Part shown: positions 1 to 64,000 of the stretch, piece by piece | Layout of the letters: every line of letters begins with the position of its first letter | How positions within the stretch are numbered: position 1 is the first letter of the stretch | Assembly: GCA_026395965.1 (NCBI GenBank) | Contig: JAPLXS010000006.1 | Span: 118,683 to 182,682, forward strand | Direction of reading: 5' to 3' | Source: Candidatus Nomurabacteria bacterium | GTDB taxonomy: Bacteria > Patescibacteriota > Minisyncoccia > Phycocordibacterales > UBA9973 | DNA length: 64,000 nt | Position numbers and translations under genes: made by a program | Notes under the pieces: model-generated | What the model was told of the DNA's origin: nothing | The model's database searches: none | What the model saw: the letters and a program-made list of their open reading frames with translations, nothing else

Positions 1-108
1 CCTCAACTTAGCCCCAAAAATATTTATTTTTGGATTATTTTGAGACATTGACTTATATTAATATGTATCGTAAGATGAACAAAAATCATACTTTAACAAC
101 TAAATAAA

Positions 109-1431
109 ATGGAAAATCAAAAAAAACTAAAGATGTTCGTTCTGGATACAAACGTCGTCTTGCATGATTCCTCTTGTATTTATAAATTTCAAGAACATGA
201 TGTTGTAATACCTATTCAAGTAATAGAAGAAATTGATACCTTTAAAAAAGGCCTTGATGCAATAAACTGGCACGCCAGAGAATTTTGTCGAATAATTGAT
301 GATCTTTCTGAGGATCATATCTTTAATGGTGGTGTTTCTTTGGGTGAAGGTTCAGGTAAACTTACAATTGCAATGGCTAAACCACTGCAAGAAAAAGTTC
401 GAATGAATCTAAAAACTAAAAATGTAGATATGGAAATAATTAATCTAGCTTATTGCTTAAAAGAAGAGCGCCAAGATAGAGAGGTTGTTATTGTATCAAA
501 AGACATAAACCTTAGAATCAAATCAAAAGCCTTATGCATTCTTGCTCAAGACTTTATGCATGAAACAGTTTCAGATTTAAACATTTTATCTGAAAAAGTA
601 AAAACTATTGATGTTCCATCAAAAATAATCGATTTGCTTTATAAAGGTAAAATGCCTGTACCGTACAATATAAAAGACGCTACAGCGAATCAAAATTTTA
701 TCTTAAAAAGCGAGGTAGGAAATCAAACTGCTTTAGTATGTCACAGGAATGGTCTTTTAACATTAATATTAAAAGATTCTCAATCTGCATTTGGTATTAA
801 ATCTAAAAATTCAGAACAATCATTTGCTGTTAATGCACTCTTAGACACGACTATATCTTTAGTCGCTATTGAGGGTAAAGCTGGTACTGGTAAAACTCTT
901 CTTTCTTTAGCTTGTGGTTTATCACAGATGGAAAAAGATTTATACGATCAAGTCCTTTACTCAAGAGTAACAATTTCAATGGGAGATCGTGAAATTGGAT
1001 TTTTGCCTGGTGATGCAAATGACAAGATAGGTCCATTTATGAACGGTATGAATGACAACATCAATGTTATCATTTCTGCAAATACTGGAAATGTTGGAAA
1101 AATCGATGCATTCAAAAGAAATGAAAAACTTGTGATTGAGCCTTTGCCATTTATTAGAGGTAGGAGTATTCACAAATCATTATTTATTCTTGATGAGTGT
1201 CAAAACCTAACACCTCACGAAATCAAAACAATTGTAACTCGTGCAGGAGAAGGAACGAAAATAGTACTCATTGGTGATACACACCAGATAGACAACCCAT
1301 ATCTGGACCAAAAATCGAATGGTTTTAGTTATTTAATTCAAAAATTTCAAGACCAGGATTGTTATTGCTATGTGCATTTATTTAATGGAGTAAGATCATC
1401 TCTCGCTGAACTTGCTTCAAATTTGTTGTAA
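109..1431 (+). CDS. PhoH-like ATPase with N-terminal PIN domain (PhoH2/YlaK-like)
   Basis: The N-terminus has a PIN motif (FVLDTNVVLHD). Walker A GKAGTGKT and a PhoH-type C-terminal ATPase follow. A terminator hairpin lies downstream at 1449-1476. Confidence 0.85.
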   Translation: MENQKKLKMFVLDTNVVLHDSSCIYKFQEHDVVIPIQVIEEIDTFKKGLDAINWHAREFCRIIDDLSEDHIFNGGVSLGEGSGKLTIAMAKPLQEKVRMNLKTKNVDMEIINLAYCLKEERQDREVVIVSKDINLRIKSKALCILAQDFMHETVSDLNILSEKVKTIDVPSKIIDLLYKGKMPVPYNIKDATANQNFILKSEVGNQTALVCHRNGLLTLILKDSQSAFGIKSKNSEQSFAVNALLDTTISLVAIEGKAGTGKTLLSLACGLSQMEKDLYDQVLYSRVTISMGDREIGFLPGDANDKIGPFMNGMNDNINVIISANTGNVGKIDAFKRNEKLVIEPLPFIRGRSIHKSLFILDECQNLTPHEIKTIVTRAGEGTKIVLIGDTHQIDNPYLDQKSNGFSYLIQKFQDQDCYCYVHLFNGVRSSLAELASNLL

Positions 1432-1448
1432 AAGTTATTTAAATCTTT

Positions 1449-1476
1449 AAAACCCTGAATTTATTCAGGGTTTTTT
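1449..1476 (+). terminator. rho-independent terminator (aaaaccctgaatttattcagggtttttt)
   Basis: GC stem plus T-tract directly after the PhoH-like stop. Confidence 0.7.
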
Positions 1477-1482
1477 ATTTAT

Positions 1483-1518
1483 TACGGTTTTTAGACGTCC
1501 AACGTCTAAAAACCGTAA
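1483..1518. repeat. perfect palindrome ttacggtttttagacgtccaacgtctaaaaaccgtaa (AGACGT-CCA-ACGTCT core)
   Basis: Self-complementary 17-bp arms. The core is related to the TAGACGTCCGACA palindromes elsewhere in the window. Confidence 0.7.
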
Positions 1519-1587
1519 ATTCTTTGACTTATATCTATATTTATGTTATGTTATTGAAAATATTGACCAATTTAAAAAATTTTAAAG

Positions 1588-1857
1588 ATGCCAAGAACAT
1601 TGTTTTTTCCAAAAATGACAGACATGACAGAAGATGATATAGATAAAAATATCATTAAACTTGAAGGAGATTTACCAGTTTTAACTCCATTTCACCTTCT
1701 ACATGTCCGATACTTTAGTGCTCCCCATTCGCGTCACAATGGAACACTTATCAAAATAGATGGTGATAAAATCACTTGTAATTCTTACGACAAAGACGAA
1801 TCATGTTTATCGGAAGAACACCCAGACTGTGAGGTTTATGAACTACTCATGGCTTAG
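1588..1857 (+). CDS. hypothetical small protein (89 aa)
   Basis: ORF followed by a strong terminator at 1885-1912 (cctcc...ggagg plus T7). No recognisable domain. Confidence 0.35.
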   Translation: MPRTLFFPKMTDMTEDDIDKNIIKLEGDLPVLTPFHLLHVRYFSAPHSRHNGTLIKIDGDKITCNSYDKDESCLSEEHPDCEVYELLMA

Positions 1858-1884
1858 TTGATTTATCAGCTATTTTAAAAATAA

Positions 1885-1912
1885 AGCCTCCCCAAAAAGG
1901 AGGTTTTTTTAT
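1885..1912 (+). terminator. rho-independent terminator
   Basis: aaagcctccccaaaaaggaggttttttt. Confidence 0.7.
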
Positions 1913-2021
1913 TTAACTACTCTTTCGATTCTAAGCCATAAACCTATTGACTTTTTAACACAAAGTTGTAATATAACACAAAACAAACATAGTTCTACAT
2001 AACTAAAAAAATTAATATAAA

Positions 2022-2495
2022 ATGAAAAAAGCAAAGGTTATCATATTGAATTATAATGGTATAGATTTTTATAAAGTAGAAGAAGTCTATGCACATGCGA
2101 AAGACACAGAGGATTGGAAACTATGGGAGCTTGTATTTCAAACTGAACATTCTACCACCTATCTAAACTCACTTGAAGCTATAGTGCTTATACAGCTTGC
2201 CAAAAAGTACAACTACTGGCGGCTATGGCAAGAAGTCATGAAGAGAAAATTTGTGTTAGATTATTTGAAAAAATTAACACCAACAGATGCTATTGATCTT
2301 GCTAGCAAGATCAACGACTGGCATTTATGGAAAATAATAATTTCAAATCAAAAAGTTTTAGATTATCTTCAAAACCTTACACCAAATGATGCTGTCATTT
2401 ATTCAAGAAAACCTGGTCGTGATCCTTTATGGAAAAAAACCATAAACAGAAAAGATGTACAAGACTATTTGTGTGAAATCGAAAAAGTGGCATAA
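2022..2495 (+). CDS. hypothetical protein with internal repeats (VLDYLKKLTPTDA / VLDYLQNLTPNDA)
   Basis: ORF with repeated ~35-aa modules. Terminator at 2514-2546. Confidence 0.4.
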   Translation: MKKAKVIILNYNGIDFYKVEEVYAHAKDTEDWKLWELVFQTEHSTTYLNSLEAIVLIQLAKKYNYWRLWQEVMKRKFVLDYLKKLTPTDAIDLASKINDWHLWKIIISNQKVLDYLQNLTPNDAVIYSRKPGRDPLWKKTINRKDVQDYLCEIEKVA

Positions 2496-2513
2496 ACTTT
2501 CATTAAAAACAAC

Positions 2514-2546
2514 AAAACGATCCTATAATAGGGTCGTTTTTTTATA
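2514..2546 (+). terminator. rho-independent terminator
   Basis: aaaacgatcctataatagggtcgttttttt. Confidence 0.65.
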
Positions 2547-2557
2547 TTGATTTCAGA

Positions 2558-2824
2558 TTATTTTAAAAACACCTCGAGTGCACCTTCGCCACCGTCTTGT
2601 ATTTTAGATTGATTATATCGAGCATTATGAGATTTTAAATAGTTTTTAACAAAATTGGGTAGTATTGGTCCATTTGCACTATTGTTCCCTTTGCCGACTA
2701 TTATGCGTACATGTTTATATTTCCTATCTTTAAATAATGATTTTAAAATAACTTCTGATTCGGCTGTTGTATGTCCATGTAGATCTATTTCTTTTTCAGC
2801 TTTTTGTTCATACTTGTTTGCCAT
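2558..2824 (-). CDS. Smr (small MutS-related) domain protein
   Basis: IDLHG ... IIVGKGNNS motifs typical of Smr nuclease domains. Confidence 0.6.
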   Translation of the reverse strand: MANKYEQKAEKEIDLHGHTTAESEVILKSLFKDRKYKHVRIIVGKGNNSANGPILPNFVKNYLKSHNARYNQSKIQDGGEGALEVFLK

Positions 2825-2844
2825 GCGACTAGTATAACACCCTA

Positions 2845-2878
2845 ATTTTAGGGGTCCAACCCCTAAAAAAGGGGTCGT
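2845..2878. repeat. hairpin element ttttaggggtCCAacccctaaaa (GGGGTCCAACCCC family)
   Basis: Perfect 10-bp stem with a CCA loop in the divergent intergenic region. The same unit is duplicated in inverted orientation at 4312-4349. Confidence 0.65.
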
Positions 2879-2896
2879 TCACACAATCCCCCATCT

Positions 2897-3379
2897 ATGC
2901 TAGAATCAAAAAAACAACGTTCTCTTAAATACAAAATCATGGAAAATAAAAATGAGGTTCTATATATTGACCGCTCAATACCCTTTGACCTAGAAGAATT
3001 TATAGGCCATGGATGGTCTATAGTTGACCAAGACAACAAGGCCTTAGATATAAGTAGTATACTTATATCAGAGATTATACTAGAAAAAATATTTGGCGAA
3101 AAAAATGAAGACAAGATTAAATACTTAAATGAGCAAAACTATGTAGAGTTAGACCCTAAGGTACTTGAAGCATTCTGGAATAATCAAGAATTAATTCCCG
3201 AGGAATGGAAAAAAGAATCATATGTTTTTTTCGGTGCACTTGTTTTTAAAAACTGCTACGAAGGAGAACATCATTTTGTATTGTGCTTGTATTGGCGATT
3301 CAACCAATGGCATTGGGGATGCTACGATATTAGTCATGATTTTGTAAAGGCTAGCCCTTGTGCGATTATGCATATCTAA
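2897..3379 (+). CDS. hypothetical protein (160 aa)
   Basis: ORF with a terminator hairpin at 3407-3440. No recognisable domain. Confidence 0.35.
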   Translation: MLESKKQRSLKYKIMENKNEVLYIDRSIPFDLEEFIGHGWSIVDQDNKALDISSILISEIILEKIFGEKNEDKIKYLNEQNYVELDPKVLEAFWNNQELIPEEWKKESYVFFGALVFKNCYEGEHHFVLCLYWRFNQWHWGCYDISHDFVKASPCAIMHI

Positions 3380-3492
3380 TTATGCAAAAAATTTAAACAA
3401 TATCTTTACCCTTTGTATTTTACACAAAGGGTATTTTTATTTATTAATAAAAAAAGCTATCACATATGTGACAGCTTTTGTTTTAATTAGAC

Positions 3493-4251
3493 TTACTTTT
3501 TTGAATTAAAAAATAATGCAATTTTTTTAATAATGAAAAATCTTGCCTCAGAATAATGTGGGGGTGTATTTTTAAGTGCCTCCATTAATTCAACAACATT
3601 TTTAGCAATTATACCCTCATTCATAGAAATCTTTTCCCATTTTTTAAGAGCTTTAAATTTAGCATTAGAATTTTCCGGTGAAAGTTCGCAAACTTCTTTT
3701 ATTTCTTTGCTATTTTTAGCAACTTCTTCCATTTTCAACAAAATCATTGTTGCAACATAAGAATTTTTGTGAACAGTCCCAAGTAATTTTTTAAGGAGCT
3801 GATAATTTTTTCCAACTTTTAAGAACTGGTCCAAGGAAAGCGCCTCATTTTTTGCTAAAGCCACTTGTTTGGCTTCAGAATTTTGAGGTGATTCTCTTAA
3901 TACCTTTTTAAAATCCTCTTGTGTTTTAATTTTATTCGCTTCTATCAAAGATAGTTCATCCCACTTCTTAAAGGCCAGTGCTTCATAAATAGTACCTACA
4001 GACACATTTTTAAACACTTTTCTTGCTTCTGTAGGACTAGTAACAAAACTTAACCAATCAATAAGTGCTTGTAATCTTTCATCAGAATATGCATCAGCTG
4101 AAAGAAAATTAATTCTTGCTTCGTCTATATTTTTCGGTTTATTACTATTTGCTTTTAGCGGCAAACCTAAAGCGAATTCGATTGTTGGAACAGATATTTT
4201 GGTTACACTAGCCATTTCAGAAATATCTACATTATTCTCATTTGAATCCAT
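3493..4251 (-). CDS. hypothetical protein with internal SPxxSEAK/ARK repeats
   Basis: Repeated ~55-aa modules (TSPTEARKVF, SPQNSEAKQVALAK, SPENSNAKFKALKKW, TPPHYSEARFF). Bidirectional terminator at 3453-3486. Confidence 0.4.
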   Translation of the reverse strand: MDSNENNVDISEMASVTKISVPTIEFALGLPLKANSNKPKNIDEARINFLSADAYSDERLQALIDWLSFVTSPTEARKVFKNVSVGTIYEALAFKKWDELSLIEANKIKTQEDFKKVLRESPQNSEAKQVALAKNEALSLDQFLKVGKNYQLLKKLLGTVHKNSYVATMILLKMEEVAKNSKEIKEVCELSPENSNAKFKALKKWEKISMNEGIIAKNVVELMEALKNTPPHYSEARFFIIKKIALFFNSKK

Positions 4252-4311
4252 ATTATTTAGTTTTTAATTATTTTAATTAAAATAACACTATTTAAGATAA
4301 AAGTCAACTTA

Positions 4312-4349
4312 TAGGGGTCCAACCCCTACGTTAGGGGTTGGACCCCTAA
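4312..4349. repeat. double hairpin taggggtccaaccccta-cg-ttaggggttggaccccta
   Basis: Two inverted copies of the GGGGTCCAACCCC hairpin form a 38-bp perfect palindrome upstream of the 3493..4251 gene. Confidence 0.65.
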
Positions 4350-4393
4350 CAATTTAAAAAACAACCAATGTTATTGGTTGTTTTAATGAAATT

Positions 4394-4695
4394 AATATGA
4401 ATCTGGGTTCAGTCCATATGTATTTATTTGCCATTCTGTAAAAGAGAATCCGCTACCTTCTTGTGGGAGTTCTTCTTCTTTTGGTTGTTCTTTTTTGCTT
4501 ATTTTAGCTTTATTTTTCAAATTTATTACTGCACTTTTAAATGCTGATAATTCATTTGGTTTATAGCCAAAATAGCTACCATACTTCTAAAATAAATTTT
4601 TTAAGATTTTAAGATAAAAAGGCCCCTTTTCTCCTTTTTTTAAAAATGCTTTCTTCTTATGATATCTACTTGAGAGCTCATTAGAAACGTCTGCT
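4394..4695 (-). pseudogene. ORF interrupted by an in-frame TAG (METLADVSNELSSRYHKKKAFLKKGEKGPFYLKILKNLF*KYGSYFGYKPNELSAFKSAV...)
   Basis: A 39-codon ATG-initiated ORF runs in frame through TAG into a 65-codon ORF without its own start. An A7 homopolymer lies inside. Confidence 0.3.
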
Positions 4696-4870
4696 AATGT
4701 TTCCATCTTTATAATATTTAAGGATATATTTGTTTGTATTATAAGACAGATAGGCGATTGTTGTCAATATCTAGTCGAATTTTATAAATTCCTAATCTGT
4801 ACTATTGATTCATTAGAATCATCTATAAGGATAATTTCCTCCCTCACCTCATATATGTTAAAATACGCTT

Positions 4871-6166
4871 ATGAAAAATAGAGCATGGGTTATAGTACTG
4901 GGTGATTTTATTTCATTTATAACAGCATTTATACTCCTTATATTAATCCGTTTTAAGAAAGCAGACTATCTTTCTGCTGTAAATAGCCATACGGTACCAT
5001 TTATAATACTCTATATATCTTGGGTTCTTATTTTCTATATATTTGGGCTCTATGACCTGCTCAACATAAAGCCAACTATTCCATATTTCAATAGATGGAT
5101 ACTAGCTCTTATTTCCTCTTTTACTATGGGTTTGTTATTTTTCTACTTTGTGCCGATCTTTGGTATCAGCCCAAAACTAAATCTCGTAATCCAAGTTGTA
5201 GGGTTTGGATTTTTTTCATTTTTATTGAGAAGAATGGCATACAATCTCTTTGCTAGAGCTATAACTCAACCTGCTATACTTGTCGGTGATTCATCGTATC
5301 TTGCTGAATTAGAGAAAACTATTGCATCCAATCCACAAATAGGTCTCCATGCAATCAACCACTTTAAAACTATCGGTGAAGTAAATCTAAATTTGAAAAA
5401 TATAAAAAATCTTGTCATTATTTTAGATAAAAATATTGAGAATCAAAACCAAAACATTTTAGAATTTTACAAAGAAAATATAGAGATTATTGATACCGCA
5501 AAAGCTTACGAAAAATATTTATATAAAATACCAGTAGAATACATAGATGTATCTTTTATTGTTGAAAATATTAATACAAAAAAAGATGTTTTATACTCAT
5601 TCATAACTTTTTTACTAAATATAGTATTTTCTATAACAATACTTATACTTACTCTTCCTTTCGTGATTATATCTGCCATCTTTATATATCTATATGATTA
5701 CGGTCCAGTATTTTATACACAAAAAAGGGTTGGAATAAATGGTAAAATATTTAAACTCTACAAACTTCGCTCTATGATCACAGACTCTGAAAAAGACGGC
5801 GCAAAGTGGTCCACAGGTACATCGGATACACGTGTGACTCCTGTAGGTAAAATACTTCGTAAGCTACATATAGATGAACTCCCACAAATGATAAATATTC
5901 TAAAAGGTGACCTATCTCTAGTTGGTCCTCGTCCTGAGAGACCAGAATTTGTAAACATACTTGGAAATGATATCCCCTACTACACACTACGCCATATCAT
6001 ACGTCCAGGATTTACTGGCTGGGCTCAGATAAAGTACAGATATGCTGGTTCAACAAAAGATTCCAAAGAAAAGTTTGAATATGATTTGTATTACATTAAA
6101 AATAGAAATATCTTTATGGATTTTGGGATTATAATGAGAACAATACAAATAATATTTACACATTAA
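4871..6166 (+). CDS. polyprenyl-phosphate glycosyl-1-phosphate transferase (WbaP/WsaP-like initiating sugar transferase)
   Basis: N-terminal TM helices and a C-terminal bacterial sugar-transferase domain (KLRSM...DELPQMINILKGDLSLVGPRPERPEF). Confidence 0.85.
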   Translation: MKNRAWVIVLGDFISFITAFILLILIRFKKADYLSAVNSHTVPFIILYISWVLIFYIFGLYDLLNIKPTIPYFNRWILALISSFTMGLLFFYFVPIFGISPKLNLVIQVVGFGFFSFLLRRMAYNLFARAITQPAILVGDSSYLAELEKTIASNPQIGLHAINHFKTIGEVNLNLKNIKNLVIILDKNIENQNQNILEFYKENIEIIDTAKAYEKYLYKIPVEYIDVSFIVENINTKKDVLYSFITFLLNIVFSITILILTLPFVIISAIFIYLYDYGPVFYTQKRVGINGKIFKLYKLRSMITDSEKDGAKWSTGTSDTRVTPVGKILRKLHIDELPQMINILKGDLSLVGPRPERPEFVNILGNDIPYYTLRHIIRPGFTGWAQIKYRYAGSTKDSKEKFEYDLYYIKNRNIFMDFGIIMRTIQIIFTH

Positions 6167-6224
6167 ACAGCATTCAATAACAATCTTCTTAAGATAAAAA
6201 TGGGTTAATTTTATGTGTTTATTT

Positions 6225-6350
6225 ACAGTATTGACACTATGTGCGATAAAAGTATATACTTCATTAGTAACTAGCCATCAGGGACAAATTCCTCTTAGGA
6301 AAAGCGAAAGCTACCTGTATGCGCTGACCGCCCCGTAAGGGGCGGTTTTC
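6225..6350 (+). ncRNA. candidate small RNA / structured 3' UTR
   Basis: Promoter-like TTGACA-17nt-ATATAC at 6231-6259. About 85 nt downstream there is a strong terminator (accgccccgtaaggggcggttttctttt) at 6324-6350. No ORF. Confidence 0.3.
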
Positions 6351-6355
6351 TTTTA

Positions 6356-6901
6356 TTAGTCTGAAATAGTTATTGAAATCTTTTTTGAAACTAGGTGATA
6401 GATATTCTTAATATTTTCATTTGCTGGATTTTCATTATTAAATCTTACAACTCCTGCAACAGCATCAGCTACACGAAGAGCAGGATAACCCTCGTCATTC
6501 CCTGTTTTAAGTTTCTTAACAGATATACCTTTATCTCGTAAAATTTTCTTAAATTTTCTTTCGTAAGTTTTATTCTTTTTTCCATCAATAATTAAATTTG
6601 TAATATTTTTTTCAATAATCAAATGTTCCAAGGCATACTCATATGCTGTATTGCTTTTAAATGGATTCTTTATAAAAGCAATTTTGATAGAAAATTCATA
6701 TTTACATATTTCTTCAATAAATTTTTGCCTAACAGCCCAAGTGCTATGAGACCAGTGGAAGTGTTTAATCTTTAATTTTTTTTCTGTTTCAATAACAGCT
6801 GTTTGAATAATATCTAATTTATTTATTTCAAGATAAACTAAAGCAATTGAAGATTTGCCGTCTTGTTTGTTTATTCCGGATTCATCTATAAAAATATACA
6901 T
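6356..6901 (-). CDS. DUF3800 family protein
   Basis: N-terminal IFIDESG and C-terminal RVADAVAG motifs are characteristic of DUF3800. Confidence 0.5.
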   Translation of the reverse strand: MYIFIDESGINKQDGKSSIALVYLEINKLDIIQTAVIETEKKLKIKHFHWSHSTWAVRQKFIEEICKYEFSIKIAFIKNPFKSNTAYEYALEHLIIEKNITNLIIDGKKNKTYERKFKKILRDKGISVKKLKTGNDEGYPALRVADAVAGVVRFNNENPANENIKNIYHLVSKKISITISD

Positions 6902-7003
6902 GGGTATATTGTATCATTCATAACCTAGTGAGCAAGGCTTCGCCACCACCTCTCTTTGTATTTAAACCTAGAAAAAATGCTTTAAAAATGGTAATATATT
7001 TCC

Positions 7004-7831
7004 ATGAGCAACGGCCATATTACTATCATAAAACCAAAGAAACTCTTCAGTCTTTCTGACTTAAAGGAAGTCTGGGAATATAGAGAATTACTATATTTCT
7101 TTACATGGCGGGACTTAAAAGTTAGATACAAACAGACTGCTATTGGTGCACTGTGGGCAATATTTCAACCATTCATGACAATGGTTGTTTTTTCTGTTTT
7201 TTTTGGGGGATTACTTCAAATACCTTCAGATGGAGTACCCTATCCTATATTTGTCTACACAGGACTACTTTTTTGGCAATTTTTCTCTAGTGCACTTTCT
7301 GATACTAGTAATGTGCTTATCACCAATCAAGCAATAATTACAAAAGTATACTTCCCTCGTCTATTACTTCCTCTTTCTTCTGTAGCAACTAAGTTTATGG
7401 ATTTTGCCATAGCTGCAGTTATTCTAGTAGGTATGATGATTTATTATGGATACACTCCTCATATAACAGGACTACTTATTATTCCCCTACTCCTTCTAAT
7501 TACTTTTATGGCATCTGTAGGATTTGGACTTATCCTAGCATCAATAAACGTTAAATACAGAGACGTAAGATATGCTCTGCCATTCTTTATTCAAATACTT
7601 ATGTTCGTAACTCCTGTTATTTATCCTGCTTCTATTGCTGGTAAATACTCTTGGATACTAGCTCTAAATCCTATGATGGGAGTTATTCAGAGTGCTCGTG
7701 CAGCTCTACTGGGAACAACTGTTTTAAACTGGACACTTATAGGTATATCTCTAGCTGCCACAACAATATTGATGATATTTGGAATTTATACATTCAAGAA
7801 AACTGAACGTTATTTTGCAGATATAATATAA
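7004..7831 (+). CDS. ABC-2 type polysaccharide exporter permease (Wzm/TagG-like)
   Basis: Six predicted TM helices and the ABC-2 family signature. Immediately followed by its ATPase. Confidence 0.8.
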   Translation: MSNGHITIIKPKKLFSLSDLKEVWEYRELLYFFTWRDLKVRYKQTAIGALWAIFQPFMTMVVFSVFFGGLLQIPSDGVPYPIFVYTGLLFWQFFSSALSDTSNVLITNQAIITKVYFPRLLLPLSSVATKFMDFAIAAVILVGMMIYYGYTPHITGLLIIPLLLLITFMASVGFGLILASINVKYRDVRYALPFFIQILMFVTPVIYPASIAGKYSWILALNPMMGVIQSARAALLGTTVLNWTLIGISLAATTILMIFGIYTFKKTERYFADII

Positions 7832-7835
7832 AAAT

Positions 7836-9086
7836 ATGGAACCCATAATTACAGTTAAAAATATTGGAAAGAAATACAATATAAACCATCAAAAAGGTGG
7901 ATATATAACTCTTCGAGATATCATAACCAATGCATTTAAAAATCCTTTTTCATTTTTAAAAACAAAAACTAAAAATATTTTAGGAATAGAAACAAAAGAA
8001 ATATTTTGGGCTTTAAAAGACGTAAATTTTGAAGTTATGAAAGGTGAAGTTATCGGAATAATAGGACGCAACGGTGCAGGTAAATCCACCTTACTTAAAA
8101 TACTTTCACAAATTACACCTCCTACTACTGGAGAGATACGAATCAATGGTACAGTTGGAAGTCTACTTGAAGTAGGTACTGGTTTTCATCCAGAACTTAC
8201 AGGTAGAGAGAATATTTTCCTAAATGGAGCAATTCTTGGAATGAAGAAAAAAGATATCGCTAAAAAATTTGATGAAATTGTTAAATTCGCAGATATAGAA
8301 AAGTTCCTAGATACTCCTGTTAAATACTACTCTAGCGGAATGTACGTTCGTCTCGCCTTCTCTGTAGCAGCCCATATGGATACAGATATTTTAATAATTG
8401 ATGAAGTCCTCGCTGTTGGAGATGCAGAATTTCAAAAAAAGTGTTTGGGTAAGATGGAAGATATTACACAAAAAGAAGGTAGAACTATCCTTTTTGTTAG
8501 TCATGATATTAAAGCCATAAAACAACTTTGCAATAAAACAATACAGATTGGGAATGGTCAGATTATTAATTTTGGAGAAACTGAAAATGTTGTAGAAAAA
8601 TACCTATCTATATCAAATGATATTACCTTAGAAAAATGGGAAAATAATAAAAATGAATTTAATAATGATTATTTTAAACCAGAAAAATTTTATATATCAA
8701 AAGAAAAAAATGATGAATTATCTATTAACTTAGAGGCAATAATAGATAAAATTGATAATTCTTTAACTGTCGGATATGCTTTATATTCAGAAGACAATAC
8801 GCTACTTTATTGGTCATATCAAATAGATGGAGATAATACCGATATACCAAAATTACAAATAGGTAGAAACATTATCAAATCAATAATACCTGTAGAAATA
8901 TTAAATAATGGTAGATATACAATAGAACTTATTGGCGGAATACACAACAAAGAATGGTTATTTGAACCAAATAAAGGAAACCCTACATTAACAATAGAGA
9001 TAGATAGAAAATTCAATACTTCGCATCTGTGGACAAAAAAAAGACCTGGATTATTAGCACCAACAATTAACTGGAAAAATAAATAA
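7836..9086 (+). CDS. polysaccharide ABC exporter ATP-binding protein (Wzt/TagH-like) with extra C-terminal domain
   Basis: Walker A GRNGAGKST, signature YSSGMYVRLAF and Walker B ILIIDE. A ~160-aa C-terminal extension resembles Wzt carbohydrate-binding domains. Confidence 0.85.
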   Translation: MEPIITVKNIGKKYNINHQKGGYITLRDIITNAFKNPFSFLKTKTKNILGIETKEIFWALKDVNFEVMKGEVIGIIGRNGAGKSTLLKILSQITPPTTGEIRINGTVGSLLEVGTGFHPELTGRENIFLNGAILGMKKKDIAKKFDEIVKFADIEKFLDTPVKYYSSGMYVRLAFSVAAHMDTDILIIDEVLAVGDAEFQKKCLGKMEDITQKEGRTILFVSHDIKAIKQLCNKTIQIGNGQIINFGETENVVEKYLSISNDITLEKWENNKNEFNNDYFKPEKFYISKEKNDELSINLEAIIDKIDNSLTVGYALYSEDNTLLYWSYQIDGDNTDIPKLQIGRNIIKSIIPVEILNNGRYTIELIGGIHNKEWLFEPNKGNPTLTIEIDRKFNTSHLWTKKRPGLLAPTINWKNK

Positions 9087-9087
9087 T

Positions 9088-10551
9088 ATGAATGATTTCG
9101 CAAAATATAAAAAAAATATTACATCACAATGGGGAGAAGATGGCATTATTACAGAAATTTTTAAACGTATTGGCGTACAAGAAAAATTTTGTATTGAATT
9201 TGGAGCATGGGATGGCAAACATTTAAGTAATGTATGGAATTTATGGCATGAAATGAAATGGTCCGCGCTATTAATAGAAGGAGATAAAAATAAATGTAGA
9301 GACCTAGAGCAGTTTGTATCAGATTTTCCTAAGGTTAAACCATATTGTACATATGTTGAAGCAGAAGGAATAAATTCTCTAGATAAAATATTAGAAAAAA
9401 CATTTCCTAATAAAATAATTGATATTTTATCTATTGATATTGATGGAAATGATTATTATATATTTGAATCACTAAAAGCTAAACCAAGAGTTATAATTAT
9501 TGAATACAACCCTACTATTCCTCTTCATATAGATCTTGTACAAAAAACAGATGAATATTTTGGAGCATCAGCTCTTTCTATGTACAAACTTGCTCATAGT
9601 AAAGGATATAAACTAGTAACAATGACAGAAACAAACTTTTTTTTAATAAATGATAATGAATTTAAAAAATTAGGCATAAATGAACCTGCGCTGGAAGATA
9701 TTTTTTCTACAGACAATTTAACATATATAATGACTGCATATGATGGTACTCCTGCTTTAACTAAAATACCAACATACCACAACATCATTAAAAGAACAGA
9801 GAGAGAACTACATTTTAATGAAAATGAATTTATAACTATCAATTTAAAAAAATACAAACAGGAAAACCTGCTTATAAAACTATTTTTAAAACTACTTAAT
9901 AAAGTTTCTTTAAAGATTGATTTTTATACAAACAAAAACAATATTGATTTGCAATCAAAAAGAGTTATTCCTTGGTTTAAAATAAATGGAGATAAAACAT
10001 TAAGATTGGATTATCCCTTAAATTCTTCTTCTGTCGTAGTAGATGTGGGAGGATACGAAGGTCAATGGGCAAGTGACATATTTGCAAAATATAACTCTGA
10101 TATAATAATATTTGAACCTGTTAAACAATTTGCCCAACAGATAGAAGAAAGATTTTCTAAAAACAATAAAATAACTTGTTATAATGTAGGCCTTTCAAAT
10201 ATAGATAAAACTGAAAAAATATCACTCTTAGATGATAGTTCGTCATTATTTAAAAATAATACACAATTAGAAAATATTACATTAGTAAATACTAATAATT
10301 TTTTTGAGCAAAAAAATATTAATAGTATTGATCTTATAAAAATAAATATCGAAGGAGGTGAATATGATTTATTAGAAAATCTGATAGAAAATAAACTTAT
10401 TTCTAAAATAAAAAATATCCAAGTTCAATTTCACGACTTTGTCCCAAATGCAAAAGAAAGGATGGCAAATATACAAGAAAAACTGAAAGAAACTCATCAT
10501 ACAACATATCAATATGAATTTGTTTGGGAAAACTGGGAAAGAAATAATTAA
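9088..10551 (+). CDS. tandem FkbM-family methyltransferase (two MTase-like domains)
   Basis: Both halves carry the FkbM pattern: a DxGxxxG-like segment (CIEFGAWDG / VVDVGGYEG) and IDIDGNDYYIFESL / INIEGGEYDLLENL. Confidence 0.65.
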   Translation: MNDFAKYKKNITSQWGEDGIITEIFKRIGVQEKFCIEFGAWDGKHLSNVWNLWHEMKWSALLIEGDKNKCRDLEQFVSDFPKVKPYCTYVEAEGINSLDKILEKTFPNKIIDILSIDIDGNDYYIFESLKAKPRVIIIEYNPTIPLHIDLVQKTDEYFGASALSMYKLAHSKGYKLVTMTETNFFLINDNEFKKLGINEPALEDIFSTDNLTYIMTAYDGTPALTKIPTYHNIIKRTERELHFNENEFITINLKKYKQENLLIKLFLKLLNKVSLKIDFYTNKNNIDLQSKRVIPWFKINGDKTLRLDYPLNSSSVVVDVGGYEGQWASDIFAKYNSDIIIFEPVKQFAQQIEERFSKNNKITCYNVGLSNIDKTEKISLLDDSSSLFKNNTQLENITLVNTNNFFEQKNINSIDLIKINIEGGEYDLLENLIENKLISKIKNIQVQFHDFVPNAKERMANIQEKLKETHHTTYQYEFVWENWERNN

Positions 10552-10555
10552 TTTT

Positions 10556-11371
10556 ATGCAAACAAGAATTTCAGTTATAATACCTACATACAATGGAGCC
10601 AAAACACTTGAAGCAGTTATAAAAAGTTGTCTTAAACAAACATTACAACCAATTGAGATACTTGTATGTGACGATGGATCTACAGATGAAAGCAAAATAA
10701 TAGTAGAACGAATAAATGACAATCGTGTTATTTGGGTCCCCTCTCAACATAGTGGAACTCCAGCCGTACCTAGAAATAATGGTATGAAAATAAGCAAAGG
10801 AGAATGGATTGCTTTTTGTGATAGTGACGATGAATGGCTACCCACAAAACTAGAAAAACAAATAAATTTAGCAATAAAATTAAAACTCAAAGCTGCGTGT
10901 ACAAGTGCTCTTATAAAAATAAACGGTAACATTAAAAATGAATTGGTTTCTAATTGGAATAAGGAGAATATTACATTTAGTAATATTCTAAAAAGTAATG
11001 ATATTGTATGTAGTTCAGTTATTATTCATAAATCAATAATCAATAACATTGGTGAATTTTCTACAGAAATTAAAAATAGAAGTTTCGCTGATTATATATA
11101 CTGGCTAAGAGTACTAACAGAAACTAATTTTGCCTTTGTGGTTGAACCACTCGTTATATATGACGACCACCCTGAAACTAGCATACGAAATGATAGGATA
11201 TCAGATAAAGAACTACAAGAGACATCATTTAATGATTTAATATCCTGGATGAAGAAAGATAAAAAAAACAAACTTAAAATTTTATATTTTAAGATACAAA
11301 TCTATCTATACAAAGTAAAACAAAAAAATATTAACATGATTAAAAATCATGTTAAATTAATAATAAAATGA
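10556..11371 (+). CDS. family 2 glycosyltransferase
   Basis: ISVIIPTYNGAKTL ... CDDGSTDES (GT-A DXD region). I chose the start at MQTRISV to avoid overlap with the upstream gene. Confidence 0.75.
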   Translation: MQTRISVIIPTYNGAKTLEAVIKSCLKQTLQPIEILVCDDGSTDESKIIVERINDNRVIWVPSQHSGTPAVPRNNGMKISKGEWIAFCDSDDEWLPTKLEKQINLAIKLKLKAACTSALIKINGNIKNELVSNWNKENITFSNILKSNDIVCSSVIIHKSIINNIGEFSTEIKNRSFADYIYWLRVLTETNFAFVVEPLVIYDDHPETSIRNDRISDKELQETSFNDLISWMKKDKKNKLKILYFKIQIYLYKVKQKNINMIKNHVKLIIK

Positions 11372-12951
11372 AAATAGGAATCTTATACATTTGCACGGGT
11401 AAATATACTATCTTTTGGAAAGATTTCTATTTGAGTATGGAAAAGAATTTTATAGAGGATTCCGAAAAACATTATTTTGTTTTTACTGATAGTAATGATA
11501 TTGATTTTGAAAATGAAAATCCTCGTATTCATAGAATACACCAAAATGATTTAGGCTGGCCATATAATACACTAAAGCGTTTCCATATATTTCTAGAACA
11601 TGAAAAAGAGTTAGTAAATATGGATTATTTATTCTTTTTTAATGCCAATTTATTTGTTTTAGAAAAAATTAATTCTAAAGAATTTTTACCTATAGATAAA
11701 GAAAATTTAGTTGCAACATTACACCCTGGATTTTATGATAAAGAAAAGATTAAATTTACATATGACCGAAATACCAAATCAACCGCATATATACCAAAAG
11801 GTTATGGGGATTCCTATTTTGCTGGTGGTTTGAATGGTGGTAAAACTATCAAATTCATAGAGGCAATGAAAATAATACGTGACAATGTAGATATTGATAA
11901 TAAAAAAAATGTTATTGCCCTATGGCACGATGAATCACATTGGAATAAATATTTAATAGAAAGATCAGATGTCAAAATACTAACACCTTCATACTTATAT
12001 CCTGAAGGTTGGACCCTACCCTTTAAACCTATAATACTTATTCGTGACAAAAATAAATATGGTGGACACAATTTATTGCGAAATAGTAAAAATACTTTTT
12101 ATAATATATTAATAAATGCACTTAGAAATATATTTTCTAAAATTGTAAAAAAAATTCCTAATTTATGGATACTTTTTATATATCACAAAACAAAAAGCAT
12201 AATCGAAACACAAGGAATAAAAATTGAAAAAACTCCTTTGTTAATAATAACTATAGCTTTCAATAATATTGAAATACTAAAAACACAATATATTTATATA
12301 AAAAATAATTTACAAGATGATTTCATATATATGATTGCTGATAATTCATCAGTACAAAATATATCTAATGAAATAAAAAAATATTGTAAAGACAACAAAA
12401 TTCCATATGTTAAACTCCCACCTAATCCATACAATAATCCGAGTAAATCACACGGGATGGCGTTAAATTGGACATATAAAAATATAGTAAAAACATACGA
12501 GCCTGTTTTATTTGGTTTCATAGACCATGATATATTCCCCTATCAAAAAACTTCTATAATATCCAGCATAAATAGTGGAATTTTCGGCCTCATTCAAGTA
12601 CGAAATGAAAAATGGTATTTATGGCCTGGATTTTGTTTTTATAAATATATAGGATTGAAAACAATTAAAATAAACTTTATGCCTAAAAAAGGACTAGATA
12701 CGGGTGGGGCAAATTATTACACACTTTATAAAAATATAAACAAAGATTTATTGATAAAAATACCACAAATATATATAGATATAAATACAAATACAGAAGT
12801 AAAAGGTATCAATGACACAAACACAGCAAATACAGTAGAGTGTATTGGTGACTGGCTTCACCTAATGAGAGTTTCAAACTGGAATAATAAAAATAATAAT
12901 AAAATTCATTCAGTTGAAGAAATTATATCCAAAGTTAAAAAAATACTTTAA
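11368..12951 (+). CDS. two-domain glycosyltransferase (GT6-like N-domain plus GT-A-like C-domain)
   Basis: The N-domain has KIGILYICTGKY...HYFVFTD and ALWHDESHWNKYL, which resemble family-6 glycosyltransferases. The C-domain has FIDHD. Confidence 0.55.
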   Translation: MKIGILYICTGKYTIFWKDFYLSMEKNFIEDSEKHYFVFTDSNDIDFENENPRIHRIHQNDLGWPYNTLKRFHIFLEHEKELVNMDYLFFFNANLFVLEKINSKEFLPIDKENLVATLHPGFYDKEKIKFTYDRNTKSTAYIPKGYGDSYFAGGLNGGKTIKFIEAMKIIRDNVDIDNKKNVIALWHDESHWNKYLIERSDVKILTPSYLYPEGWTLPFKPIILIRDKNKYGGHNLLRNSKNTFYNILINALRNIFSKIVKKIPNLWILFIYHKTKSIIETQGIKIEKTPLLIITIAFNNIEILKTQYIYIKNNLQDDFIYMIADNSSVQNISNEIKKYCKDNKIPYVKLPPNPYNNPSKSHGMALNWTYKNIVKTYEPVLFGFIDHDIFPYQKTSIISSINSGIFGLIQVRNEKWYLWPGFCFYKYIGLKTIKINFMPKKGLDTGGANYYTLYKNINKDLLIKIPQIYIDINTNTEVKGINDTNTANTVECIGDWLHLMRVSNWNNKNNNKIHSVEEIISKVKKIL

Positions 12952-12955
12952 ATTA

Positions 12956-13804
12956 CTACCAATTCTTTTTGTAAAATTTAATTAATTTATTTAGAGAAAA
13001 TTTAATAGGTGATTTCAAAATCAAACCATAGACCACCAGTCTGGCATAAGAACGAATAATTGCTCCAAAATAATTGGGGTATTTATTTTTATAATTTTTA
13101 ATTAATTTTATATCTTTTTTAAATTGATCTATTTTATTGGTTGAGCTAATACTACCCTCTCTTGAGGTAAATTTAACTGCATATATAGGTAAATTGGCAA
13201 ACTTGCCTATTGTTCCTAGCTTAAGCCACAAATCATAATCCTCGACATGTCGTGTATCTTTTGATTCATCATATCCATTAAAACCCAGAACTGCATCTTT
13301 TTTAAACATTACGCTAGAGTGCACAAAACAATTTTTGCCTAGAATTTTATTTCTTATTTCTCTGTCACTTCCTGGTAATAAATATCTAAATAATTCATTA
13401 TTATTGTCATTTACCACAACAACCCCTGTACCTACTAAAACAATATCCAGATTGTTATTTAAAAATTCAACTTGTTTATGAAGCTTATCTTTATCTACCC
13501 ATTCATCGTCATCGTCAATGCGGGCAATATATTCCCCCTTTGCTTCTTTTAAGCCCCTATTTAGAGTTTTTTGAATTCCTAGATTTATTTTATTTTTGAA
13601 ATATTTTATTCTTTTGTCATCTTTTACTAAATTATCAATCACAAACTCTGTATTATCAATAGAACCATCATCTACCACTAAAAGCTCCCAGTTATCATAT
13701 GACTGGCTAATAATACTCTTTACCGCATCTACTATGCGACCTGAGCCATTATATGTAGGTAATATGATTGATACTAATTTATCCATAATTATATCCTTAT
13801 CCAT
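12956..13804 (-). CDS. family 2 glycosyltransferase
   Basis: VSIILPTYNGS ... LVVDDGSIDNT ... RIDDDDEW. Confidence 0.8.
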   Translation of the reverse strand: MDKDIIMDKLVSIILPTYNGSGRIVDAVKSIISQSYDNWELLVVDDGSIDNTEFVIDNLVKDDKRIKYFKNKINLGIQKTLNRGLKEAKGEYIARIDDDDEWVDKDKLHKQVEFLNNNLDIVLVGTGVVVVNDNNNELFRYLLPGSDREIRNKILGKNCFVHSSVMFKKDAVLGFNGYDESKDTRHVEDYDLWLKLGTIGKFANLPIYAVKFTSREGSISSTNKIDQFKKDIKLIKNYKNKYPNYFGAIIRSYARLVVYGLILKSPIKFSLNKLIKFYKKNW

Positions 13805-14667
13805 TCTTTTGGTATTAAATCATCACTGTTAATACTTGCATCTCCAAACCATTTTTTGGGAACAATAACTATTTTGTCTTTATGTACAGAAAGCCATGCA
13901 GCCCACCATGAAAACGAGCTATTGGGTATTATAAAACTATGACACGCAGACATCAAAGAAAAATGCCCTTCTGCTTTTATACCTGAATATTCTTCTCCTA
14001 CAAACATAACAGGAAAATCAAATTTCATATTATCTTCACACCATTTTACATCGTCAGAAAAAACATATATTTTGTCTATTTTTGTTTTTTCACTTAATAT
14101 TTTAATACCTTTATCATAATATTCTTTTCCTACTATTTCGTGATTTGAATTTCCTACATAGTCTCCTCTTCTCACATGAATACATAGTGAATTTTCTTTT
14201 TTTATTACTTCCATTAAATTTTTAATATTTAATGATAATTCATCTTTTAAAGTAAAATCTTTACGTATAATATCTTCTATATCAGCAAAATATTTATAGC
14301 TTTGCCAGTATCCATCTAGATAAGCATTTGAACCAATATTTAAAATAGTTAGGTCAAAGTTAAAACTTTTTTCTATACCTCTTAATCTAAAAAATTTCCT
14401 TCTAAAATAATCAAAATATAAACCAAATTTACCATTGAAATTTCTATACAAAAAAGGAATTTTTGATTGTGATACACGATCAACATTTATTATATTAAAA
14501 ATATCTAGATCATACTCTCTAAATGTAAAATTTGGACGTGGAGTTCTGTCCAACAAAAAACTTAAATCTAGTCCTAAGGAAGTGCCATATTTAACAGAAA
14601 GAGCCCTACCTAGAGCATATTGAAACATTTGATTCCCCATTCCACCTTTTAGTTTTGTAATAATCAT
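13789..14667 (-). CDS. alpha-1,2-fucosyltransferase (GT11)
   Basis: [19 protein letters not shown]-terminus and the HVRRGDY motif typical of GT11. Confidence 0.75.
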
Positions 14668-15599
14668 TTATTTATATTTTCTTTATACCATTCATAAGTT
14701 CTCTTTATACCATCATTCAAATTTATTTTAGGACTCCATCCGAGTGCTTTTAATTTGGAAATATCGAGCAATTTTCTAGGTGTTCCATCTGGTTTCGATG
14801 AATCCCATACAATACTACCTTTGTATCCAACAATATCTTTTATAGTATTTGCCAGTTCTAAAATAGACAAATCCTCTCCTGTACCAATATTTATAATCTC
14901 TGGACTCGAATAATTATTCATCAAAAAAATACAAGCAGAAGCTAAGTCGTCTACATGTAAAAATTCTCGCTTTGGACTACCGCTACCCCAAAGATTCACC
15001 TCATTTATATTATTCTTCACAGCATCGTCAAATTTCCTTATCATTGCTGGAAGTACATGAGAACTCTCTAAATCAAAATTGTCGTTTTCCCCGTACAGAT
15101 TTGTAGGCATAACGCTTATCGCATTCATACCGTATTCCTTTGCATATGACTGACACATAACTATACCTGCTATCTTTGCTATAGCATACGCCTTGTTTGT
15201 AGGTTCCAGTTCTCCTGTTAATAAATACTCCTCTTTTATGGGCTGTAGAGCTATCCTAGGGTATATACACGAGCTGCCTAGAAATAGTAGCTTCTTTGTA
15301 TTGTTCTTATAAGCAGAGTCTATTATATTGGTCTCCATCATTAGATTCTCAGCTATAAATGATGCTGGGTAACTATTATTGGCAACTATGCCACCAACTT
15401 TTGCAGCGGCAAGAAATACGTATTCTGGCTTCTCTTCTTGAAAGAATTTAGCCACACTTAGTTGCGAGGTTAAATCTAGTTCTGTATGAGTTTTGGATAT
15501 TATATTTGTATATCCATCTTTTTTTAGTTCACGAATAAGAGCAGATCCTACGAGCCCACTGTGTCCTGCTATATATATCTTTGAATTCTTTTCCATCAC
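14664..15599 (-). CDS. fcl: GDP-L-fucose synthase (GDP-4-keto-6-deoxymannose 3,5-epimerase/4-reductase)
   Basis: [14 protein letters not shown] Rossmann motif and the Fcl/WcaG family pattern. Adjacent to gmd. Confidence 0.85.
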
Positions 15600-15853
15600 G
15601 TATGAAATAGGAATCGTTTTAAACGTGAATTTAAATATCTTCTTCCCATTCCTGTTTTTAAGTATAATTCTCTCGACAGTGCGTCTTCTTTATTTAAGCA
15701 TGCTTCGTAATATATTATATCATATGGTCCTCGTCCTTTTGTATAAGTTGATTTACCTTTGTTATGTTGTTTAAAACGTTTCCGTAAGTCACTCGTATAT
15801 CCAATATACCATTTACCATCTTTTTTACTTTTTAGTACGTAAGTATAGAACAT
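15596..15853 (-). CDS. GIY-YIG nuclease domain protein (free-standing, 85 aa)
   Basis: [30 protein letters not shown] ... is a classical GIY-YIG motif. Confidence 0.8.
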
Positions 15854-15895
15854 ATTTTATTTCATACGTGATAAATCATAAATAGAAATATATTT

Positions 15896-16957
15896 TTATA
15901 CTAAATAATCCTTACTTGAAATACCTCTATCTTCAAACTCTTCTTTCATCATTAAAACAACTAAATCTTTAAATTTAATATTTGTATCCCAGTTTAGTTT
16001 CTCTTTTGCTTTTGTGCTATCACCCAAAAGTATATCTACTTCAGATGGTCTGTAATATGTGGGGTCGATACTCACCAACACTTTTCCAGATTTTTCGTCT
16101 ATACCCTCTTCATTTAAACCTTCGCCTCTCCATACTATTTTATAGCCCACAAGCGAAGCAGCCTCTTCTACAAACTCTCTCACTGTATGAGTCTCTCCTG
16201 TCGATATAACATAATCATCTGGGGTGTCTTGCTGCAACATGAGCCACATAGCCTCTACGTAGTCTTTTGCATAACCCCAGTCTCTCTTTGCTTCTAGATT
16301 TCCTAGAAATATCTTTTCTTTTTTACCAAGTTTTATATCGGCCAGACCTTCTACTATTTTTTTGGTTACAAAGGTTCTACCTCGTCTTGGGGACTCATGA
16401 TTAAAAAGTATTCCATTACAAATAAACATACCATATGAATCACGATAATTATTACATATCATATGTGAAAAAACTTTGGCACAACCATATGGACTTTGTG
16501 GATTAAATGGAGTTTTTTCACTCTGAGGAACTTCTGATACTTTTCCAAACATTTCACTAGAACCTGCTTGATAGAATTTTATTTTAGGATTGGCTTCTTT
16601 TATTACATCAAGCATGCGAAGAGTTCCAAGTGCGTCCACATTTGCAGTATATTCTGGAATATCAAAACTTACTCTCACATGACTCTGTGCTCCAAGATTG
16701 TATACCTCCTCTGGATTACTTAGTTTTATTACTCTTAAAATACTATTTGAGTCAGAAAGATCACCATAATGAAGTATTAGATTTTTATTGTCGGTATGGG
16801 GGTCTTGATATATTTTTTCCAATCTTTCGGTATTAAAACTTGATGACCGTCTTATCATTCCGTGAACTTCATACCCTTTTTCTAAAAGTAATTCTGCTAG
16901 ATATGAACCATCCTGACCTGTGATACCTATTATTAGTGCTCGTTTTTTTGTTTTCAT
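15896..16957 (-). CDS. gmd: GDP-mannose 4,6-dehydratase
   Basis: [27 protein letters not shown] and full-length Gmd family conservation. Confidence 0.9.
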
Positions 16958-17001
16958 AATTTATTATGGTTTATTTATTAATTACTATTATCGAAAAATA
17001 T

Positions 17002-17622
17002 TTATCGCCAGCTTTCTGGCAATACTATATCTCCAACAGAATCAGAAATAATACCAGCGAACTGACTTTCTTTCAAAACTCCTTCGCGAATCTTTTTAAC
17101 AAAAGAAGCGATCTTTTTTAATTCTATTGTGTTTTTTTCATATGGACTAATAACAACTACAGGTAAATTTAATTCTTCTATTACTATTTTTATTGGTTCT
17201 ACTAAATCAGAGTCATTGGAAATAACAATAGCCATATCATAAAGACCTTTATATCCATCATTTATTAAATGGGATGCTATATTAACATCTGTTCCTTTCT
17301 CTTCTGTTTTTATAACCTTTGTATATCCTTTTTCTTCAGCATTCTTCATCAAAATAGAATGAGTTAAAAAAGTCCCTTTTATAATTTCAACATTGGGTAA
17401 AGTTTTTAAAGCACGAAGATACACTTGTTGTCTATTTGGCTTGTCATAATCAGAATCATTTTCTCTTATTTTTACCAGAGCTGTAAAATATTTTATTTTT
17501 GAAATTTCATGATTTGGGAAAAGTAAACAAGATAATTTATTGATATTAAGCCATTTATATTTACTATTTTTAAAACAACCATAATATAGATTAAATCCGT
17601 CTATGTATACGTGGAGTCTCAT
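17002..17622 (-). CDS. NYN/PIN-like domain protein
   Basis: MRLHVYIDGFNLYYG is an NYN-type N-terminal motif. The acidic residues are conserved. Confidence 0.5.
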   Translation of the reverse strand: MRLHVYIDGFNLYYGCFKNSKYKWLNINKLSCLLFPNHEISKIKYFTALVKIRENDSDYDKPNRQQVYLRALKTLPNVEIIKGTFLTHSILMKNAEEKGYTKVIKTEEKGTDVNIASHLINDGYKGLYDMAIVISNDSDLVEPIKIVIEELNLPVVVISPYEKNTIELKKIASFVKKIREGVLKESQFAGIISDSVGDIVLPESWR

Positions 17623-17855
17623 TTCAATATAATACTAGTAAAATGCAGAAACCGCAACTTACGTTGCGGTTTCGCGTCCTGCCACCGAAGCAACAAGAGA
17701 TGTACTTATATATTACCATTATACTTTTACTAAAGTCAAGTAATTACTCTAATTTATATATGATAATATTCTCCAGTGATAAATGGACCTTTCCTTAGCA
17801 TTGTTTAATTATATTAAACCTATTACCCTTACGTAAGGACTGTCCTTGCAAGTTC

Positions 17856-20070
<2,215 letters not shown>

Positions 20071-20158
20071 CCATAAAGGATGGTTTTTTGTATAAATTTA
20101 AGGTTATATATCCTGGTTTAAACTTTTAGATTAAACCAATCCAACCAACATCTACAGA

Positions 20159-21922
20159 CTAGAAACTAGCTGTAAGTGTAAGTGCTGTAAGACCATTAGT
20201 TATAGATGCGCCAGTTGGAGTTCCTGAAGCTGTTCCATAATTGATTGCAGTAGCAGCAATTGTTGTTGTTGAATTTGATGCACCACGTAGAGCAGCTGCA
20301 AATGTAAATGTGCGAGCTGAACTTGCTGGTATTACATATGAAACGCCTGCTGTATCACCTACCATTGTTGATGGTGCTGATGCAGTTACGTTTGATAATG
20401 CTGTAGCATAACCTGTACCAGAAACTGTCATAAATGTAAGTGGTGTAGCACTTACATACAAGTCGTTGTTACTGTTGTTTGTTAGAGTAAATACATATGT
20501 TGCATTGTATCCAACTGTACTATTACCTTGTACAATTGCTGCACCTAGGGTTGCTGAAGAAGCACTTAGGGCAACTGCGTTTGTAGTTAGAGTAAGAGTA
20601 CTTGCTGTACGAGTACCAGCTGTTAATGTTGCTGTACCATAGTTAGCATCTGTTACAGTAATATTAGCTGCATCAAATGATGTAGCAACTGAAGCAGATC
20701 CTGGAAGTGCCTTTATATCAGCTTTGATAGTAAAGTCTGTCCAAACATCTAATGCTAAAGGAACAGTTAAGTTACTAAATGTAACAACACCTGTACTTGT
20801 ATTTAATGATCCACCTGCAACATCTGTTCCATTTACTATTAATCTAAAATTACTGAAGTCTGTTTTAGTTCCAGCAATTAAAGTAACTGGTAATGTGTTT
20901 AGTGTTGCTGTGTTGTTTGATGCCTTAATACTGAACACACCTAGAGTAGCACCAGCTGTTGTTTGTGTAAGAGAAACAATTTGCTGGCCTGCTAATGGTG
21001 ATGAAGGACTAAGTCTTGAGTATATAACTGCTACAGAACCTGTTGCAGTTAATGTTACTGTATTTTCTCCTGCTGGTGATACTGGATTAATAGTATCAAA
21101 GTAACCAACTTCACTTGTTGTTCTTATTCCATTCAAAGTAGTAGTAACATTTTGAGTTGTTATAATCTTGTCTGTTGCAGAAAGAACTGATGCACTAACA
21201 GCTAAGTCAGGATTTGTTCCTGGAGTAACTGTGTAGTTAAGACCATCAAATCTTACTAGATAGTCAGAACCAACTGTTATTTCTGTTGAATCAGCTGAAC
21301 TTGAAAGAGTCTTTGTTGCAAGAACTTTTCCACTGTTGTCATGAAGTGTAACTGTACTGAAGAACAACCATGGTCTTACAGAGAAGTGTGCATCAACACG
21401 AGAAACCTTAACTGGACCTGCTGTTGCTTGTAATCTTACTGCTGCTACATCTTTAGTTTCACCTTTCTTAATTGAAATAAGAGAAGCAACATATGATGAA
21501 GTTGAAGCTGTAAGTGATCCATCTGTATTACCTGTAGCTACTGTTGTAGCTGTAGTTCCACATGATGCACCTGTTGTTGAACTAAACAAAGCACCTGCTG
21601 TACATCCTGCTACTGTTGTAGTAGTTGTTGTAGTTGTAGTTGTAGTTGTAGTTGAACCTGCGTTTGCTTTAGCCATTGAAGCTTTACCAAACATTCCATC
21701 AGCTGTTAAACCGTTTGCTGCTTGCCAAACTTTAACTTTAGCTGCTGTCATTTTACCGAAAGAACCGTCTGCTGGTGAACCTACAAGAGTCTGAAGAGTC
21801 TTTACGTATTCACCTTTACTACCAACCTTTAGGGTCATAGTACCGAAATCATAAGAAGCGAATGCTGTTGTTGTAACAAGAGCAAATGCAACCAATGTTC
21901 CTACTAAATATTTTTTGAACAT
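20159..21922 (-). CDS. secreted Thr/Ser-rich surface protein with two N-terminal peptidoglycan-binding (PG_binding_1) domains
   Basis: Signal peptide. Two LKVGSKGEYVKTLQ...DGxFG modules, a poly-Thr linker (T13), then ~450 aa rich in T/S/A/G/V. Confidence 0.6.
   Translation of the reverse strand: MFKKYLVGTLVAFALVTTTAFASYDFGTMTLKVGSKGEYVKTLQTLVGSPADGSFGKMTAAKVKVWQAANGLTADGMFGKASMAKANAGSTTTTTTTTTTTTTVAGCTAGALFSSTTGASCGTTATTVATGNTDGSLTASTSSYVASLISIKKGETKDVAAVRLQATAGPVKVSRVDAHFSVRPWLFFSTVTLHDNSGKVLATKTLSSSADSTEITVGSDYLVRFDGLNYTVTPGTNPDLAVSASVLSATDKIITTQNVTTTLNGIRTTSEVGYFDTINPVSPAGENTVTLTATGSVAVIYSRLSPSSPLAGQQIVSLTQTTAGATLGVFSIKASNNTATLNTLPVTLIAGTKTDFSNFRLIVNGTDVAGGSLNTSTGVVTFSNLTVPLALDVWTDFTIKADIKALPGSASVATSFDAANITVTDANYGTATLTAGTRTASTLTLTTNAVALSASSATLGAAIVQGNSTVGYNATYVFTLTNNSNNDLYVSATPLTFMTVSGTGYATALSNVTASAPSTMVGDTAGVSYVIPASSARTFTFAAALRGASNSTTTIAATAINYGTASGTPTGASITNGLTALTLTASF
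21612..21656. repeat. (GTTGTA)n hexanucleotide microsatellite encoding the poly-Thr linker
   Basis: gttgtagtagttgttgtagttgtagttgtagttgtagttg inside 20159..21922. Confidence 0.7.
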
Positions 21923-22026
21923 AATGTTTTTATAATTGTATACACGTTTAAATTAATTTCGACTAATCTCTGGGTACGACTAATAATAATGTACTCAAAG
22001 AAAAAAATTAATGTGTGTGTATTTAA

Positions 22027-22106
22027 TAAGAATTAAGAATTAGGAATTAATAATTAGGAATTGATAAACAACTCAGAATTAATAATTAATAAAAATTAAT
22101 AATTAT
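22027..22106. repeat. (GAATTAR)n heptanucleotide tandem array
   Basis: taagaattaagaattaggaattaataattaggaattga...aattaataattaataaaaattaataatta. Confidence 0.7.
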
Positions 22107-22432
22107 CTTTTACTAATCTCTAAATAACAGAACTCTAGACCATGACCTCTTTCTCTATCAAAAAAAGTTGCAATGGTTTTAAAGAAATAATATTTAGAAT
22201 TGTAAACTAAACTAAATAACTCTGCCTGTCCTTACCCTTCTAAAGAATTTCTTACGAAAGTAAAGAAAAGACGAGACAAGCATATCTGCCTTGTCGACAG
22301 GGCCGATACCACATCTTGAATCGAGTATCGATATAGATTATTCTTTTGCGCTCCTCTATCAAAGCAGCACGAGAATAAAAAATAAAAACAAAAGAAACAA
22401 AACGGATCTGACCAGAGAGAACTCAATTGAGA

Positions 22433-22458
22433 AATTAAGAATTAGGAATTAGGAATCC
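22433..22458. repeat. (GAATTAR)n heptanucleotide array
   Basis: aattaagaattaggaattaggaatcc. Confidence 0.7.
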
Positions 22459-22697
22459 ACAAAGGACCACTAATTAAGAATTCAAAATAAATAATTCCGG
22501 CTACAAGCTATTTGGTATTAACAACTTATAGTATTAAATTTTCAATGATCTTCTCTTCCCAAATGTACTTATATAAAACAAGAACATAGGGATACTATAT
22601 ACTACCACATCTAGCAATAAAATACCAGGGGTAATACACATAAATATTATATATGGAGTCATTTAAATATGCAACATATATGACCCAATTACGGATT

Positions 22698-22724
22698 AAA
22701 AATTAGGAATTAAGAATTAGAAAT
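22698..22724. repeat. (GAATTAR)n heptanucleotide array
   Basis: aaattaggaattaagaattagaaatac. Confidence 0.7.
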
Positions 22725-22826
22725 ACGAGCATACAATGAGGCCGTAGTGGGACTTGAGGGTGATACTCAGCTATACCCCTGTTTTGTGATTACATATGGA
22801 TTAAATATCCACCTAGACATTCATTA

Positions 22827-22866
22827 AAACACTCCCCAGAAAGCTCCGCTTTCTGGGGAGTGTTTT
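22827..22866 (-). terminator. rho-independent terminator of the 22889..23743 gene
   Basis: aaaacactccccagaaagc-ggagctttctggggagtgtttt with a T-tract on the minus strand. Confidence 0.65.
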
Positions 22867-22870
22867 AATG

Positions 22871-22901
22871 ATTCATAATTCATAATTTTTAATTCGTAAT
22901 T
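22871..22901. repeat. heptanucleotide array (AATTAYG variants) overlapping the stop codon of the 22889..23743 gene
   Basis: Minus strand reads aattacgaattaaaaattatgaattatgaatc. The TAA stop and last codons (IITN*) lie inside the array. Confidence 0.6.
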
Positions 22902-23743
22902 ATACTATACCTGCTCCATCTTTTTGCACCTGTCTTTTTGATGTGTCCTTTAGAGATGAGGGTGTTTAATTCGCGTTGAATTGTCTTTTCTGAACAGTTC
23001 GTGAATGCCAGTGATATGTCTTTTATTGAAATTCCCTCTTCACCGATTTGTATGCCTTTCTTATCTTTTATCATGCTCAATATTTTTGCTGTTCGGTCAT
23101 TTCTGTCTGATAGATTTGTCTCATAAGATTTTATTTTTTGAGGATAAGAAAGCGATAAAGGACTCTTGCGATTTGTAAGAGACATTCCATCTAATGATGT
23201 CCCTTTGTTGTTTGAAAATTGCTCTTTATTGTGATTAAAACTATCTACATTTCCGAGAGATATTTCGCTCTCATTTTCCTCTGGCAGATGAAACATTTTG
23301 TCGTCCAATTTGAAAGTAAAATGTTTGTCTTTCTCTTGGCTTGATTTCAAATCAGAAGCTAGTATAGAGAACTCTTTTTTTAGTATTGAAGTATTCATCT
23401 CTGAGATGAAACCTATAGTATGAGCTATCTCTATAAAAGAAAGTAGTTCGTATATGTGAGTTAGTGATACAGAAATATAAGAATGCTTTTCTACTGGAGA
23501 CAATGTAGAGAGCTTATATATATCGGACAGAAGTTCTACACCTAGTAAACGAAGCTTCCCCTTTAGTGCATCGTCTGTGTCCATGCAATCAGAAACCAAA
23601 TACAAAGCTGTCACTAGCTTCTCTGTCTTTTTGTTTGCAAAATGAGAAACATGTATATTTGACAATGATTTTATATCAGAGACATCAGAATGTCCGTATG
23701 TATTTAAGCTTGTCTTTTGTATGTCTTTTTGATTATTTATCAT
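22889..23743 (-). CDS. hypothetical protein with C-terminal winged-helix-like segment
   Basis: The C-terminus (ISIKDISLAFTNCSEKTIQRELNTLISKGHIKKTGAKRWSRYSI) looks like a wHTH. The rest has no recognisable domain. Confidence 0.35.
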   Translation of the reverse strand: MINNQKDIQKTSLNTYGHSDVSDIKSLSNIHVSHFANKKTEKLVTALYLVSDCMDTDDALKGKLRLLGVELLSDIYKLSTLSPVEKHSYISVSLTHIYELLSFIEIAHTIGFISEMNTSILKKEFSILASDLKSSQEKDKHFTFKLDDKMFHLPEENESEISLGNVDSFNHNKEQFSNNKGTSLDGMSLTNRKSPLSLSYPQKIKSYETNLSDRNDRTAKILSMIKDKKGIQIGEEGISIKDISLAFTNCSEKTIQRELNTLISKGHIKKTGAKRWSRYSIITN

Positions 23744-23839
23744 GTCTTTTTAGTATCACTTGATGAGTACTTATGTCTTTAATGTGTCCATTATACACTC
23801 ATTTTTCTTGAGTGCAATAGGAAGAAAAATGAGTGTATA

Positions 23840-23875
23840 AAATTAATAATTAGGAATTAGGAATTAAGAATTGAA
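23840..23875. repeat. (GAATTAR)n heptanucleotide array
   Basis: aaattaataattaggaattaggaattaagaattgaa. Confidence 0.7.
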
Positions 23876-23936
23876 TACAGAAATAATTATAAAATAATTG
23901 AAAATTTGGAATTTTAAATACGAAACACAGGTTCAT

Positions 23937-23986
23937 TTTTTAGACGTCGGATATCTATTAGTAAACAGGTGTCCGACGTCTAAAAT
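23937..23986. repeat. TAGACGTCCGACA-family long palindrome
   Basis: tttagacgtcgga-tatctattagtaaacaggtg-tccgacgtctaaa. Confidence 0.7.
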
Positions 23987-24000
23987 TGAGCTCCTGATCA

Positions 24001-24033
24001 CATTCTTAATTGTTAATTCTTAATTTGTAATTG
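24001..24033. repeat. (GAATTAR)n heptanucleotide array (reverse orientation)
   Basis: cattcttaattgttaattcttaatttgtaattg. Confidence 0.65.
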
Positions 24034-24280
24034 ACCTTAAGTGTGGATAACTTTTACATTAATATAATCCCTAGATGAACAACACCCGAAGCCAATTTTG
24101 ATGTTGGAAGTCTTAAGATTTTAATAGATGGATATGCTATAATGCATACACAAATTGTGATCCAAATTGAGATGGTTTTAAGACAAATTACTGAGTGTTT
24201 TTTAGATTACTAAATTAAATATTATTAACTTAATTAACAAAAGATAGGACCCCACTTACCGAGGAAATATCCCAAGAGAA

Positions 24281-26518
24281 ATGGCAAAAAAAGATAAAGA
24301 AAAAGAAGATGTTGAGAGCACATCCAAACAAGGAAATAGGAAGAATAAAAATATTAAGAAAGTAGAAATGAGAGAAGAGATTCGCATGAGTATTTGGGGT
24401 ATAACTTTTATGTTTCTCGGTCTTTTGATAACCTTATCTGTTTTCAAAATGGCTGGTCCTGTGGGCGATTTTATTTACGATAAATTGAGTGCATTCTTTG
24501 GGCTTGGGTACTTTCTCCTACCTGTACTTCTAGTAGTGATAGGATATTCTTTTTTGAAAAAAGAAAGACCACAAGTTGCAAAAATTCACGCTATCTTTGG
24601 TCTCGCTACACTACTCTCTACACTAGGAATAATGGACCTCGCAGCCAATGGAAAAGAGGCATCGGTCAATATAACTTTTGGTGGGTATCTAGGTAGTATT
24701 GTCGCATGGCCATTCTTGAAACTTTTCGGAGTATATGCAGGGATACTTTTGCTTGGAGCAATACTCATTACCTCTCTTATTATCTTGTGTGACGAGAGAC
24801 CAAACTTGGTAGAACTATTTAAAAAGTTTTGGAGTTTTTTGAAGAGAGATATTCGTACACCAAAAATCGATAATGAAGAAGGGGAAGAAAATTACGAATT
24901 AGAAGAAAATAAAATAGAGACAAAAGAATCAGCAGTAAAAACAAATGTAGTAGAATACGATGAGAACCCCGTAGAAGAAAAACAAGAAGGTCGCGCTTCA
25001 AAGGACACTGCGCGACATGATTCTGCAGAATCAGATATGAAGGTAAAGAAATTTACTACTGACTACATACCTCCCCCAATGTCTCTCTTAGAAAAAGATA
25101 AGGGTAAGCCAAACACAGGAGACATGAAAGGCAACATGAATATAATACAGAGAACTCTCCTCACCTTCGGTGTATCCGTAGAAATGGATGAAGTAACTGT
25201 CGGACCAACTGTTACTCGCTACGCAATGAAACCTGCACAAGGAGTAAAACTCTCACGCATAGTAGGACTTCAAAATGAACTAGCACTAGCACTCTCTGCA
25301 CGTACTATACGTATCGAAGCACCTATCCCTGGAAAGTCACTTGTGGGTATCGAAATACCAAACAAAGTAAAATCTATGGTTGGACTCGCTACACTTCTAT
25401 CTGATGATTTATTCCAAAACTCTGCAAAGCCACTCACTGTCGCACTCGGACGTGGACTATCTGGAAAGTCAGTATTTGGAAACATAGCAAAAATGCCACA
25501 CTTGCTAGTAGCAGGAACAACTGGTTCTGGTAAGTCTGTAACAATACACTCAATCATCACTTCCCTACTCTACAAAAATGGACCAGAAGATTTGAGACTA
25601 ATACTAGTGGATCCAAAAAGAGTAGAACTAACTTTGTATAACAAAATCCCCCACTTACTCACTCCAGTTATTACTGACCCAAAGAAAACAATCTTGGCTC
25701 TAAAGTGGGCAGCAAAAGAAATGGATAGACGCTACGACTTACTCCAAGCTCATTCTGTGCAAAATATAGAATCATACCAATCTAATGTTTATGGAAAAGC
25801 AAAGAAAGATGAGGTTATAGAAAAACTCCCTTATATAGTTATCTTTATCGATGAACTTGCAGATATAATGCAGTCATACCCTAGAGAGCTAGAAAGTGCT
25901 ATCGTTCGTCTTGCTCAGATGTCTCGTGCTGTGGGAATACACTTAATACTATCTACACAGAGACCATCTGTGAATGTCATCACAGGACTAATCAAGGCCA
26001 ATATTCCTACTCGTGTAGCTCTACAGGTGTCATCACAGATAGACTCCCGAACTATTTTAGACCATGGTGGTGCCGAACTACTAGGTGCTGGAGACATGCT
26101 CTACTCTTGTGCAGAAACTCCTCACCCAGAGAGAATACAGAGTGCATTTATATCTGAAGAAGAAGTTAAAAAAGTGGTAGAATACTTACGTAAGGCTTAT
26201 ATAGATGAAATACCTAGTACAATAGAACTATCTGGAAGTATAGATAAAGGAGGAAACAATCTTTTCAATGACAGTATCGGTGGAGATGATGGAGATGATG
26301 ACCTATATGAAGATGCAAGAATGACAGTTATAGAGGCAGGCAAAGCATCTACTTCATACCTACAGAGAAAACTTGGTATCGGATACGCTCGCGCAGCTAA
26401 ACTCATAGATATGCTAGAAGAACGTCATGTAATAGGAGCTGGTAATGGAGCAAAACCAAGAGATGTACTAGAAAAAGGAGTGAATAATACAGATGATATG
26501 ATTATGGGTAAGGAATAA
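24281..26518 (+). CDS. ftsK: DNA translocase FtsK/SpoIIIE
   Basis: N-terminal TM helices, Walker A LLVAGTTGSGKS, and a C-terminal gamma wHTH domain (YLQRKLGIGYARAAKLIDMLEE). Confidence 0.9.
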   Translation: MAKKDKEKEDVESTSKQGNRKNKNIKKVEMREEIRMSIWGITFMFLGLLITLSVFKMAGPVGDFIYDKLSAFFGLGYFLLPVLLVVIGYSFLKKERPQVAKIHAIFGLATLLSTLGIMDLAANGKEASVNITFGGYLGSIVAWPFLKLFGVYAGILLLGAILITSLIILCDERPNLVELFKKFWSFLKRDIRTPKIDNEEGEENYELEENKIETKESAVKTNVVEYDENPVEEKQEGRASKDTARHDSAESDMKVKKFTTDYIPPPMSLLEKDKGKPNTGDMKGNMNIIQRTLLTFGVSVEMDEVTVGPTVTRYAMKPAQGVKLSRIVGLQNELALALSARTIRIEAPIPGKSLVGIEIPNKVKSMVGLATLLSDDLFQNSAKPLTVALGRGLSGKSVFGNIAKMPHLLVAGTTGSGKSVTIHSIITSLLYKNGPEDLRLILVDPKRVELTLYNKIPHLLTPVITDPKKTILALKWAAKEMDRRYDLLQAHSVQNIESYQSNVYGKAKKDEVIEKLPYIVIFIDELADIMQSYPRELESAIVRLAQMSRAVGIHLILSTQRPSVNVITGLIKANIPTRVALQVSSQIDSRTILDHGGAELLGAGDMLYSCAETPHPERIQSAFISEEEVKKVVEYLRKAYIDEIPSTIELSGSIDKGGNNLFNDSIGGDDGDDDLYEDARMTVIEAGKASTSYLQRKLGIGYARAAKLIDMLEERHVIGAGNGAKPRDVLEKGVNNTDDMIMGKE

Positions 26519-26582
26519 TTAGGAATTAGGAATTTAGAAACAATAAGAGGGGTAAAAAATTAGGAATTAAAATACAATAAGA
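26515..26582. repeat. two (GAATTAR)n heptanucleotide arrays abutting the ftsK stop
   Basis: aataattaggaattaggaatttag ... aaattaggaattaaaatac. The ftsK TAA stop lies at the array edge. Confidence 0.65.
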
Positions 26583-26596
26583 ATACAGATACAATT

Positions 26597-26992
26597 ATGC
26601 AATTAAAAACTATAAAAAATAAAAATATGAAATGGTGGCTAGGAACAATATCCTGCGTAACACTATTTTCTATTATTATGATTTTTGGTTATGAAAAAAT
26701 GTTCTTTATGTTCCATGGAGTAAAAATAGAAGCTAGTATGGTACAAAGTGTTGACTCTCCCCTAACGATAGTGTCTGGCAAAGCAGAGAAAGCTATATAC
26801 TTATCTCTAAACGGTAGAGAAATATTTATAGATAAAAAAGGAAACTTTTCTGAATCGATAGCAGTGCTTCCTGGATTTTCTGTAATCACACTTAGCGCTG
26901 AAGATAAATTTGGAAAGACCGCAGAGAAAAAGTTTGAAATGGTTAAAGAAGAAAGTGTGCCAGCAGTAGCATTAGCAGCAACTAGTAACTAG
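26597..26992 (+). CDS. hypothetical membrane-anchored protein (131 aa)
   Basis: Single N-terminal TM helix. No recognisable domain. Confidence 0.3.
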   Translation: MQLKTIKNKNMKWWLGTISCVTLFSIIMIFGYEKMFFMFHGVKIEASMVQSVDSPLTIVSGKAEKAIYLSLNGREIFIDKKGNFSESIAVLPGFSVITLSAEDKFGKTAEKKFEMVKEESVPAVALAATSN

Positions 26993-27000
26993 AAATAAGG

Positions 27001-27130
27001 AAACTAAATTTAAATTTAAAATATATCTTTCCAAAGGGTACGAAAATTTTTTACTAAAAATTTTCTGAAGTGTTCGTTTCGACAAACTCACAACCCCCTT
27101 TGATAAGAATATTTTAAATTTAAATTTAGT
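27001..27130. repeat. ~130-bp element bounded by perfect 23-bp inverted repeats (aactaaatttaaatttaaaatat)
   Basis: 27001-27023 is the exact reverse complement of 27108-27130. The core contains a nested palindrome gaaaatttttTACTaaaaattttc. It lies immediately upstream of recA. Confidence 0.65.
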
Positions 27131-27159
27131 TAGTAATTTATTAATTAACATAATCATAT

Positions 27160-28242
27160 ATGATAAAAAAAGCAAAAAAGGCTCCAAAAGAAACAGGTGG
27201 TGCAATAGAAGATACAATTAGATCAATCCAAACAAAGTTTGGAGAAGGTGCAATTATGAAACTTGGAGATGCTCCAAAGGTAGACATAGATGTCATTCCT
27301 ACTGGCTCAATAGGGCTAGATATGGCTCTAGGAGTAGGTGGAGTACCAAGAGGCCGTATGATAGAAATATATGGACCGGAATCATCTGGTAAGACTACCC
27401 TAGCACTACACATAGTAGCTGAAGCTCAAAAGAAAGGTGGTGTATGTGCTTATATAGATGCTGAACACGCAATGGATCCAGACTATGCTGCTAAACTAGG
27501 GGTAAACATAAAAGACCTGCTTATATCTCAACCAGACAATGGTGAACAAGGATTAGAGATTACAGAGAGTCTTATTCGCTCTGGCAAGATAGATGTTATC
27601 GTTATCGACTCAGTAGCAGCATTAACACCCAAAGATGAAATAGAGGGAGATATGGGTCAATCACACGTAGGTAAACAAGCACGTCTAATGTCTCAAGCTC
27701 TTAGAAAGCTTACTGCTATAGTTGCCCACTCAAAAACTGTAGTTATATTTATCAACCAGATTCGTATGCAAATAGGAGTCATGTTTGGTAATCCTGAAAC
27801 AACTCCAGGAGGAAAGGCATTGAAGTTTTATACTACTATCCGTCTAGATATTCGCCGTATTGCTCAGATAAAAAAAGGTGAAGAAGTAGTAGGAAGTAGA
27901 ACAAGAGTAAAAGTGGTAAAAAATAAAGTCGCTGCCCCATTTAAACAGACAGAGTTTGATATACTTTACGGTGAAGGAATTTCTCGAGAAGGAGAAATAA
28001 TGGCTCTAGGCGAAAAACTAGGAGTTATCAGTAAATCAAGTGGAGCTATATACACTTATCTTGGAACTGCAAAACAAAAAGAAAAAGGACCGGTAGAAGA
28101 AATAAAACTAGGTCGTGGATATGATGCAGCTCGTACTTTTCTTCGTGGAAACAAAAAACTCTCTGATGAAATACTAAAAGAAGTAAGATTGAGATTTGGA
28201 GAGATACAAAGTACTGGTGGAAGTTCAGGAGATGAAGAATAA
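27160..28242 (+). CDS. recA: recombinase RecA
   Basis: Walker [11 protein letters not shown]1/L2 loops, and full-length RecA conservation. Confidence 0.95.
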
Positions 28243-28277
28243 GAAGAATTAAGAATTTATAATTACGAATTAGGAAT
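28243..28277. repeat. heptanucleotide array immediately after the recA stop
   Basis: gaattaagaatttataattacgaattaggaatac. Confidence 0.65.
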
Positions 28278-28288
28278 ACAGAGTGGGT

Positions 28289-28322
28289 TGCCGAAGGCAA
28301 CCCACTCTGTATTTATTTGTGT
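28289..28322 (+). terminator. rho-independent terminator of recA
   Basis: acagagtgggttgccgaaggcaacccactctgtatttatttg. Confidence 0.7.
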
Positions 28323-28442
28323 CCCCTGTTTTAATTTATTAAATATCTATACTGATTCACTAAAATAACCTATGGTAAAATCAATAGATTGGCTTACATA
28401 TGCCATAGTAAATACTTAGCATTTAAAAAATATATTGAATAA

Positions 28443-28491
28443 AATAAACTAACTCACTTTACGCTATAGCGTAAAGTGAGTTAGTTTATTT
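28443..28491. repeat. palindrome with ACGCTATAGCGT core
   Basis: aataaactaactcactttacgctatagcgtaaagtgagttagtttatt. The core is shared with 54048-54095. Confidence 0.6.
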
Positions 28492-28629
28492 ATAAAATTA
28501 TTATATGCTAGAAATCTAACGATTCATAGGCTCAATGACCTCTAATATACCCATTAAATATTGCCTTGAGAATAGCAGTACATTCTGTTATAATCGACTT
28601 ATTATTAAATCGCTAGCAACTAATTATAT

Positions 28630-29208
28630 ATGCTTGAATACAGTGAAATTTGTACAAAAAAAATAATAATCTACGAGAATGAGCCATGTGAAGTTATGGA
28701 AAACCATGTAGCCCGTACTCAACAAAGAAAGCCTCAAAATCAGGTAAAGCTAAAGAGTTTACTATCTGGACGTACTTGGAATACAGTATTTCATGCATCA
28801 GACAAGGCAGAGGAAGCAGATATTAGTAAAAAAGAAGTTAAATTCTTATATGCTAGTAAAGATGAATTTTGGTTCTCAAGCCCTACTGATCCAAAAGACC
28901 GTTTTACAATTACAGCAAAAATCATTGGCGATGCATCTAAATTCTTAAAAGCCAACGAAAATGCAACTGCAGTAGTCTGGGATAATGATGGAGAGGAACA
29001 AATCATAAAGATATCTACTCCTATCAAAATGGAATTTGTAATCAAAGACTGTCCACCATCAATAAAAGGAAGTACTGCTTCAGGTGGAGGTAAACTTGCA
29101 ACACTTGAAAATGATGTAAAAGTTCAAGTTCCCTTCTTTATAGAAACTGGCGACAAGGTTATAGTAAATACTGAAACTGGTGAATATGTAGAAAGAGTAC
29201 AGAAATAA
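28630..29208 (+). CDS. efp: elongation factor P
   Basis: N-terminal KOW-like motif (QQRKPQNQVKLKSLLSG) and the C-terminal motif VPFFIETGDKVIVNTETGEYVERV. Confidence 0.8.
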   Translation: MLEYSEICTKKIIIYENEPCEVMENHVARTQQRKPQNQVKLKSLLSGRTWNTVFHASDKAEEADISKKEVKFLYASKDEFWFSSPTDPKDRFTITAKIIGDASKFLKANENATAVVWDNDGEEQIIKISTPIKMEFVIKDCPPSIKGSTASGGGKLATLENDVKVQVPFFIETGDKVIVNTETGEYVERVQK

Positions 29209-29270
29209 AAGTTAGTAACTAGGATTTAGAGACTAGGTACTAGCAAATACAAAATATACAGTTGGGATTA

Positions 29271-29308
29271 CCCATTCAAAGGCCGTCGGAAGACGGCCTT
29301 TGAAATTT
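29271..29308 (+). terminator. rho-independent terminator of efp
   Basis: ttcaaaggccgtcggaagacggcctttgaaattt. Confidence 0.7.
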
Positions 29309-29395
29309 ACAGTGATTAATCTTTCTTTACCGGTCTAAACCTATGGGTTTGATTTGGTAATCTATAAAATATTAAAATACCTGACGAAAAACAAT

Positions 29396-29425
29396 AAAAA
29401 CCACCCGGATGGGTGGTTTTTATAT
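29396..29425 (-). terminator. terminator of rplK (bidirectional hairpin)
   Basis: aaaaaccacccggatgggtggtttttat. Confidence 0.65.
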
Positions 29426-29432
29426 TTGAGTA

Positions 29433-29861
29433 TTAGTCTACTATTGTTATTCCTGCTGAGCGAGCTGAACCTTCTATTATTTTCATTGCTCCTTCTATGT
29501 TTTTAGCATTAAGGTCGGGCATTTTCTTAATAGCGATCTCTTTCACTTGAGCTTTTGTGATAGTACCTACTTTTGAAACGTTTGGTTTTCCTGAACCTTT
29601 CTCTACTCCTGCTGCTTTTAATATTAGTCCAGCAACTGGAGGAGTTTTGATTTTGATATCATAAGTTCTATCTTCAAAAACAGTAATAAGAACTCCAACT
29701 GTTTCCCCTGCCATAGCGGCAGTCATTGCGTTAAACTTTTGACAGAATTCGGCAATGTTTACTCCGGCTTGTCCTAGTGCAGGTCCAAGTGGTGGAGCTG
29801 GTGTAGCCTTTGCAGCTGCGATTTGTAATTTTACTTTCTTTATAATTTTTTTTGCTGCCAT
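29433..29861 (-). CDS. rplK: 50S ribosomal protein L11
   Basis: [36 protein letters not shown] is a canonical L11 N-terminus. Confidence 0.95.
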
Positions 29862-29869
29862 ATAAATAG

Positions 29870-29912
29870 ATAATTAAGAATTAATAATTAGGAATTAAGA
29901 ATCTAGTGATTA
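29870..29912. repeat. (GAATTAR)n heptanucleotide array in the rplK 5' leader
   Basis: taattaagaattaataattaggaattaagaatctag. Confidence 0.65.
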
Positions 29913-30116
29913 TTTTCTAGAAAATACTTAATAATTGAAGCTTAGCGTAACGGGTGTAATATAACATAATTGGGCTCATAATACAATGTAGTAAGGAGAA
30001 AGTAGCAGGTAGTAAGGATAAGTGTATTTTAATTAGTTTAAGATTTTTAAAAATCGATTAAATAGTATTAGATGCGAGGCAAAGATGGGCATTATGAATA
30101 TTTTATAATTGAATCA

Positions 30117-30163
30117 AAATAGACGTCCGACATCTGTTGGTACAGGTGTCGGACGTCTATTAA
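30117..30163. repeat. TAGACGTCCGACA-family long palindrome
   Basis: aatagacgtccgacatctg-ttggta-caggtgtcggacgtctatt. Confidence 0.7.
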
Positions 30164-30185
30164 GATGATGCTATTTTACTAATAG

Positions 30186-30311
30186 TAAAATTAAAAAAAT
30201 GGCATTAGATGCGAGGCGCAGGCGAGGATTGCGACCAAAATGTATATTGATACATTGCGGAAGCAACCGGAGCCTGCAACAAAGCAGATAATGCCATTTT
30301 TTTAATTTTAA
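30186..30311. repeat. ~125-bp element bounded by perfect 21-bp inverted repeats (aaaattaaaaaaatggcatta); right arm covers the nusG stop codon
   Basis: 30187-30207 is the reverse complement of 30289-30309. A degenerate partial copy of its left end (attagatgcgaggc) lies at 30065-30100. Confidence 0.65.
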
Positions 30312-30859
30312 AGTTTTTTGATTTGTAGGAAGTCTAGCTCAACTGGAGTCTCACGTCCGAACATTGAAACAAGGACTTTTATCTTACCGCGTTCACGGTC
30401 TACATCACTAACCTTGCCTTCAAGGTCTTTAAATGGACCATCTGCAATACGAACCATCTCTCCTACTTCTGTATCTATCTGGTGTTTATTTTTTGAATCA
30501 ACTTTTTCCATTCTACTGAAAAGTTCATCAACTTCATTTTTGGCCAATGGAACTGGATTTACCCCTGCTCCTACGAAACCTGTTACGCGAGGAGTATTTC
30601 TAACTACGTACCATGAGTTGTCGTCTACTATCATATCTACAAGTACATAACCTGGGTAAACTTTTTCCTCAACTTCAACACGCTTTCCAGCTTTTATTTT
30701 TATTTTCTTTTCAACCGGAACAACAACAGAAAATATCTTATCGTTCATTCCAAGTGAATCTATACGCTGTTTCAAATTACGCATAACTGCATTCTCATAA
30801 CCAGCATAAGTATGAATTGCGTACCAATTTCTTTCTCCTCTTAATTCTTGTTTTGCCAT
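30308..30859 (-). CDS. nusG: transcription termination/antitermination factor NusG
   Basis: NGN domain (WYAIHTYAGYENAV) and a C-terminal KOW (GKRVEV...GYVLV). Confidence 0.9.
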   Translation of the reverse strand: MAKQELRGERNWYAIHTYAGYENAVMRNLKQRIDSLGMNDKIFSVVVPVEKKIKIKAGKRVEVEEKVYPGYVLVDMIVDDNSWYVVRNTPRVTGFVGAGVNPVPLAKNEVDELFSRMEKVDSKNKHQIDTEVGEMVRIADGPFKDLEGKVSDVDRERGKIKVLVSMFGRETPVELDFLQIKKL

Positions 30860-30892
30860 AATATATTAAAAATCTGCCTACCGGCAGGAAGG

Positions 30893-31078
30893 TTATCTTG
30901 TTAATAATAATTTAAGACCTTGTCCAAATATAAAATCTAGAAAACCTAGATAGTACGCAACTATAGCAGATACTGCTAAAACAGAAATAGTAAAATATAT
31001 TGTTTGTTTTTGAGTTGGCCAGGTTACATTTTTACCTTCTGCTATTACTTCTTTTATGTATTCTTTAGTTTTATTCAT
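30893..31078 (-). CDS. secE: preprotein translocase subunit SecE
   Basis: 61 aa with a single C-terminal TM helix. Conserved position upstream of nusG. Confidence 0.7.
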   Translation of the reverse strand: MNKTKEYIKEVIAEGKNVTWPTQKQTIYFTISVLAVSAIVAYYLGFLDFIFGQGLKLLLTR

Positions 31079-31289
31079 CCCATCAGAGATAGTTTCGCCA
31101 AAGTTGAAACGTATCTAATTAAATATTGTTAATAATATAAGCTTTATAATTGTTTTTACTATCTATGTAGAAAATAAATCACACATCTCTAACAGGGACT
31201 TGTATATTTTCTTAGTTCTAGTAAAAAACACCCCGGGGGTGTATTAAATATATATTAACACTTTTATTGAGATAGCGCAATGTAGAACA

Positions 31290-31337
31290 AAATAGACGTC
31301 CGACACCTGCCGTAGCAGATGTCGGACGTCTATTTTT
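31290..31337. repeat. TAGACGTCCGACA-family long palindrome (followed by T-tract)
   Basis: aatagacgtccgacacctgc-cgtag-cagatgtcggacgtctattttt. Confidence 0.7.
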
Positions 31338-31347
31338 ATGATTTAAA

Positions 31348-32136
31348 CTATCTTATCTCGTAAGCTATAGATACATTTGAAGTTATTTTATTTTCTCCCT
31401 TGGGAAGAACAGGTGCTTCGGGAGCAGAAACTAAACTATCTACTGCCATGGTTTTTGCATATACTCCATAATTATTACCAGTATTTTCTGAAAAACTTAC
31501 AACCTTACCAAGAGTAACTCCAAGTTCTTTAGACAAAACTTCGGCTTTAGCTTTTGCATCTATTATAGCTTTTGAGCGTGCTTGATCTTTAAATGCTTCT
31601 TCATCATCTATAGAGAATGTTGGACCACTTATATCTGTCACACCAATAGCTGTTAATCCTGTGCGTACGATACTTGCATTGTCTACAACACGTATTTTTA
31701 TAGTTATAGATTGCATAGCTGTGTAACCTATTATTTTTGGTTCTTGGGTTGGACATGGGTAAACAAGACAAGCTACTTGCCCATAAGAATATTTTGGTGA
31801 GAGACCTCCGTATTCTGATTTAATATCTTTGTCTTCTATTTTTTGTTCTTTTAGATAAGCTAATGTTTTTGTAATTGATTCATTTAGAAGAGTTTGTGCT
31901 TCTTTTGCTGTCTTACCTTCTTTATTTAGATTTACTGTTAATGATGCAATATCTGAAACAGCTAGAATATCCCCTGTTCCACTTACTGATATAACATTGG
32001 CTGGCTGATTTCCACGACCTACATAAGCACTAGATTTAATCTCATTGTACAGTTTTACTACTGTAAGTAGAGAAATTACTATTATTAATGCAAAAATTGA
32101 ATTCTTTATTTTTTTCTCATTTAAAAATGTTTCCAT
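31348..32136 (-). CDS. SIMPL (DUF541, BP26/OMP28-like) domain protein
   Basis: N-terminal TM anchor, then the SIMPL pattern (ISVSGTGD...SLTVNL ... C-terminal region). Confidence 0.6.
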   Translation of the reverse strand: METFLNEKKIKNSIFALIIVISLLTVVKLYNEIKSSAYVGRGNQPANVISVSGTGDILAVSDIASLTVNLNKEGKTAKEAQTLLNESITKTLAYLKEQKIEDKDIKSEYGGLSPKYSYGQVACLVYPCPTQEPKIIGYTAMQSITIKIRVVDNASIVRTGLTAIGVTDISGPTFSIDDEEAFKDQARSKAIIDAKAKAEVLSKELGVTLGKVVSFSENTGNNYGVYAKTMAVDSLVSAPEAPVLPKGENKITSNVSIAYEIR

Positions 32137-32356
32137 ATTTTTTGTGATAGCTCATCAAAGACAAGACATATCTTATTGGTTATTGTTAATAATATTTAGT
32201 GTGACCCATATATTTATTATAGCACGGTCTCTATAAACTAGCTCTCTTGATCTGAGAATCAACTATATTTAACAAATCTATATGATTGAAATCAATATTC
32301 ACATATAAATCTGTGAGTGTTGACAAATATCCATAAAGTGATAGAGTACATAAAAA

Positions 32357-32989
32357 GTGCTCATCAATAACAAAATTAACAGCAAAATGGAAACAGAAAA
32401 ATTAATGCCCAAAAACATTTTAATAGAATTTATTTTCGGTGAAGAGATAATTCGTATTTTAGAAAAAAGAATGCCAATCAGAGAACTCAAAACAGAGTCA
32501 CCTTTATTTATGGACTACTACAAAATGATGCAGCCTAGCCTAATAGAACCATTGGCAAAACAAATTGCTATGAAAATACTTGCAGAAGGTAAAGGAATCG
32601 AGATTATTGCTGGAAGCACATCTCCAATCCTTGCATTTGAAGTTGCATCCATTCTTAGACTTCCATTTTTATGGGTAGTAAATGAAAAAATGCCAGAAGA
32701 GGTTAAGGGTAGAAAAGTTGCTTTTGTAACAGATAATATTTGCACAGGGAAACATACATTCGAGGCCTTGCATTATATTAAACACAATTACGCAAAATGC
32801 GAAGACGTGTATTGCGTTTTTGATTACAATTTCAATCTAAACAAAGGACTAAAAGATATAAACATCTTTTCTCTTCTTGAAATTGAAGATATCAAAGATT
32901 TAGAACAAATAAGTAAATGGAAAGAAAATTCCAGATACTTGTTTGGAAAAGAAAACAGGAAAGAAATCTCTCCTGCGATTGCTGGTTAA
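32357..32989 (+). CDS. phosphoribosyltransferase-like protein (type I PRTase fold)
   Basis: KVAFVTDNICTGKHT resembles the PRPP-binding motif (hydrophobic-D-D/N-x-x-TG-x-T). Confidence 0.35.
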   Translation: MLINNKINSKMETEKLMPKNILIEFIFGEEIIRILEKRMPIRELKTESPLFMDYYKMMQPSLIEPLAKQIAMKILAEGKGIEIIAGSTSPILAFEVASILRLPFLWVVNEKMPEEVKGRKVAFVTDNICTGKHTFEALHYIKHNYAKCEDVYCVFDYNFNLNKGLKDINIFSLLEIEDIKDLEQISKWKENSRYLFGKENRKEISPAIAG

Positions 32990-33029
32990 TTTTTAATTCA
33001 ATTAAGCCTTCTTTTATTAGAAGGCTTTT

Positions 33030-34304
33030 TTATTCTTTATTGAGAGCTTCTATGGGGTTTAATTTTGCTGCATTTTGTGCAGGAAATACTCCAAATATAA
33101 TACCTATAATACCCGATACAGAAACGGCAATAATTACACCCCAAATAGGTACTATGAACTTCCATGCTAATCCTAGACTCTGTGCTATTTTAGAAATAAC
33201 AAATGCGCCGAATGCTCCACCCATAACCCCTATAACACCACCTATGATAGTTAGTAGTATTGATTCGACTAAAAATTCATACATAATATCGCGATTGCGA
33301 GCACCAAGAGCTTTTTTTAATCCTATCTCTCCGATACGTTCTGTCACTATGACATACATAATATTCATAACCCCTACCCCACCTACAAGCAGAGATATAG
33401 AGGCAATAGCAATAAGCAAAAATGTAACTGCGCTCAATATAGTATCGAAAGTTCCTAAACTCTCTGACTGAGTAGTAACTTTAAAATCATCACGAATAGG
33501 GTCTGTAATATAATGATTTTTTCTTACAATATCTGCTACGTCTAGAGCTGTGGCATCTGCCTTGGTATTGTCTATCAATCCTATAACTGAATAAATAAGA
33601 TAATCTATGCCTTGAATTTTCTTTTGAAGAGTTGTGACTGGAATAAAAGCTTGGTCGTCGTCATTCATAGGACCAAATCCTCCTTTCTTTGCATATACCC
33701 CGATAACTTCAAAATTATAATTACCTATTCTTATCAACTTACCTACGGGATCAACTCCATCAAATAAACTTGTAGCTAGCGTGTTACCAAGTACTACAAC
33801 TTGGGCAAGAGCTTTGTCTTCTTGAGAAGAATAACCTCTACCTTCTTCGATGATTCCTTTATCAATATCAAATCTATCTGCACTTGCTCCAAAAATAAAA
33901 ACATTTTTTGAAACATTTTTATATGTTACTATTTGCTGACCGATAGAAGCTCCGTATGCATTTTTTACATTTGGAATATTTTTAATATCTTCTACATCTC
34001 TCATTTTCAAACTTGTGATTGGAATAGCATTTGAAGCAGAAGAATTTGCTTGTTTTGAACCTGATCCAGAGTTTGAACGTGCCTTTGTAGAATCAGGAAG
34101 TGAAGTTTCAAGAGTAATAATATTTGAACCAAAAGCATCTATTTGGGAATTTATATAACTCTTAAAACCCTCTCCTGCTGATAGTACAAGGATAACAGTA
34201 CCTATACCAATCATAATACCGAGAGTCGTCAAAAAAGTCCTAGAAGGATTTGATTTAACACCACGTATAGCTTGTTTGATATTGTTATTCATAACGTAAT
34301 GCAA
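33030..34304 (-). CDS. ABC transporter permease, MacB/FtsX-like
   Basis: N-terminal TM helix, a large periplasmic MacB_PCD-like domain, and a C-terminal FtsX 3-TM bundle. Confidence 0.8.
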   Translation of the reverse strand: MHYVMNNNIKQAIRGVKSNPSRTFLTTLGIMIGIGTVILVLSAGEGFKSYINSQIDAFGSNIITLETSLPDSTKARSNSGSGSKQANSSASNAIPITSLKMRDVEDIKNIPNVKNAYGASIGQQIVTYKNVSKNVFIFGASADRFDIDKGIIEEGRGYSSQEDKALAQVVVLGNTLATSLFDGVDPVGKLIRIGNYNFEVIGVYAKKGGFGPMNDDDQAFIPVTTLQKKIQGIDYLIYSVIGLIDNTKADATALDVADIVRKNHYITDPIRDDFKVTTQSESLGTFDTILSAVTFLLIAIASISLLVGGVGVMNIMYVIVTERIGEIGLKKALGARNRDIMYEFLVESILLTIIGGVIGVMGGAFGAFVISKIAQSLGLAWKFIVPIWGVIIAVSVSGIIGIIFGVFPAQNAAKLNPIEALNKE

Positions 34305-35568
34305 CTATTGGGTCGAGCTTAGCTGCTTTTAATGCGGGATAAAGACCAAATATAACTCCGGTAAGAATAGACACAAAAACAGCGAGTATTATAGCCATAG
34401 GTGAGATAATAAAAGCCCAATCATAACCTGCAAACCTCGCTCCGAGTGCAATCAAATAAGAAATTAATATTCCTGAAATAATACCTAAAATACCACCTGA
34501 AAGAGTCAGGACTATTGATTCAAATAGGAATTGATTTCTTATATTTCTTTTGGTTGCGCCTATTGCTTTTCGAAGACCTATCTCGCGTGTACGCTCTGAA
34601 ACTGTCACAAGCATAATATTCATAATACCAATACCTCCTACTATGAGCGATATGCCTGCCATTAAACTCAAAAATATACTAAGCGTACCTGTAATACTAG
34701 TCAGAATTTTTATTGCATCTACTAGATCGCGAACAGAAAAATCGTCATCTTCTGGGTTTTTAATATTGTGTTGTTCACGCAAAACACGAGCGACATCATC
34801 TATTGTTGTTTTTACATTTTGAGAATCATTTACTTTCAGTCTTAGAAATTGAATATAATCTATACCAAGTAACTGACGTTGTCCTATAGAAAAAGGTATA
34901 AAAACTTGGTCATCTTGGTTTTGAAAAGCCACAGTTCCCATTTTCTTTTGAACTCCTATAACTCTAAATGGAATACTACCTGTGTCTCCTGTCACAGCAG
35001 GATTATTGTTTGGTATTTTAATTTTAACAATCTTTCCAAGTTCATCACCATAAGGAAATAAATTGGTTGCTACGTCATACCCGAGAACCATAACATTGTT
35101 ACCTGCCCTGCCTTCTTCTTCAGAGAAAAATTGACCTTTTTCCATTTCTACATTCTGAACATTTGGATAGCTCCCATCTGTAGCTGTAAAAGTAGTATCT
35201 AGACTTTCTCTTCCAGATATCAAAGTTGCACTACCACGAACGGTAGCTGCAACTGCAGTAGCATAAGGAACATTGCCCTTATCTTTTATTGCTTCTACAT
35301 CGCGTAATTTTAATGTTTTTATTTGAATACCAAAAACAGAAGCTGGAGGACCATTTTCATTGCTCTTTCCAGGGAGTACCCCTACTAGATTGGTTCCTAG
35401 TTTGGTTACTTGTCCAAGCACTAGAGATTGTGCACCAGCACCAAGAGACATGATAATGATAACTCCAGCGACACCGATAATAATACCTAAAATAGTCAGA
35501 AAAGTTCTTCCTTTTCTTGAAAGTAAGTTTTTAACAGTTGTTTTAATTTCAGATAAAAAGTTTTGCAT
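34285..35568 (-). CDS. ABC transporter permease, MacB/FtsX-like (paralogue)
   Basis: Same architecture as 33030..34304. The two genes overlap by 20 nt. Confidence 0.8.
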   Translation of the reverse strand: MQNFLSEIKTTVKNLLSRKGRTFLTILGIIIGVAGVIIIMSLGAGAQSLVLGQVTKLGTNLVGVLPGKSNENGPPASVFGIQIKTLKLRDVEAIKDKGNVPYATAVAATVRGSATLISGRESLDTTFTATDGSYPNVQNVEMEKGQFFSEEEGRAGNNVMVLGYDVATNLFPYGDELGKIVKIKIPNNNPAVTGDTGSIPFRVIGVQKKMGTVAFQNQDDQVFIPFSIGQRQLLGIDYIQFLRLKVNDSQNVKTTIDDVARVLREQHNIKNPEDDDFSVRDLVDAIKILTSITGTLSIFLSLMAGISLIVGGIGIMNIMLVTVSERTREIGLRKAIGATKRNIRNQFLFESIVLTLSGGILGIISGILISYLIALGARFAGYDWAFIISPMAIILAVFVSILTGVIFGLYPALKAAKLDPIVALRYE

Positions 35569-35572
35569 TCAT

Positions 35573-36286
35573 TTAGTCTTCTATTTGCTTTGAGTGTACT
35601 CTATCTTTTTCTTCTACTTTGCGATCTGATACTATTTCTCCGTCGCGTATAGTCACTATACGTTTTGAATGATTAGCAACATTTAAATCGTGAGTAACTA
35701 AAATAATAGTGCGACCTTCTTTGTTTAGATTCTCTAAAATATGCATAACGGTACTACCACTTTTTGAGTCTAGGTTACCTGTAGGTTCATCGGCAAAAAT
35801 AACTTTTGGATTACAAACCAAAGCACGAGCTATAGCTACGCGTTGTTTTTGACCACCAGAAATCTGATTGCTCATGTAGTTCATTCTCTCAGTCAGGTTG
35901 ACTGCAGCTAGGGCTTCTTTGGCTTTTTTCTCGTGGCCGATTTTTGAATCACTATACAAAAGAGGTAGAATTACATTGTCCAAAACTGATGTTCTAGGCA
36001 AAAGATTGAAAGATTGAAAAACGAAACCAATATGTTTATTACGAATTACTGCCAACTGGTCATCATCTAGGTCTTTTGTATTTTCACCTTCAAAGATATA
36101 CTCACCTGAAGTAGGTCTATCCAAAAAACCAATAGTATGCATGAGCGTAGATTTACCTGATCCAGATGGACCAATGATAGCGATAAACTCCCCTTCTTCA
36201 ACAGTCAGGTTTATATCTTTAAGAACGTGAGTTATTACATCACCATTTTCGTAATTTTTTACAATATTTTTAAGTTCTATCAACAT
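35573..36286 (-). CDS. ABC transporter ATP-binding protein (MacB/LolD-type)
   Basis: Walker [10 protein letters not shown], signature [14 protein letters not shown], Walker [13 protein letters not shown]. Confidence 0.9.
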
Positions 36287-36379
36287 CGAGATACTAAAAT
36301 TTTAATAATAATTTATTTTCTATATTTAACTATTTATTTGATGTATAAATTTAATTAAGTAAAATTTACAAAAGAAAAA

Positions 36380-37924
36380 TTATTTAGTTTTTATCAAAAC
36401 AACAAATTCGTCATTTTCTTTCAAGCCACTTATAACTTCTATAGTACTTCCATCTCCTTCTAACCCAGTAGTAACAGGTACCTCTTTAAATGACTTAGTT
36501 CTTGTATTGTCTACAACACGAACAATCTTGTTGCCAGTATTGTCTGAGATAATAGCACGTGAAGGAATAGTTAGAACGTGATCTTTTTCTTTTAGCTTAA
36601 TAGTCATGTTTGCTGTCATACCTGGACGTAGATCACTCGCTTGTTCAACACTTGCAGTTATTTTATAGTTTACAACTCCTGAAACAAGTGTAGATGAAGG
36701 ATCTATCTTTGTTATACTACCTTTAAATATTTTATCTGAACCAAATGCATCATAACTAATATCTATAGGCATACCAATATTAACACCAGCAATATTTGCT
36801 TCATTTATATTTGCTTCAATATAAATATTTGAAACATCTTGAAGAACAATAACTTGTTTCAAAGCAGATGCTAGCTCACCTTGTTTTATATCTATACTTG
36901 TTATAGTTCCACCAAGTGGAGCAACAATAACAGTGTCATTGTATTTTGCTGTAGCTTGTTGAACCTGACCTTCTGCGGAAATAATATCAGCTTTAGCTAA
37001 ATCAATATCAGATGCACGAGCGTTTGCTTGCTTTAATGCGAGCTCGGCTCCCCTTTGATCGATTAGTGATTGAGAGGAAGACAAAGCAGATGCTTGAGTC
37101 TTGAGCGCAGATTGATAAGCGTTGTAATTTGTTAAATAATTTGATGCTTTTTTGTTTGGTATTTCAATTTTCCAATCAGTAACACTAATATTGCTAGATG
37201 GGAAACGAAGATACAAACCAGAATCTCCAATAGGTTGAGCTATTATAGAGTTACTTGAACCACTACCTTGAGCAAGCCCAGTCACACTGTAACTTGTACC
37301 ACTATTACTATAGTAAAACTTTAGCTTTATAGCTCCCTCTACTCCCAAGTTATAAGTACCACTAATAATAGGAGCAACATAGTCACTTGTGCCATTTTCT
37401 GGAATTGCTTCTGGAGATGAATTGAGTAAATTACTATATGCATTTTTAACCAATGTATCTTGTTGGGTTTTTGTATTTTCCAAATCTCTCTTTGCATTTG
37501 AAAGTGCAAGTTGTGAAAGAGTTATCTCTTCATTTGTTGCTCCTTCTAGGGTACGTTTATATCTAGCATTCGCCGCAGCTAGTGCTCCGCGAGCTGATGT
37601 AAGAGTAGCGAGTACAGAAGCTTGGTCGAGAGTAGCGAGTACTTGTCCTTCTTTTACTTTGTCCCCCACTTTTACTTTGATTGATTTAACTACACCATTT
37701 GTGTTGAAAGATAGATTTAGATCAGTACTTGAAACTACTTGTCCTGTTGCAAGAATAGTCTGCTTTAGATCAGTATATTTAGCAAAATCGGTAACTGTAT
37801 TTTTTGCATTATTATTTGACCTAAAGAAAAAGAACAATCCGAGTGATAAAACAATAACAAGCGGAATCCAAATACGCTTTTGCTTAATAACTTTATCTAT
37901 AAATAAATCTTTAACTTTTTTCAT
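36380..37924 (-). CDS. HlyD/MacA-family periplasmic adaptor (membrane fusion protein) with long coiled-coil
   Basis: N-terminal TM helix, biotinyl-lipoyl-like segments flanking a long alpha-helical hairpin, and a C-terminal beta-barrel region. Confidence 0.7.
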   Translation of the reverse strand: MKKVKDLFIDKVIKQKRIWIPLVIVLSLGLFFFFRSNNNAKNTVTDFAKYTDLKQTILATGQVVSSTDLNLSFNTNGVVKSIKVKVGDKVKEGQVLATLDQASVLATLTSARGALAAANARYKRTLEGATNEEITLSQLALSNAKRDLENTKTQQDTLVKNAYSNLLNSSPEAIPENGTSDYVAPIISGTYNLGVEGAIKLKFYYSNSGTSYSVTGLAQGSGSSNSIIAQPIGDSGLYLRFPSSNISVTDWKIEIPNKKASNYLTNYNAYQSALKTQASALSSSQSLIDQRGAELALKQANARASDIDLAKADIISAEGQVQQATAKYNDTVIVAPLGGTITSIDIKQGELASALKQVIVLQDVSNIYIEANINEANIAGVNIGMPIDISYDAFGSDKIFKGSITKIDPSSTLVSGVVNYKITASVEQASDLRPGMTANMTIKLKEKDHVLTIPSRAIISDNTGNKIVRVVDNTRTKSFKEVPVTTGLEGDGSTIEVISGLKENDEFVVLIKTK

Positions 37925-37928
37925 AATT

Positions 37929-38519
37929 TTATTGAATAGAAATTAACTCAACATCGAAAACCAAATCAGCATTTGCTGGTATACCTGAACCTGGAGGAGG
38001 ATTTGATCCGTAAGCCTGAGCTGCTGGGATAACAAGTCTGCGAGTACCACCTATCTTCATTCCTGGGATACCATCTGTCCATCCTTTTATAACTTGGCCA
38101 AGTGGAAATGTTACTGGAGTAGGACCAAAGTCTTTTGATGATTGGAATATTACACCTGTTGCTGCTACTGCTCCTGTATAATGCACACTAACCGTAGCGC
38201 CTGCTTTTACTTCTGCGCCAGTACCAACCACAACATCAATCTTTTGTAGATTTGCTGTTTTAGAAACTGGAGTAAAGTTGCTTAAAGTTTTTGAATTTGT
38301 TTCCATTTTATTTTTGGGTGGTAAAGATTCTTTTTCTGTTGTAGTTGTTGGATCAGTTGTAATGTCTTGAACTTCATTTTGATTTACTGAAGATACTTCT
38401 TCGGGTAAATTTTGTTCATATTTTTTATTGTTCATAATGATATAAACAAAAAGACCTATAACACAAGCTACAATTATAAAAGAAAATACGATACCATTTT
38501 TTTCTATTTGATTCTTCAT
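37929..38519 (-). CDS. FKBP-type peptidyl-prolyl cis-trans isomerase (membrane-anchored)
   Basis: FKBP_C motif VSVHYTGAVAATGVIFQSS...FPLGQVIKGWTDGIPGMKIGGTRRLVIP. Confidence 0.8.
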   Translation of the reverse strand: MKNQIEKNGIVFSFIIVACVIGLFVYIIMNNKKYEQNLPEEVSSVNQNEVQDITTDPTTTTEKESLPPKNKMETNSKTLSNFTPVSKTANLQKIDVVVGTGAEVKAGATVSVHYTGAVAATGVIFQSSKDFGPTPVTFPLGQVIKGWTDGIPGMKIGGTRRLVIPAAQAYGSNPPPGSGIPANADLVFDVELISIQ

Positions 38520-38582
38520 ATTTAGAAAAATTAATTAATAATATCTTTATATTTTAACATTTTTTTAAATATAAAGGAAATG

Positions 38583-38621
38583 AAAAATGCCCGCTCAGAC
38601 AGTAGTCTGAGCGGGCATTTT
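38583..38621 (-). terminator. rho-independent terminator of fusA
   Basis: aaaaatgcccgctcagacagtagtctgagcgggcatttt. Confidence 0.7.
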
Positions 38622-38633
38622 AAAAATTTTAAA

Positions 38634-40775
38634 TTATTTTCTTGATTCTATAATTGTAGTTGCAACGTTTTGAGGAACTATATCATAACGAGTAAATTCC
38701 ATAGTAAATGATGCTCTACCCTCTGTCATAGAACGGAGAGTTGTCATGTATCCAAACATTTCTGATAGAGGGACAATGGCTTTAACAGCTTGGTTCATAC
38801 CACGAGCTTCCATTCCTTCTATAAGTCCACGCTTTGATGACAGACTTCCTGTAACATCTCCCATGAATTTATCTGGAGTAACAACTTCAACTTTCATCAT
38901 AGGTTCCAAGATAACTGGGCGAGCCATTTTACATGCATCTTGCATAGCCATAGAAGCTGCGATTTTGAAAGCCATTTCGTTTGAGTCGACATCGTGGTAA
39001 CTTCCGTCCCATAGTTCAACTGATACGTTAACAATCTTAAATCCAGCAAGTACTCCGCGATCAAGACCTTCTTTGAATCCTTTTTCACAAGCAGGAATGT
39101 ATTCTTGTGGAATAGCTCCTCCTTTGATTGTATTGATAAATTCAAATCCTTTCTCTCTCTTTGTGTTTCTTGGTAGGTCTTCATCTTTGATAGACATATC
39201 CATTGGCTTGATCTTGATTTTAACGTGACCATAGTTTCCTCTTCCTCCTGATTGCTTGATGTATTTACCTTCTACACCAGCTTCACCAGTAATAGTTTCT
39301 CTGTATGCAACTTGAGGTTTACCAACATTTGTTTCAACAGAAAATTCACGCTTCATACGATCAACAATGATTTCAAGATGGAGTTCTCCCATTCCTGCAA
39401 TAATAGTTTCGTTTGTTTCAGCATCTGTAGTAACACGGAAAGTAGGATCTTCTTGTGCAAGACGAGATAATGCCATACCCATTTTTTCTTGGTCTGCTTT
39501 TGTTTTTGGTTCAACACGTAGAGAAATAACTGGTTCTGGGAATACAATACGGTAAAGTTCGATTGGGTGCTCTTCTTCACACATTGTGTCTGAAGTAATA
39601 GTATCTTTAAGACCAACCGCTGCTGCGATTTCTCCTGCATAAACTTTCTTTACTTCTTCACGATCGTTTGCGTGCATTCTCAAAATACGTCCAATACGTT
39701 CTTTGTTGCGAGTACGAGGGTTGTAAATATAACTTCCAGCAGAAAGACTACCTGAGTAAACTCTGAAGAAAATTATTTGTCCTACGAATGGGTCTGTGGC
39801 AACCTTGAAAGCAAGAGCTGAAAAAGGTTCTGCGTCTGAAGCCTTACGTTCAATAATTTCATCGGTATTTGGATCAATACCTCCGATAGGAGGAATATCT
39901 GTTGGACTTGGAAGGTAATCAATAACAGCATCAAGTACCAACTGAACTCCTTTATTTTTCAAAGCACTTCCTGCAAACACTGGGAAAATCTCGTTTGCTA
40001 TTACTCCCTTTCTCATTAATTTCTTTAGAGTCTCGTAATCAGGAACGATACCTTCAAAATACTCATTCATAGTTTTGTCGTCTTGTTCAACTATTTTTTC
40101 AATCAATTCTGCGTGGTATTTTTTGGCATCAGCCATCATATCTTCTGGAATTTCTTTTTCAATAACTCTTGAACCCATCTCTCCTTCAAAGTAATAAGCT
40201 TTCATCTTTAGAAGATCTACAACTCCATCGTGGTTTTCTTCAAGACCAATAGGAATCTGCATACGAATAGCCTTCTTTGTTAGGCGGTCTAAAATAGTAG
40301 CATATGAGTGTTCGAAAGATGCACCTGTTCTATCTAGTTTGTTTATAAAACAGATTCGTGGAACACTGGCTTCGTCGGCATAGCGCCAGTTTGTTTCTGA
40401 TTGAGGTTCTACTCCAGCAACTCCATCAAATACAACAACAGCTCCGTCTAGAACACGAAGAGAACGCTTTACTTCAACAGTAAAGTCGATGTGTCCTGGT
40501 GTATCGATAATATTGAAACGGTGTTTTTTTGTTTTGTCTGTAAGTGCGTATGTTGGAGTCCAAAAACAAGTAACAGCAGCAGAAGTAATAGTGATGCCTC
40601 TTTCTCTTTCTTGTTCCATCCAGTCTGTGGTAGTTTCCCCATCGTGAACTTCACCTATTTTGTGTGATACTCCTGTATAAAAAAGCACACGCTCTGTTGT
40701 AGTTGTTTTACCCGCATCGATGTGGGCAATGATTCCTATATTTCTAACTTTTTCTAACGGATAATCTCTTTCCAT
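38634..40775 (-). CDS. fusA: elongation factor G
   Basis: G domain ([21 protein letters not shown]) and full-length EF-G conservation. Confidence 0.95.
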
Positions 40776-41033
40776 GTTTATATATATAATTAATAAAAAT
40801 AAAACCTGCCTGCCGAAAGTCAGGTTTACCCACTCATATGTAGGCGACGATTAAGTCTTTTGTCCTCTGAATATACAACAAAAAAAGTAAATTTGCAACA
40901 AAAAATCCCTCATATTTTGTATGAGGGATTTTTTAATTTAGATTTGAATTTATTATCAAGAAAGTGAGGGACTCCGACTATAAAGCTTTATTTCATAAAG
41001 CTAAGACCTATATGCTCCACTTTGCACTGGCAT

Positions 41034-41062
41034 AAAAAAAATCCCCAGATGGGGATTTTTTT
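41034..41062 (-). terminator. hairpin plus T-tract directly after rpsG
   Basis: aaaaaaaatccccagatggggatttttttt. Confidence 0.6.
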
Positions 41063-41533
41063 CTACCAAGCAAAGTGAGCAAACGCCTTGTTTGATTCTG
41101 CCATTTTGTGAGTATCATCACGCTTCTTAACAGCAGTTCCTTCGTTTTTAGATGCAAGTATTAGTTCTTCAGCAAGCTTTTCGTGGATTGGAGCTCCCTT
41201 TTTACCGCGAGCAGCTAGTATTATCCATCTCATTGCTAATGCAGTACGTCTTTCAGGTCTAACTTCACGAGGAACCTGGTAGTTTGCACCACCGATACGA
41301 CGAGAACGAACTTCAACCATAGGACCAGCATTTTTGATAGCTGTATCAAACACTTCTAGAGGATTTGGATTACCTGTCTTTTCTTTGATTATTTCAAAAG
41401 CTTTGTAAACAGCTTTACGAGCTGTCTCCTTCTTTCCGTGTACCATGATATTGTTAATAAACTTCGCAAGTTTTTGAGAGTTATAAACTATATCTGGTTC
41501 TACTATATTTCTGTTTGTTATTTTTCTTCGCAT
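41063..41533 (-). CDS. rpsG: 30S ribosomal protein S7
   Basis: Canonical S7 sequence (IMVHGKKETARK...). Confidence 0.95.
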   Translation of the reverse strand: MRRKITNRNIVEPDIVYNSQKLAKFINNIMVHGKKETARKAVYKAFEIIKEKTGNPNPLEVFDTAIKNAGPMVEVRSRRIGGANYQVPREVRPERRTALAMRWIILAARGKKGAPIHEKLAEELILASKNEGTAVKKRDDTHKMAESNKAFAHFAW

Positions 41534-41545
41534 ATTATTTAGGAA

Positions 41546-41971
41546 TTATTTTTTTACAGCTGCTTTAGGTGTCTTTGTACCATATAGACTTCTGGATTGA
41601 CGACGCTTTTCAACTCCTGTTGTATCAAGACGACCACGAACTATGTGGTAACGTACTCCGATCAAGTCTTTAACACGTCCTCCGCGAATCATAACAACTG
41701 AGTGTTCTTGTAGGTTGTGACCTTCTCCTGGAATATAAGCAGTAACTTCCATTCCATTTGTTAGACGAACACGAGCTATCTTACGAAGAGCTGAGTTAGG
41801 TTTCTTTGGAGTAGTTGTTGATACTTTAGTACAAACACCACGCTTAAATGGAGCAGGATAAAATACTGGCTTATTTTTAATAGAATTAAAACCGCGAGCA
41901 AGAGCTACGGCCTTTGACTTTCTTTTTATTATTTTACGGTTCTTTCGAACCAATTGATTGATTGTAGGCAT
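41546..41971 (-). CDS. rpsL: 30S ribosomal protein S12
   Basis: [13 protein letters not shown] is a canonical S12 N-terminus. I placed the start at this internal Met of the longer ORF. Confidence 0.95.
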
Positions 41972-42081
41972 AATTAAACAAAAATAGTCGTAAATGACTA
42001 GTGACACTACTTTACTATAACAGAAACAAAAAAGCAAGCCCTACAAAAAGGATACTCTTTGAATACTTGAGTAATCCACCC

Positions 42082-43833
42082 TTATGACAATGGGCTTTTG
42101 TTATAACCATCTGTATTATATATTTTAAACTTATTATTTATATAACCTTTGGTTATTTTAATAGGATTTGAAGTATACACAACACTGTAAGTTCCATCTG
42201 CATTTATATTTTCTACCCTTACATAATAATCTCCGTTTGGTACCAAGCAATAATATTTGCCAGATTTATTTGCAACATTTTTTGCTATTTCGTGATCTAG
42301 CCAAACAGAATAAACTTTCATGACTCCAAATGATACTGGTTTGCCATTTCTCTTGTTTGTAACATAACCCAAAGGACTAGGATCAAAAATAAAATCTTTT
42401 AATATAAACAATAAAACATATAGACCGAAAATTATTAGATTGTATATATTATCTGAAACTAGAACTGATACAGATGACAACGCAAACCCAGAATAAAAGA
42501 CTACAATCAAAATATGATACATTATTAAATCAAAAGTAGAATAGAATTTCTTTGTTTTTGGATCTTGTTTTTTAGATTCATCCATATCAAATACAACTGG
42601 ATCAATAGGAATATTTCTTTTAACAATCTCCCCTTCTTTGATTGTTACCAATTCACTTCTATATATATTTATATACAACTCGTCGTCTATATTTTCTTTT
42701 ATTTTTTGTGATGGGAATTGATAATTATTTTTAATAACTATTATTTTGTATTTACCTTCAGGAACCATAAATCCATAACGTCCATCAATATCTGTAATAG
42801 CTGTTGCAATATTGTTGCCTTGTAAATCTTGCAAAACAACTTTTGCCATATCAATAGGTAATTTTGTAACACTACTGTAAACAACTCCCCATGGATGATT
42901 TCTCTTTAAAATAATAAAAGCCAAGAGCCATAAAATCAAAAGATAAATAATTATAGAAAATATTTTTAACAATGAAGAAAGTTTGGTGTGTAATACAGGA
43001 AACAAAGAAAGATAACTTGTTTCTGTTATTATTTTGGTTACGAAACCACTGGTTTTCGATTGAAATATTTCAGGTGGATTAATATTATTTAAAACAGGTT
43101 CAACAGTGGTAGTATCTATACTTGGAATTGTTTTTGGAACAACAGGAAGTACCGGGTAAGTAACTGGTGGGTTGGTTGGATTACAATCTGAACCTATACA
43201 TGACGAAGGCAAGCAAGTAGGATCGGTTGGATGAAGAACACAGAAAGATATACTTCCCCCATTGTTGTCGGGTGGAGTTACTACCACAACATCTGAACCA
43301 GGACGCCAGTCTGTAGTAACACAATAGCTAGGACTTGAGCAGTCAAATTTTATCCAACCATTGTTTTGACTCCAAGCATACCCGTTGAATTGACCTAAAT
43401 TATTTATAACAACAGGTGTTGCGGAGCTATTTGAAAATGGACCAAAATTCACCCATCCTGAAGTCTGCCCCCATGCGTATCCAGATAACTGACCACTAGT
43501 ATTGTTTGCGACTTTAAAATTGCCATTTATACTACCACAACCACTTGTTGTATTTGAGCAGTTTAGAACCACCCAACCGAAAGACGCTCCCCAGATATAA
43601 CCAGAAAGAGAATCGCTAGTAACATGAACATTTGATGCAGGATTATTTGTAAAATAACCAAAATTTATAGGTGAAGTAACAGTGACTAAACATGCCGCTG
43701 TCTCACACACCTGAGCAGTGTGATTTGTACTATCTATCGTACCGTTTGTAGTGGATGCTCTAACTTGAAACGACCCCAACAAAAGTATCGAAAGGAAAAT
43801 ATATTTAAGATATTTTTTATAGTTTATTTGCAT
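42082..43833 (-). CDS. secreted Cys-rich polytopic membrane protein with GYxWG...GWxxF repeats and two carboxypeptidase-regulatory-like beta-sandwich segments
   Basis: Signal peptide, three SGYAWGxxxGWVNF-type repeats, many Cys, three internal TM helices, and DIDGRYGFMVPEGKYKIIV / KSGKYYCLVPNGDYYVRV motifs. Confidence 0.5.
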   Translation of the reverse strand: MQINYKKYLKYIFLSILLLGSFQVRASTTNGTIDSTNHTAQVCETAACLVTVTSPINFGYFTNNPASNVHVTSDSLSGYIWGASFGWVVLNCSNTTSGCGSINGNFKVANNTSGQLSGYAWGQTSGWVNFGPFSNSSATPVVINNLGQFNGYAWSQNNGWIKFDCSSPSYCVTTDWRPGSDVVVVTPPDNNGGSISFCVLHPTDPTCLPSSCIGSDCNPTNPPVTYPVLPVVPKTIPSIDTTTVEPVLNNINPPEIFQSKTSGFVTKIITETSYLSLFPVLHTKLSSLLKIFSIIIYLLILWLLAFIILKRNHPWGVVYSSVTKLPIDMAKVVLQDLQGNNIATAITDIDGRYGFMVPEGKYKIIVIKNNYQFPSQKIKENIDDELYINIYRSELVTIKEGEIVKRNIPIDPVVFDMDESKKQDPKTKKFYSTFDLIMYHILIVVFYSGFALSSVSVLVSDNIYNLIIFGLYVLLFILKDFIFDPSPLGYVTNKRNGKPVSFGVMKVYSVWLDHEIAKNVANKSGKYYCLVPNGDYYVRVENINADGTYSVVYTSNPIKITKGYINNKFKIYNTDGYNKSPLS

Positions 43834-43856
43834 TAAATATATTATTTACTAAATAT

Positions 43857-46800
43857 TTATAAAACTGGCAGAGCAGGAGTTTCAGTAGTATCTGCTGGTG
43901 GTGGAACTACGGCAGCAGGAGTTTCTACTGCTGGTGGTACTACTTCGACAGGAGGAATATTTGTATCCCCAGGAACGACAACTGAAGCGTCAACAGGAGG
44001 TGTATCTGAAGTTGTTGTATCTGTTATTGATGTTGCACCTGTTGTTGCAGATGAGCCTGATGTTGATGGAATTAATTGTTTTAATTTAATAAGATCAGTC
44101 TTGTTGATACACTCATACGAACCATCTGGGTCAGTAAGACAAATCTCTCCAGTAAAGATGCGAGTTATCTTATTTGCCGCATTAGATAACCATGCAAAGA
44201 GACTATCTCTCCATGTATTTTGTATAGTCATATCAGCTATTCCTGTTATTTTTAGATTCATCTCTCTTATCGCTTCTACTATGATAGGTGTCATCTGCGC
44301 GTAGTACACGGACTTGTACCCTTGTGAATCTGTTGCTACGAGTTGAGGAAAATATTGCTCCAAATCTTGAGCGAGGAATCCAACTTGTTGTGGAGATGCT
44401 GGATTTTCCAACCAGTTATAAGTAACTGTTTTTACTTTCAACAAGTTATCTAAAGTATTATCAGATAGATTTATAATATTTGTCTTTAGTCTTTCATCTG
44501 AAGTACAAGCGATACCTGTACCAGTAGTGATAGTACACTGAGTAGAAGAAGAGCCATTTATACGAGTAGTATTTATCGGTCTATTGGCAGAACCTACTAT
44601 AAACTGATTTGCGGCTGTATTGGTTGCGTATGCACCTATTGCTATACTGTTTGAAAAGCTTCCTGCGCTCGTGGCATGACCAATTAGGATAGAAGTATCG
44701 GCGAATGTAGTAGTGTCATTGTATACAGCTGTATTGTTGACTGTATTATTGTATCCTGAATTTCTACCAATAAATATTGAGTTGGCAGCATTTGTAGCAT
44801 TGTACCCTGCACTACTTCCAAAGAAATTTGAGTTAATAGCGTTAGCTGCACCATACCCTGACAATAAACCAAAAAAGTTTGAGTTATTGGCTGAAGTAGC
44901 ACCACTTCCGGAATTTTTTCCAAAGAAGTTTGAATATGAAGCAGTAGTTGCACCACTTCCTGCATTCGGACCAAAGAAGTTTGAGTTAATAGCTGAGGTT
45001 GCATTATACCCTGTAGCTCCTCCAAAGAAATTAGAGTTGTTAGCTGAGGTTGCACCATATCCTGAAAGTGCCCCAAAGAAATTAGAAGAAAAAGCACTAG
45101 TTGCATTTTGTCCGGCGCCGTTTCCCATAAAGATGGTACCATTAGCAGATGCTGTACCTTGGTTGCCACCAATAAAAATTGAGTTGATCTGTCTGTTAAC
45201 AGAACCTACCATAAACTGATTTGCGGCTGTATTGGTTGCGTATGCACCTATTGCAATACTGTTTGAGTACCCTCCTGTACCAGTACCATGGCCTAGGAGG
45301 ATTGAAGTATTGGCAAAAGTAGTTACATCGTCATATACAGAAGTATTAACAACGGTATCATTTAAGCCTGAATTTGTACCTATAAATATTGAGTTGGCTG
45401 CACTAGTTGCACTATGTCCTGCATCTGTTCCAAAGAAATTTGAATAAGCAGCAGAACCAGCTTGATTTCCTGCGTTTAATCCGAAGAAGTTTGAGTTGTT
45501 AGCGGAATTAGCACTACTTCCTGCATATGATCCAAAGAAATTTGAATCATGGGCATTGACAGAACTACTTCCTGCACTTGTTCCAAAGAAGCTTGATTGA
45601 TTCGCATAAGTTGCACCATTTCCTGCATTAGAACCAAAGAAATTTGAATTCGAAGCACCGGTTGCTAGTACTCCTGTATTAACTCCAAAGAAGTTTGATG
45701 CATAAGCACCAGTAGCACCCCATCCCGCCCAATACCCGAAAAAGTTTGAGCTATTAGCATTGGTTGCATTTATTCCCGATTTTACACCAAAGAAGTTTGA
45801 GCCATAGGCACTAGTTGCTGATAATCCCGCATCAGCACCAAAGAAGTTTGATGCACTAGCACCAGTAGCAAGCTTTCCTGCATTAGAACCAAAGAAGTTT
45901 GAACTATTAGAACTGGTTGCACCATATCCTGCACTATGACCAAAGAAGTTTGAGTTATTTGCACTGGTTGCACCATTTCCTGCATCTGTACCAAAGAAGT
46001 TTGAATATGGAGCAGAACTAGCATGATACCCCGCAAGATAACCAAAGAAGTTGGAAGCATCAGAATTTGTGGCTCCGTCACCTGCATTTGATCCAAAAAA
46101 GTTTGAGCTATTAGCATTGGTTGCGCCATTTCCTGCATATGATCCAAAGAAATTTGAACCACTTGCATTGGTTGCACTATTCCCTGCATTAATTCCAAAG
46201 AAGTTTGAAACATTGGCAAGAGAAGCATTAAGTCCTGCATTAACTCCAAAGAAGTTTGAATTAGATGCGCCAGTTGCACCACTTCCTGCATCTGTTCCAA
46301 AGAAGTTTGAATTATCTGCACTAGTTGCATTTTTACCCGCACTATTACCCATAAAGATTGTATTTTGAACAGATGCTGTGCCTTGATTGCCTCCAATAAA
46401 AATTGAGTTAATTGGTCTGTTAGCAGAACCTACCATAAACTGATTGGAATATGTATTGGTTGTATACGCACCTAATGCAATACTATTTGAGTACCCTCCA
46501 GTGCTAGTACTATGACCAATGAGGATGGAGGTGTCGGCGAAGGTAGTAGTCTCATTGTACAATGCAGTATTGTTTACAAGATCATTATTACCTGAATTAG
46601 TACCTATAAATATTGAGTTGGCAGCATTGGTTGCAGAATAACCCGCAGAAGAACCAAAGAAATTTGAATTAAATGCAAAAGTAGCTGTGCTTCCTGCACT
46701 TGGTCCAAAGAAGTTTGACGCAAGGGCATTTGTTGCGTTTGTTCCCGCAGAAGAACCGAAGAAATTTGAGCTACTGGCCTCAGTTGCACCATGACCTGAA

Positions 46801-49493
46801 TCTGTTCCAAAGAAGTTTGAGCCATTTGCATTTGTGGCACCATCACCTGCATTTGCTCCAAAGAAATTAGAATAATAAGCATTATAAGCATTGAGTCCTG
46901 AGCTTGATCCAAAGAAGTTGGAGTTATTTGCAGCAGTTGCATTTTCACCTGCACTTACGCCAAAAAAGTTTGAGGCAGTGGCGACAGTTGCATTTCTTCC
47001 TGCACTTAATCCAAAGAAGTTTGATTGGTTAGATAAACTTGCTCCATCTCCGGCATAACTTCCAAAAAAGTTTGAGTTGTTGGCATCAGTTGCATTTTGA
47101 CCAGAAAATGTACCAAAGAAGTTTGAGCTGTAAGCATTAGTTGCACTTATTCCTGAAAAATTTCCAAAGAAGTTTGAATTATTGGCACCACTAGCATTTT
47201 GACCAGAAAATGTACCAAAGAAGTTTGAGTGGTCGGCTGCATTTGCACCGTCACCTGCATTTTGTCCAAAGAAGTTAGAGTTATTGGCAGCAGTTGCATT
47301 TAGTCCAGAATTAAGTCCTAAAAAGTTTGAATAAGAAGCATCGGTAGCACTAAGTCCTGCATTCGCTCCCGAGAAGTTTGAATCATTTGCTTTTGTTGCA
47401 CCGTTTCCTGCACTTGGTCCAAAGAAGTTGGATGAGTAAGCTGAATTTGCACCTAAACCTGTGCTTGATCCAAAGAAATTTGAGTTGTTGGCACTAGTTG
47501 CACCATTTCCTGCGTCTGTACCAAAGAAGTTTGAGTTTGAGGCGGAAGCTGCATTCAATCCTGCGTTATTTCCCATAAAGATTGTACCAATTACTGATGC
47601 TGTGCCTTTGTTTCCGCCAATAAAAATAGAATTTATAGGTCTGTTATCAGAACCTACCACAAACTGATTGGGTGCTGTGTTGGTTGAGTATGCACCTATT
47701 GCAATACTATTTGAGAAACCACCAGTATTTGTATTGTGACCAAGGAGAATGGATGTATCAGCGAAGGTGGTAGTATCATCATACACTGCAGTATTGTTTA
47801 CTGTATCATTGTATCCTGAATTTTTACCAATAAATATTGAATTGGCGGCATTGATTGCATGATTTCCCGCATAATAACCAAAGAAATTTGAATCATAAGA
47901 ATTGTTTAAATTATTGGAATCTCCTCTTCCTGCATTTGATCCAAAAAAGTTTGAATTAGAAGCATTATTAGAATAAATTCCTGAGGAAGGTCCAAAGAAG
48001 TTTGAACTACTAGCACCATTTGCACTATTACCTGCACTATACCCAAAGAAGTTTGAGTAAGTAGAATTTATAGCTCCATATCCTGCTGTTTGTCCAAAAA
48101 AGTTTGAATAAGATGCACCTTCAGCAATTTTACCAGCTCTATCTCCAAAAAAATTTGAACCATCAAGACCTAAAATTCCCTCCCCAGCACTTCTACCAAA
48201 AAGGTTTGAACTAATTATATTTACTCCACCATTACCTGCATCTCTTCCAAAGAAGTTAGATTCGTAAGCATATATAGCTCCTAGGCCAGCACCTTCTCCA
48301 AAAAAATTTGAGTTGTAAGCACCAATTCCACCGCTTCCTGCATTTAGTCCAAAGAAGTTTGAACTTGTAGCATCAGTTGCATTCAATCCTGCGTTTGTTC
48401 CAAAGAAGTTTGAGTTAGCTGCGTTAGTAGCACTACTTCCTGCGCTTGTTCCAAAGAAATTGGAGTTAGCAGCAGCAGTTGCACTATTACCTGCGCTTGG
48501 TCCAAAGAAATTGGAGCTATTAGCACCAGTTGCACCAAACCCTGAATTGTCTCCAAAGAAGTTTGAATTATCTGCATTAGTTGCACCACTTCCTGCACTT
48601 AATCCAAAGAAATTTGATTTAGCAGCATTGGTTGCACCATCTCCTGCATTTGATCCAAAGAAGTTGGAACTACTCGCATTGGTTGCATTTGATCCAGATG
48701 CATAGCCTAAGAAGTTTGAGAAGGAGGCAGAAGCTGCATTCAATCCCGCATTTGTTCCAAAGAAGTTTGAATTAGAGGCGCCAGTGGCACCACTTCCAGC
48801 ATTATTTCCAAAGAAGTTTGACGAGAAGGCATTGGTTCCATTCAACCCAGCTCCATAACCTAAGAAGTTTGAATTATCAGCATTGGTCGCACCACTTCCT
48901 GCATTTTTTCCAAAGAAGTTTGAGTAAGTAGCAGACGAGCTTGATCCTGAGCCTGTTAGTCCTGTAGAAAAAAGTGATGTGGTGTTTTGTACTGTAATAG
49001 GTGAAGACACTACTGTCCCCCATGCTATATCTGTACCGTTGGTAGTGAGAAATTGACCCGCAATACCAGAGACAGATGGGATAACAACTTTCCAATCTGA
49101 AGATAAAGTAAGACAACGATTTTGATTGGCATCCAAAGAAGAGTCAGTGACAGTTGTTGTACAAGCTGGGTACCCTCCGCGGTTTGTAACTAGACGATAA
49201 GTTGCTGTCTGATTTCCTGCTGTGCCAGAGTCGGTATCTATAACAGTTGCTATCATTCCTAGAGATCTTCTTTCACTTGTGATAGCAAGTAGAGCTGTCA
49301 TATCTGCTACTTGCATGTGTCCTCCTTGGAGGTAGTTTGTATCAGCGATAGCAAAGTAACCGTTCCCTACTCCGAGAGTAGTAGGTACAGCTAGACCTCC
49401 GTTTTGAGAATAAGCTCGATATGAAAATGAACCAACCATAAGTAGGACGGTTGTAATAAAAAATATTTTTGTTTTAAGGTCTATTATTTTCAT
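43857..49493 (-). CDS. giant (1878 aa) secreted tail-fibre-like repeat protein with C-terminal Peptidase_S74 intramolecular chaperone domain
   Basis: Signal peptide. N-terminal fibre-like motif GQFLTTNGTDIAWGTV. More than 90 tandem 15-aa repeats (SNFFGxxAGxGATxA). Four higher-order ~100-aa modules (SIFIG.NSG...FADTSIL.GH...NQF.VGS.NRPINSIFIGGN). TSDERLKTNI...YNW...GF.AQDLEQ..P.LV matches the S74 autoproteolytic chaperone. A Pro/Thr/Val-rich tail follows. Confidence 0.7.
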   Translation of the reverse strand: MKIIDLKTKIFFITTVLLMVGSFSYRAYSQNGGLAVPTTLGVGNGYFAIADTNYLQGGHMQVADMTALLAITSERRSLGMIATVIDTDSGTAGNQTATYRLVTNRGGYPACTTTVTDSSLDANQNRCLTLSSDWKVVIPSVSGIAGQFLTTNGTDIAWGTVVSSPITVQNTTSLFSTGLTGSGSSSSATYSNFFGKNAGSGATNADNSNFLGYGAGLNGTNAFSSNFFGNNAGSGATGASNSNFFGTNAGLNAASASFSNFLGYASGSNATNASSSNFFGSNAGDGATNAAKSNFFGLSAGSGATNADNSNFFGDNSGFGATGANSSNFFGPSAGNSATAAANSNFFGTSAGSSATNAANSNFFGTNAGLNATDATSSNFFGLNAGSGGIGAYNSNFFGEGAGLGAIYAYESNFFGRDAGNGGVNIISSNLFGRSAGEGILGLDGSNFFGDRAGKIAEGASYSNFFGQTAGYGAINSTYSNFFGYSAGNSANGASSSNFFGPSSGIYSNNASNSNFFGSNAGRGDSNNLNNSYDSNFFGYYAGNHAINAANSIFIGKNSGYNDTVNNTAVYDDTTTFADTSILLGHNTNTGGFSNSIAIGAYSTNTAPNQFVVGSDNRPINSIFIGGNKGTASVIGTIFMGNNAGLNAASASNSNFFGTDAGNGATSANNSNFFGSSTGLGANSAYSSNFFGPSAGNGATKANDSNFSGANAGLSATDASYSNFLGLNSGLNATAANNSNFFGQNAGDGANAADHSNFFGTFSGQNASGANNSNFFGNFSGISATNAYSSNFFGTFSGQNATDANNSNFFGSYAGDGASLSNQSNFFGLSAGRNATVATASNFFGVSAGENATAANNSNFFGSSSGLNAYNAYYSNFFGANAGDGATNANGSNFFGTDSGHGATEASSSNFFGSSAGTNATNALASNFFGPSAGSTATFAFNSNFFGSSAGYSATNAANSIFIGTNSGNNDLVNNTALYNETTTFADTSILIGHSTSTGGYSNSIALGAYTTNTYSNQFMVGSANRPINSIFIGGNQGTASVQNTIFMGNSAGKNATSADNSNFFGTDAGSGATGASNSNFFGVNAGLNASLANVSNFFGINAGNSATNASGSNFFGSYAGNGATNANSSNFFGSNAGDGATNSDASNFFGYLAGYHASSAPYSNFFGTDAGNGATSANNSNFFGHSAGYGATSSNSSNFFGSNAGKLATGASASNFFGADAGLSATSAYGSNFFGVKSGINATNANSSNFFGYWAGWGATGAYASNFFGVNTGVLATGASNSNFFGSNAGNGATYANQSSFFGTSAGSSSVNAHDSNFFGSYAGSSANSANNSNFFGLNAGNQAGSAAYSNFFGTDAGHSATSAANSIFIGTNSGLNDTVVNTSVYDDVTTFANTSILLGHGTGTGGYSNSIAIGAYATNTAANQFMVGSVNRQINSIFIGGNQGTASANGTIFMGNGAGQNATSAFSSNFFGALSGYGATSANNSNFFGGATGYNATSAINSNFFGPNAGSGATTASYSNFFGKNSGSGATSANNSNFFGLLSGYGAANAINSNFFGSSAGYNATNAANSIFIGRNSGYNNTVNNTAVYNDTTTFADTSILIGHATSAGSFSNSIAIGAYATNTAANQFIVGSANRPINTTRINGSSSTQCTITTGTGIACTSDERLKTNIINLSDNTLDNLLKVKTVTYNWLENPASPQQVGFLAQDLEQYFPQLVATDSQGYKSVYYAQMTPIIVEAIREMNLKITGIADMTIQNTWRDSLFAWLSNAANKITRIFTGEICLTDPDGSYECINKTDLIKLKQLIPSTSGSSATTGATSITDTTTSDTPPVDASVVVPGDTNIPPVEVVPPAVETPAAVVPPPADTTETPALPVL
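44700..48950. repeat. intragenic 45-bp tandem repeat region (ccaaagaagtttga... units) encoding SNFFG repeats
   Basis: The recurring motifs ccaaagaagtttgag / ccaaagaaatttga are visible throughout the giant gene. Confidence 0.75.
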
Positions 49494-49512
49494 TATTTAT
49501 ATAACTTGCAAA

Positions 49513-50112
49513 CTATTTTATCGTGAACACAGATGAAACTCCTGTGTCTCTTGATCTATAAACATAATACTCTTGAGAGTCGTAAGACTGCACAGATCTA
49601 ACCATTACAGGATACGCTCCGATAGGTGTCATAAAACAAGTAGTATAGGTAGATGCGTCGTGACTGCACCCCTGCTCGGGTTCAAATGATTTTAGCCAAG
49701 CAAAGTAAATATACTCTGAACTTTTGGCATTGAATGATTGAGTACCTATAGAAGTTCTTGAAGTTCCGAAAACAGAGGAAACTGGTGTAAGGTTTGAAAA
49801 TTTGACTAGGGTTCCGTCGGGCTCTGCACTATAACCATAAAATACTTTTCCATTACCTTTTATTATTTTATTTATAGTGTCACTTTCTGTATTTTTTGTA
49901 TTTACATCTGTTGTTGTCTTCTCTCCAACACCAAGCAAAGTACCACTATTGATATTTAAATCTTTATTTTCAGCAAATGAAATATCTTGAATCTTTGTGT
50001 CTGGAGAATAATTTATTTTATATTTTTGATAAAAGAATATACACAAAACAATAATTATTGTAATTAGTATTATTATCTTTAAAAAATTTTTATCTTTCAT
50101 GTAATTTTTCAT
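49513..50112 (-). CDS. membrane-anchored secreted protein; paralogue of 50116..51258 (shared ~110-aa C-terminal Cys-pair domain)
   Basis: N-terminal TM anchor. The C-terminal domain (KVFYGYSAEPDGTLV...YIYFAWLKSF...GCSHD...CFMTPIGAY...YYVYRSRD) aligns with the neighbour. Confidence 0.5.
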   Translation of the reverse strand: MKNYMKDKNFLKIIILITIIIVLCIFFYQKYKINYSPDTKIQDISFAENKDLNINSGTLLGVGEKTTTDVNTKNTESDTINKIIKGNGKVFYGYSAEPDGTLVKFSNLTPVSSVFGTSRTSIGTQSFNAKSSEYIYFAWLKSFEPEQGCSHDASTYTTCFMTPIGAYPVMVRSVQSYDSQEYYVYRSRDTGVSSVFTIK

Positions 50113-50115
50113 AAT

Positions 50116-51258
50116 TTATTGGATTGTATAGGTTGCACTTGGGTTAATATCGTATGATCTATAAACCCAGTAAAGAATACCATTTCTTGTCTGTTGCGTA
50201 CGAACAAAGTTTGAGACATATCCAAGTGGTGTAGAGAAACAATCGGCTGCTCCTAGCCCATCGTGCTTACAGATTGTACCGGCATCAAAAGCTTGAGGCC
50301 AAGCAAAGTAAATATAATTTCCACCAGAGAGATTAAATGTACGACTTGCAGGAATAGATGTTCTAGCTGTAGAACTAGCAAGAGCAACAGATGTAAGAGT
50401 ATTCAAGTCTACAAGTGTTCCGTCAGATTGTGTAGATGAACCATAAAATACTTTTGATCTATAAACCACAGTTGATGTAGCAGCGACAACATTTGGTGGG
50501 TTTACACCACTTGCAACAGAACCAGCTCCACTAGACTGAGTACAAGATCCGGCTGCTGCTTGGAGTGCGCTACAAGGATAAGCTGTAAATGAAAATGTAG
50601 CTGTGCCGTTTAGAGTATTGTATGCAGCTGAGTTTGCAATATAAACCAAAGTACCAGAACCACTAGCTGCCCCACCTGAAATAGTTGAAGGCTGAGGACC
50701 AGAAGAGTATGTTGCATTTGAAGGAGTCACAGAACTTGCTCCGTAAATATAGAAACTGTTTCCATCACTATCTGCGGGACTTTTAGATAGAGACCAACCC
50801 AAAGAAATGTTTGTTGAATCTCCAACTTCTCTGACTGTAGTGGTAGCTGTATTGGATGCAATAATATTGCCAGATGGAGCCACGTATACAAATAATAATT
50901 TCTTTATGAAATCGTGCATTGAGGTAGCAGATGTTGGAGTATGAGTAGCTCCATTTGCGAGTGTAATTCCTGTAACACTTTTGTTCAGAAGATCAGAAAA
51001 ATCACTTTCCCATGATACGCCACCAACTCCGTTGGAAACAAGATTTTGATTTAGAATACCACCAGATGGAAAAATACTAACAAAACAATTTGGATCTCCT
51101 GGTGCACAAGCTGGGTCTAAAGTTTCTCCAGGTCCATAAGGACTTCCAGTCGCAAAGATTTTAAAGTATGCACCAAAAAGTATAACAATGAGAATTATGG
51201 CTACAAATTTTGGCCAGTGTTTAGATATAAAATTAAAATAGATGGAATCTCTTTTCAT
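50116..51258 (-). CDS. membrane-anchored secreted protein with S/T/A/G-rich spacer; paralogue of 49513..50112
   Basis: N-terminal TM anchor. The C-terminal domain (KVFYGSSTQSDGTLV...YIYFAWPQAF...CKHD...CFSTPLGY...YWVYRSYD) is shared. Confidence 0.5.
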   Translation of the reverse strand: MKRDSIYFNFISKHWPKFVAIILIVILFGAYFKIFATGSPYGPGETLDPACAPGDPNCFVSIFPSGGILNQNLVSNGVGGVSWESDFSDLLNKSVTGITLANGATHTPTSATSMHDFIKKLLFVYVAPSGNIIASNTATTTVREVGDSTNISLGWSLSKSPADSDGNSFYIYGASSVTPSNATYSSGPQPSTISGGAASGSGTLVYIANSAAYNTLNGTATFSFTAYPCSALQAAAGSCTQSSGAGSVASGVNPPNVVAATSTVVYRSKVFYGSSTQSDGTLVDLNTLTSVALASSTARTSIPASRTFNLSGGNYIYFAWPQAFDAGTICKHDGLGAADCFSTPLGYVSNFVRTQQTRNGILYWVYRSYDINPSATYTIQ

Positions 51259-51322
51259 TAATTATATTATACACCATTTATGCACAAAACCTATAATTTT
51301 TAAACCTAAAAAGTGGATAACA

Positions 51323-51985
51323 CTAAAAATAAATCCCCGTTAGTAGAGAAAAAACAACATACACAATTGGAGAAACTCTACTCCATAAAAATAGTATAAA
51401 GAAAAGTAAAAAAAACATCCCCCATCTTTCTAAAAAGTTTTCTATGTAGCGATATTTAAACGGAAGAAATGAAAATATTATCTTTGAACCATCAAGTGGT
51501 GGTATGGGAATAATATTGAACAGAGCAAGAACTAAATTCATTATTACTATGATTGAAGAAATTTTATAAAAAGGATGTAGTAGTAATGGTGTTGGATTGT
51601 ATGCAGGTATTCCAAATATTGGCGCAAATCTTATAAGGAGACCAAAGAAAATAGCAATAGTTAGGTTTGCGGCTATTCCTGAAAAGGCTACTATCATATT
51701 GCCCCACTTACCTTTTCTTAAATTGTTTGGATTGTAAGGCACAGGACGAGCCCAACCTATTAAAAAACTCCCTGCGGTTGATAGATACAGCAACAAAGGC
51801 AAAATAACAGAACCAAAAGGGTCTAAATGTTTGAGAGGATTTAAGGTAAGTCGTCCTTGTAGACGAGCAGTGTCATCTCCAAGAAGATACGCAGAATACC
51901 CATGAGCCACTTCGTGAATCACGATTGACATGATCAAAACTGACACATAAAATATTCCATCTATAAATTGTACTTGCATAGGCAT
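51323..51985 (-). CDS. peptidase M50 (site-2 protease family) membrane metalloprotease
   Basis: HEVAHGYSAYLLGD (HExxH) inside a TM helix. Polytopic. Confidence 0.65.
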   Translation of the reverse strand: MPMQVQFIDGIFYVSVLIMSIVIHEVAHGYSAYLLGDDTARLQGRLTLNPLKHLDPFGSVILPLLLYLSTAGSFLIGWARPVPYNPNNLRKGKWGNMIVAFSGIAANLTIAIFFGLLIRFAPIFGIPAYNPTPLLLHPFYKISSIIVIMNLVLALFNIIPIPPLDGSKIIFSFLPFKYRYIENFLERWGMFFLLFFILFLWSRVSPIVYVVFSLLTGIYF

Positions 51986-52012
51986 GATATATATGATAGC
52001 ATACCTCTACAT

Positions 52013-52258
52013 ATGGCGAAAGTTTGTGATATAACTAAAAAGGGCTCAAAGATGGCAGGAGGATACTCCAACGTTGTTCGTGCTACCAAGTTCAACCCTA
52101 CAGGTATGGTTCGTAAATATACCAATCTTCAAAAGAAGAGAATATATGTTCCTGAACTTAAAAAGTACTTCCCTCTTACACTATCTACTAAAGCAATCAA
52201 AACAATCAACAAAAACGGTGCTTACAAAGTATTAAAGAAAGCAGGAATCATTAAATAA
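52013..52258 (+). CDS. rpmB: 50S ribosomal protein L28
   Basis: MAKVCDITKKGSKMAGGYSNVVRATKF is an L28 N-terminus. I placed the start at this internal Met. Terminator at 52258-52290. Confidence 0.8.
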   Translation: MAKVCDITKKGSKMAGGYSNVVRATKFNPTGMVRKYTNLQKKRIYVPELKKYFPLTLSTKAIKTINKNGAYKVLKKAGIIK

Positions 52259-52290
52259 AAATCCCCACGAATAAATCGAGGGGATTTTTT
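52258..52290 (+). terminator. rho-independent terminator of rpmB
   Basis: aaatccccacgaataaatcgaggggatttttt. Confidence 0.7.
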
Positions 52291-52312
52291 ATTGATGATT
52301 AAAGTTACTTTA

Positions 52313-52447
52313 AATAATTTATTTTTAATCAAAAATAGTCTTTGTAAAATACATTGCGTAGGTTGTCGAGCCGAGCATAGCAAAAAATAAACAGATTTTT
52401 ATGCGCGTATTTTGAGAAGAGCTATTTTTGATTAAAAATAAATTATT
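52313..52447. repeat. ~135-bp element bounded by perfect 26-bp inverted repeats (aataatttatttttaatcaaaaatag)
   Basis: 52313-52338 is the exact reverse complement of 52422-52447, flanking an 83-bp core. It lies between convergent genes. Confidence 0.65.
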
Positions 52448-52451
52448 CCTC

Positions 52452-53315
52452 TTAATACACCAAATTTACTCCATCACTTTTAAATAAAATATTTCCTATT
52501 TCAGATGTATTCATAAATGGTATTTTTAAAGACGATAGTCTATTTAATGTTTCTTCGCTTGGATGCCCGTATTTATTATTCTTTCCAGCAGAAACAATAG
52601 CAACTTTTGGATTTACTTTCTCGAGCCACAAAATACTTGATGCTGTTTTTGCACCATGGTGTCCGAGCTTTAAAACATCTGAATGTATTGTCGCATCACT
52701 TTCATTCCATTCTATTAGATTCTCTACATAAAGACTTGCATCTCCTGTCAGCATAAAAGAATTATTTCCATAAACTAGCTTTCCTACTATTGATCCATCA
52801 TTACTTTCTAGTTTTGATATATCACGATCTGGATATAAAATATCAATATAAATATTATTCTTTTCATCTAAAATAATATGCATGCCGCGATGTGCAATAA
52901 TTTTATTTATTTTATTTTTTATAATTTTATTTTCCAAACTTGAAAATATTTTAGTATTAGATATATTTCCATTTTCTATAATACTTGCAACCTTGTAGCT
53001 ATCTAACAACAAAGGAAATCCTCCTATGTGATCCATATCTCCATGTGTTGCTATTATCATATCTATAGACCTATCTGCAAAAGGCATAACTTTCGATAGG
53101 CTCGAAAGTAGCTTAGAATCAGGTCCACCATCTACTAGAACTTGTTTTCCATTTGGTGCTTCTATGTATATAGCATCCCCTTGCCCAACATCCAAAAACA
53201 CAACCTTTAAATACTTGTTGTCGTGATTTTGAAAAGAGTTAAATAGAAGAGCAAATCCAACAGATAAAAGAATAATTATTAAAATATATGGTAAATATTT
53301 CTTGAGGTATTTCAT
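52452..53315 (-). CDS. MBL-fold metallo-hydrolase, ComEC C-terminal (lactamase_B) domain-like, membrane-anchored
   Basis: VVFLDVGQGDAIYIE...IATHGDMDHIGG...GHHGA are metallo-beta-lactamase motifs as found in ComEC/Rec2 C-terminal domains. Confidence 0.7.
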   Translation of the reverse strand: MKYLKKYLPYILIIILLSVGFALLFNSFQNHDNKYLKVVFLDVGQGDAIYIEAPNGKQVLVDGGPDSKLLSSLSKVMPFADRSIDMIIATHGDMDHIGGFPLLLDSYKVASIIENGNISNTKIFSSLENKIIKNKINKIIAHRGMHIILDEKNNIYIDILYPDRDISKLESNDGSIVGKLVYGNNSFMLTGDASLYVENLIEWNESDATIHSDVLKLGHHGAKTASSILWLEKVNPKVAIVSAGKNNKYGHPSEETLNRLSSLKIPFMNTSEIGNILFKSDGVNLVY

Positions 53316-53352
53316 GATATAATATACATATTAACATTAAACTTTAATTTAC

Positions 53353-53943
53353 ATGAAAGAAATATACACACCCAAAACATTTTCTATCCCCGAACTAGCT
53401 GGAATAGGCAAGATAAATATAGAAGAGCACTTGAAGCTATACAAAGGATACGTAACTAATACAAATTTAATTATAAATAAAATAGAAGAATACGAAAAAG
53501 ACAGAGAAGGAAATGCATATGTACTTGGCGAACTTCACAGACGTTTTGCTTTTGAATTTGATGGTATGAGAAACCATGAGTACTATTTTGCTTCTTTTGA
53601 AGGAGGTAAAAAAGAAATAAATACAAATGGTGAACTATATAAAAGCATAGAAAAAGAATGGGGTTCATTTGAAAACTGGCTAACTCAATACAAAGGTATG
53701 GCCATGACTCGTGGGGTTGGTTGGGTTATTTTATACAATGACAAACAAACAGGTCGTCTGATGAACCAGTGGGTAGATGAACAGCACCTAGGACACCTCA
53801 CAGGGCTTTCTCCCGTACTTTGCCTAGATATGTGGGAACATGCTTATGTTTATGACTACCCTACTAGTGAGAAGAAAAAATACATAGAAGCATTTTTTGA
53901 AAATTTGAACTGGAACGCAGCAGAAAAAAATTACGAATTATAA
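53353..53943 (+). CDS. sod: superoxide dismutase (Fe/Mn family)
   Basis: DMWEHAYVYDY signature and metal-ligand His residues. Confidence 0.9.
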   Translation: MKEIYTPKTFSIPELAGIGKINIEEHLKLYKGYVTNTNLIINKIEEYEKDREGNAYVLGELHRRFAFEFDGMRNHEYYFASFEGGKKEINTNGELYKSIEKEWGSFENWLTQYKGMAMTRGVGWVILYNDKQTGRLMNQWVDEQHLGHLTGLSPVLCLDMWEHAYVYDYPTSEKKKYIEAFFENLNWNAAEKNYEL

Positions 53944-53995
53944 AAATATAATTCTAAATCAAGAATCAAAAAAAATAGGAGTTAGAGATTACAAT

Positions 53996-54028
53996 ATGAG
54001 CCAAATTGACGAAGTCAATTTGGCTCAT
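53996..54028 (+). terminator. terminator hairpin after sod
   Basis: atgagccaaattgacgaagtcaatttggctcat followed by a T-rich stretch. Confidence 0.6.
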
Positions 54029-54047
54029 ATTTATAAACAGCAAATTA

Positions 54048-54095
54048 ACCACTCTAACCCAACTTACGCTATAGCGTAAGTTGGGTTAGAGTGGT
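54048..54095. repeat. palindrome with ACGCTATAGCGT core
   Basis: aaccactctaacccaacttacgctatagcgtaagttgggttagagtggtgg. Confidence 0.6.
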
Positions 54096-54145
54096 GGCTA
54101 CAATTTAAAATTACTGATTTTTAATCTGTGATTGTAAATTGTGAT

Positions 54146-54176
54146 TGCGAATTTTCTAATTCCTAATTCCTAATTT
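54146..54176. repeat. (GAATTAR)n heptanucleotide array overlapping the ComEC stop codon
   Basis: Minus strand reads aaaaattaggaattaggaattagaaaattc. The final ComEC codons R-N-stop are encoded by aggaattag within the array. Confidence 0.65.
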
Positions 54177-55460
54177 TTTTCCAAATATCCACCAAAATAA
54201 AAATATATAAATAATAACAGTTAGAAAAAGTGGAAAGGTTTGAATGGTAACACTAGCAAATGATAGTGTTCCAAAAAAATGAATAACAGAAAGAATATAT
54301 AAAAGTATTAGATAGGATAAATACCCAAAAATAACAGACAGTGGTGTAAAGATAAAACCAAAGATTCCTGTTATAAATACAAAGAGCATCGCTATTGGAA
54401 TAAACAAAAGTATTAAAATATTTGCAGGAAGTGAAACAAAAGAAAAAATACCAGTTAGATAGAGAAGTAGGGGCAAGACTGCAATAGTTGCAGCAACGGT
54501 AGATGAAAACATTTCTCTTATACCAAAACGCATTGGTAGAAATTTAAACCAATTTAATATTTTTGGTGTTAAATACAAAACTCCGCCTGTAGCTACAAAT
54601 GACAGCTGAAATGACATATCCGCGAGAACTCTAGGATCATATGCAAACATGAGTAAACCTGCGATGACAAGCGCCCTACCTGCCATATAGCTTCTACCTG
54701 TCATACGACCAACAAGCATGATAGTGACCATTATCCCTGCACGAATGGCAGTAGCACTAGCACCGGTCATAAGTATAAATAAAAGTATAATAAAAATACC
54801 ACAAATAATAGATAGGGTTTGTGATAATACCATACTAAAAGTTTTCATAACACCCTCAGCAACTATAGAAACATTGTACCCAGAGAGTGCAACTATATGT
54901 ATAGTACCTGTCTCAATAAACTCATCTCTCATTTCCTCATCAAAACCTCCCTTCTCTCCAAGTATTAACCCGTTTGCTAAATCACTTTCTGGTATTGAAA
55001 TAACCTGATTAATATTTTCCATAAAAGAATTTCTTAATTTATACAATAGCGATTTTATCTTACTACCATTATCGTGCGAGATTATTTTTATATCTGCATT
55101 TTTAATAATAAAATAAATATCTTGGTTTGCTAAATATCTTTTATAATTAAATTCTTTTCCCGAAGATGTGATAAAATTATCTGGCTCAACCAATACTCCT
55201 CTTGCAACAACAATATCTCCATAAGAAACTTCTGTATCTCTTCCCACTATGACTAAAATATTTATATCTTTATCAAGTATTTTTATGTTTAAATGCTTAT
55301 TTTTTAACCGTATATCTGGGTCATCATTTACTATTCCTTCTATATCTACAATCTTCCCTATCGCATTGTTATATAAAGGTATATTAGGTGTAAAAAACAA
55401 AAAACGCACAACTGCGATAATAAATAAAATAATTATTATAATAATTTCTTTTTTATTCAA
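54156..55460 (-). CDS. ComEC/Rec2-like competence membrane protein (N-terminal OB and polytopic competence domain, no MBL domain)
   Basis: N-terminal TM, a DUF4131-like region (GKIVDIEGIVNDDPDI), then at least 8 TM helices typical of the Competence domain. Confidence 0.6.
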   Translation of the reverse strand: MNKKEIIIIIILFIIAVVRFLFFTPNIPLYNNAIGKIVDIEGIVNDDPDIRLKNKHLNIKILDKDINILVIVGRDTEVSYGDIVVARGVLVEPDNFITSSGKEFNYKRYLANQDIYFIIKNADIKIISHDNGSKIKSLLYKLRNSFMENINQVISIPESDLANGLILGEKGGFDEEMRDEFIETGTIHIVALSGYNVSIVAEGVMKTFSMVLSQTLSIICGIFIILLFILMTGASATAIRAGIMVTIMLVGRMTGRSYMAGRALVIAGLLMFAYDPRVLADMSFQLSFVATGGVLYLTPKILNWFKFLPMRFGIREMFSSTVAATIAVLPLLLYLTGIFSFVSLPANILILLFIPIAMLFVFITGIFGFIFTPLSVIFGYLSYLILLYILSVIHFFGTLSFASVTIQTFPLFLTVIIYIFLFWWIFGKKLGIRN

Positions 55461-55551
55461 AGTATTATAAGTATATCAATTTATTATTAATAACATCAAA
55501 TAAAAAAACTACAGGATTATAAAATCTTGTAGTTTTTAATAAATTAAAAAT

Positions 55552-55812
55552 CTAATTAAATGATGAGCGAAAAAATAAATTTGCAGAATTAGAAAGTATA
55601 AATAAATCTCCTGAAGAATAAAAATTAAGAGCCAACAATGGATTTATTGAAGTATCTAAGTTCGACAATAATTCACTTTGTTGAAAAATACCTAAATTTT
55701 TAAAATAAGATTTTTTACCATCCCTATCTTTGCTTACTTCCCAAAAATAACCTACCGTTATTTCTGAACTGTTTTCGTTCGTACCTTCCGGTAAATCTTC
55801 TGATTTTCCCAT
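55552..55812 (-). CDS. hypothetical protein (86 aa)
   Basis: ORF only. Confidence 0.25.
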   Translation of the reverse strand: MGKSEDLPEGTNENSSEITVGYFWEVSKDRDGKKSYFKNLGIFQQSELLSNLDTSINPLLALNFYSSGDLFILSNSANLFFRSSFN

Positions 55813-55921
55813 TTTTTTTGATTTTTATTTGTTTATAAATAGCTATATACTCAATTATATTAGAGCATATTTTATACAAAATGTTAAGTAAATTGTGTTT
55901 TTATACAAAAATTATTTGATA

Positions 55922-56389
55922 CTATGCTGTATGTATCTTTTGTCCCGATGAACACTTTGTTGCAATTTCATCAGCTTTTTCATTATATATATGCCCTGAA
56001 TGTCCTTTCACTTTTTGCCATGATAGATTGACCCCAAACTCTCTCACAAGAGTGATAAGTTCTTGCCATAAATCCTTGTTTAGAACAGGTTTTTTATTTG
56101 CAGTTTTCCAATTATTTTTTTCCCAATTGTGAATCCAAGATGTTATACCAAGAAGAACATAAGTTGAGTCTGTATGTATAATAACAGGTCCATCGGGATA
56201 CTTTTTTATAATATGTTTTAGTGTTTCGATTACAGCTTGGAGCTCCATACGATTGTTTGTAGTTTCTGATTCATACCCACCAAACTCTTTTACAATCTCA
56301 GAGTTAATTACAACAACAGCACCCCACCCACCAGGACCAGGATTACCGAGAGATGAACCGTCTGTAAATATTTCAATATTTTTATTCAT
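55922..56389 (-). CDS. rnhA: ribonuclease HI
   Basis: IFTDGSSLGNPGPGGWGAVV...HTDS...GH.GH..NE.AD are RNase H catalytic motifs. Confidence 0.9.
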   Translation of the reverse strand: MNKNIEIFTDGSSLGNPGPGGWGAVVVINSEIVKEFGGYESETTNNRMELQAVIETLKHIIKKYPDGPVIIHTDSTYVLLGITSWIHNWEKNNWKTANKKPVLNKDLWQELITLVREFGVNLSWQKVKGHSGHIYNEKADEIATKCSSGQKIHTA

Positions 56390-56401
56390 ACTGTATAAAT
56401 T

Positions 56402-58684
56402 TTAAACAGCTGGTTTTGAAAGCGAATCAATAGCAGCATTTATATCCTGATTATTGGGTGATATTTTATTTAAAATGTTGAATTGAACTAAAGCATCATT
56501 GTTTCTTCCAACTTTTTGATAAGATAATCCCAAGAAATAACGGGCATTCCAATAACTATTATCAATCAAAACTGCTTGTTCAAATGAACTAACTGCATTG
56601 ATATAATCAGAATTGTTGTATCTCAACAAACCAAGACGGAAAAATATAGTTGAATCATTTGGATTTATTGCACTTGCTTTCTCTACTTGTTTTACAGCAG
56701 CTGACATGTTTCCTTCATCTACTTCAATCTTGGCAAGAAGAAACAATGCATCAGTGTAATTTGGTTTAATAACTAGAGCTTTCTCGATAAAATTTCTAGC
56801 CTCGGTATTATTTTTATTTGTAATTTCTAGATTTGCTAGATCAAGAAAAATAGATGGATTATTTGGTGCTAACTCTTGTGCTTTTTTATATGAATTAGAT
56901 GCATTACTATAACTACCATCCACAGAAAACAAAACAAGAGAGCTGTAAATATTACCCATATTCACATAATTTAAATATTGTTTTGGATTTTGATTTATAG
57001 CAAGAGAAGCAGAATTTAATGACAAGTTTATCAACTGTTGTAAGTTTGATTTAAGTACATCACTAGACAATTTATTGTCTTTTACCAAAAGTCCTATTTG
57101 TCCTACATATATTTGAGAAAGTGCCCTATAATAAACATCACTTTTGTTTAGAGAAATTGCACTTTTAATCATTTTTTCAGAAATAGAAAGTGACTGCATT
57201 GTATTATCTGTTTTTATTGCTTTTGAGAAATACAAAATAGAAACAAACTTTTCTATTTGTAAATATGTTACAGACAATGTAGTAATCATTAAAAATACCA
57301 ACAAAAGAATTGTGAAAAAACTTTTTCTAGGATCATCTAAGAAATAAAATTCTTTAACACTTACAACCTTTTTACTAACCAATATTCCTATAAAAACACC
57401 GCTTGAAATAAAAGCCAACATCAAAATCAAAACACCTGGAGAATAGAAAATAAAAGAAATCCATGAATATATTGATATCAATAATATTGAAAAAATATAA
57501 TAATTTGAAAGTGAATCTTTTGATGCTATGCGTGATGACTGTACTCCCCTTATCACAAAAACAATAAAGAAAATTACCCATGCAAGCAAACCAACAATAC
57601 CAGTAGTCGCAACAAAAGTAGACAGCATACTAACTCCATTTGGAAAATCAATACTCCAAAAAATTGTCTGTGCTACTTCTTTTGGTTGCCACAAAACCCA
57701 ATCCATAGAAAAAGTATTCGGACTTGTTCCAAATAAAGGATTATGTTTAATGGATTTCCAAACAATACCAGAAGTAGCTGAAATAGAAGGTCGAACTTCT
57801 GAATTTGAAATATTTATATATTTAGATACTAGATTACTTACAGCACCCCCACCAACCAAAAAAACAAAAGAGATTAGTACTACAACAAGTGCACTAAAAG
57901 GAAATCTTTTTTTGCCATCTCCTTTGTGAACTAAATGCATACCAGAATGCTGAGTAGAAATACTATATACAAATATAATTATTGAGAATATTCCAACCAA
58001 AAACCATACAAATGGTGTGTTTATTATGGCAATAAACATCAATCCAGTAACTAACAAGAAATATTGAATTGTGGTAAAAATTTTATTTAATTTTAGAAAT
58101 TCCAAATTAAATATAGACAACAAAATAATTAATCCGAAAAATAGAGCAAAATCATTCCAGTTTCCAATCAAATTGCCAGCAGATAGATTAACAAGGAATC
58201 CCCCAGGAAGATTGCCTAAAATAACAACTATATTAAAAATCTCAAATATTGAAATAAGTAACGCGCCAATAAATAATGCTCCAATAAAATACCATAATCT
58301 TTTTTCTGTTTGAAAAAATATTGACGATAAAAAAAATAACAAAAACATTATAAGGATTGAACCAAATGTCCCAAGTTCAAAACCATTACCCCAAAGTGAA
58401 GAGTTTAATGATGACGAAAAAAATGATGAAATTAAAAAAACCAAAGGTATCAAAGCCGCATAAACAATCAATCTGTCTTTAGGAAAGACAAATTTTCCTT
58501 CTCCCAATCGAGATATAAGCCAGAAAAAACAAGATAGTGTAACACCAAAAGAAATGATAAACCCCTTACTATCGTCTAAACTCATGGAAACATATGGTAT
58601 AAAGAAAAAGAGTGACAATAAAAACGTAGATAATAGTGTGATAAATGAGAGTTTATTGAAAAACTTTATACTTTTTGATTCCAT
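56402..58684 (-). CDS. polytopic membrane protein, Wzy_C-like, with C-terminal TPR repeats (paralogue of 17953..20070)
   Basis: About 12 TM helices, then a C-terminal ~250 aa with TPR-like repeats (YYRALSQIY..., NAAIDSL). Confidence 0.5.
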   Translation of the reverse strand: MESKSIKFFNKLSFITLLSTFLLSLFFFIPYVSMSLDDSKGFIISFGVTLSCFFWLISRLGEGKFVFPKDRLIVYAALIPLVFLISSFFSSSLNSSLWGNGFELGTFGSILIMFLLFFLSSIFFQTEKRLWYFIGALFIGALLISIFEIFNIVVILGNLPGGFLVNLSAGNLIGNWNDFALFFGLIILLSIFNLEFLKLNKIFTTIQYFLLVTGLMFIAIINTPFVWFLVGIFSIIIFVYSISTQHSGMHLVHKGDGKKRFPFSALVVVLISFVFLVGGGAVSNLVSKYINISNSEVRPSISATSGIVWKSIKHNPLFGTSPNTFSMDWVLWQPKEVAQTIFWSIDFPNGVSMLSTFVATTGIVGLLAWVIFFIVFVIRGVQSSRIASKDSLSNYYIFSILLISIYSWISFIFYSPGVLILMLAFISSGVFIGILVSKKVVSVKEFYFLDDPRKSFFTILLLVFLMITTLSVTYLQIEKFVSILYFSKAIKTDNTMQSLSISEKMIKSAISLNKSDVYYRALSQIYVGQIGLLVKDNKLSSDVLKSNLQQLINLSLNSASLAINQNPKQYLNYVNMGNIYSSLVLFSVDGSYSNASNSYKKAQELAPNNPSIFLDLANLEITNKNNTEARNFIEKALVIKPNYTDALFLLAKIEVDEGNMSAAVKQVEKASAINPNDSTIFFRLGLLRYNNSDYINAVSSFEQAVLIDNSYWNARYFLGLSYQKVGRNNDALVQFNILNKISPNNQDINAAIDSLSKPAV

Positions 58685-58777
58685 ATTTTATATTTTATAT
58701 TTTAATAATACTAAGTATAATTATATATCAAAATAGCAACAAATACTACGTATTTGTATTAAATATGTGTAAAAACA

Positions 58778-60463
58778 TTATATAATATCGGTAATTCTTA
58801 GTCTTAGTTCAGTACGGCCAGCAAAAGTACTTTTCTCAAAGGTTGCAACGAGATTAATAACGGAGCCCAACTCAAGTGCAGGGTCAAAACTTAATCTAGT
58901 TTTAAAAAATGATATAGCTTTTACGATGCGTCCCCTATCGGTCTTAAATGATAACTCAAGGTGATTTTTTTCTTTTCCAAATTCTTTTATGGAAAATATT
59001 TTTATCCCTTCAAATAAAAAAGTGGGTTTAGGGTTACCCATTCCAAATGGAGCAAGCTTGTTTATGATATTAAAATTTTCAATGTTAACATCATCTATTG
59101 CAATAGGTGCATCAATAAAATATTCTTTCTCATTTTTTTCATCTATTACACTATTATTAAAAACAGCAACAAGTCTTTCTTCTAGAAAGTGAACCTCTTC
59201 GTGTGAGACAGAAAACCCACCAGCACCTTTATGCCCCCCAAAACCAAGTAAACTATTTTCAGGGAGTAGTGTCATCATCTCTACAAGGTTCGCATTACCA
59301 TAACCACGACACGATCCTTTTATATCTCCATTTCCATCGCCTCCCCAAACGAAAGCAGGACATTTATATTCATCTACTATTTTTGATGCAATTATCCCTA
59401 AAACCCCTATCCTCCAAGTTGGATTACCTATCACTATTAGTGATTTTATCTCTCTTTTATGTAAAATATTTTTTACATCTTTCATTATATGAGCAACAAC
59501 TATTTTTCTTTCATCATTTATTTTTGCCAAATAATCTGCCAGTACTCGAGCTTCAACAAGATCAGTAGTAGAGAGCATACCATACGCTTTTGAAGGGTCT
59601 GACATACGAGATGCTGCATTTATGCGTGGAGCCAAGGTAAAAGTAACATCTTCTTCGTTTAGTTTTGTAATATCAACAGATGCTTTTTTGAAAAGTTCCA
59701 CAAGGCCGGGACGTCTTCCTTTTTGTAAAACTTTCAAACCAAAATATGCGAGAACTCTATTTTCATCTATGAGTGGAACCTGGTCAGAAAGAGTAGCTAC
59801 TCCTGCCATATCGAGTAACCATTTTTCCCAACCATTATTTATTTTCCAATATTCACCATATTTTATTATTAATGCTTGTAAGAGTTTGAAGGCAACACCA
59901 GCTCCGCAGAGCATTTTATCTGGATACATACAACCTATCTGTTTTGGATTTAAAATAGCGTAAGCTCTAGGAATATCTGCTTGTGGTAAATGGTGGTCTG
60001 TAATAATTACATCTATGCCAGATGCTTGTGCATGAGCAACTTCTTCTACAGCAGTAATACCTAAATCAAAAGTAATTAATAGATTTACATTATTATCAAT
60101 AAACTTATCTATGGCATCACGATGTAGACCATACCCTTCGTCGTGACGATCTGGAATATAAATAGAAAAATTAGCATAACCAATTTTTGTAAAAAAATCA
60201 TGCATTATTACTGCCGCGGGAATACCATCACAATCATAATCACTATATACAACTATCTTTTCATTTGCTTCTACGCTTTCAAAAATACGCACACAAACAC
60301 GCTCCATATTTTTCATTAAATATGGGTCATAAAGATGCTTTTCATAAGATGGATTTAAAAATCGGTCTCTTTCCTCTATTGGTATACCTCTATTTGTCAG
60401 TAAAAGGTCAAGCAATTCAATATTATTTGGCATACAAGAGATTGTACCATATAATGTATGCAT
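58778..60463 (-). CDS. recJ: single-stranded-DNA-specific exonuclease RecJ
   Basis: DHH motifs (VVYSDYDCDGI, ITDHH) and DHHA1 (GGHKGAGG). No C-terminal OB-fold domain recognised. Confidence 0.85.
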   Translation of the reverse strand: MHTLYGTISCMPNNIELLDLLLTNRGIPIEERDRFLNPSYEKHLYDPYLMKNMERVCVRIFESVEANEKIVVYSDYDCDGIPAAVIMHDFFTKIGYANFSIYIPDRHDEGYGLHRDAIDKFIDNNVNLLITFDLGITAVEEVAHAQASGIDVIITDHHLPQADIPRAYAILNPKQIGCMYPDKMLCGAGVAFKLLQALIIKYGEYWKINNGWEKWLLDMAGVATLSDQVPLIDENRVLAYFGLKVLQKGRRPGLVELFKKASVDITKLNEEDVTFTLAPRINAASRMSDPSKAYGMLSTTDLVEARVLADYLAKINDERKIVVAHIMKDVKNILHKREIKSLIVIGNPTWRIGVLGIIASKIVDEYKCPAFVWGGDGNGDIKGSCRGYGNANLVEMMTLLPENSLLGFGGHKGAGGFSVSHEEVHFLEERLVAVFNNSVIDEKNEKEYFIDAPIAIDDVNIENFNIINKLAPFGMGNPKPTFLFEGIKIFSIKEFGKEKNHLELSFKTDRGRIVKAISFFKTRLSFDPALELGSVINLVATFEKSTFAGRTELRLRITDII

Positions 60464-60526
60464 GAATAATAACCCCGAATGAATTTTTCATTATTACTCA
60501 TATTTTCGGGAATTAAAAAATATATT

Positions 60527-60952
60527 ATGACCATAAACGACATCAAAAATTCTGACGGGGCAAGCTGTATTTTTTGTAAAATTATAGCAAAAGAAATTCC
60601 AAGTCATATAGTATACGATGACTCCAATTTTTTATGCTTTTTAGACAACAATCCAGTAGTTAAAGGGCATAGTCTCTTAATACCAAAAGAACATCATGTT
60701 TGGATGCATGAAACCCCAGATGAATTAATCTCTGAAACTTTTATTACAGCCAAAAAAATTATGAATATAATGAGAAAAGGTATACCTTGCGATTATGTCC
60801 AAATGGTTGTTGTGGGTAAAGATGTACCCCATTTTCACATACACCTAATGCCTCGTTTGTTAAACGATAACCTCCCTCAACTTATAAATATAAAATATGA
60901 AAGTGAGGAAGAAGAAAAATACTATGCTTCTAAAATAAAAAACGCCATCTAA
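60527..60952 (+). CDS. HIT family hydrolase
   Basis: CIFCKI N-terminus and the histidine triad HFHIHLMPR. I placed the start at MTINDIKN. Confidence 0.8.
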   Translation: MTINDIKNSDGASCIFCKIIAKEIPSHIVYDDSNFLCFLDNNPVVKGHSLLIPKEHHVWMHETPDELISETFITAKKIMNIMRKGIPCDYVQMVVVGKDVPHFHIHLMPRLLNDNLPQLINIKYESEEEEKYYASKIKNAI

Positions 60953-60964
60953 GGCGTTTTTTAT
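60936..60964 (+). terminator. terminator hairpin overlapping the HIT stop
   Basis: aaaaacgccatctaaggcgtttttta. Confidence 0.65.
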
Positions 60965-60971
60965 TTTAATA

Positions 60972-62093
60972 TTATTTTAAAACTCTGATACCTGGCAGTG
61001 TTCCTTTTGATAAGAAATCAAGAGTAGCTCCACCTCCTGTAGATACAAAACCCAGCTTATCTTCTATTTTTAGTTTTGCTACCAGAGCAGCAGTATCTCC
61101 TCCACCTATTACACTTTTTGCTTTACTCTTTGAAATAAGTTTAAGGACTTCTTCTGTTGCTCCCCCAAAACCACTTTCGTATTTACCTAGTGGACCATTC
61201 CATAAAATAAATTCTGCTTTATTTATTAGGTCTTTCAATTGAGAAATTGTTTGTGGACCAACATCAACAATATTTTCGTCTGGCATTACATCACTTGCTC
61301 TAGTAAAATGATTTTTTGAATTTTTAGTAACTTCAACATCAATAGGAAGTATCAGATTTTTGCTCTTCATAATAAGAGGAACTTGAAAATTTACAGGACC
61401 AACTAGTGATGTACCTATCTCATAACCCTTTGCTCTAAAAAAGTCGTTTGCTATTGCACCTGCTATAAATATAGTGTCTGCTGTTCTAAGGTATTTCTTT
61501 ATTAGAGGAATTTTTGTATCAAATTTTGCACCTCCCAAAATAAATAAAAATGGATGTGTTGGAGTAAAAACTTTTGATAGATTTTCTATCTCTGTCATAA
61601 ATTGAAAACCAGCATAACCAGGAAGATATTTGGTAATACCAACAACAGAAGCATGCTCTCTGTGAGAAACTGAAAATGCATCATTTACATATATTTCACC
61701 ATAACGAGATAGAGCTCTTGCAAATGAAGGTGAATTCTTTTTTTCTCCTGTTTCTCGGCGAAGGTTTTCAAGTAAAACTATATCTCCATTTTTCAGAGCT
61801 TTTATTCTTTTTTCAGTTTCATCTGAAAAAATTGGTGTTCCAATAAATTCAACTTCTTTAATAGATTTTTTTAGTTTTACAGCAACAGGAAGAAGACTTT
61901 CTTTGCCCTCATCTCCAATATGCGAAATTATAATAACTTTTGCTCCTTTTTTCTGTAAATACTCGATTGTTGGAATAACTTTTTTGATTCTAAAATCGTC
62001 AAGAACTTTACCATCTTTTATTGGAACATTAAAATCTGCTCTTAAGATAACACTCTTCCCTGCCAAACTTTTCAAATCTTTTATTGATTTCAT
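60972..62093 (-). CDS. pgk: phosphoglycerate kinase
   Basis: Full-length Pgk conservation (ILRADFNVP..., GGGDT). Confidence 0.95.
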   Translation of the reverse strand: MKSIKDLKSLAGKSVILRADFNVPIKDGKVLDDFRIKKVIPTIEYLQKKGAKVIIISHIGDEGKESLLPVAVKLKKSIKEVEFIGTPIFSDETEKRIKALKNGDIVLLENLRRETGEKKNSPSFARALSRYGEIYVNDAFSVSHREHASVVGITKYLPGYAGFQFMTEIENLSKVFTPTHPFLFILGGAKFDTKIPLIKKYLRTADTIFIAGAIANDFFRAKGYEIGTSLVGPVNFQVPLIMKSKNLILPIDVEVTKNSKNHFTRASDVMPDENIVDVGPQTISQLKDLINKAEFILWNGPLGKYESGFGGATEEVLKLISKSKAKSVIGGGDTAALVAKLKIEDKLGFVSTGGGATLDFLSKGTLPGIRVLK

Positions 62094-62098
62094 ATTAT

Positions 62099-62851
62099 TT
62101 AATTTAGGGCGCTTAATACTGCACCGAATTTTTTAGGATTAATACTGTCGCGACCCACAAGTAAACCATCAGCTCCTCCATCTTGTATAAAAGATCTAGT
62201 ATTTAGAGGGTTAACTGAACCACCGTAAATAATAATAATACTATGTGCTATTTTAGGAGTATAAATATCTGAAACTACTTTTTTTATGAAAATTTTCATT
62301 TCCATAAATTCTTCTTTTGTTGCTTCTCGAGTTGCATTCTTTCCTATTGCCCATATTGGCTCATAAGCAACAATAATATTTTTCATCTGAGCACCTGAAA
62401 CTCCTATCAATGATTTTTTGATTTGTTCTTCTACCAATAAAAGAAATGACCCATTGGCATCTCTAACACTCTCTCCAACGCAAAGAATCGGTGTAAGTTT
62501 ATATTTAAGTAAGTTTAATATTTTTTGATTTATAATTTCATTGGTTTCTCCAAGACGACGACTCTCTCCGTGCCCTACTATAGTATAGCTAACACCCATA
62601 TCTTTTAGCATTTTGGGTGAGACTTCTCCAGTATAAGACCCCTCTGTTTTAGTTGATACATTTTGAGAACCAAGAGAAATATTTTTGTTTTTGAATTTTT
62701 TAGAAACAAAAAGGAATGGAAATGGTGGGCAAAGAATTATTTTAGTATTTTTGATATTTTTTGCTAAAGAATATGACTCCTTAAAAAGAACCTCTGCCTC
62801 TTTTTGAGATTGGGGGTTCATTTTCCAATTAGCAACAACTATTCTATTCAT
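62099..62851 (-). CDS. tpiA: triosephosphate isomerase
   Basis: VVANWKMN, VAYEPIWAIG and GGS motifs. Confidence 0.95.
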   Translation of the reverse strand: MNRIVVANWKMNPQSQKEAEVLFKESYSLAKNIKNTKIILCPPFPFLFVSKKFKNKNISLGSQNVSTKTEGSYTGEVSPKMLKDMGVSYTIVGHGESRRLGETNEIINQKILNLLKYKLTPILCVGESVRDANGSFLLLVEEQIKKSLIGVSGAQMKNIIVAYEPIWAIGKNATREATKEEFMEMKIFIKKVVSDIYTPKIAHSIIIIYGGSVNPLNTRSFIQDGGADGLLVGRDSINPKKFGAVLSALN

Positions 62852-62920
62852 ATTACTATTATACCATATAATCCTTGTTTTACTTCATTAAAACAAATAA
62901 TCATGTATTTATAAGGAGTT

Positions 62921-62988
62921 AATTAGTAAAAAGGTCATATTTATAAAATATGACCTTTTTACTAAAACCAGACGTTGGACGTCTATTT
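62921..62988. repeat. palindromic terminator region containing short AGACGT-TGG-ACGTCT palindrome
   Basis: agtaaaaaggtcatat-ttataa-aatatgacctttttact, followed by ccagacgttggacgtctattt at 62967-62988. Confidence 0.6.
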
Positions 62989-63562
62989 AATTTAACCTAG
63001 AAATATATTTATAATTCAAAAGAATTGAAATAATAAATAATGACAGAGTAAGTGCCATAACTGGCATAGACACATAACCAAATTCATAAATATATCTAAT
63101 AGCACAAGATACCTCGGTAGTACTTGTTGGGTTTAGGGTTGCACAAGAAAGACTAGATGTTCCTCCATTTTCTATATATATATGATACAAAGAAGTAAGA
63201 GAACCAAGAGACGCGAAAGCAATACTAAAATCAACAATCGAGCGGTCTTTCTTATATAACTCCATTCCAAAAAGAACTAGCTGTGGATATAAAAATATTC
63301 TTTGTATCCAACAAAGTTCACATGGTGGGTATCCTACTATTTGAGAATAAAATAATGAAGTAACGACTGCACCAAGTGCAATTAAAAATCCAAAGATAAA
63401 TGTATATCTTTTGAAAAAGATTAAAGTTTTATTACTACGATTGCGAGCAAAAATTAAATTCGATACTAAAAGTATGATTATTAGTTGAATAATAATTGTC
63501 CCAATAGAAAGTATTTTATTTATTATATCTACGTATATTGGCATATTATTGAGTATAAGCAC
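62987..63562 (-). CDS. disulfide bond formation protein B-like (DsbB/BdbC family)
   Basis: Four TM helices and a periplasmic CxxC loop (PPCELCWIQR). Confidence 0.65.
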   Translation of the reverse strand: MLILNNMPIYVDIINKILSIGTIIIQLIIILLVSNLIFARNRSNKTLIFFKRYTFIFGFLIALGAVVTSLFYSQIVGYPPCELCWIQRIFLYPQLVLFGMELYKKDRSIVDFSIAFASLGSLTSLYHIYIENGGTSSLSCATLNPTSTTEVSCAIRYIYEFGYVSMPVMALTLSLFIISILLNYKYISRLN

Positions 63563-63923
63563 ACTGTGTTTTGCTTGCTAAAGTAACGAGAGATAATTCT
63601 CCGGATAGACGGCTTGCGTCTGCAAAAATCCATGTTGGATATCCCTCTATTTTTTTATCTTTACAGATTTGATTTACACCTTGGCCGTCTGCAGTAGAAC
63701 ATTCGATATAAGGAAGATATTGTTTAGAAAAACCAAATAATTCTTTTTGTTTTTGGCAATGAGGACACCAAAATGCTCCATAAAACTCAGCACCGGAAGA
63801 TTTCAAACACTGAGCAAACCCATCCAACTTTCCAGGACCTTGTGTTCTTGTTCCAGAATAAATTCCAAGACCTCCGACAATAAGAACTGTTAATACTATA
63901 AATATAATAAATTTTGTTTTCAT
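63546..63923 (-). CDS. secreted thioredoxin-fold thiol-disulfide oxidoreductase (DsbA-like)
   Basis: Signal/TM anchor and the WCPHC active site. Overlaps the DsbB-like gene. Confidence 0.6.
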   Translation of the reverse strand: MKTKFIIFIVLTVLIVGGLGIYSGTRTQGPGKLDGFAQCLKSSGAEFYGAFWCPHCQKQKELFGFSKQYLPYIECSTADGQGVNQICKDKKIEGYPTWIFADASRLSGELSLVTLASKTQCAYTQ

Positions 63924-64000
63924 TTATCTATTGTATCAAAAACCTAGACGATACCATAGCCAAGAAAATGGGGCCTTTATTTTAATGACTATTTTATGAA

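What the first reader, a model, noticed from the sequence alone, without database searches (positions are those of the whole stretch)
43857..49493. Architecture of the giant protein: 15-aa SNFFG repeats nested in four ~370-aa super-repeats, S74 chaperone, then a Pro/Thr-rich tail
At DNA level the gene is a 45-bp tandem repeat with units such as ccaaagaagtttgagtt. It encodes N-S-N-F-F-G-x-x-A-G-x-x-A-T-x-A units. Four higher-order modules recur: SIFIG.NSG.ND.V.NT.VY.D.TTFADTSIL.GH.T.TGG.SNSIA.GAY.TNT..NQF.VGS.NRPINSIFIGGN.GTAS. The fourth runs directly into CTSDERLKTNI...VTYNW...VGFLAQDLEQYFPQLV, the S74 autoproteolysis motif. Unusually, about 120 residues of Pro/Thr/Val-rich sequence follow the S74 domain, which normally forms the extreme C-terminus and is released after cleavage. 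Repeat number is likely to vary between strains through recombination or slippage, and the repeats are a hazard for assembly collapse.
Basis: seen in the sequence. Interest (0 to 1): 0.75.

Follow-up and report, generated by a model that had tools for sequence, protein, structure and literature searches.

The report
Patescibacteria surface fibre with self-cleaving chaperone
This 1,878-residue gene of an ultra-small (Patescibacteria) bacterium most likely encodes a long, probably trimeric cell-surface fibre built from 63 copies of a 17-residue repeat and ending in the self-cleaving folding domain of phage tail fibres; it belongs to a large family with no functional study, and could be how these bacteria, whose cultivated members live attached to hosts, grip other cells.

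Summary
The ORF (43857-49493, minus strand, 1,878 aa) is real and the S74 call is right: PF13884 matches at E=3.7e-15, the Ser1665/Lys1670 dyad is invariant, and the fold matches MyRF, endosialidase and GA-1 chaperones. Two numbers are wrong. The repeat is 51 bp/17 aa, not 45/15. The four spacer modules recur at 408, 408 and 204 aa, not about 370. The setting is a Nomurabacteria/Paceibacterota (CPR) chromosome, not a phage: the gene has a signal peptide and sits in conserved synteny just upstream of rpsL-rpsG-fusA. About 124 residues do lie beyond a phage-type chaperone. The first ~55 are a conserved Cys-hairpin extension and only the last 69 are Pro/Thr/Val-rich. This is the family norm (median 216 aa after the serine; 214 here). 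The repeats are old (64% nt identity between units, longest exact repeat 44 bp), so assembly collapse or slippage is unlikely. Syntenic orthologues nonetheless carry only about 4-10 units against 63 here. The family is large (4,720 cluster representatives) and shares its cassette with uncultivated phages. Best reading: a secreted, probably trimeric β-solenoid fibre matured by S74 autocleavage, analogous to Bdellovibrio MAT fibres, possibly an adhesin. It is a new variant of a known kind, of moderate interest.

The parts
49404..49493 (-). aa 1-30: N-terminal signal peptide / hydrophobic segment (MKIIDLKTKIFFITTVLLMVGSFSYRAYS|Q)
   Evidence: This is the only TM-like hydropathy window in the protein (aa 3-21). 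The A-Y-S|Q site fits the -3/-1 rule by inspection. No signal-peptide predictor was available.
49089..49403 (-). aa 31-135: N-terminal domain (FAIADTNYLQGGHMQV...RRSLGM..TV.D...TYRLV; Cys111/Cys127), presumed cell-proximal
   Evidence: It is shared only with P0005 and with the L084 protein, which carries a different repeat body. It has no Pfam or PHROG hit. The AF2 model failed at pLDDT 30.
48924..49088 (-). aa 136-190: junction segment (DWKVVIP...GQFLTTNGTDIAWG...ITVQNTTSLFSTGL) leading into the repeats
   Evidence: It recurs at several positions in P0005, P0029 and P0022.
47841..48923 (-). aa 191-551: SNFFG block 1, 21 units of 17 aa (one unit of 21 aa)
47535..47840 (-). aa 552-653: spacer module 1 (102 aa = 6x17; SIFIG..SILLG..SIAIG..QFVVGSDNRPIN..SIFIGG..TIFMG)
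46617..47534 (-). aa 654-959: SNFFG block 2, 18 units
46311..46616 (-). aa 960-1061: spacer module 2
   Evidence: 77% aa identity to module 1
45393..46310 (-). aa 1062-1367: SNFFG block 3, 18 units
45087..45392 (-). aa 1368-1469: spacer module 3
44781..45086 (-). aa 1470-1571: SNFFG block 4, 6 units
   Evidence: The AF2 model gives pLDDT 94-97 for these units.
44502..44780 (-). aa 1572-1664: module 4 plus the pre-cleavage tip (…QFIVGSANRPINTTRINGSSSTQC1653TITTGTGIAC1663T), the predicted mature C-terminal tip
   Evidence: C1653 and C1663 are invariant in alignment A1. Three β-strands are predicted just before Ser1665.
44232..44501 (-). aa 1665-1754: S74 intramolecular chaperone/autoprotease core; catalytic Ser1665 and Lys1670 (SDERLK)
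   Evidence: PF13884 matches at E=3.7e-15. S, D, E and K are invariant. Foldseek finds MyRF ICA 7dc3, endosialidase 3gw6 and GA-1 3gud at probability 0.85-1.0. 35 PHROG families match, most of the 25 listed being tail-fibre or baseplate families, down to E=7e-22.
44067..44231 (-). aa 1755-1809: conserved extension (NTWRDSLFAWLSNAANKITRIFTGEIC1785LTDPDGSYEC1795INKTDLIKLKQL): helix, Cys-Cys β-hairpin, helix
   Evidence: It is conserved across homologues and C1785/C1795 are invariant. AF2 gives pLDDT 60-72 with H291-301, E315-318/E324-327 and H329-338. It is also present in a Bdellovibrionales protein, L078.
43860..44066 (-). aa 1810-1878: Pro/Thr/Val-rich low-complexity tail, predicted disordered; no TM segment and no LPXTG motif
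   Evidence: Composition; pLDDT 37-60 across this stretch, below 50 for residues 340-378 of the model (aa 1809-1847). Its sequence varies but it is present in most homologues.
42082..43833 (-). Downstream neighbour (583 aa): signal peptide, GYxWGxxxGW repeats, Pro-rich linker, TM segments, CarboxypepD_reg domain. Possible partner; membership of the system is inferred only.
   Evidence: Pfam hits, sequence. A relative of its C-terminal half lies within 4 kb downstream on the same strand in 14 of 64 fibre loci.

Best explanation
The gene encodes a Sec-exported cell-surface fibre of a Nomurabacteria/Paceibacterota-type Patescibacteria (CPR) bacterium. After the signal peptide comes a rare N-terminal domain, presumed to sit next to the cell. 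The shaft that follows is about 1,470 residues long. It consists of four arrays (21, 18, 18 and 6 turns) of a 17-residue SNFFGxxAGxxATxAxx β-solenoid repeat. The arrays are separated by 102-residue modules that look like YadA-head-type repeats and end in a (V/I)GSxNRPIN loop. If the whole shaft is solenoid at about 4.8 Å per turn, it would be roughly 40 nm long (estimate). The C-terminal S74 intramolecular chaperone is expected to bring three chains into register and nucleate folding from the C-terminal end. It would then cleave itself off before Ser1665 using the Ser1665-Lys1670 dyad. That releases a 214-residue fragment made of the chaperone, the Cys-hairpin extension and the disordered Pro/Thr/Val tail, and exposes a disulfide-stapled tip (Cys1653/Cys1663). 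By analogy with phage tail fibres and Bdellovibrio MAT fibres, the mature fibre is most likely an adhesin used to contact other cells or surfaces. SHOWN: the architecture, S74 homology, conserved catalytic residues, solenoid prediction, chromosomal CPR context, family size and synteny. INFERRED: trimerisation, actual cleavage, surface retention through the N-terminus, and the adhesive role. The internal modules appear to be duplicated copies of the pre-chaperone tip segment, so the fibre grew by duplicating a 408-aa shaft-plus-tip cassette.
Confidence: 0.7

Rival explanations
1. It is a phage or prophage tail-fibre gene that happens to lie in the chromosome, and the S74 domain serves virion assembly, not the cell.
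For: The S74 domain is typical of phage tail fibres and spikes. The SNFFG-plus-module cassette occurs in 109 IMG/VR contigs, one of which (L086) has a large terminase about 4 kb upstream. Some family members lack a signal peptide and have phage-like N-termini.
Against: The query has an N-terminal signal/hydrophobic segment. No neighbour matches a PHROG family, and the flanking genes are housekeeping genes. The locus between M50 and rpsL is syntenic in several Nomurabacteria/Paceibacterota MAGs. Most cellular homologues also carry signal peptides. There is no match in 50,697 cultured phage genomes.
Confidence: 0.05
2. The gene is an assembly artefact: a chimera, or a collapsed or expanded repeat, so the copy number and super-repeat structure are not real.
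For: The gene is highly repetitive. The short-read Logan contig L001 ends inside it, and other homologues often lie at contig ends. The exact protein is not on record elsewhere.
Against: An uninterrupted 5.6-kb ORF keeps the 17-aa register across all blocks, with module spacings of 24, 24 and 12 x 17. Units share only 64% nt identity, super-repeats 68-71%, and the longest exact repeat is 44 bp, shorter than a read. L001 is 100% identical up to that 44-bp repeat and simply stops there. GC content is uniform at 0.39 across the gene. Family members of 2,000-4,500 aa are common.
Confidence: 0.05
3. It is a real S74-matured surface fibre but not a specific adhesin. It would form a structural coat or spacer layer (glycocalyx- or S-layer-like), or a flat Thr/Asn/Ala-faced solenoid that interacts with ice, minerals or polysaccharide matrix.
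Confidence: 0.2

Closest known systems
Bdellovibrio bacteriovorus MAT (mosaic adhesive trimer) fibres, S74 subgroup, e.g. Bd3182 (Caulton et al. 2024, PMC10769870)
   Same: Both are chromosomally encoded bacterial proteins with a signal peptide, an N-terminal cell-proximal domain, a long β-rich fibre and a C-terminal S74 domain with SDxxxK. In Bd3182 that domain self-cleaves to expose the tip. The S74 region is 34-45% identical to Bdellovibrio/Bdellovibrionales proteins, and one of them (L078) also shares the post-chaperone extension. A capping-loop-like VGSxxRPxxx motif precedes the chaperone.
   Different: No similarity was found outside the S74 region, and the N-terminal domains are unrelated. 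The shaft here is a 17-aa SNFFG solenoid predicted to fold as a single chain, not the intertwined 'meandering' trimer described for MATs. The query carries an extra Pro/Thr/Val tail. The host is a Patescibacteria (CPR) bacterium, not a Gram-negative predator. No experimental data exist for this protein.
Phage tail fibres and tailspikes with a C-terminal intramolecular chaperone (K1F endosialidase 3GW6; T5 pb1 4UW8; GA-1 gp12 3GUD)
   Same: The S74/ICA domain is homologous by Pfam, PHROGs and fold. The expected logic is the same: C-terminal trimerisation, folding, then Ser-Lys autocleavage. The repeat-plus-module cassette also occurs in uncultivated phage contigs.
   Different: In phages the chaperone ends the protein; the T5 chaperone is 133 aa. 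Here 124 further residues follow. This protein has a signal peptide and a housekeeping chromosomal context. Cultured phages have no match to the repeats.
YadA-like heads of trimeric autotransporter adhesins (YadA 1P9H, BoaA 3S6L, BpaC 7O23, UspA1 3PR7, EibD 2XQH)
   Different: The repeat is 17 aa, against about 14 aa in YadA (the YadA figure is from my own knowledge). The query has no significant PF05658 hit and only E=0.49 to EibD. It has no YadA β-barrel membrane anchor, and trimerisation would come from an S74 chaperone instead. It is therefore not a TAA.
MYRF / MrfA membrane-bound transcription factors (ICA domain followed by further sequence)
   Same: This is the best Foldseek match (7dc3, E=1e-3, probability 1.0). 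Like the query, the ICA domain is not the extreme C-terminus (abstracts of PMC3742443 and PMC8326128).
   Different: In MYRF the sequence downstream of the ICA domain is a transmembrane anchor, and cleavage frees the N-terminal part. The query's downstream region has no TM segment.

Membership tests
Peptidase_S74 / intramolecular chaperone autoprocessing (ICA) domain | Pfam PF13884 match above the gathering threshold | tested here: met
   E=3.7e-15, 56.4 bits against a 22-bit cutoff, aa 1665-1719, profile positions 1-57 of 58.
Peptidase_S74 / intramolecular chaperone autoprocessing (ICA) domain | Catalytic Ser-Lys dyad in an S-D-x-x-x-K motif at the start of the domain | tested here: met
   S1665-D-E-R-L-K1670. 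S, D, E and K are invariant in the 21-sequence alignment A1. The motif is as defined in PMC10769870.
Peptidase_S74 / intramolecular chaperone autoprocessing (ICA) domain | ICA fold | tested here: met
Peptidase_S74 / intramolecular chaperone autoprocessing (ICA) domain | The domain forms the extreme C-terminus (phage archetype) | tested here: not met
   PHROG tail-fibre profiles end at about aa 1750-1754, and 124 more residues follow. This is the norm in this family, and MYRF also departs from the archetype.
Peptidase_S74 / intramolecular chaperone autoprocessing (ICA) domain | Trimer-dependent autoproteolysis | not testable with these tools
   This needs expression of wild type against S1665A, or a multimer model. 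Only monomer prediction was available.
Bdellovibrio MAT fibre family | Signal peptide followed by the conserved ~130-aa β-rich MAT N-terminal domain | tested here: inconclusive
   A signal-like N-terminus is present. BLASTP of the query against four Bdellovibrio/Bdellovibrionales S74 proteins aligns only aa ~1650-1808 and nothing N-terminal. Those four are not verified MAT members, and two are truncated at the N-terminus.
Bdellovibrio MAT fibre family | C-terminal S74 domain (S74 subgroup) on a long surface fibre | tested here: met
   Surface location is inferred, not shown.
Trimeric autotransporter adhesins (TAA) | C-terminal YadA-type β-barrel membrane anchor | tested here: not met
   A Pfam scan of the whole protein at E<=0.1 returns only PF13884. 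The C-terminus is S74 plus a disordered tail.
Trimeric autotransporter adhesins (TAA) | YadA_head / Hep_Hag repeats detectable by sequence | tested here: not met
   The query has no PF05658 hit. The profile of the module against PDB gives EibD at E=0.49. Homologue P0112 scores 24.9 bits, just under the 25-bit cutoff.
Trimeric autotransporter adhesins (TAA) | Left-handed parallel β-roll fold of the head repeats | tested here: inconclusive

The most novel reading that the evidence does not exclude
These S74-terminated SNFFG fibres are the host-recognition adhesins of Paceibacteria-type CPR bacteria. On this reading they form a multi-paralogue, cassette-swapping repertoire exchanged with the bacteria's own phages, parallel to Bdellovibrio MAT fibres. 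The conserved post-chaperone unit would be a new sorting or quality-control appendage specific to fibres assembled outside the cytoplasmic membrane. That unit comprises the Cys-hairpin extension, the disordered Pro/Thr-rich tail and, in many members, a terminal P-x-T/S-E-COOH. It would be discarded on cleavage.
Probability: 0.25. Interest if true: 0.7.

Novelty: new variant of a known kind. Interest (0 to 1): 0.45.

Why it matters
All cultivated Patescibacteria are episymbionts, and how they recognise and bind hosts is largely unknown beyond type IV pili (abstract of PMC11623550). Trimeric fibres matured by an S74 domain are the receptor-binding devices of many phages and of the predator Bdellovibrio (PMC10769870).

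This work shows a very large family of such fibres in Paceibacteria/Nomurabacteria genomes (4,720 cluster representatives). The family has several paralogues per genome, a conserved chromosomal locus and a cassette shared with uncultivated phages. Seven full-text searches found no paper describing it. It offers concrete candidates for host-attachment proteins in CPR bacteria and a testable processing site (T1664|S1665).

It also defines a 17-residue solenoid repeat with no significant sequence-detectable relative among solved structures, and an extended form of the S74 chaperone. For annotation, neither the 'tail fiber' nor the 'trimeric autotransporter adhesin' label describes these proteins correctly.

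Tried and rejected
1. Exact-sequence look-up of the protein found nothing on record.
2. NCBIfam gave no hit.
3. PDB sequence searches with the repeat region and with a module profile found nothing significant.
5. Strain-level copy-number comparison was not possible. The metagenome scan with the N-terminal domain returned one distant relative at 46% identity, on a contig that ends inside the gene. S7 look-ups gave only 1.2-4.1-kb contigs.
6. The N-terminal domain stayed unresolved. It has no Pfam or PHROG hit and the word-indexed search found no homologues.
7. The promoter/terminator scan found no more sites than shuffled sequence, so operon boundaries are undetermined.
8. tblastn of the repeats against cultured phages found no match; the low-complexity filter may contribute.
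9. A MYRF-like C-terminal membrane tether was considered and rejected, because there is no TM segment after the chaperone.
10. A sortase (LPXTG) anchor was considered and rejected, because the tail contains no such motif (sequence).
11. TAA membership was considered and rejected (see the membership test).
12. Literature searches linking Patescibacteria/CPR with S74, 'chaperone of endosialidase' or TAA found no relevant paper.
Full report
OBSERVATION. Tandem Repeats Finder reports arrays with periods of 51, 102 and 153 bp, never 45. At the protein level there are 63 units with the core S-N-F-F-G, and 58 of the 62 spacings between successive units are exactly 17 residues. The consensus is S-N-F-F-G-x-x-A-G-x-(G/N)-A-T-x-A-x-x, with S1, G5 and G9 invariant. 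The quoted DNA unit is real: CCAAAGAAGTTTGA occurs 26 times in the window, all inside this gene.

The units form four blocks of 21, 18, 18 and 6. The blocks are separated by a 102-residue module (SIFIG…SIL(L/I)G…SIA(I/L)G…QF(V/M/I)VGSxNRPIN…SIFIGG…TIFMG). The module occurs four times at 66-78% amino-acid identity. Modules recur every 408, 408 and 204 residues, which is 24, 24 and 12 x 17, so the whole shaft stays in a 17-residue register. The fourth module is truncated after NRPIN and runs, through 22 residues, into CTSDERLKTNI.

S74 DOMAIN. PF13884 matches residues 1665-1719 at E=3.7e-15. In an alignment of the query's last 409 residues with 20 homologues, Ser1665, Asp, Glu and Lys1670 (the SDxxxK dyad) are invariant. 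So are Cys1653/Cys1663 just before the cleavage site and Cys1785/Cys1795 after the chaperone. The AlphaFold2 model built on that alignment matches the MyRF ICA domain (7dc3, E=1e-3, probability 1.0). It also matches the K1F endosialidase chaperone (3gw6) and the GA-1 chaperone (3gud).

WHAT FOLLOWS THE CHAPERONE. Of the 25 PHROG families listed for the C-terminal segment, most are tail-fibre or baseplate families. Each aligns to the query only up to about aa 1750-1754, and each alignment stops 0-60 positions (most within 20) short of that profile's own C-terminal end. They are not uniformly Pro/Thr/Val-rich. Residues ~1755-1809 (NTWRDSLFAWLSNAANKITRIFTGEICLTDPDGSYECINKTDLIKLKQL) are conserved across the family and are predicted as helix, Cys-Cys β-hairpin and helix at pLDDT 60-72. 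Only residues 1810-1878 are low-complexity (T14, P13, V11, A8, S7) and are mostly predicted disordered (pLDDT 37-60). Nothing after the chaperone resembles a TM segment, and there is no LPXTG motif.

This layout is the rule in the family. In 72 proteins the distance from the catalytic Ser to the C-terminus has a median of 216 aa (IQR 202-235), and the query has 214. For comparison, T5 pb1 has 133 aa and Bdellovibrio Bd3182 has 141 aa. A Bdellovibrionales protein (L078) aligns through the extension but ends four residues later. The extension is therefore not CPR-specific, whereas the tail may be.

CONTEXT AND TAXONOMY. The window is a bacterial chromosome, not a phage. Ribosomal proteins S12 and S7 and EF-G lie immediately downstream, and an M50 peptidase, a metallo-β-lactamase-fold protein, SOD, ComEC, RecJ, FtsK and a MacB transporter lie nearby. 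EF-G is 87-93% identical to its closest relatives, and those that carry a name (87-91%) are Candidatus Nomurabacteria/Paceibacterota proteins.

The protein starts with the only TM-like segment it has, followed by an A-Y-S|Q site. Its six cysteines form three closely spaced pairs. Both features fit an exported protein.

The gene order MBL-M50-fibre-(583-aa membrane protein)-S12-S7-EF-G recurs in several Nomurabacteria/Paceibacterota MAGs (L011, L017, L039, L043, L034, L027). The orthologue at that locus is only 660-1,170 aa with about 4-10 SNFFG units. Repeat number therefore varies greatly between species. Strain-level variation could not be assessed.

IS IT AN ASSEMBLY ARTEFACT? This is unlikely. 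Units share on average 64% nucleotide identity, modules 70-77% and the 408-aa super-repeats 68%. The longest exact repeat in the gene is 44 bp. An independent Logan contig (SRR20698642) is 100% identical to window 40482-44628 and ends at that 44-bp repeat. That pattern is a k-mer graph break, not a collapse. The same divergence argues against frequent slippage.

THE FAMILY. The full protein retrieves 355 homologues. The named ones are 'tail fiber domain-containing protein' from Patescibacteria/Paceibacterota, or 'trimeric autotransporter adhesin' in JGI records. All keep the 17-aa period. A scan of reference genomes finds 174 relatives. Nearly all of the 80 listed are Patescibacteria MAGs, often with several per genome, and the more distant S74-only matches are in Bdellovibrio. 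A profile of two units plus the module hits 4,720 cluster representatives (E<=1e-3; 502 at E<=1e-30), with lengths up to 4,528 aa.

The same cassette is present in 109 IMG/VR contigs. One of them (L086) carries a large terminase about 4 kb upstream of a signal-less 669-aa SNFFG protein. Cultured phages have no match. The cassette is thus shared between CPR cells and uncultivated phages.

MECHANISM. The closest described system is the Bdellovibrio MAT fibre family. There, 13 of 21 surface fibres have a signal peptide, a conserved N-terminal cell-proximal domain and a C-terminal S74 domain with SDxxxK. Bd3182 cleaves itself at S782, and the S782A mutant does not (PMC10769870).

By analogy, I propose the following sequence. 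The protein is exported by Sec. The three chains trimerise and fold from the C-terminal chaperone. Autocleavage occurs before Ser1665, releasing a 214-aa fragment and exposing a Cys1653/Cys1663-stapled tip. The result is a fibre of roughly 40 nm (86 turns x 4.8 Å; estimate) held by its N-terminal domain. Trimerisation, cleavage, retention and adhesion are all inferred.

Each module ends in (V/I)GSxNRPIN, which fits the S74-associated capping-loop consensus V-G-G/N-π-x-x-P-x-x-x-L reported for MATs and MyRF. This suggests that the internal modules are duplicated 'tip' segments. On that view the fibre grew by duplicating a 408-aa shaft-plus-tip cassette, and only the last copy kept the chaperone.

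RIVALS. Three alternatives were considered: a prophage tail fibre (0.05), an assembly artefact (0.05) and a non-adhesive coat or ice-/matrix-binding solenoid (0.2). They are weighed in the rival-explanations section.

NOVELTY AND VERDICT. Seven full-text searches found no paper linking Patescibacteria/CPR with S74 fibres. The design principle is nevertheless known from phages and Bdellovibrio, and databases already label the family 'tail fiber domain-containing'. The new elements are the 17-residue SNFFG solenoid shaft, the extended chaperone with its disordered tail, the lineage and the conserved locus. I rate it a new variant of a known kind, interest 0.45.

Noticed in passing
window 50116-51258 (-) and 49513-50112 (-): The 380-aa gene two genes upstream carries the N-terminal module that most family members have on the fibre itself (HWPKF…LFGAY.KIFATGSPYGPGETLDPACAPGDPNC). 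BLASTP to the N-termini of about 40 homologues reaches E=3e-15. The giant protein has a different, rare N-terminal domain. The 199-aa gene between them shares the 380-aa protein's C-terminal domain (39% identity). This suggests a rearranged fibre locus, or a separate anchor subunit.
   Followed up: partly
window 42082-43833 (-); loci L011, L012, L014, L019-L021, L023, L024, L033, L034, L039, L043, L049, L057: The downstream 583-aa membrane protein has a signal peptide, GYxWGxxxGW repeats, a Pro-rich linker, TM segments and a CarboxypepD_reg domain. A relative of its C-terminal half lies within 4 kb downstream, on the same strand, of the S74 fibre gene in 14 of 64 loci. It may be an anchoring or assembly partner.
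   Followed up: partly
C-termini of homologues P0002-P0004, P0009-P0011, P0014, P0015, P0019, P0034, P0035, P0037, P0041, P0047, P0098, P0102, P0115 and others: About 30 of 72 family members end in …P-x-(T/S/V/I)-E-COOH (TE 14, IE 5, VE 4, SE 4). The query ends …TTETPALPVL instead. This may be a conserved C-terminal tag on the released fragment, or it may only reflect acidic tail composition.
   Followed up: no
L084 (JGI contig Ga0208872_1000054), about nt 9,880-11,826: The query's rare N-terminal domain (FAIADTNYLQGGHMQV…RRS.GM..TV.D…TYRL…DW..VIP) is joined there to a different repeat body (…SPDG(I/V)NWT…AYGNG(L/M)FVA(V/I)… repeats). The domain therefore behaves as an exchangeable cell-proximal module.
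   Followed up: partly
P0006: This homologue's gene call runs straight on into an EF-Tu GTP-binding domain (PF00009, E=2.7e-32). It is probably a missed stop or a gene-calling fusion. It shows that this fibre gene too lies directly beside a translation-factor gene.
   Followed up: no
window 44684-45172, 44713-45219, 45782-46396, 46051-46368, 46604-46954, 48460-48705: Six ORFs of 81-204 aa lie in other frames or on the other strand, entirely inside the giant gene. They are by-products of the repeat composition and should not be annotated as genes.
   Followed up: no
L090 (IMGVR_UViG_3300017917_002969), nt 80-11366: This 97-kb viral contig carries two adjacent SNFFG-repeat proteins (514 and 921 aa; 12 and 29 spacings of 17 aa) and a separate S74-containing ORF upstream. 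In some phages, therefore, the repeat shaft and the chaperone sit on different genes.
   Followed up: no
window 1-64000: GC content is 27-32% over much of the window but 33-39% from about 20 kb to 52 kb, with the fibre gene at 39%. The Gly/Ala/Ser/Asn-rich repeats raise GC locally. No tRNA or integrase check was made for an island boundary.
   Followed up: no

Follow-up and report, generated by a model that had tools for sequence, protein, structure and literature searches.

The long tail fibre of phage T4 (gp34-gp35-gp36-gp37) is encoded and joined serially, C-terminus to N-terminus. The C-terminal domains of phage fibres are usually their ligand-binding tips, and S74 chaperone domains drive trimerisation. 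A giant protein of the Peptidase_S74 (PF13884) tail-fibre/endosialidase kind is encoded in the window (the whole 64,000-nt stretch analysed here), on a chromosome of the CPR/Patescibacteria, which are mostly obligate episymbionts whose host-cell attachment is largely unknown. The giant gene is preceded by genes for proteins of 380 aa and 199 aa, in that order (Table 1). These two proteins end in a common domain of ~120 aa (CTD), and the giant begins, behind its signal peptide, with a second domain (HEAD). In the reading that we tentatively favour, to which we give slightly less than an even chance, the CTD is a socket for the HEAD plug of the fibre and tethers the fibre to the cell membrane.

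The gene cluster and its chromosomal setting

The cluster is tightly packed, with spacers of 3 nt between the 380-aa and 199-aa ORFs and 19 nt between the 199-aa ORF and the giant fibre gene. The giant, which had been expected directly downstream, is 1878 aa long and matches Pfam Peptidase_S74 at E = 3.7e-15. The 583-aa ORF that follows is probably the last gene of the operon and is also kept after the giant in L007. Because a promoter and terminator scan of 41.9-52.3 kb scored no better than shuffled sequence, it is from the 3-nt and 19-nt spacers only that we read the operon structure. The NCBI version of the 199-aa ORF starts at the next ATG and is 195 aa long.

The setting is not viral: the locus belongs to a CPR chromosome, has housekeeping flanks and is syntenic with a second CPR genome. 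The cluster lies between genes for an M50 protease, L28 and ComEC and the rpsL-rpsG-fusA genes (S12, S7 and EF-G), with SOD also among the flanking genes. The layout M50-CTD-giant-CarboxypepD_reg-rpsL-rpsG is repeated in a Paceibacteria genome (L007), and M50 is likewise upstream of the cluster in L002. It is highly improbable, in our estimate, that the locus is a prophage in decay or some other phage remnant that does nothing for the cell, even though CTD, Ig-like module, HEAD and S74 all have phage tail-fibre relatives and GC content is higher at 44-50 kb (0.39, vs ~0.31 in the flanks). Besides the housekeeping flanks and the recurrence of the layout in L007 and of M50 before the L002 cluster, the ORFs are intact, and the CPR members group in a single clade that has gained signal or anchor sequences as well as Cys pairs. 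No other phage genes were found around the cluster within the window, and no block of phage structural and replication genes is present at the locus. A prophage origin was rejected on the housekeeping synteny.

Table 1. Features of the cluster in window coordinates, with the basis of each assignment
Feature	Position	Strand	Basis or remark
380-aa ORF, NTU81_01495: signal/anchor, Cys knot, Ig-like module, CTD	50116..51258	-	ORF call, AF2 model
199-aa ORF, NTU81_01490: TM anchor, polar linker, CTD	49513..50112	-	ORF call
Giant 1878-aa fibre gene: signal peptide, HEAD, 61 SNFFG repeats, Peptidase_S74	43857..49493	-	
583-aa ORF: signal peptide, GYxWGxxGW repeats, 3 TM segments, CarboxypepD_reg	42082..43833	-	
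380-aa protein, hydrophobic segment, aa 17-36, K-FVAIILIVILFGAYF-KIFA	51151..51210	-	hydropathy; AF2 helix 6-29
380-aa protein, LDPACAPGDPNC motif, C51-x6-C58	51085..51120	-	common to P0003, P0008, P0011, P0016 and L002/L007/L071 proteins
380-aa protein, Ig-like middle module (probable), aa 112-257, 'KKLLFVYVAPSG...REVGDS..ISLGWS'	50488..50925	-	homology, AF2
380-aa protein, CTD, aa 258-380, C330-x9-C340	50119..50487	-	profile, AF2 pLDDT 85-96
199-aa protein, TM anchor (probable), aa 13-28, IIILITIIIVLCIFFY	50029..50076	-	hydropathy 2.98 (Kyte-Doolittle, 19 residues)
199-aa protein, CTD, aa 78-199, C149-x9-C159	49516..49881	-	profile, AF2 model pLDDT 84.9
Giant, HEAD, aa 32-166, 'FAIADTNYLQGGHMQVAD...ERRSLGMIATV...TYRL...DW'	48996..49400	-	proposed CTD partner
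Giant, Peptidase_S74 intramolecular chaperone domain, aa 1665-1719	44337..44501	-	Pfam

The CTD family and its two classes

The two small proteins are homologous over their C-terminal ~125 residues (BLASTP, 52/133 identities or 39%, E = 1e-25), as the original prediction had proposed, and the alignment reproduces the motif string written at that time. When searched against the six-frame translation of the window, the CTD profile found these two ORFs and no others (E = 3.5e-33 and 6.3e-32). We defined the family by profiles A2 and A5, with the signature KxYYGxS...TSR...YIYFAWPxSF...YxVYRS. A2 matches the 380-aa protein at E = 3.5e-34 and the 199-aa protein at E = 6.2e-33; both are among the top matches in a search of 1.84 billion proteins, where the family is rare (~30 representatives). 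When the 199-aa protein was the sole query, a word-indexed search for homologues returned only the protein itself. The 46 family sequences collected all carry the domain at their extreme C-terminus (258-380 of 380 and 78-199 of 199 in the window).

For the CTD we found no match among Pfam, NCBIfam, PHROG or PDB sequence entries, in keeping with the earlier failure to recognise a domain: both proteins were compared with Pfam, NCBIfam and PHROGs, and CTD profiles A1 and A5 with PDB sequences, all without a match. Membership of the pair among Tfa-type assembly proteins was rejected on the same absence of Pfam, NCBIfam and PHROG matches, and membership of the S74 family because the defining domain is absent, with no S74 match at E up to 1 in either ORF and a match only in the downstream giant. 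A literature search found no description of the CTD or HEAD domains or of such CPR loci. The domain is thus new in the sense of an unnamed family, but it is not confined to these two proteins, being common to phage tail fibres. The predicted fold is a beta-sandwich (AF2). In a Foldseek comparison with BFVD it matches predicted phage proteins with TM 0.60-0.65 and probability 1.0, and the only structural relatives recovered are predicted phage tail-fibre or structural proteins.

The family falls into two classes, one of phage tail-fibre proteins without a signal sequence or Cys pair, the other a single CPR clade (24 leaves in a neighbour-joining tree) with an N-terminal signal or anchor and two paired cysteines in the loop that follows YFAWP. 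N-terminal hydrophobic segments are present in all CPR-class members, and both window proteins show the two features of this class. The conserved cysteines had been described as Cys-x8-Cys; the pair stands (C330/C340 and C149/C159), with the spacing corrected to C-x9-C. It is found in 24/24 secreted or anchored members of the CPR clade and in 0/72 phage-type members, and this perfect correlation with export signals leads us to predict that it forms a disulfide staple. All cysteines outside membrane segments in the 380-, 199- and 1878-aa proteins sit in local pairs. Given this local pairing and the N-terminal hydrophobic segments, any contact between CTD and HEAD would be extracellular.

N-terminal TM anchors had been proposed for both proteins. 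Each does have a hydrophobic segment, but in the 380-aa protein (Kyte-Doolittle maximum 1.81 over 19 residues) the segment may be either a signal peptide, with cleavage possible after IFA, or a signal anchor; the sites compared in this protein and its relatives read IFA/IG, AYA/TP and VLA/SP. The N-terminus of the 199-aa protein is K-rich and has no A-x-A-like site, and its segment is probably an uncleaved signal anchor with N-in topology. By eye, the hydrophobic and charged tail of a sortase sorting signal is absent at both C-termini (...TYTIQ and ...VFTIK). The S/T/A/G-rich stretch of the 380-aa protein does have the biased composition noted before (54% S/T/A/G at aa 96-257), but we do not regard it as a low-complexity spacer. 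It aligns with a conserved pre-CTD module (motif LLYxYxxP...E.G....L.W) in relatives that include phage proteins, and AF2 places beta strands there at moderate confidence (pLDDT 50-80), so that it is probably a folded Ig-like domain. The module, which holds a second local Cys pair (C229/C239), is homologous to the one found before the CTD in tail-fibre proteins of phages.

CTD genes are followed by HEAD genes

The CTD is linked to HEAD by gene order. The loci recovered with the CTD number 32 (6 CPR, 4 phage and 22 IMG/VR, with L002 ending inside its last CTD gene), and in all of them each complete run of CTD-ending genes is directly followed by a same-strand HEAD-first ORF. Starting from HEAD, an HMM-detectable CTD was present in the preceding ORF in 31/38 loci, with a divergent CTD-like end in 2 more; the detectable upstream CTD is missing in 7/38. 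Nowhere else in the flanks of the HEAD-seeded loci was a HEAD found. All loci in hand provide 54 distinct CTD-HEAD junctions (38 clusters at 60% CTD identity), with HEAD usually starting 30-50 nt past the CTD stop. CTD genes are directly upstream of the HEAD-fibre gene in 9/9 recovered CPR loci, and a small TM-CTD gene stands directly before it in the window, L001, L071 and L073/L074. In L073 and L074, genes before the HEAD...CTD gene lack a detectable CTD. Proteins that have both HEAD and CTD, some of them very long (2402 aa in L073), carry the CTD at the far fibre end, where a tip function would be natural. What comes directly after the 380-aa gene in the window is the 199-aa gene and not the HEAD gene, so that gene order does not tell the roles of the two paralogues apart.

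The suggested co-occurrence with S74 giants extends to other genomes, as S74 is in the HEAD gene at 4/4 CPR loci where that gene is complete (window, L007, L008 and L071). Likewise, the proposed fibre-associated role for the pair (accessory, tip or assembly) gains support: there is no match to a characterised family unrelated to fibres, and the adjacency to the giant is kept in relatives. Chains of the form X-CTD, HEAD-CTD, HEAD-CTD, HEAD-... occur in L025, L027, L057 and L066, and HEAD-only proteins of 75-86 aa are found after CTD genes, which together suggest that HEAD is a unit in its own right and is coupled to the CTD. Pairwise identities of CTD and HEAD correlate with a Pearson coefficient of 0.43, which is uninformative since shared ancestry alone would give such a value. 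The adjacency itself could also arise if two genes are inherited together as a cassette, or if one product acts as chaperone for the other.

Given the usual role of fibre C-termini, the CTD might instead be a distal ligand-binding tip. Both small proteins would then be short adhesins on the cell surface, expressed together with the giant, and the gene order would be a product of fibre-gene clustering. We consider this unlikely, as it leaves the near-obligate two-way CTD-HEAD junction and the HEAD-only mini-proteins unexplained. In addition, the 199-aa protein, with its linker of ~50 aa, would be unlikely to reach past the cell envelope. Among related phages of a single group, identity is 56-72% in the CTD and 68-83% in HEAD, against 43-56% in the Ig-like module before the CTD, and the CTD signature is kept across phages of Bacteroides, Acidobacteria and CPR-like cells. 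Such conservation fits a structural joint better than a variable receptor tip.

A further reading makes the CTD a permanent nucleus for trimerisation and folding, an uncleaved alternative to S74, and HEAD its Tfa-like assembly chaperone or cap, in some cases joined to another fibre. On this view the pair are small envelope trimers with some other function, and the giant's N-terminus helps them to fold. CPR-locus fibres end in either CTD or S74 and never both, and HEAD-only proteins are small and highly conserved, as this would have it. There is also a precedent, since what lies downstream of a tail-fibre gene is often a gene for a chaperone capping the fibre tip, a concept found in two studies (PMC10579305, PMC9608196). 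Like the HEAD proposed here, lambda Tfa, T4 gp38, Pam3 gp25 and the Alteromonas phage caps are encoded after the fibre gene and bind the fibre C-terminal domain. HEAD differs from these caps in having no Pfam or PHROG match to their families, known Tfa families among them, and in being mostly the N-terminus of long structural proteins (up to 2135 aa). The PHROGs that it matches either have no assigned function or carry a generic annotation ('tail protein', 'virion structural protein'), and the latter point to a structural component. In CPR loci HEAD comes behind the signal peptide of a secreted giant, where a chaperone would be out of place. The HEAD profile matched nothing in Pfam or PDB, and HEAD is likewise absent from NCBIfam. 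On balance, we find the folding reading quite improbable.

A candidate plug and socket, and its counterparts in phages

Under the socket reading, the window CTD would be a cellular, disulfide-stapled form of the C-terminal module of some phage tail-fibre proteins and would bind HEAD at the N-terminus of the adjacent downstream gene's product. For phages, such a contact would link a fibre segment with the protein after it. For the window, it would fix the secreted 1878-aa fibre to the cell membrane, where the 199-aa protein would be held by its N-terminal signal anchor, with the 380-aa protein either anchored or secreted. The HEAD-fibres of CPR loci have signal peptides and no anchor of their own. 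The giant fibre is presumably trimeric, by analogy with other proteins whose trimerisation is driven by S74 chaperone domains. More broadly, and with somewhat more reserve, we suggest that CTD and HEAD may make up an undescribed, portable plug and socket for serial or branched fibres, common to diverse phages (with hosts including Bacteroides and Acidobacteria) and to Paceibacteria/Nomurabacteria; the CPR socket would carry an anchor and a disulfide loop, and giant S74 fibres would sit on the cell in just the way that a fibre segment sits on a virion.

The CTD-HEAD rule defines two domains absent from Pfam, NCBIfam and PDB, the CTD being absent from PHROG too. If the joint is real, it would be a new one, through which phage receptor-binding fibres are assembled and exchanged as modules, and would aid the annotation and engineering of phage host range; cultured systems with CTD-HEAD pairs exist in Bacteroides phage DAC23 and Tunturiibacter phage Tunturi_5. 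For CPR, the locus offers a testable parts list of membrane-tethered candidate sockets, a giant fibre that bears a signal peptide and the corresponding candidate plug, and an S74 maturation domain. It is conserved beside housekeeping genes in several Paceibacteria, and giant S74-matured fibres are candidate host-attachment organelles of these episymbionts.

The closest counterparts of the window pair are phage tail-fibre proteins such as Tunturi_5 gp28 ('tail fiber protein', XOB77471.1), Bacteroides phage DAC23_83 (QIG64361.1) and those of IMG/VR loci L011-L032. They share with the pair the Ig-like module and CTD (signature KxYWGxS...TSR...YIYFAWPxSF...TNxSG...YxVYRS), the extreme C-terminal position of the CTD and the HEAD-first gene downstream. 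In contrast to the window proteins, which combine a hydrophobic N-terminal segment with an inserted C-x9-C loop and are encoded on a CPR chromosome, the phage members have virion-type N-termini (collagen, coiled coil), no signal or anchor and no Cys pair. Against S74 proteins, the pair differs in lacking S74, with CTD and S74 as alternative C-termini. As for the proposed joint itself, the serially joined T4 gp34-gp35-gp36-gp37 and the branched receptor-binding-protein adaptor systems of G7C (gp66/gp63.1) and the CBA120 tailspikes resemble CTD-HEAD in that consecutive genes encode products thought to be joined C- to N-terminus, with conserved joints and variable intervening parts.

The gene pair and its shared C-terminal domain

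The 380-aa and 199-aa proteins align at 39% identity over 133 residues (BLASTP E 1e-25), an alignment covering the motif string on which the original prediction had based a paralogous pair with a shared C-terminal domain (CTD), and in the six-frame translation of the window a CTD profile matches these two ORFs only. Both have the N-terminal hydrophobic segment expected of the proposed anchors, and the proposed cysteine pair is present in the CTD of each, although spaced C-x9-C and not C-x8-C. The supposed S/T/A/G-rich low-complexity spacer of the larger protein is instead probably an Ig-like domain. The larger protein's sequence is exactly that of NTU81_01495, encoded on a 333-kb contig of a Candidatus Nomurabacteria MAG; the NCBI start of the smaller gene lies four codons later, giving 195 aa (MKDKNFL...) against 199 aa for the longest ORF. 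The 380-aa protein also contains LDPxCxPG(D/E)xNC (C-x6-C), a motif that other CPR members of the family carry at their mature N-terminus (P0003, P0008, P0011, P0016 and those of loci L007 and L071).

Features of the window and of related loci
Feature	Location	Strand	Remark
380-aa ORF	window 50116..51258	-	paralogue of 199-aa ORF
199-aa ORF	window 49513..50112	-	3 nt from 380-aa ORF
Giant 1878-aa ORF	window 43857..49493	-	19 nt beyond 199-aa ORF
583-aa protein gene	window 42082..43833	-	after giant
LDPxCxPG(D/E)xNC motif	window 51085..51120	-	directly follows signal/anchor segment
Raised GC	window 44001..50000		~0.39; flanks 0.29-0.33
X-CTD, HEAD-CTD, HEAD-CTD, HEAD-... chains	L025 5206..11974; L027 3891..6914; L057; L066		consecutive genes
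2402-aa CPR protein gene	L073 1739..8950; L074 895..8124		N-terminal HEAD, C-terminal CTD
HEAD-only gene	L011 6324..6581		overlaps CTD gene's stop codon
HEAD-first genes	L056; L061-L063 (about 2300..3990); L053		upstream ORF: no HMM-detectable CTD

The claimed novelty stood insofar as no match covering the CTD was found in Pfam, NCBIfam, PHROG or PDB sequences, but the family is shared with phages and not restricted to this pair. When 1.84 billion representatives were searched exhaustively by HMMER with a profile built from four sequences, only 30 proteins reached E <= 1e-3, with the CTD at the extreme C-terminus in all 30. From a 44-sequence alignment, AF2 confidently predicts a beta-sandwich of eight strands and a short helix (CTD of the 199-aa protein: pLDDT 84.9, pTM 0.79; model of the whole 380-aa protein: pLDDT 85-96 for the CTD and only 50-80 for the middle module), and the nine Foldseek matches at E < 1e-3 among predicted viral structures (TM 0.60-0.65 across the whole domain) are phage proteins, some from crAss-like phages, labelled 'tail fiber protein' or uncharacterised. 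Weaker matches, with E up to 4e-3, bear names such as 'baseplate wedge protein' and 'structural protein'. By tblastn, the combined Ig-like and CTD module occurs in gp28 ('tail fiber protein') of Tunturiibacter phage Tunturi_5, in Bacteroides thetaiotaomicron phages DAC16/19/20/22/23 and SJC03, and in two uncultured-phage records of ~640 kb each.

Neighbour-joining of 96 CTDs places the 24 members with a Cys pair in one clade free of intruders, whose organism-named members are Nomurabacteria or Paceibacteria. All members of this CPR clade have an N-terminal hydrophobic segment except P0009, a 5'-truncated sequence, and the pair (C-x9 to x19-C) sits in a loop inserted after YFAWP. Where the segment is missing, the N-terminus is of tail-fibre type (collagen repeats, coiled coils, tail-fibre PHROGs), the context is a phage one and there is no Cys pair; one phage-type member, P0038, has the segment and still no pair. 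In the 380-, 199- and 1878-aa proteins, each cysteine that lies outside a membrane segment belongs to a local pair. This confinement of Cys pairs to the clade, together with their local pairing, supports, short of proof, a putative extracytoplasmic disulfide in the CPR class.

HEAD domains downstream of the CTD

The giant's N-terminal 160 residues comprise a signal peptide and then a domain termed HEAD ('FAIADTNYLQGGHMQVAD..ERRSLGMIATV..TYRL..DW'), and match at 42% identity (E 1e-28) the N-terminus of P0002, a relative in which HEAD is fused to a middle module and CTD of the 380-aa-protein type. Each of the four phage loci examined first has the HEAD core (..Y.TH...YG.GG.r.V...eRd.I..RR..GM.V.V....Y.L....W) at the start of the gene immediately following the CTD gene. 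HEAD matches nothing in Pfam or PDB; its PHROG matches are 25379 ('tail protein'), 24134 ('virion structural protein') and two of unknown function, 23630 and 10818.

Among loci recovered through the CTD, a HEAD-first gene follows each complete run of CTD genes in 6 of 6 CPR, 4 of 4 phage and 22 of 22 IMG/VR loci (L002 ends inside its last CTD gene), and three more CPR loci (L071, L073, L074) have the same order. Deduplication leaves 54 distinct junctions, which fall into 38 clusters at 60% CTD identity and usually have 30-50 nt from CTD stop to HEAD start. In 31 of 38 IMG/VR loci seeded by HEAD alone, the ORF ending just before HEAD contains an HMM-detectable CTD, and in two further loci it has a divergent CTD-like end; HEAD was seen nowhere else in the flanks. 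The CTD-HEAD pairing is newly recognised and near-obligate.

HEAD proteins vary in length from 75-86 aa, as HEAD-only mini-proteins that are highly conserved among related phages (68-83% identity), to 2135 aa, and the mini-proteins are encoded directly after the CTD gene in L011, L013, L024, L029-L032, L041 and L044. Chains of consecutive genes with repeated CTD-then-HEAD junctions (table) suggest serial or branched fibre assemblies. The genes before the 2402-aa gene, whose product has a weak DUF5907 match, lack a detectable CTD and are an exception to the junction rule; the upstream ORF of L056 and that of L061 have a CTD-like 'Y.VY.K' stretch ~150 aa short of the C-terminus, with an extra domain after it.

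A chromosomal fibre locus

As had been proposed, the pair lies directly upstream of the fibre gene, whose product has a Pfam Peptidase_S74 domain (aa 1665-1719, E 3.7e-15) and 61 SNFFG-type repeats arranged in blocks. Conserved ~110-aa spacers (IFIGxNSGxND...TTFAxTSILxGH...NQFxVGSxNRxINxIFIGGNxGTAS) part the blocks, ~160 residues including a Pro-rich tail extend beyond the S74 domain, and opposite-strand ORFs inside the gene are probably repeat artefacts.

The four genes (380, 199, 1878 and 583 aa) share one strand, flanked at one end by M50 protease, L28, ComEC and SOD genes and at the other by rpsL, rpsG and fusA. Co-occurrence with an S74 giant was also found in L007, a Paceibacteria genome with the same layout: MBL-fold ComEC part, M50, CTD protein, 2178-aa HEAD...S74 giant, 630-aa CarboxypepD_reg protein, rpsL and rpsG. 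We rejected a prophage on these housekeeping flanks and the shared layout, which leave a phage remnant highly improbable; this is a chromosomal CPR locus. The raised GC could reflect Gly/Ala/Ser-rich coding or a foreign origin of the fibre cluster. Because the 630-aa counterpart follows the giant in L007, the 583-aa protein may belong to the system as its fourth component; it combines a signal peptide with GYxWGxxGW repeats, three TM segments, a CarboxypepD_reg domain, and five local Cys pairs plus one unpaired Cys.

The recurrent CPR order begins with a gene encoding a signal peptide, the LDPxCxPGDxNC motif, an Ig-like module and a CTD, followed by an optional HEAD...CTD gene, a small TM-CTD protein and a HEAD...giant ending in S74; L001, L002 and L073/L074 have the second and third in other relative positions. 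The small TM-CTD gene directly precedes the HEAD-fibre gene in the window, L001, L071 and L073/L074, and CPR HEAD-fibres have signal peptides and no anchor of their own.

A possible fibre joint and its relation to known systems

The simplest model using every part, which we hold tentatively at slightly under even odds, is that the CTD binds HEAD, a contact we infer. Phages would thereby couple a proximal fibre protein to the protein that follows or to a small cap; on the CPR cell, the secreted, S74-matured fibre would be held by its HEAD on the membrane-tethered CTD of the 199-aa protein, and perhaps also on that of the 380-aa protein. Conservation within one phage group gives modest further support: CTD (56-72% identity) and HEAD (68-83%) vary less than the Ig-like module ahead of the CTD (43-56%), which fits a joint and not a variable receptor tip. 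Alternatively, the CTD could be an adhesin tip and the gene order cassette inheritance, a distinctly less probable reading. Less probable again is a folding role, with the CTD as nucleus and HEAD as a Tfa-like chaperone or cap. Since both alternatives still imply a CTD-fibre relationship, the broad fibre-associated role originally proposed is well supported, as also by the CTD-then-HEAD junction.

The 380-aa and 199-aa proteins are not members of the S74 or Tfa families, because the defining domains were looked for and are absent. With the serially joined T4 long tail fibre and with fibre-chaperone gene pairs the likeness is one of logic, no homology having been found. The nearest relatives are the unnamed C-terminal modules of phage tail-fibre proteins, which share signature, position and downstream partner; the window proteins differ in their export or anchor sequences, putative disulfide loop and cellular setting. 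If the inferred CTD-HEAD binding holds, the window system would represent phage-fibre modules serving as a membrane-mounted fibre system.
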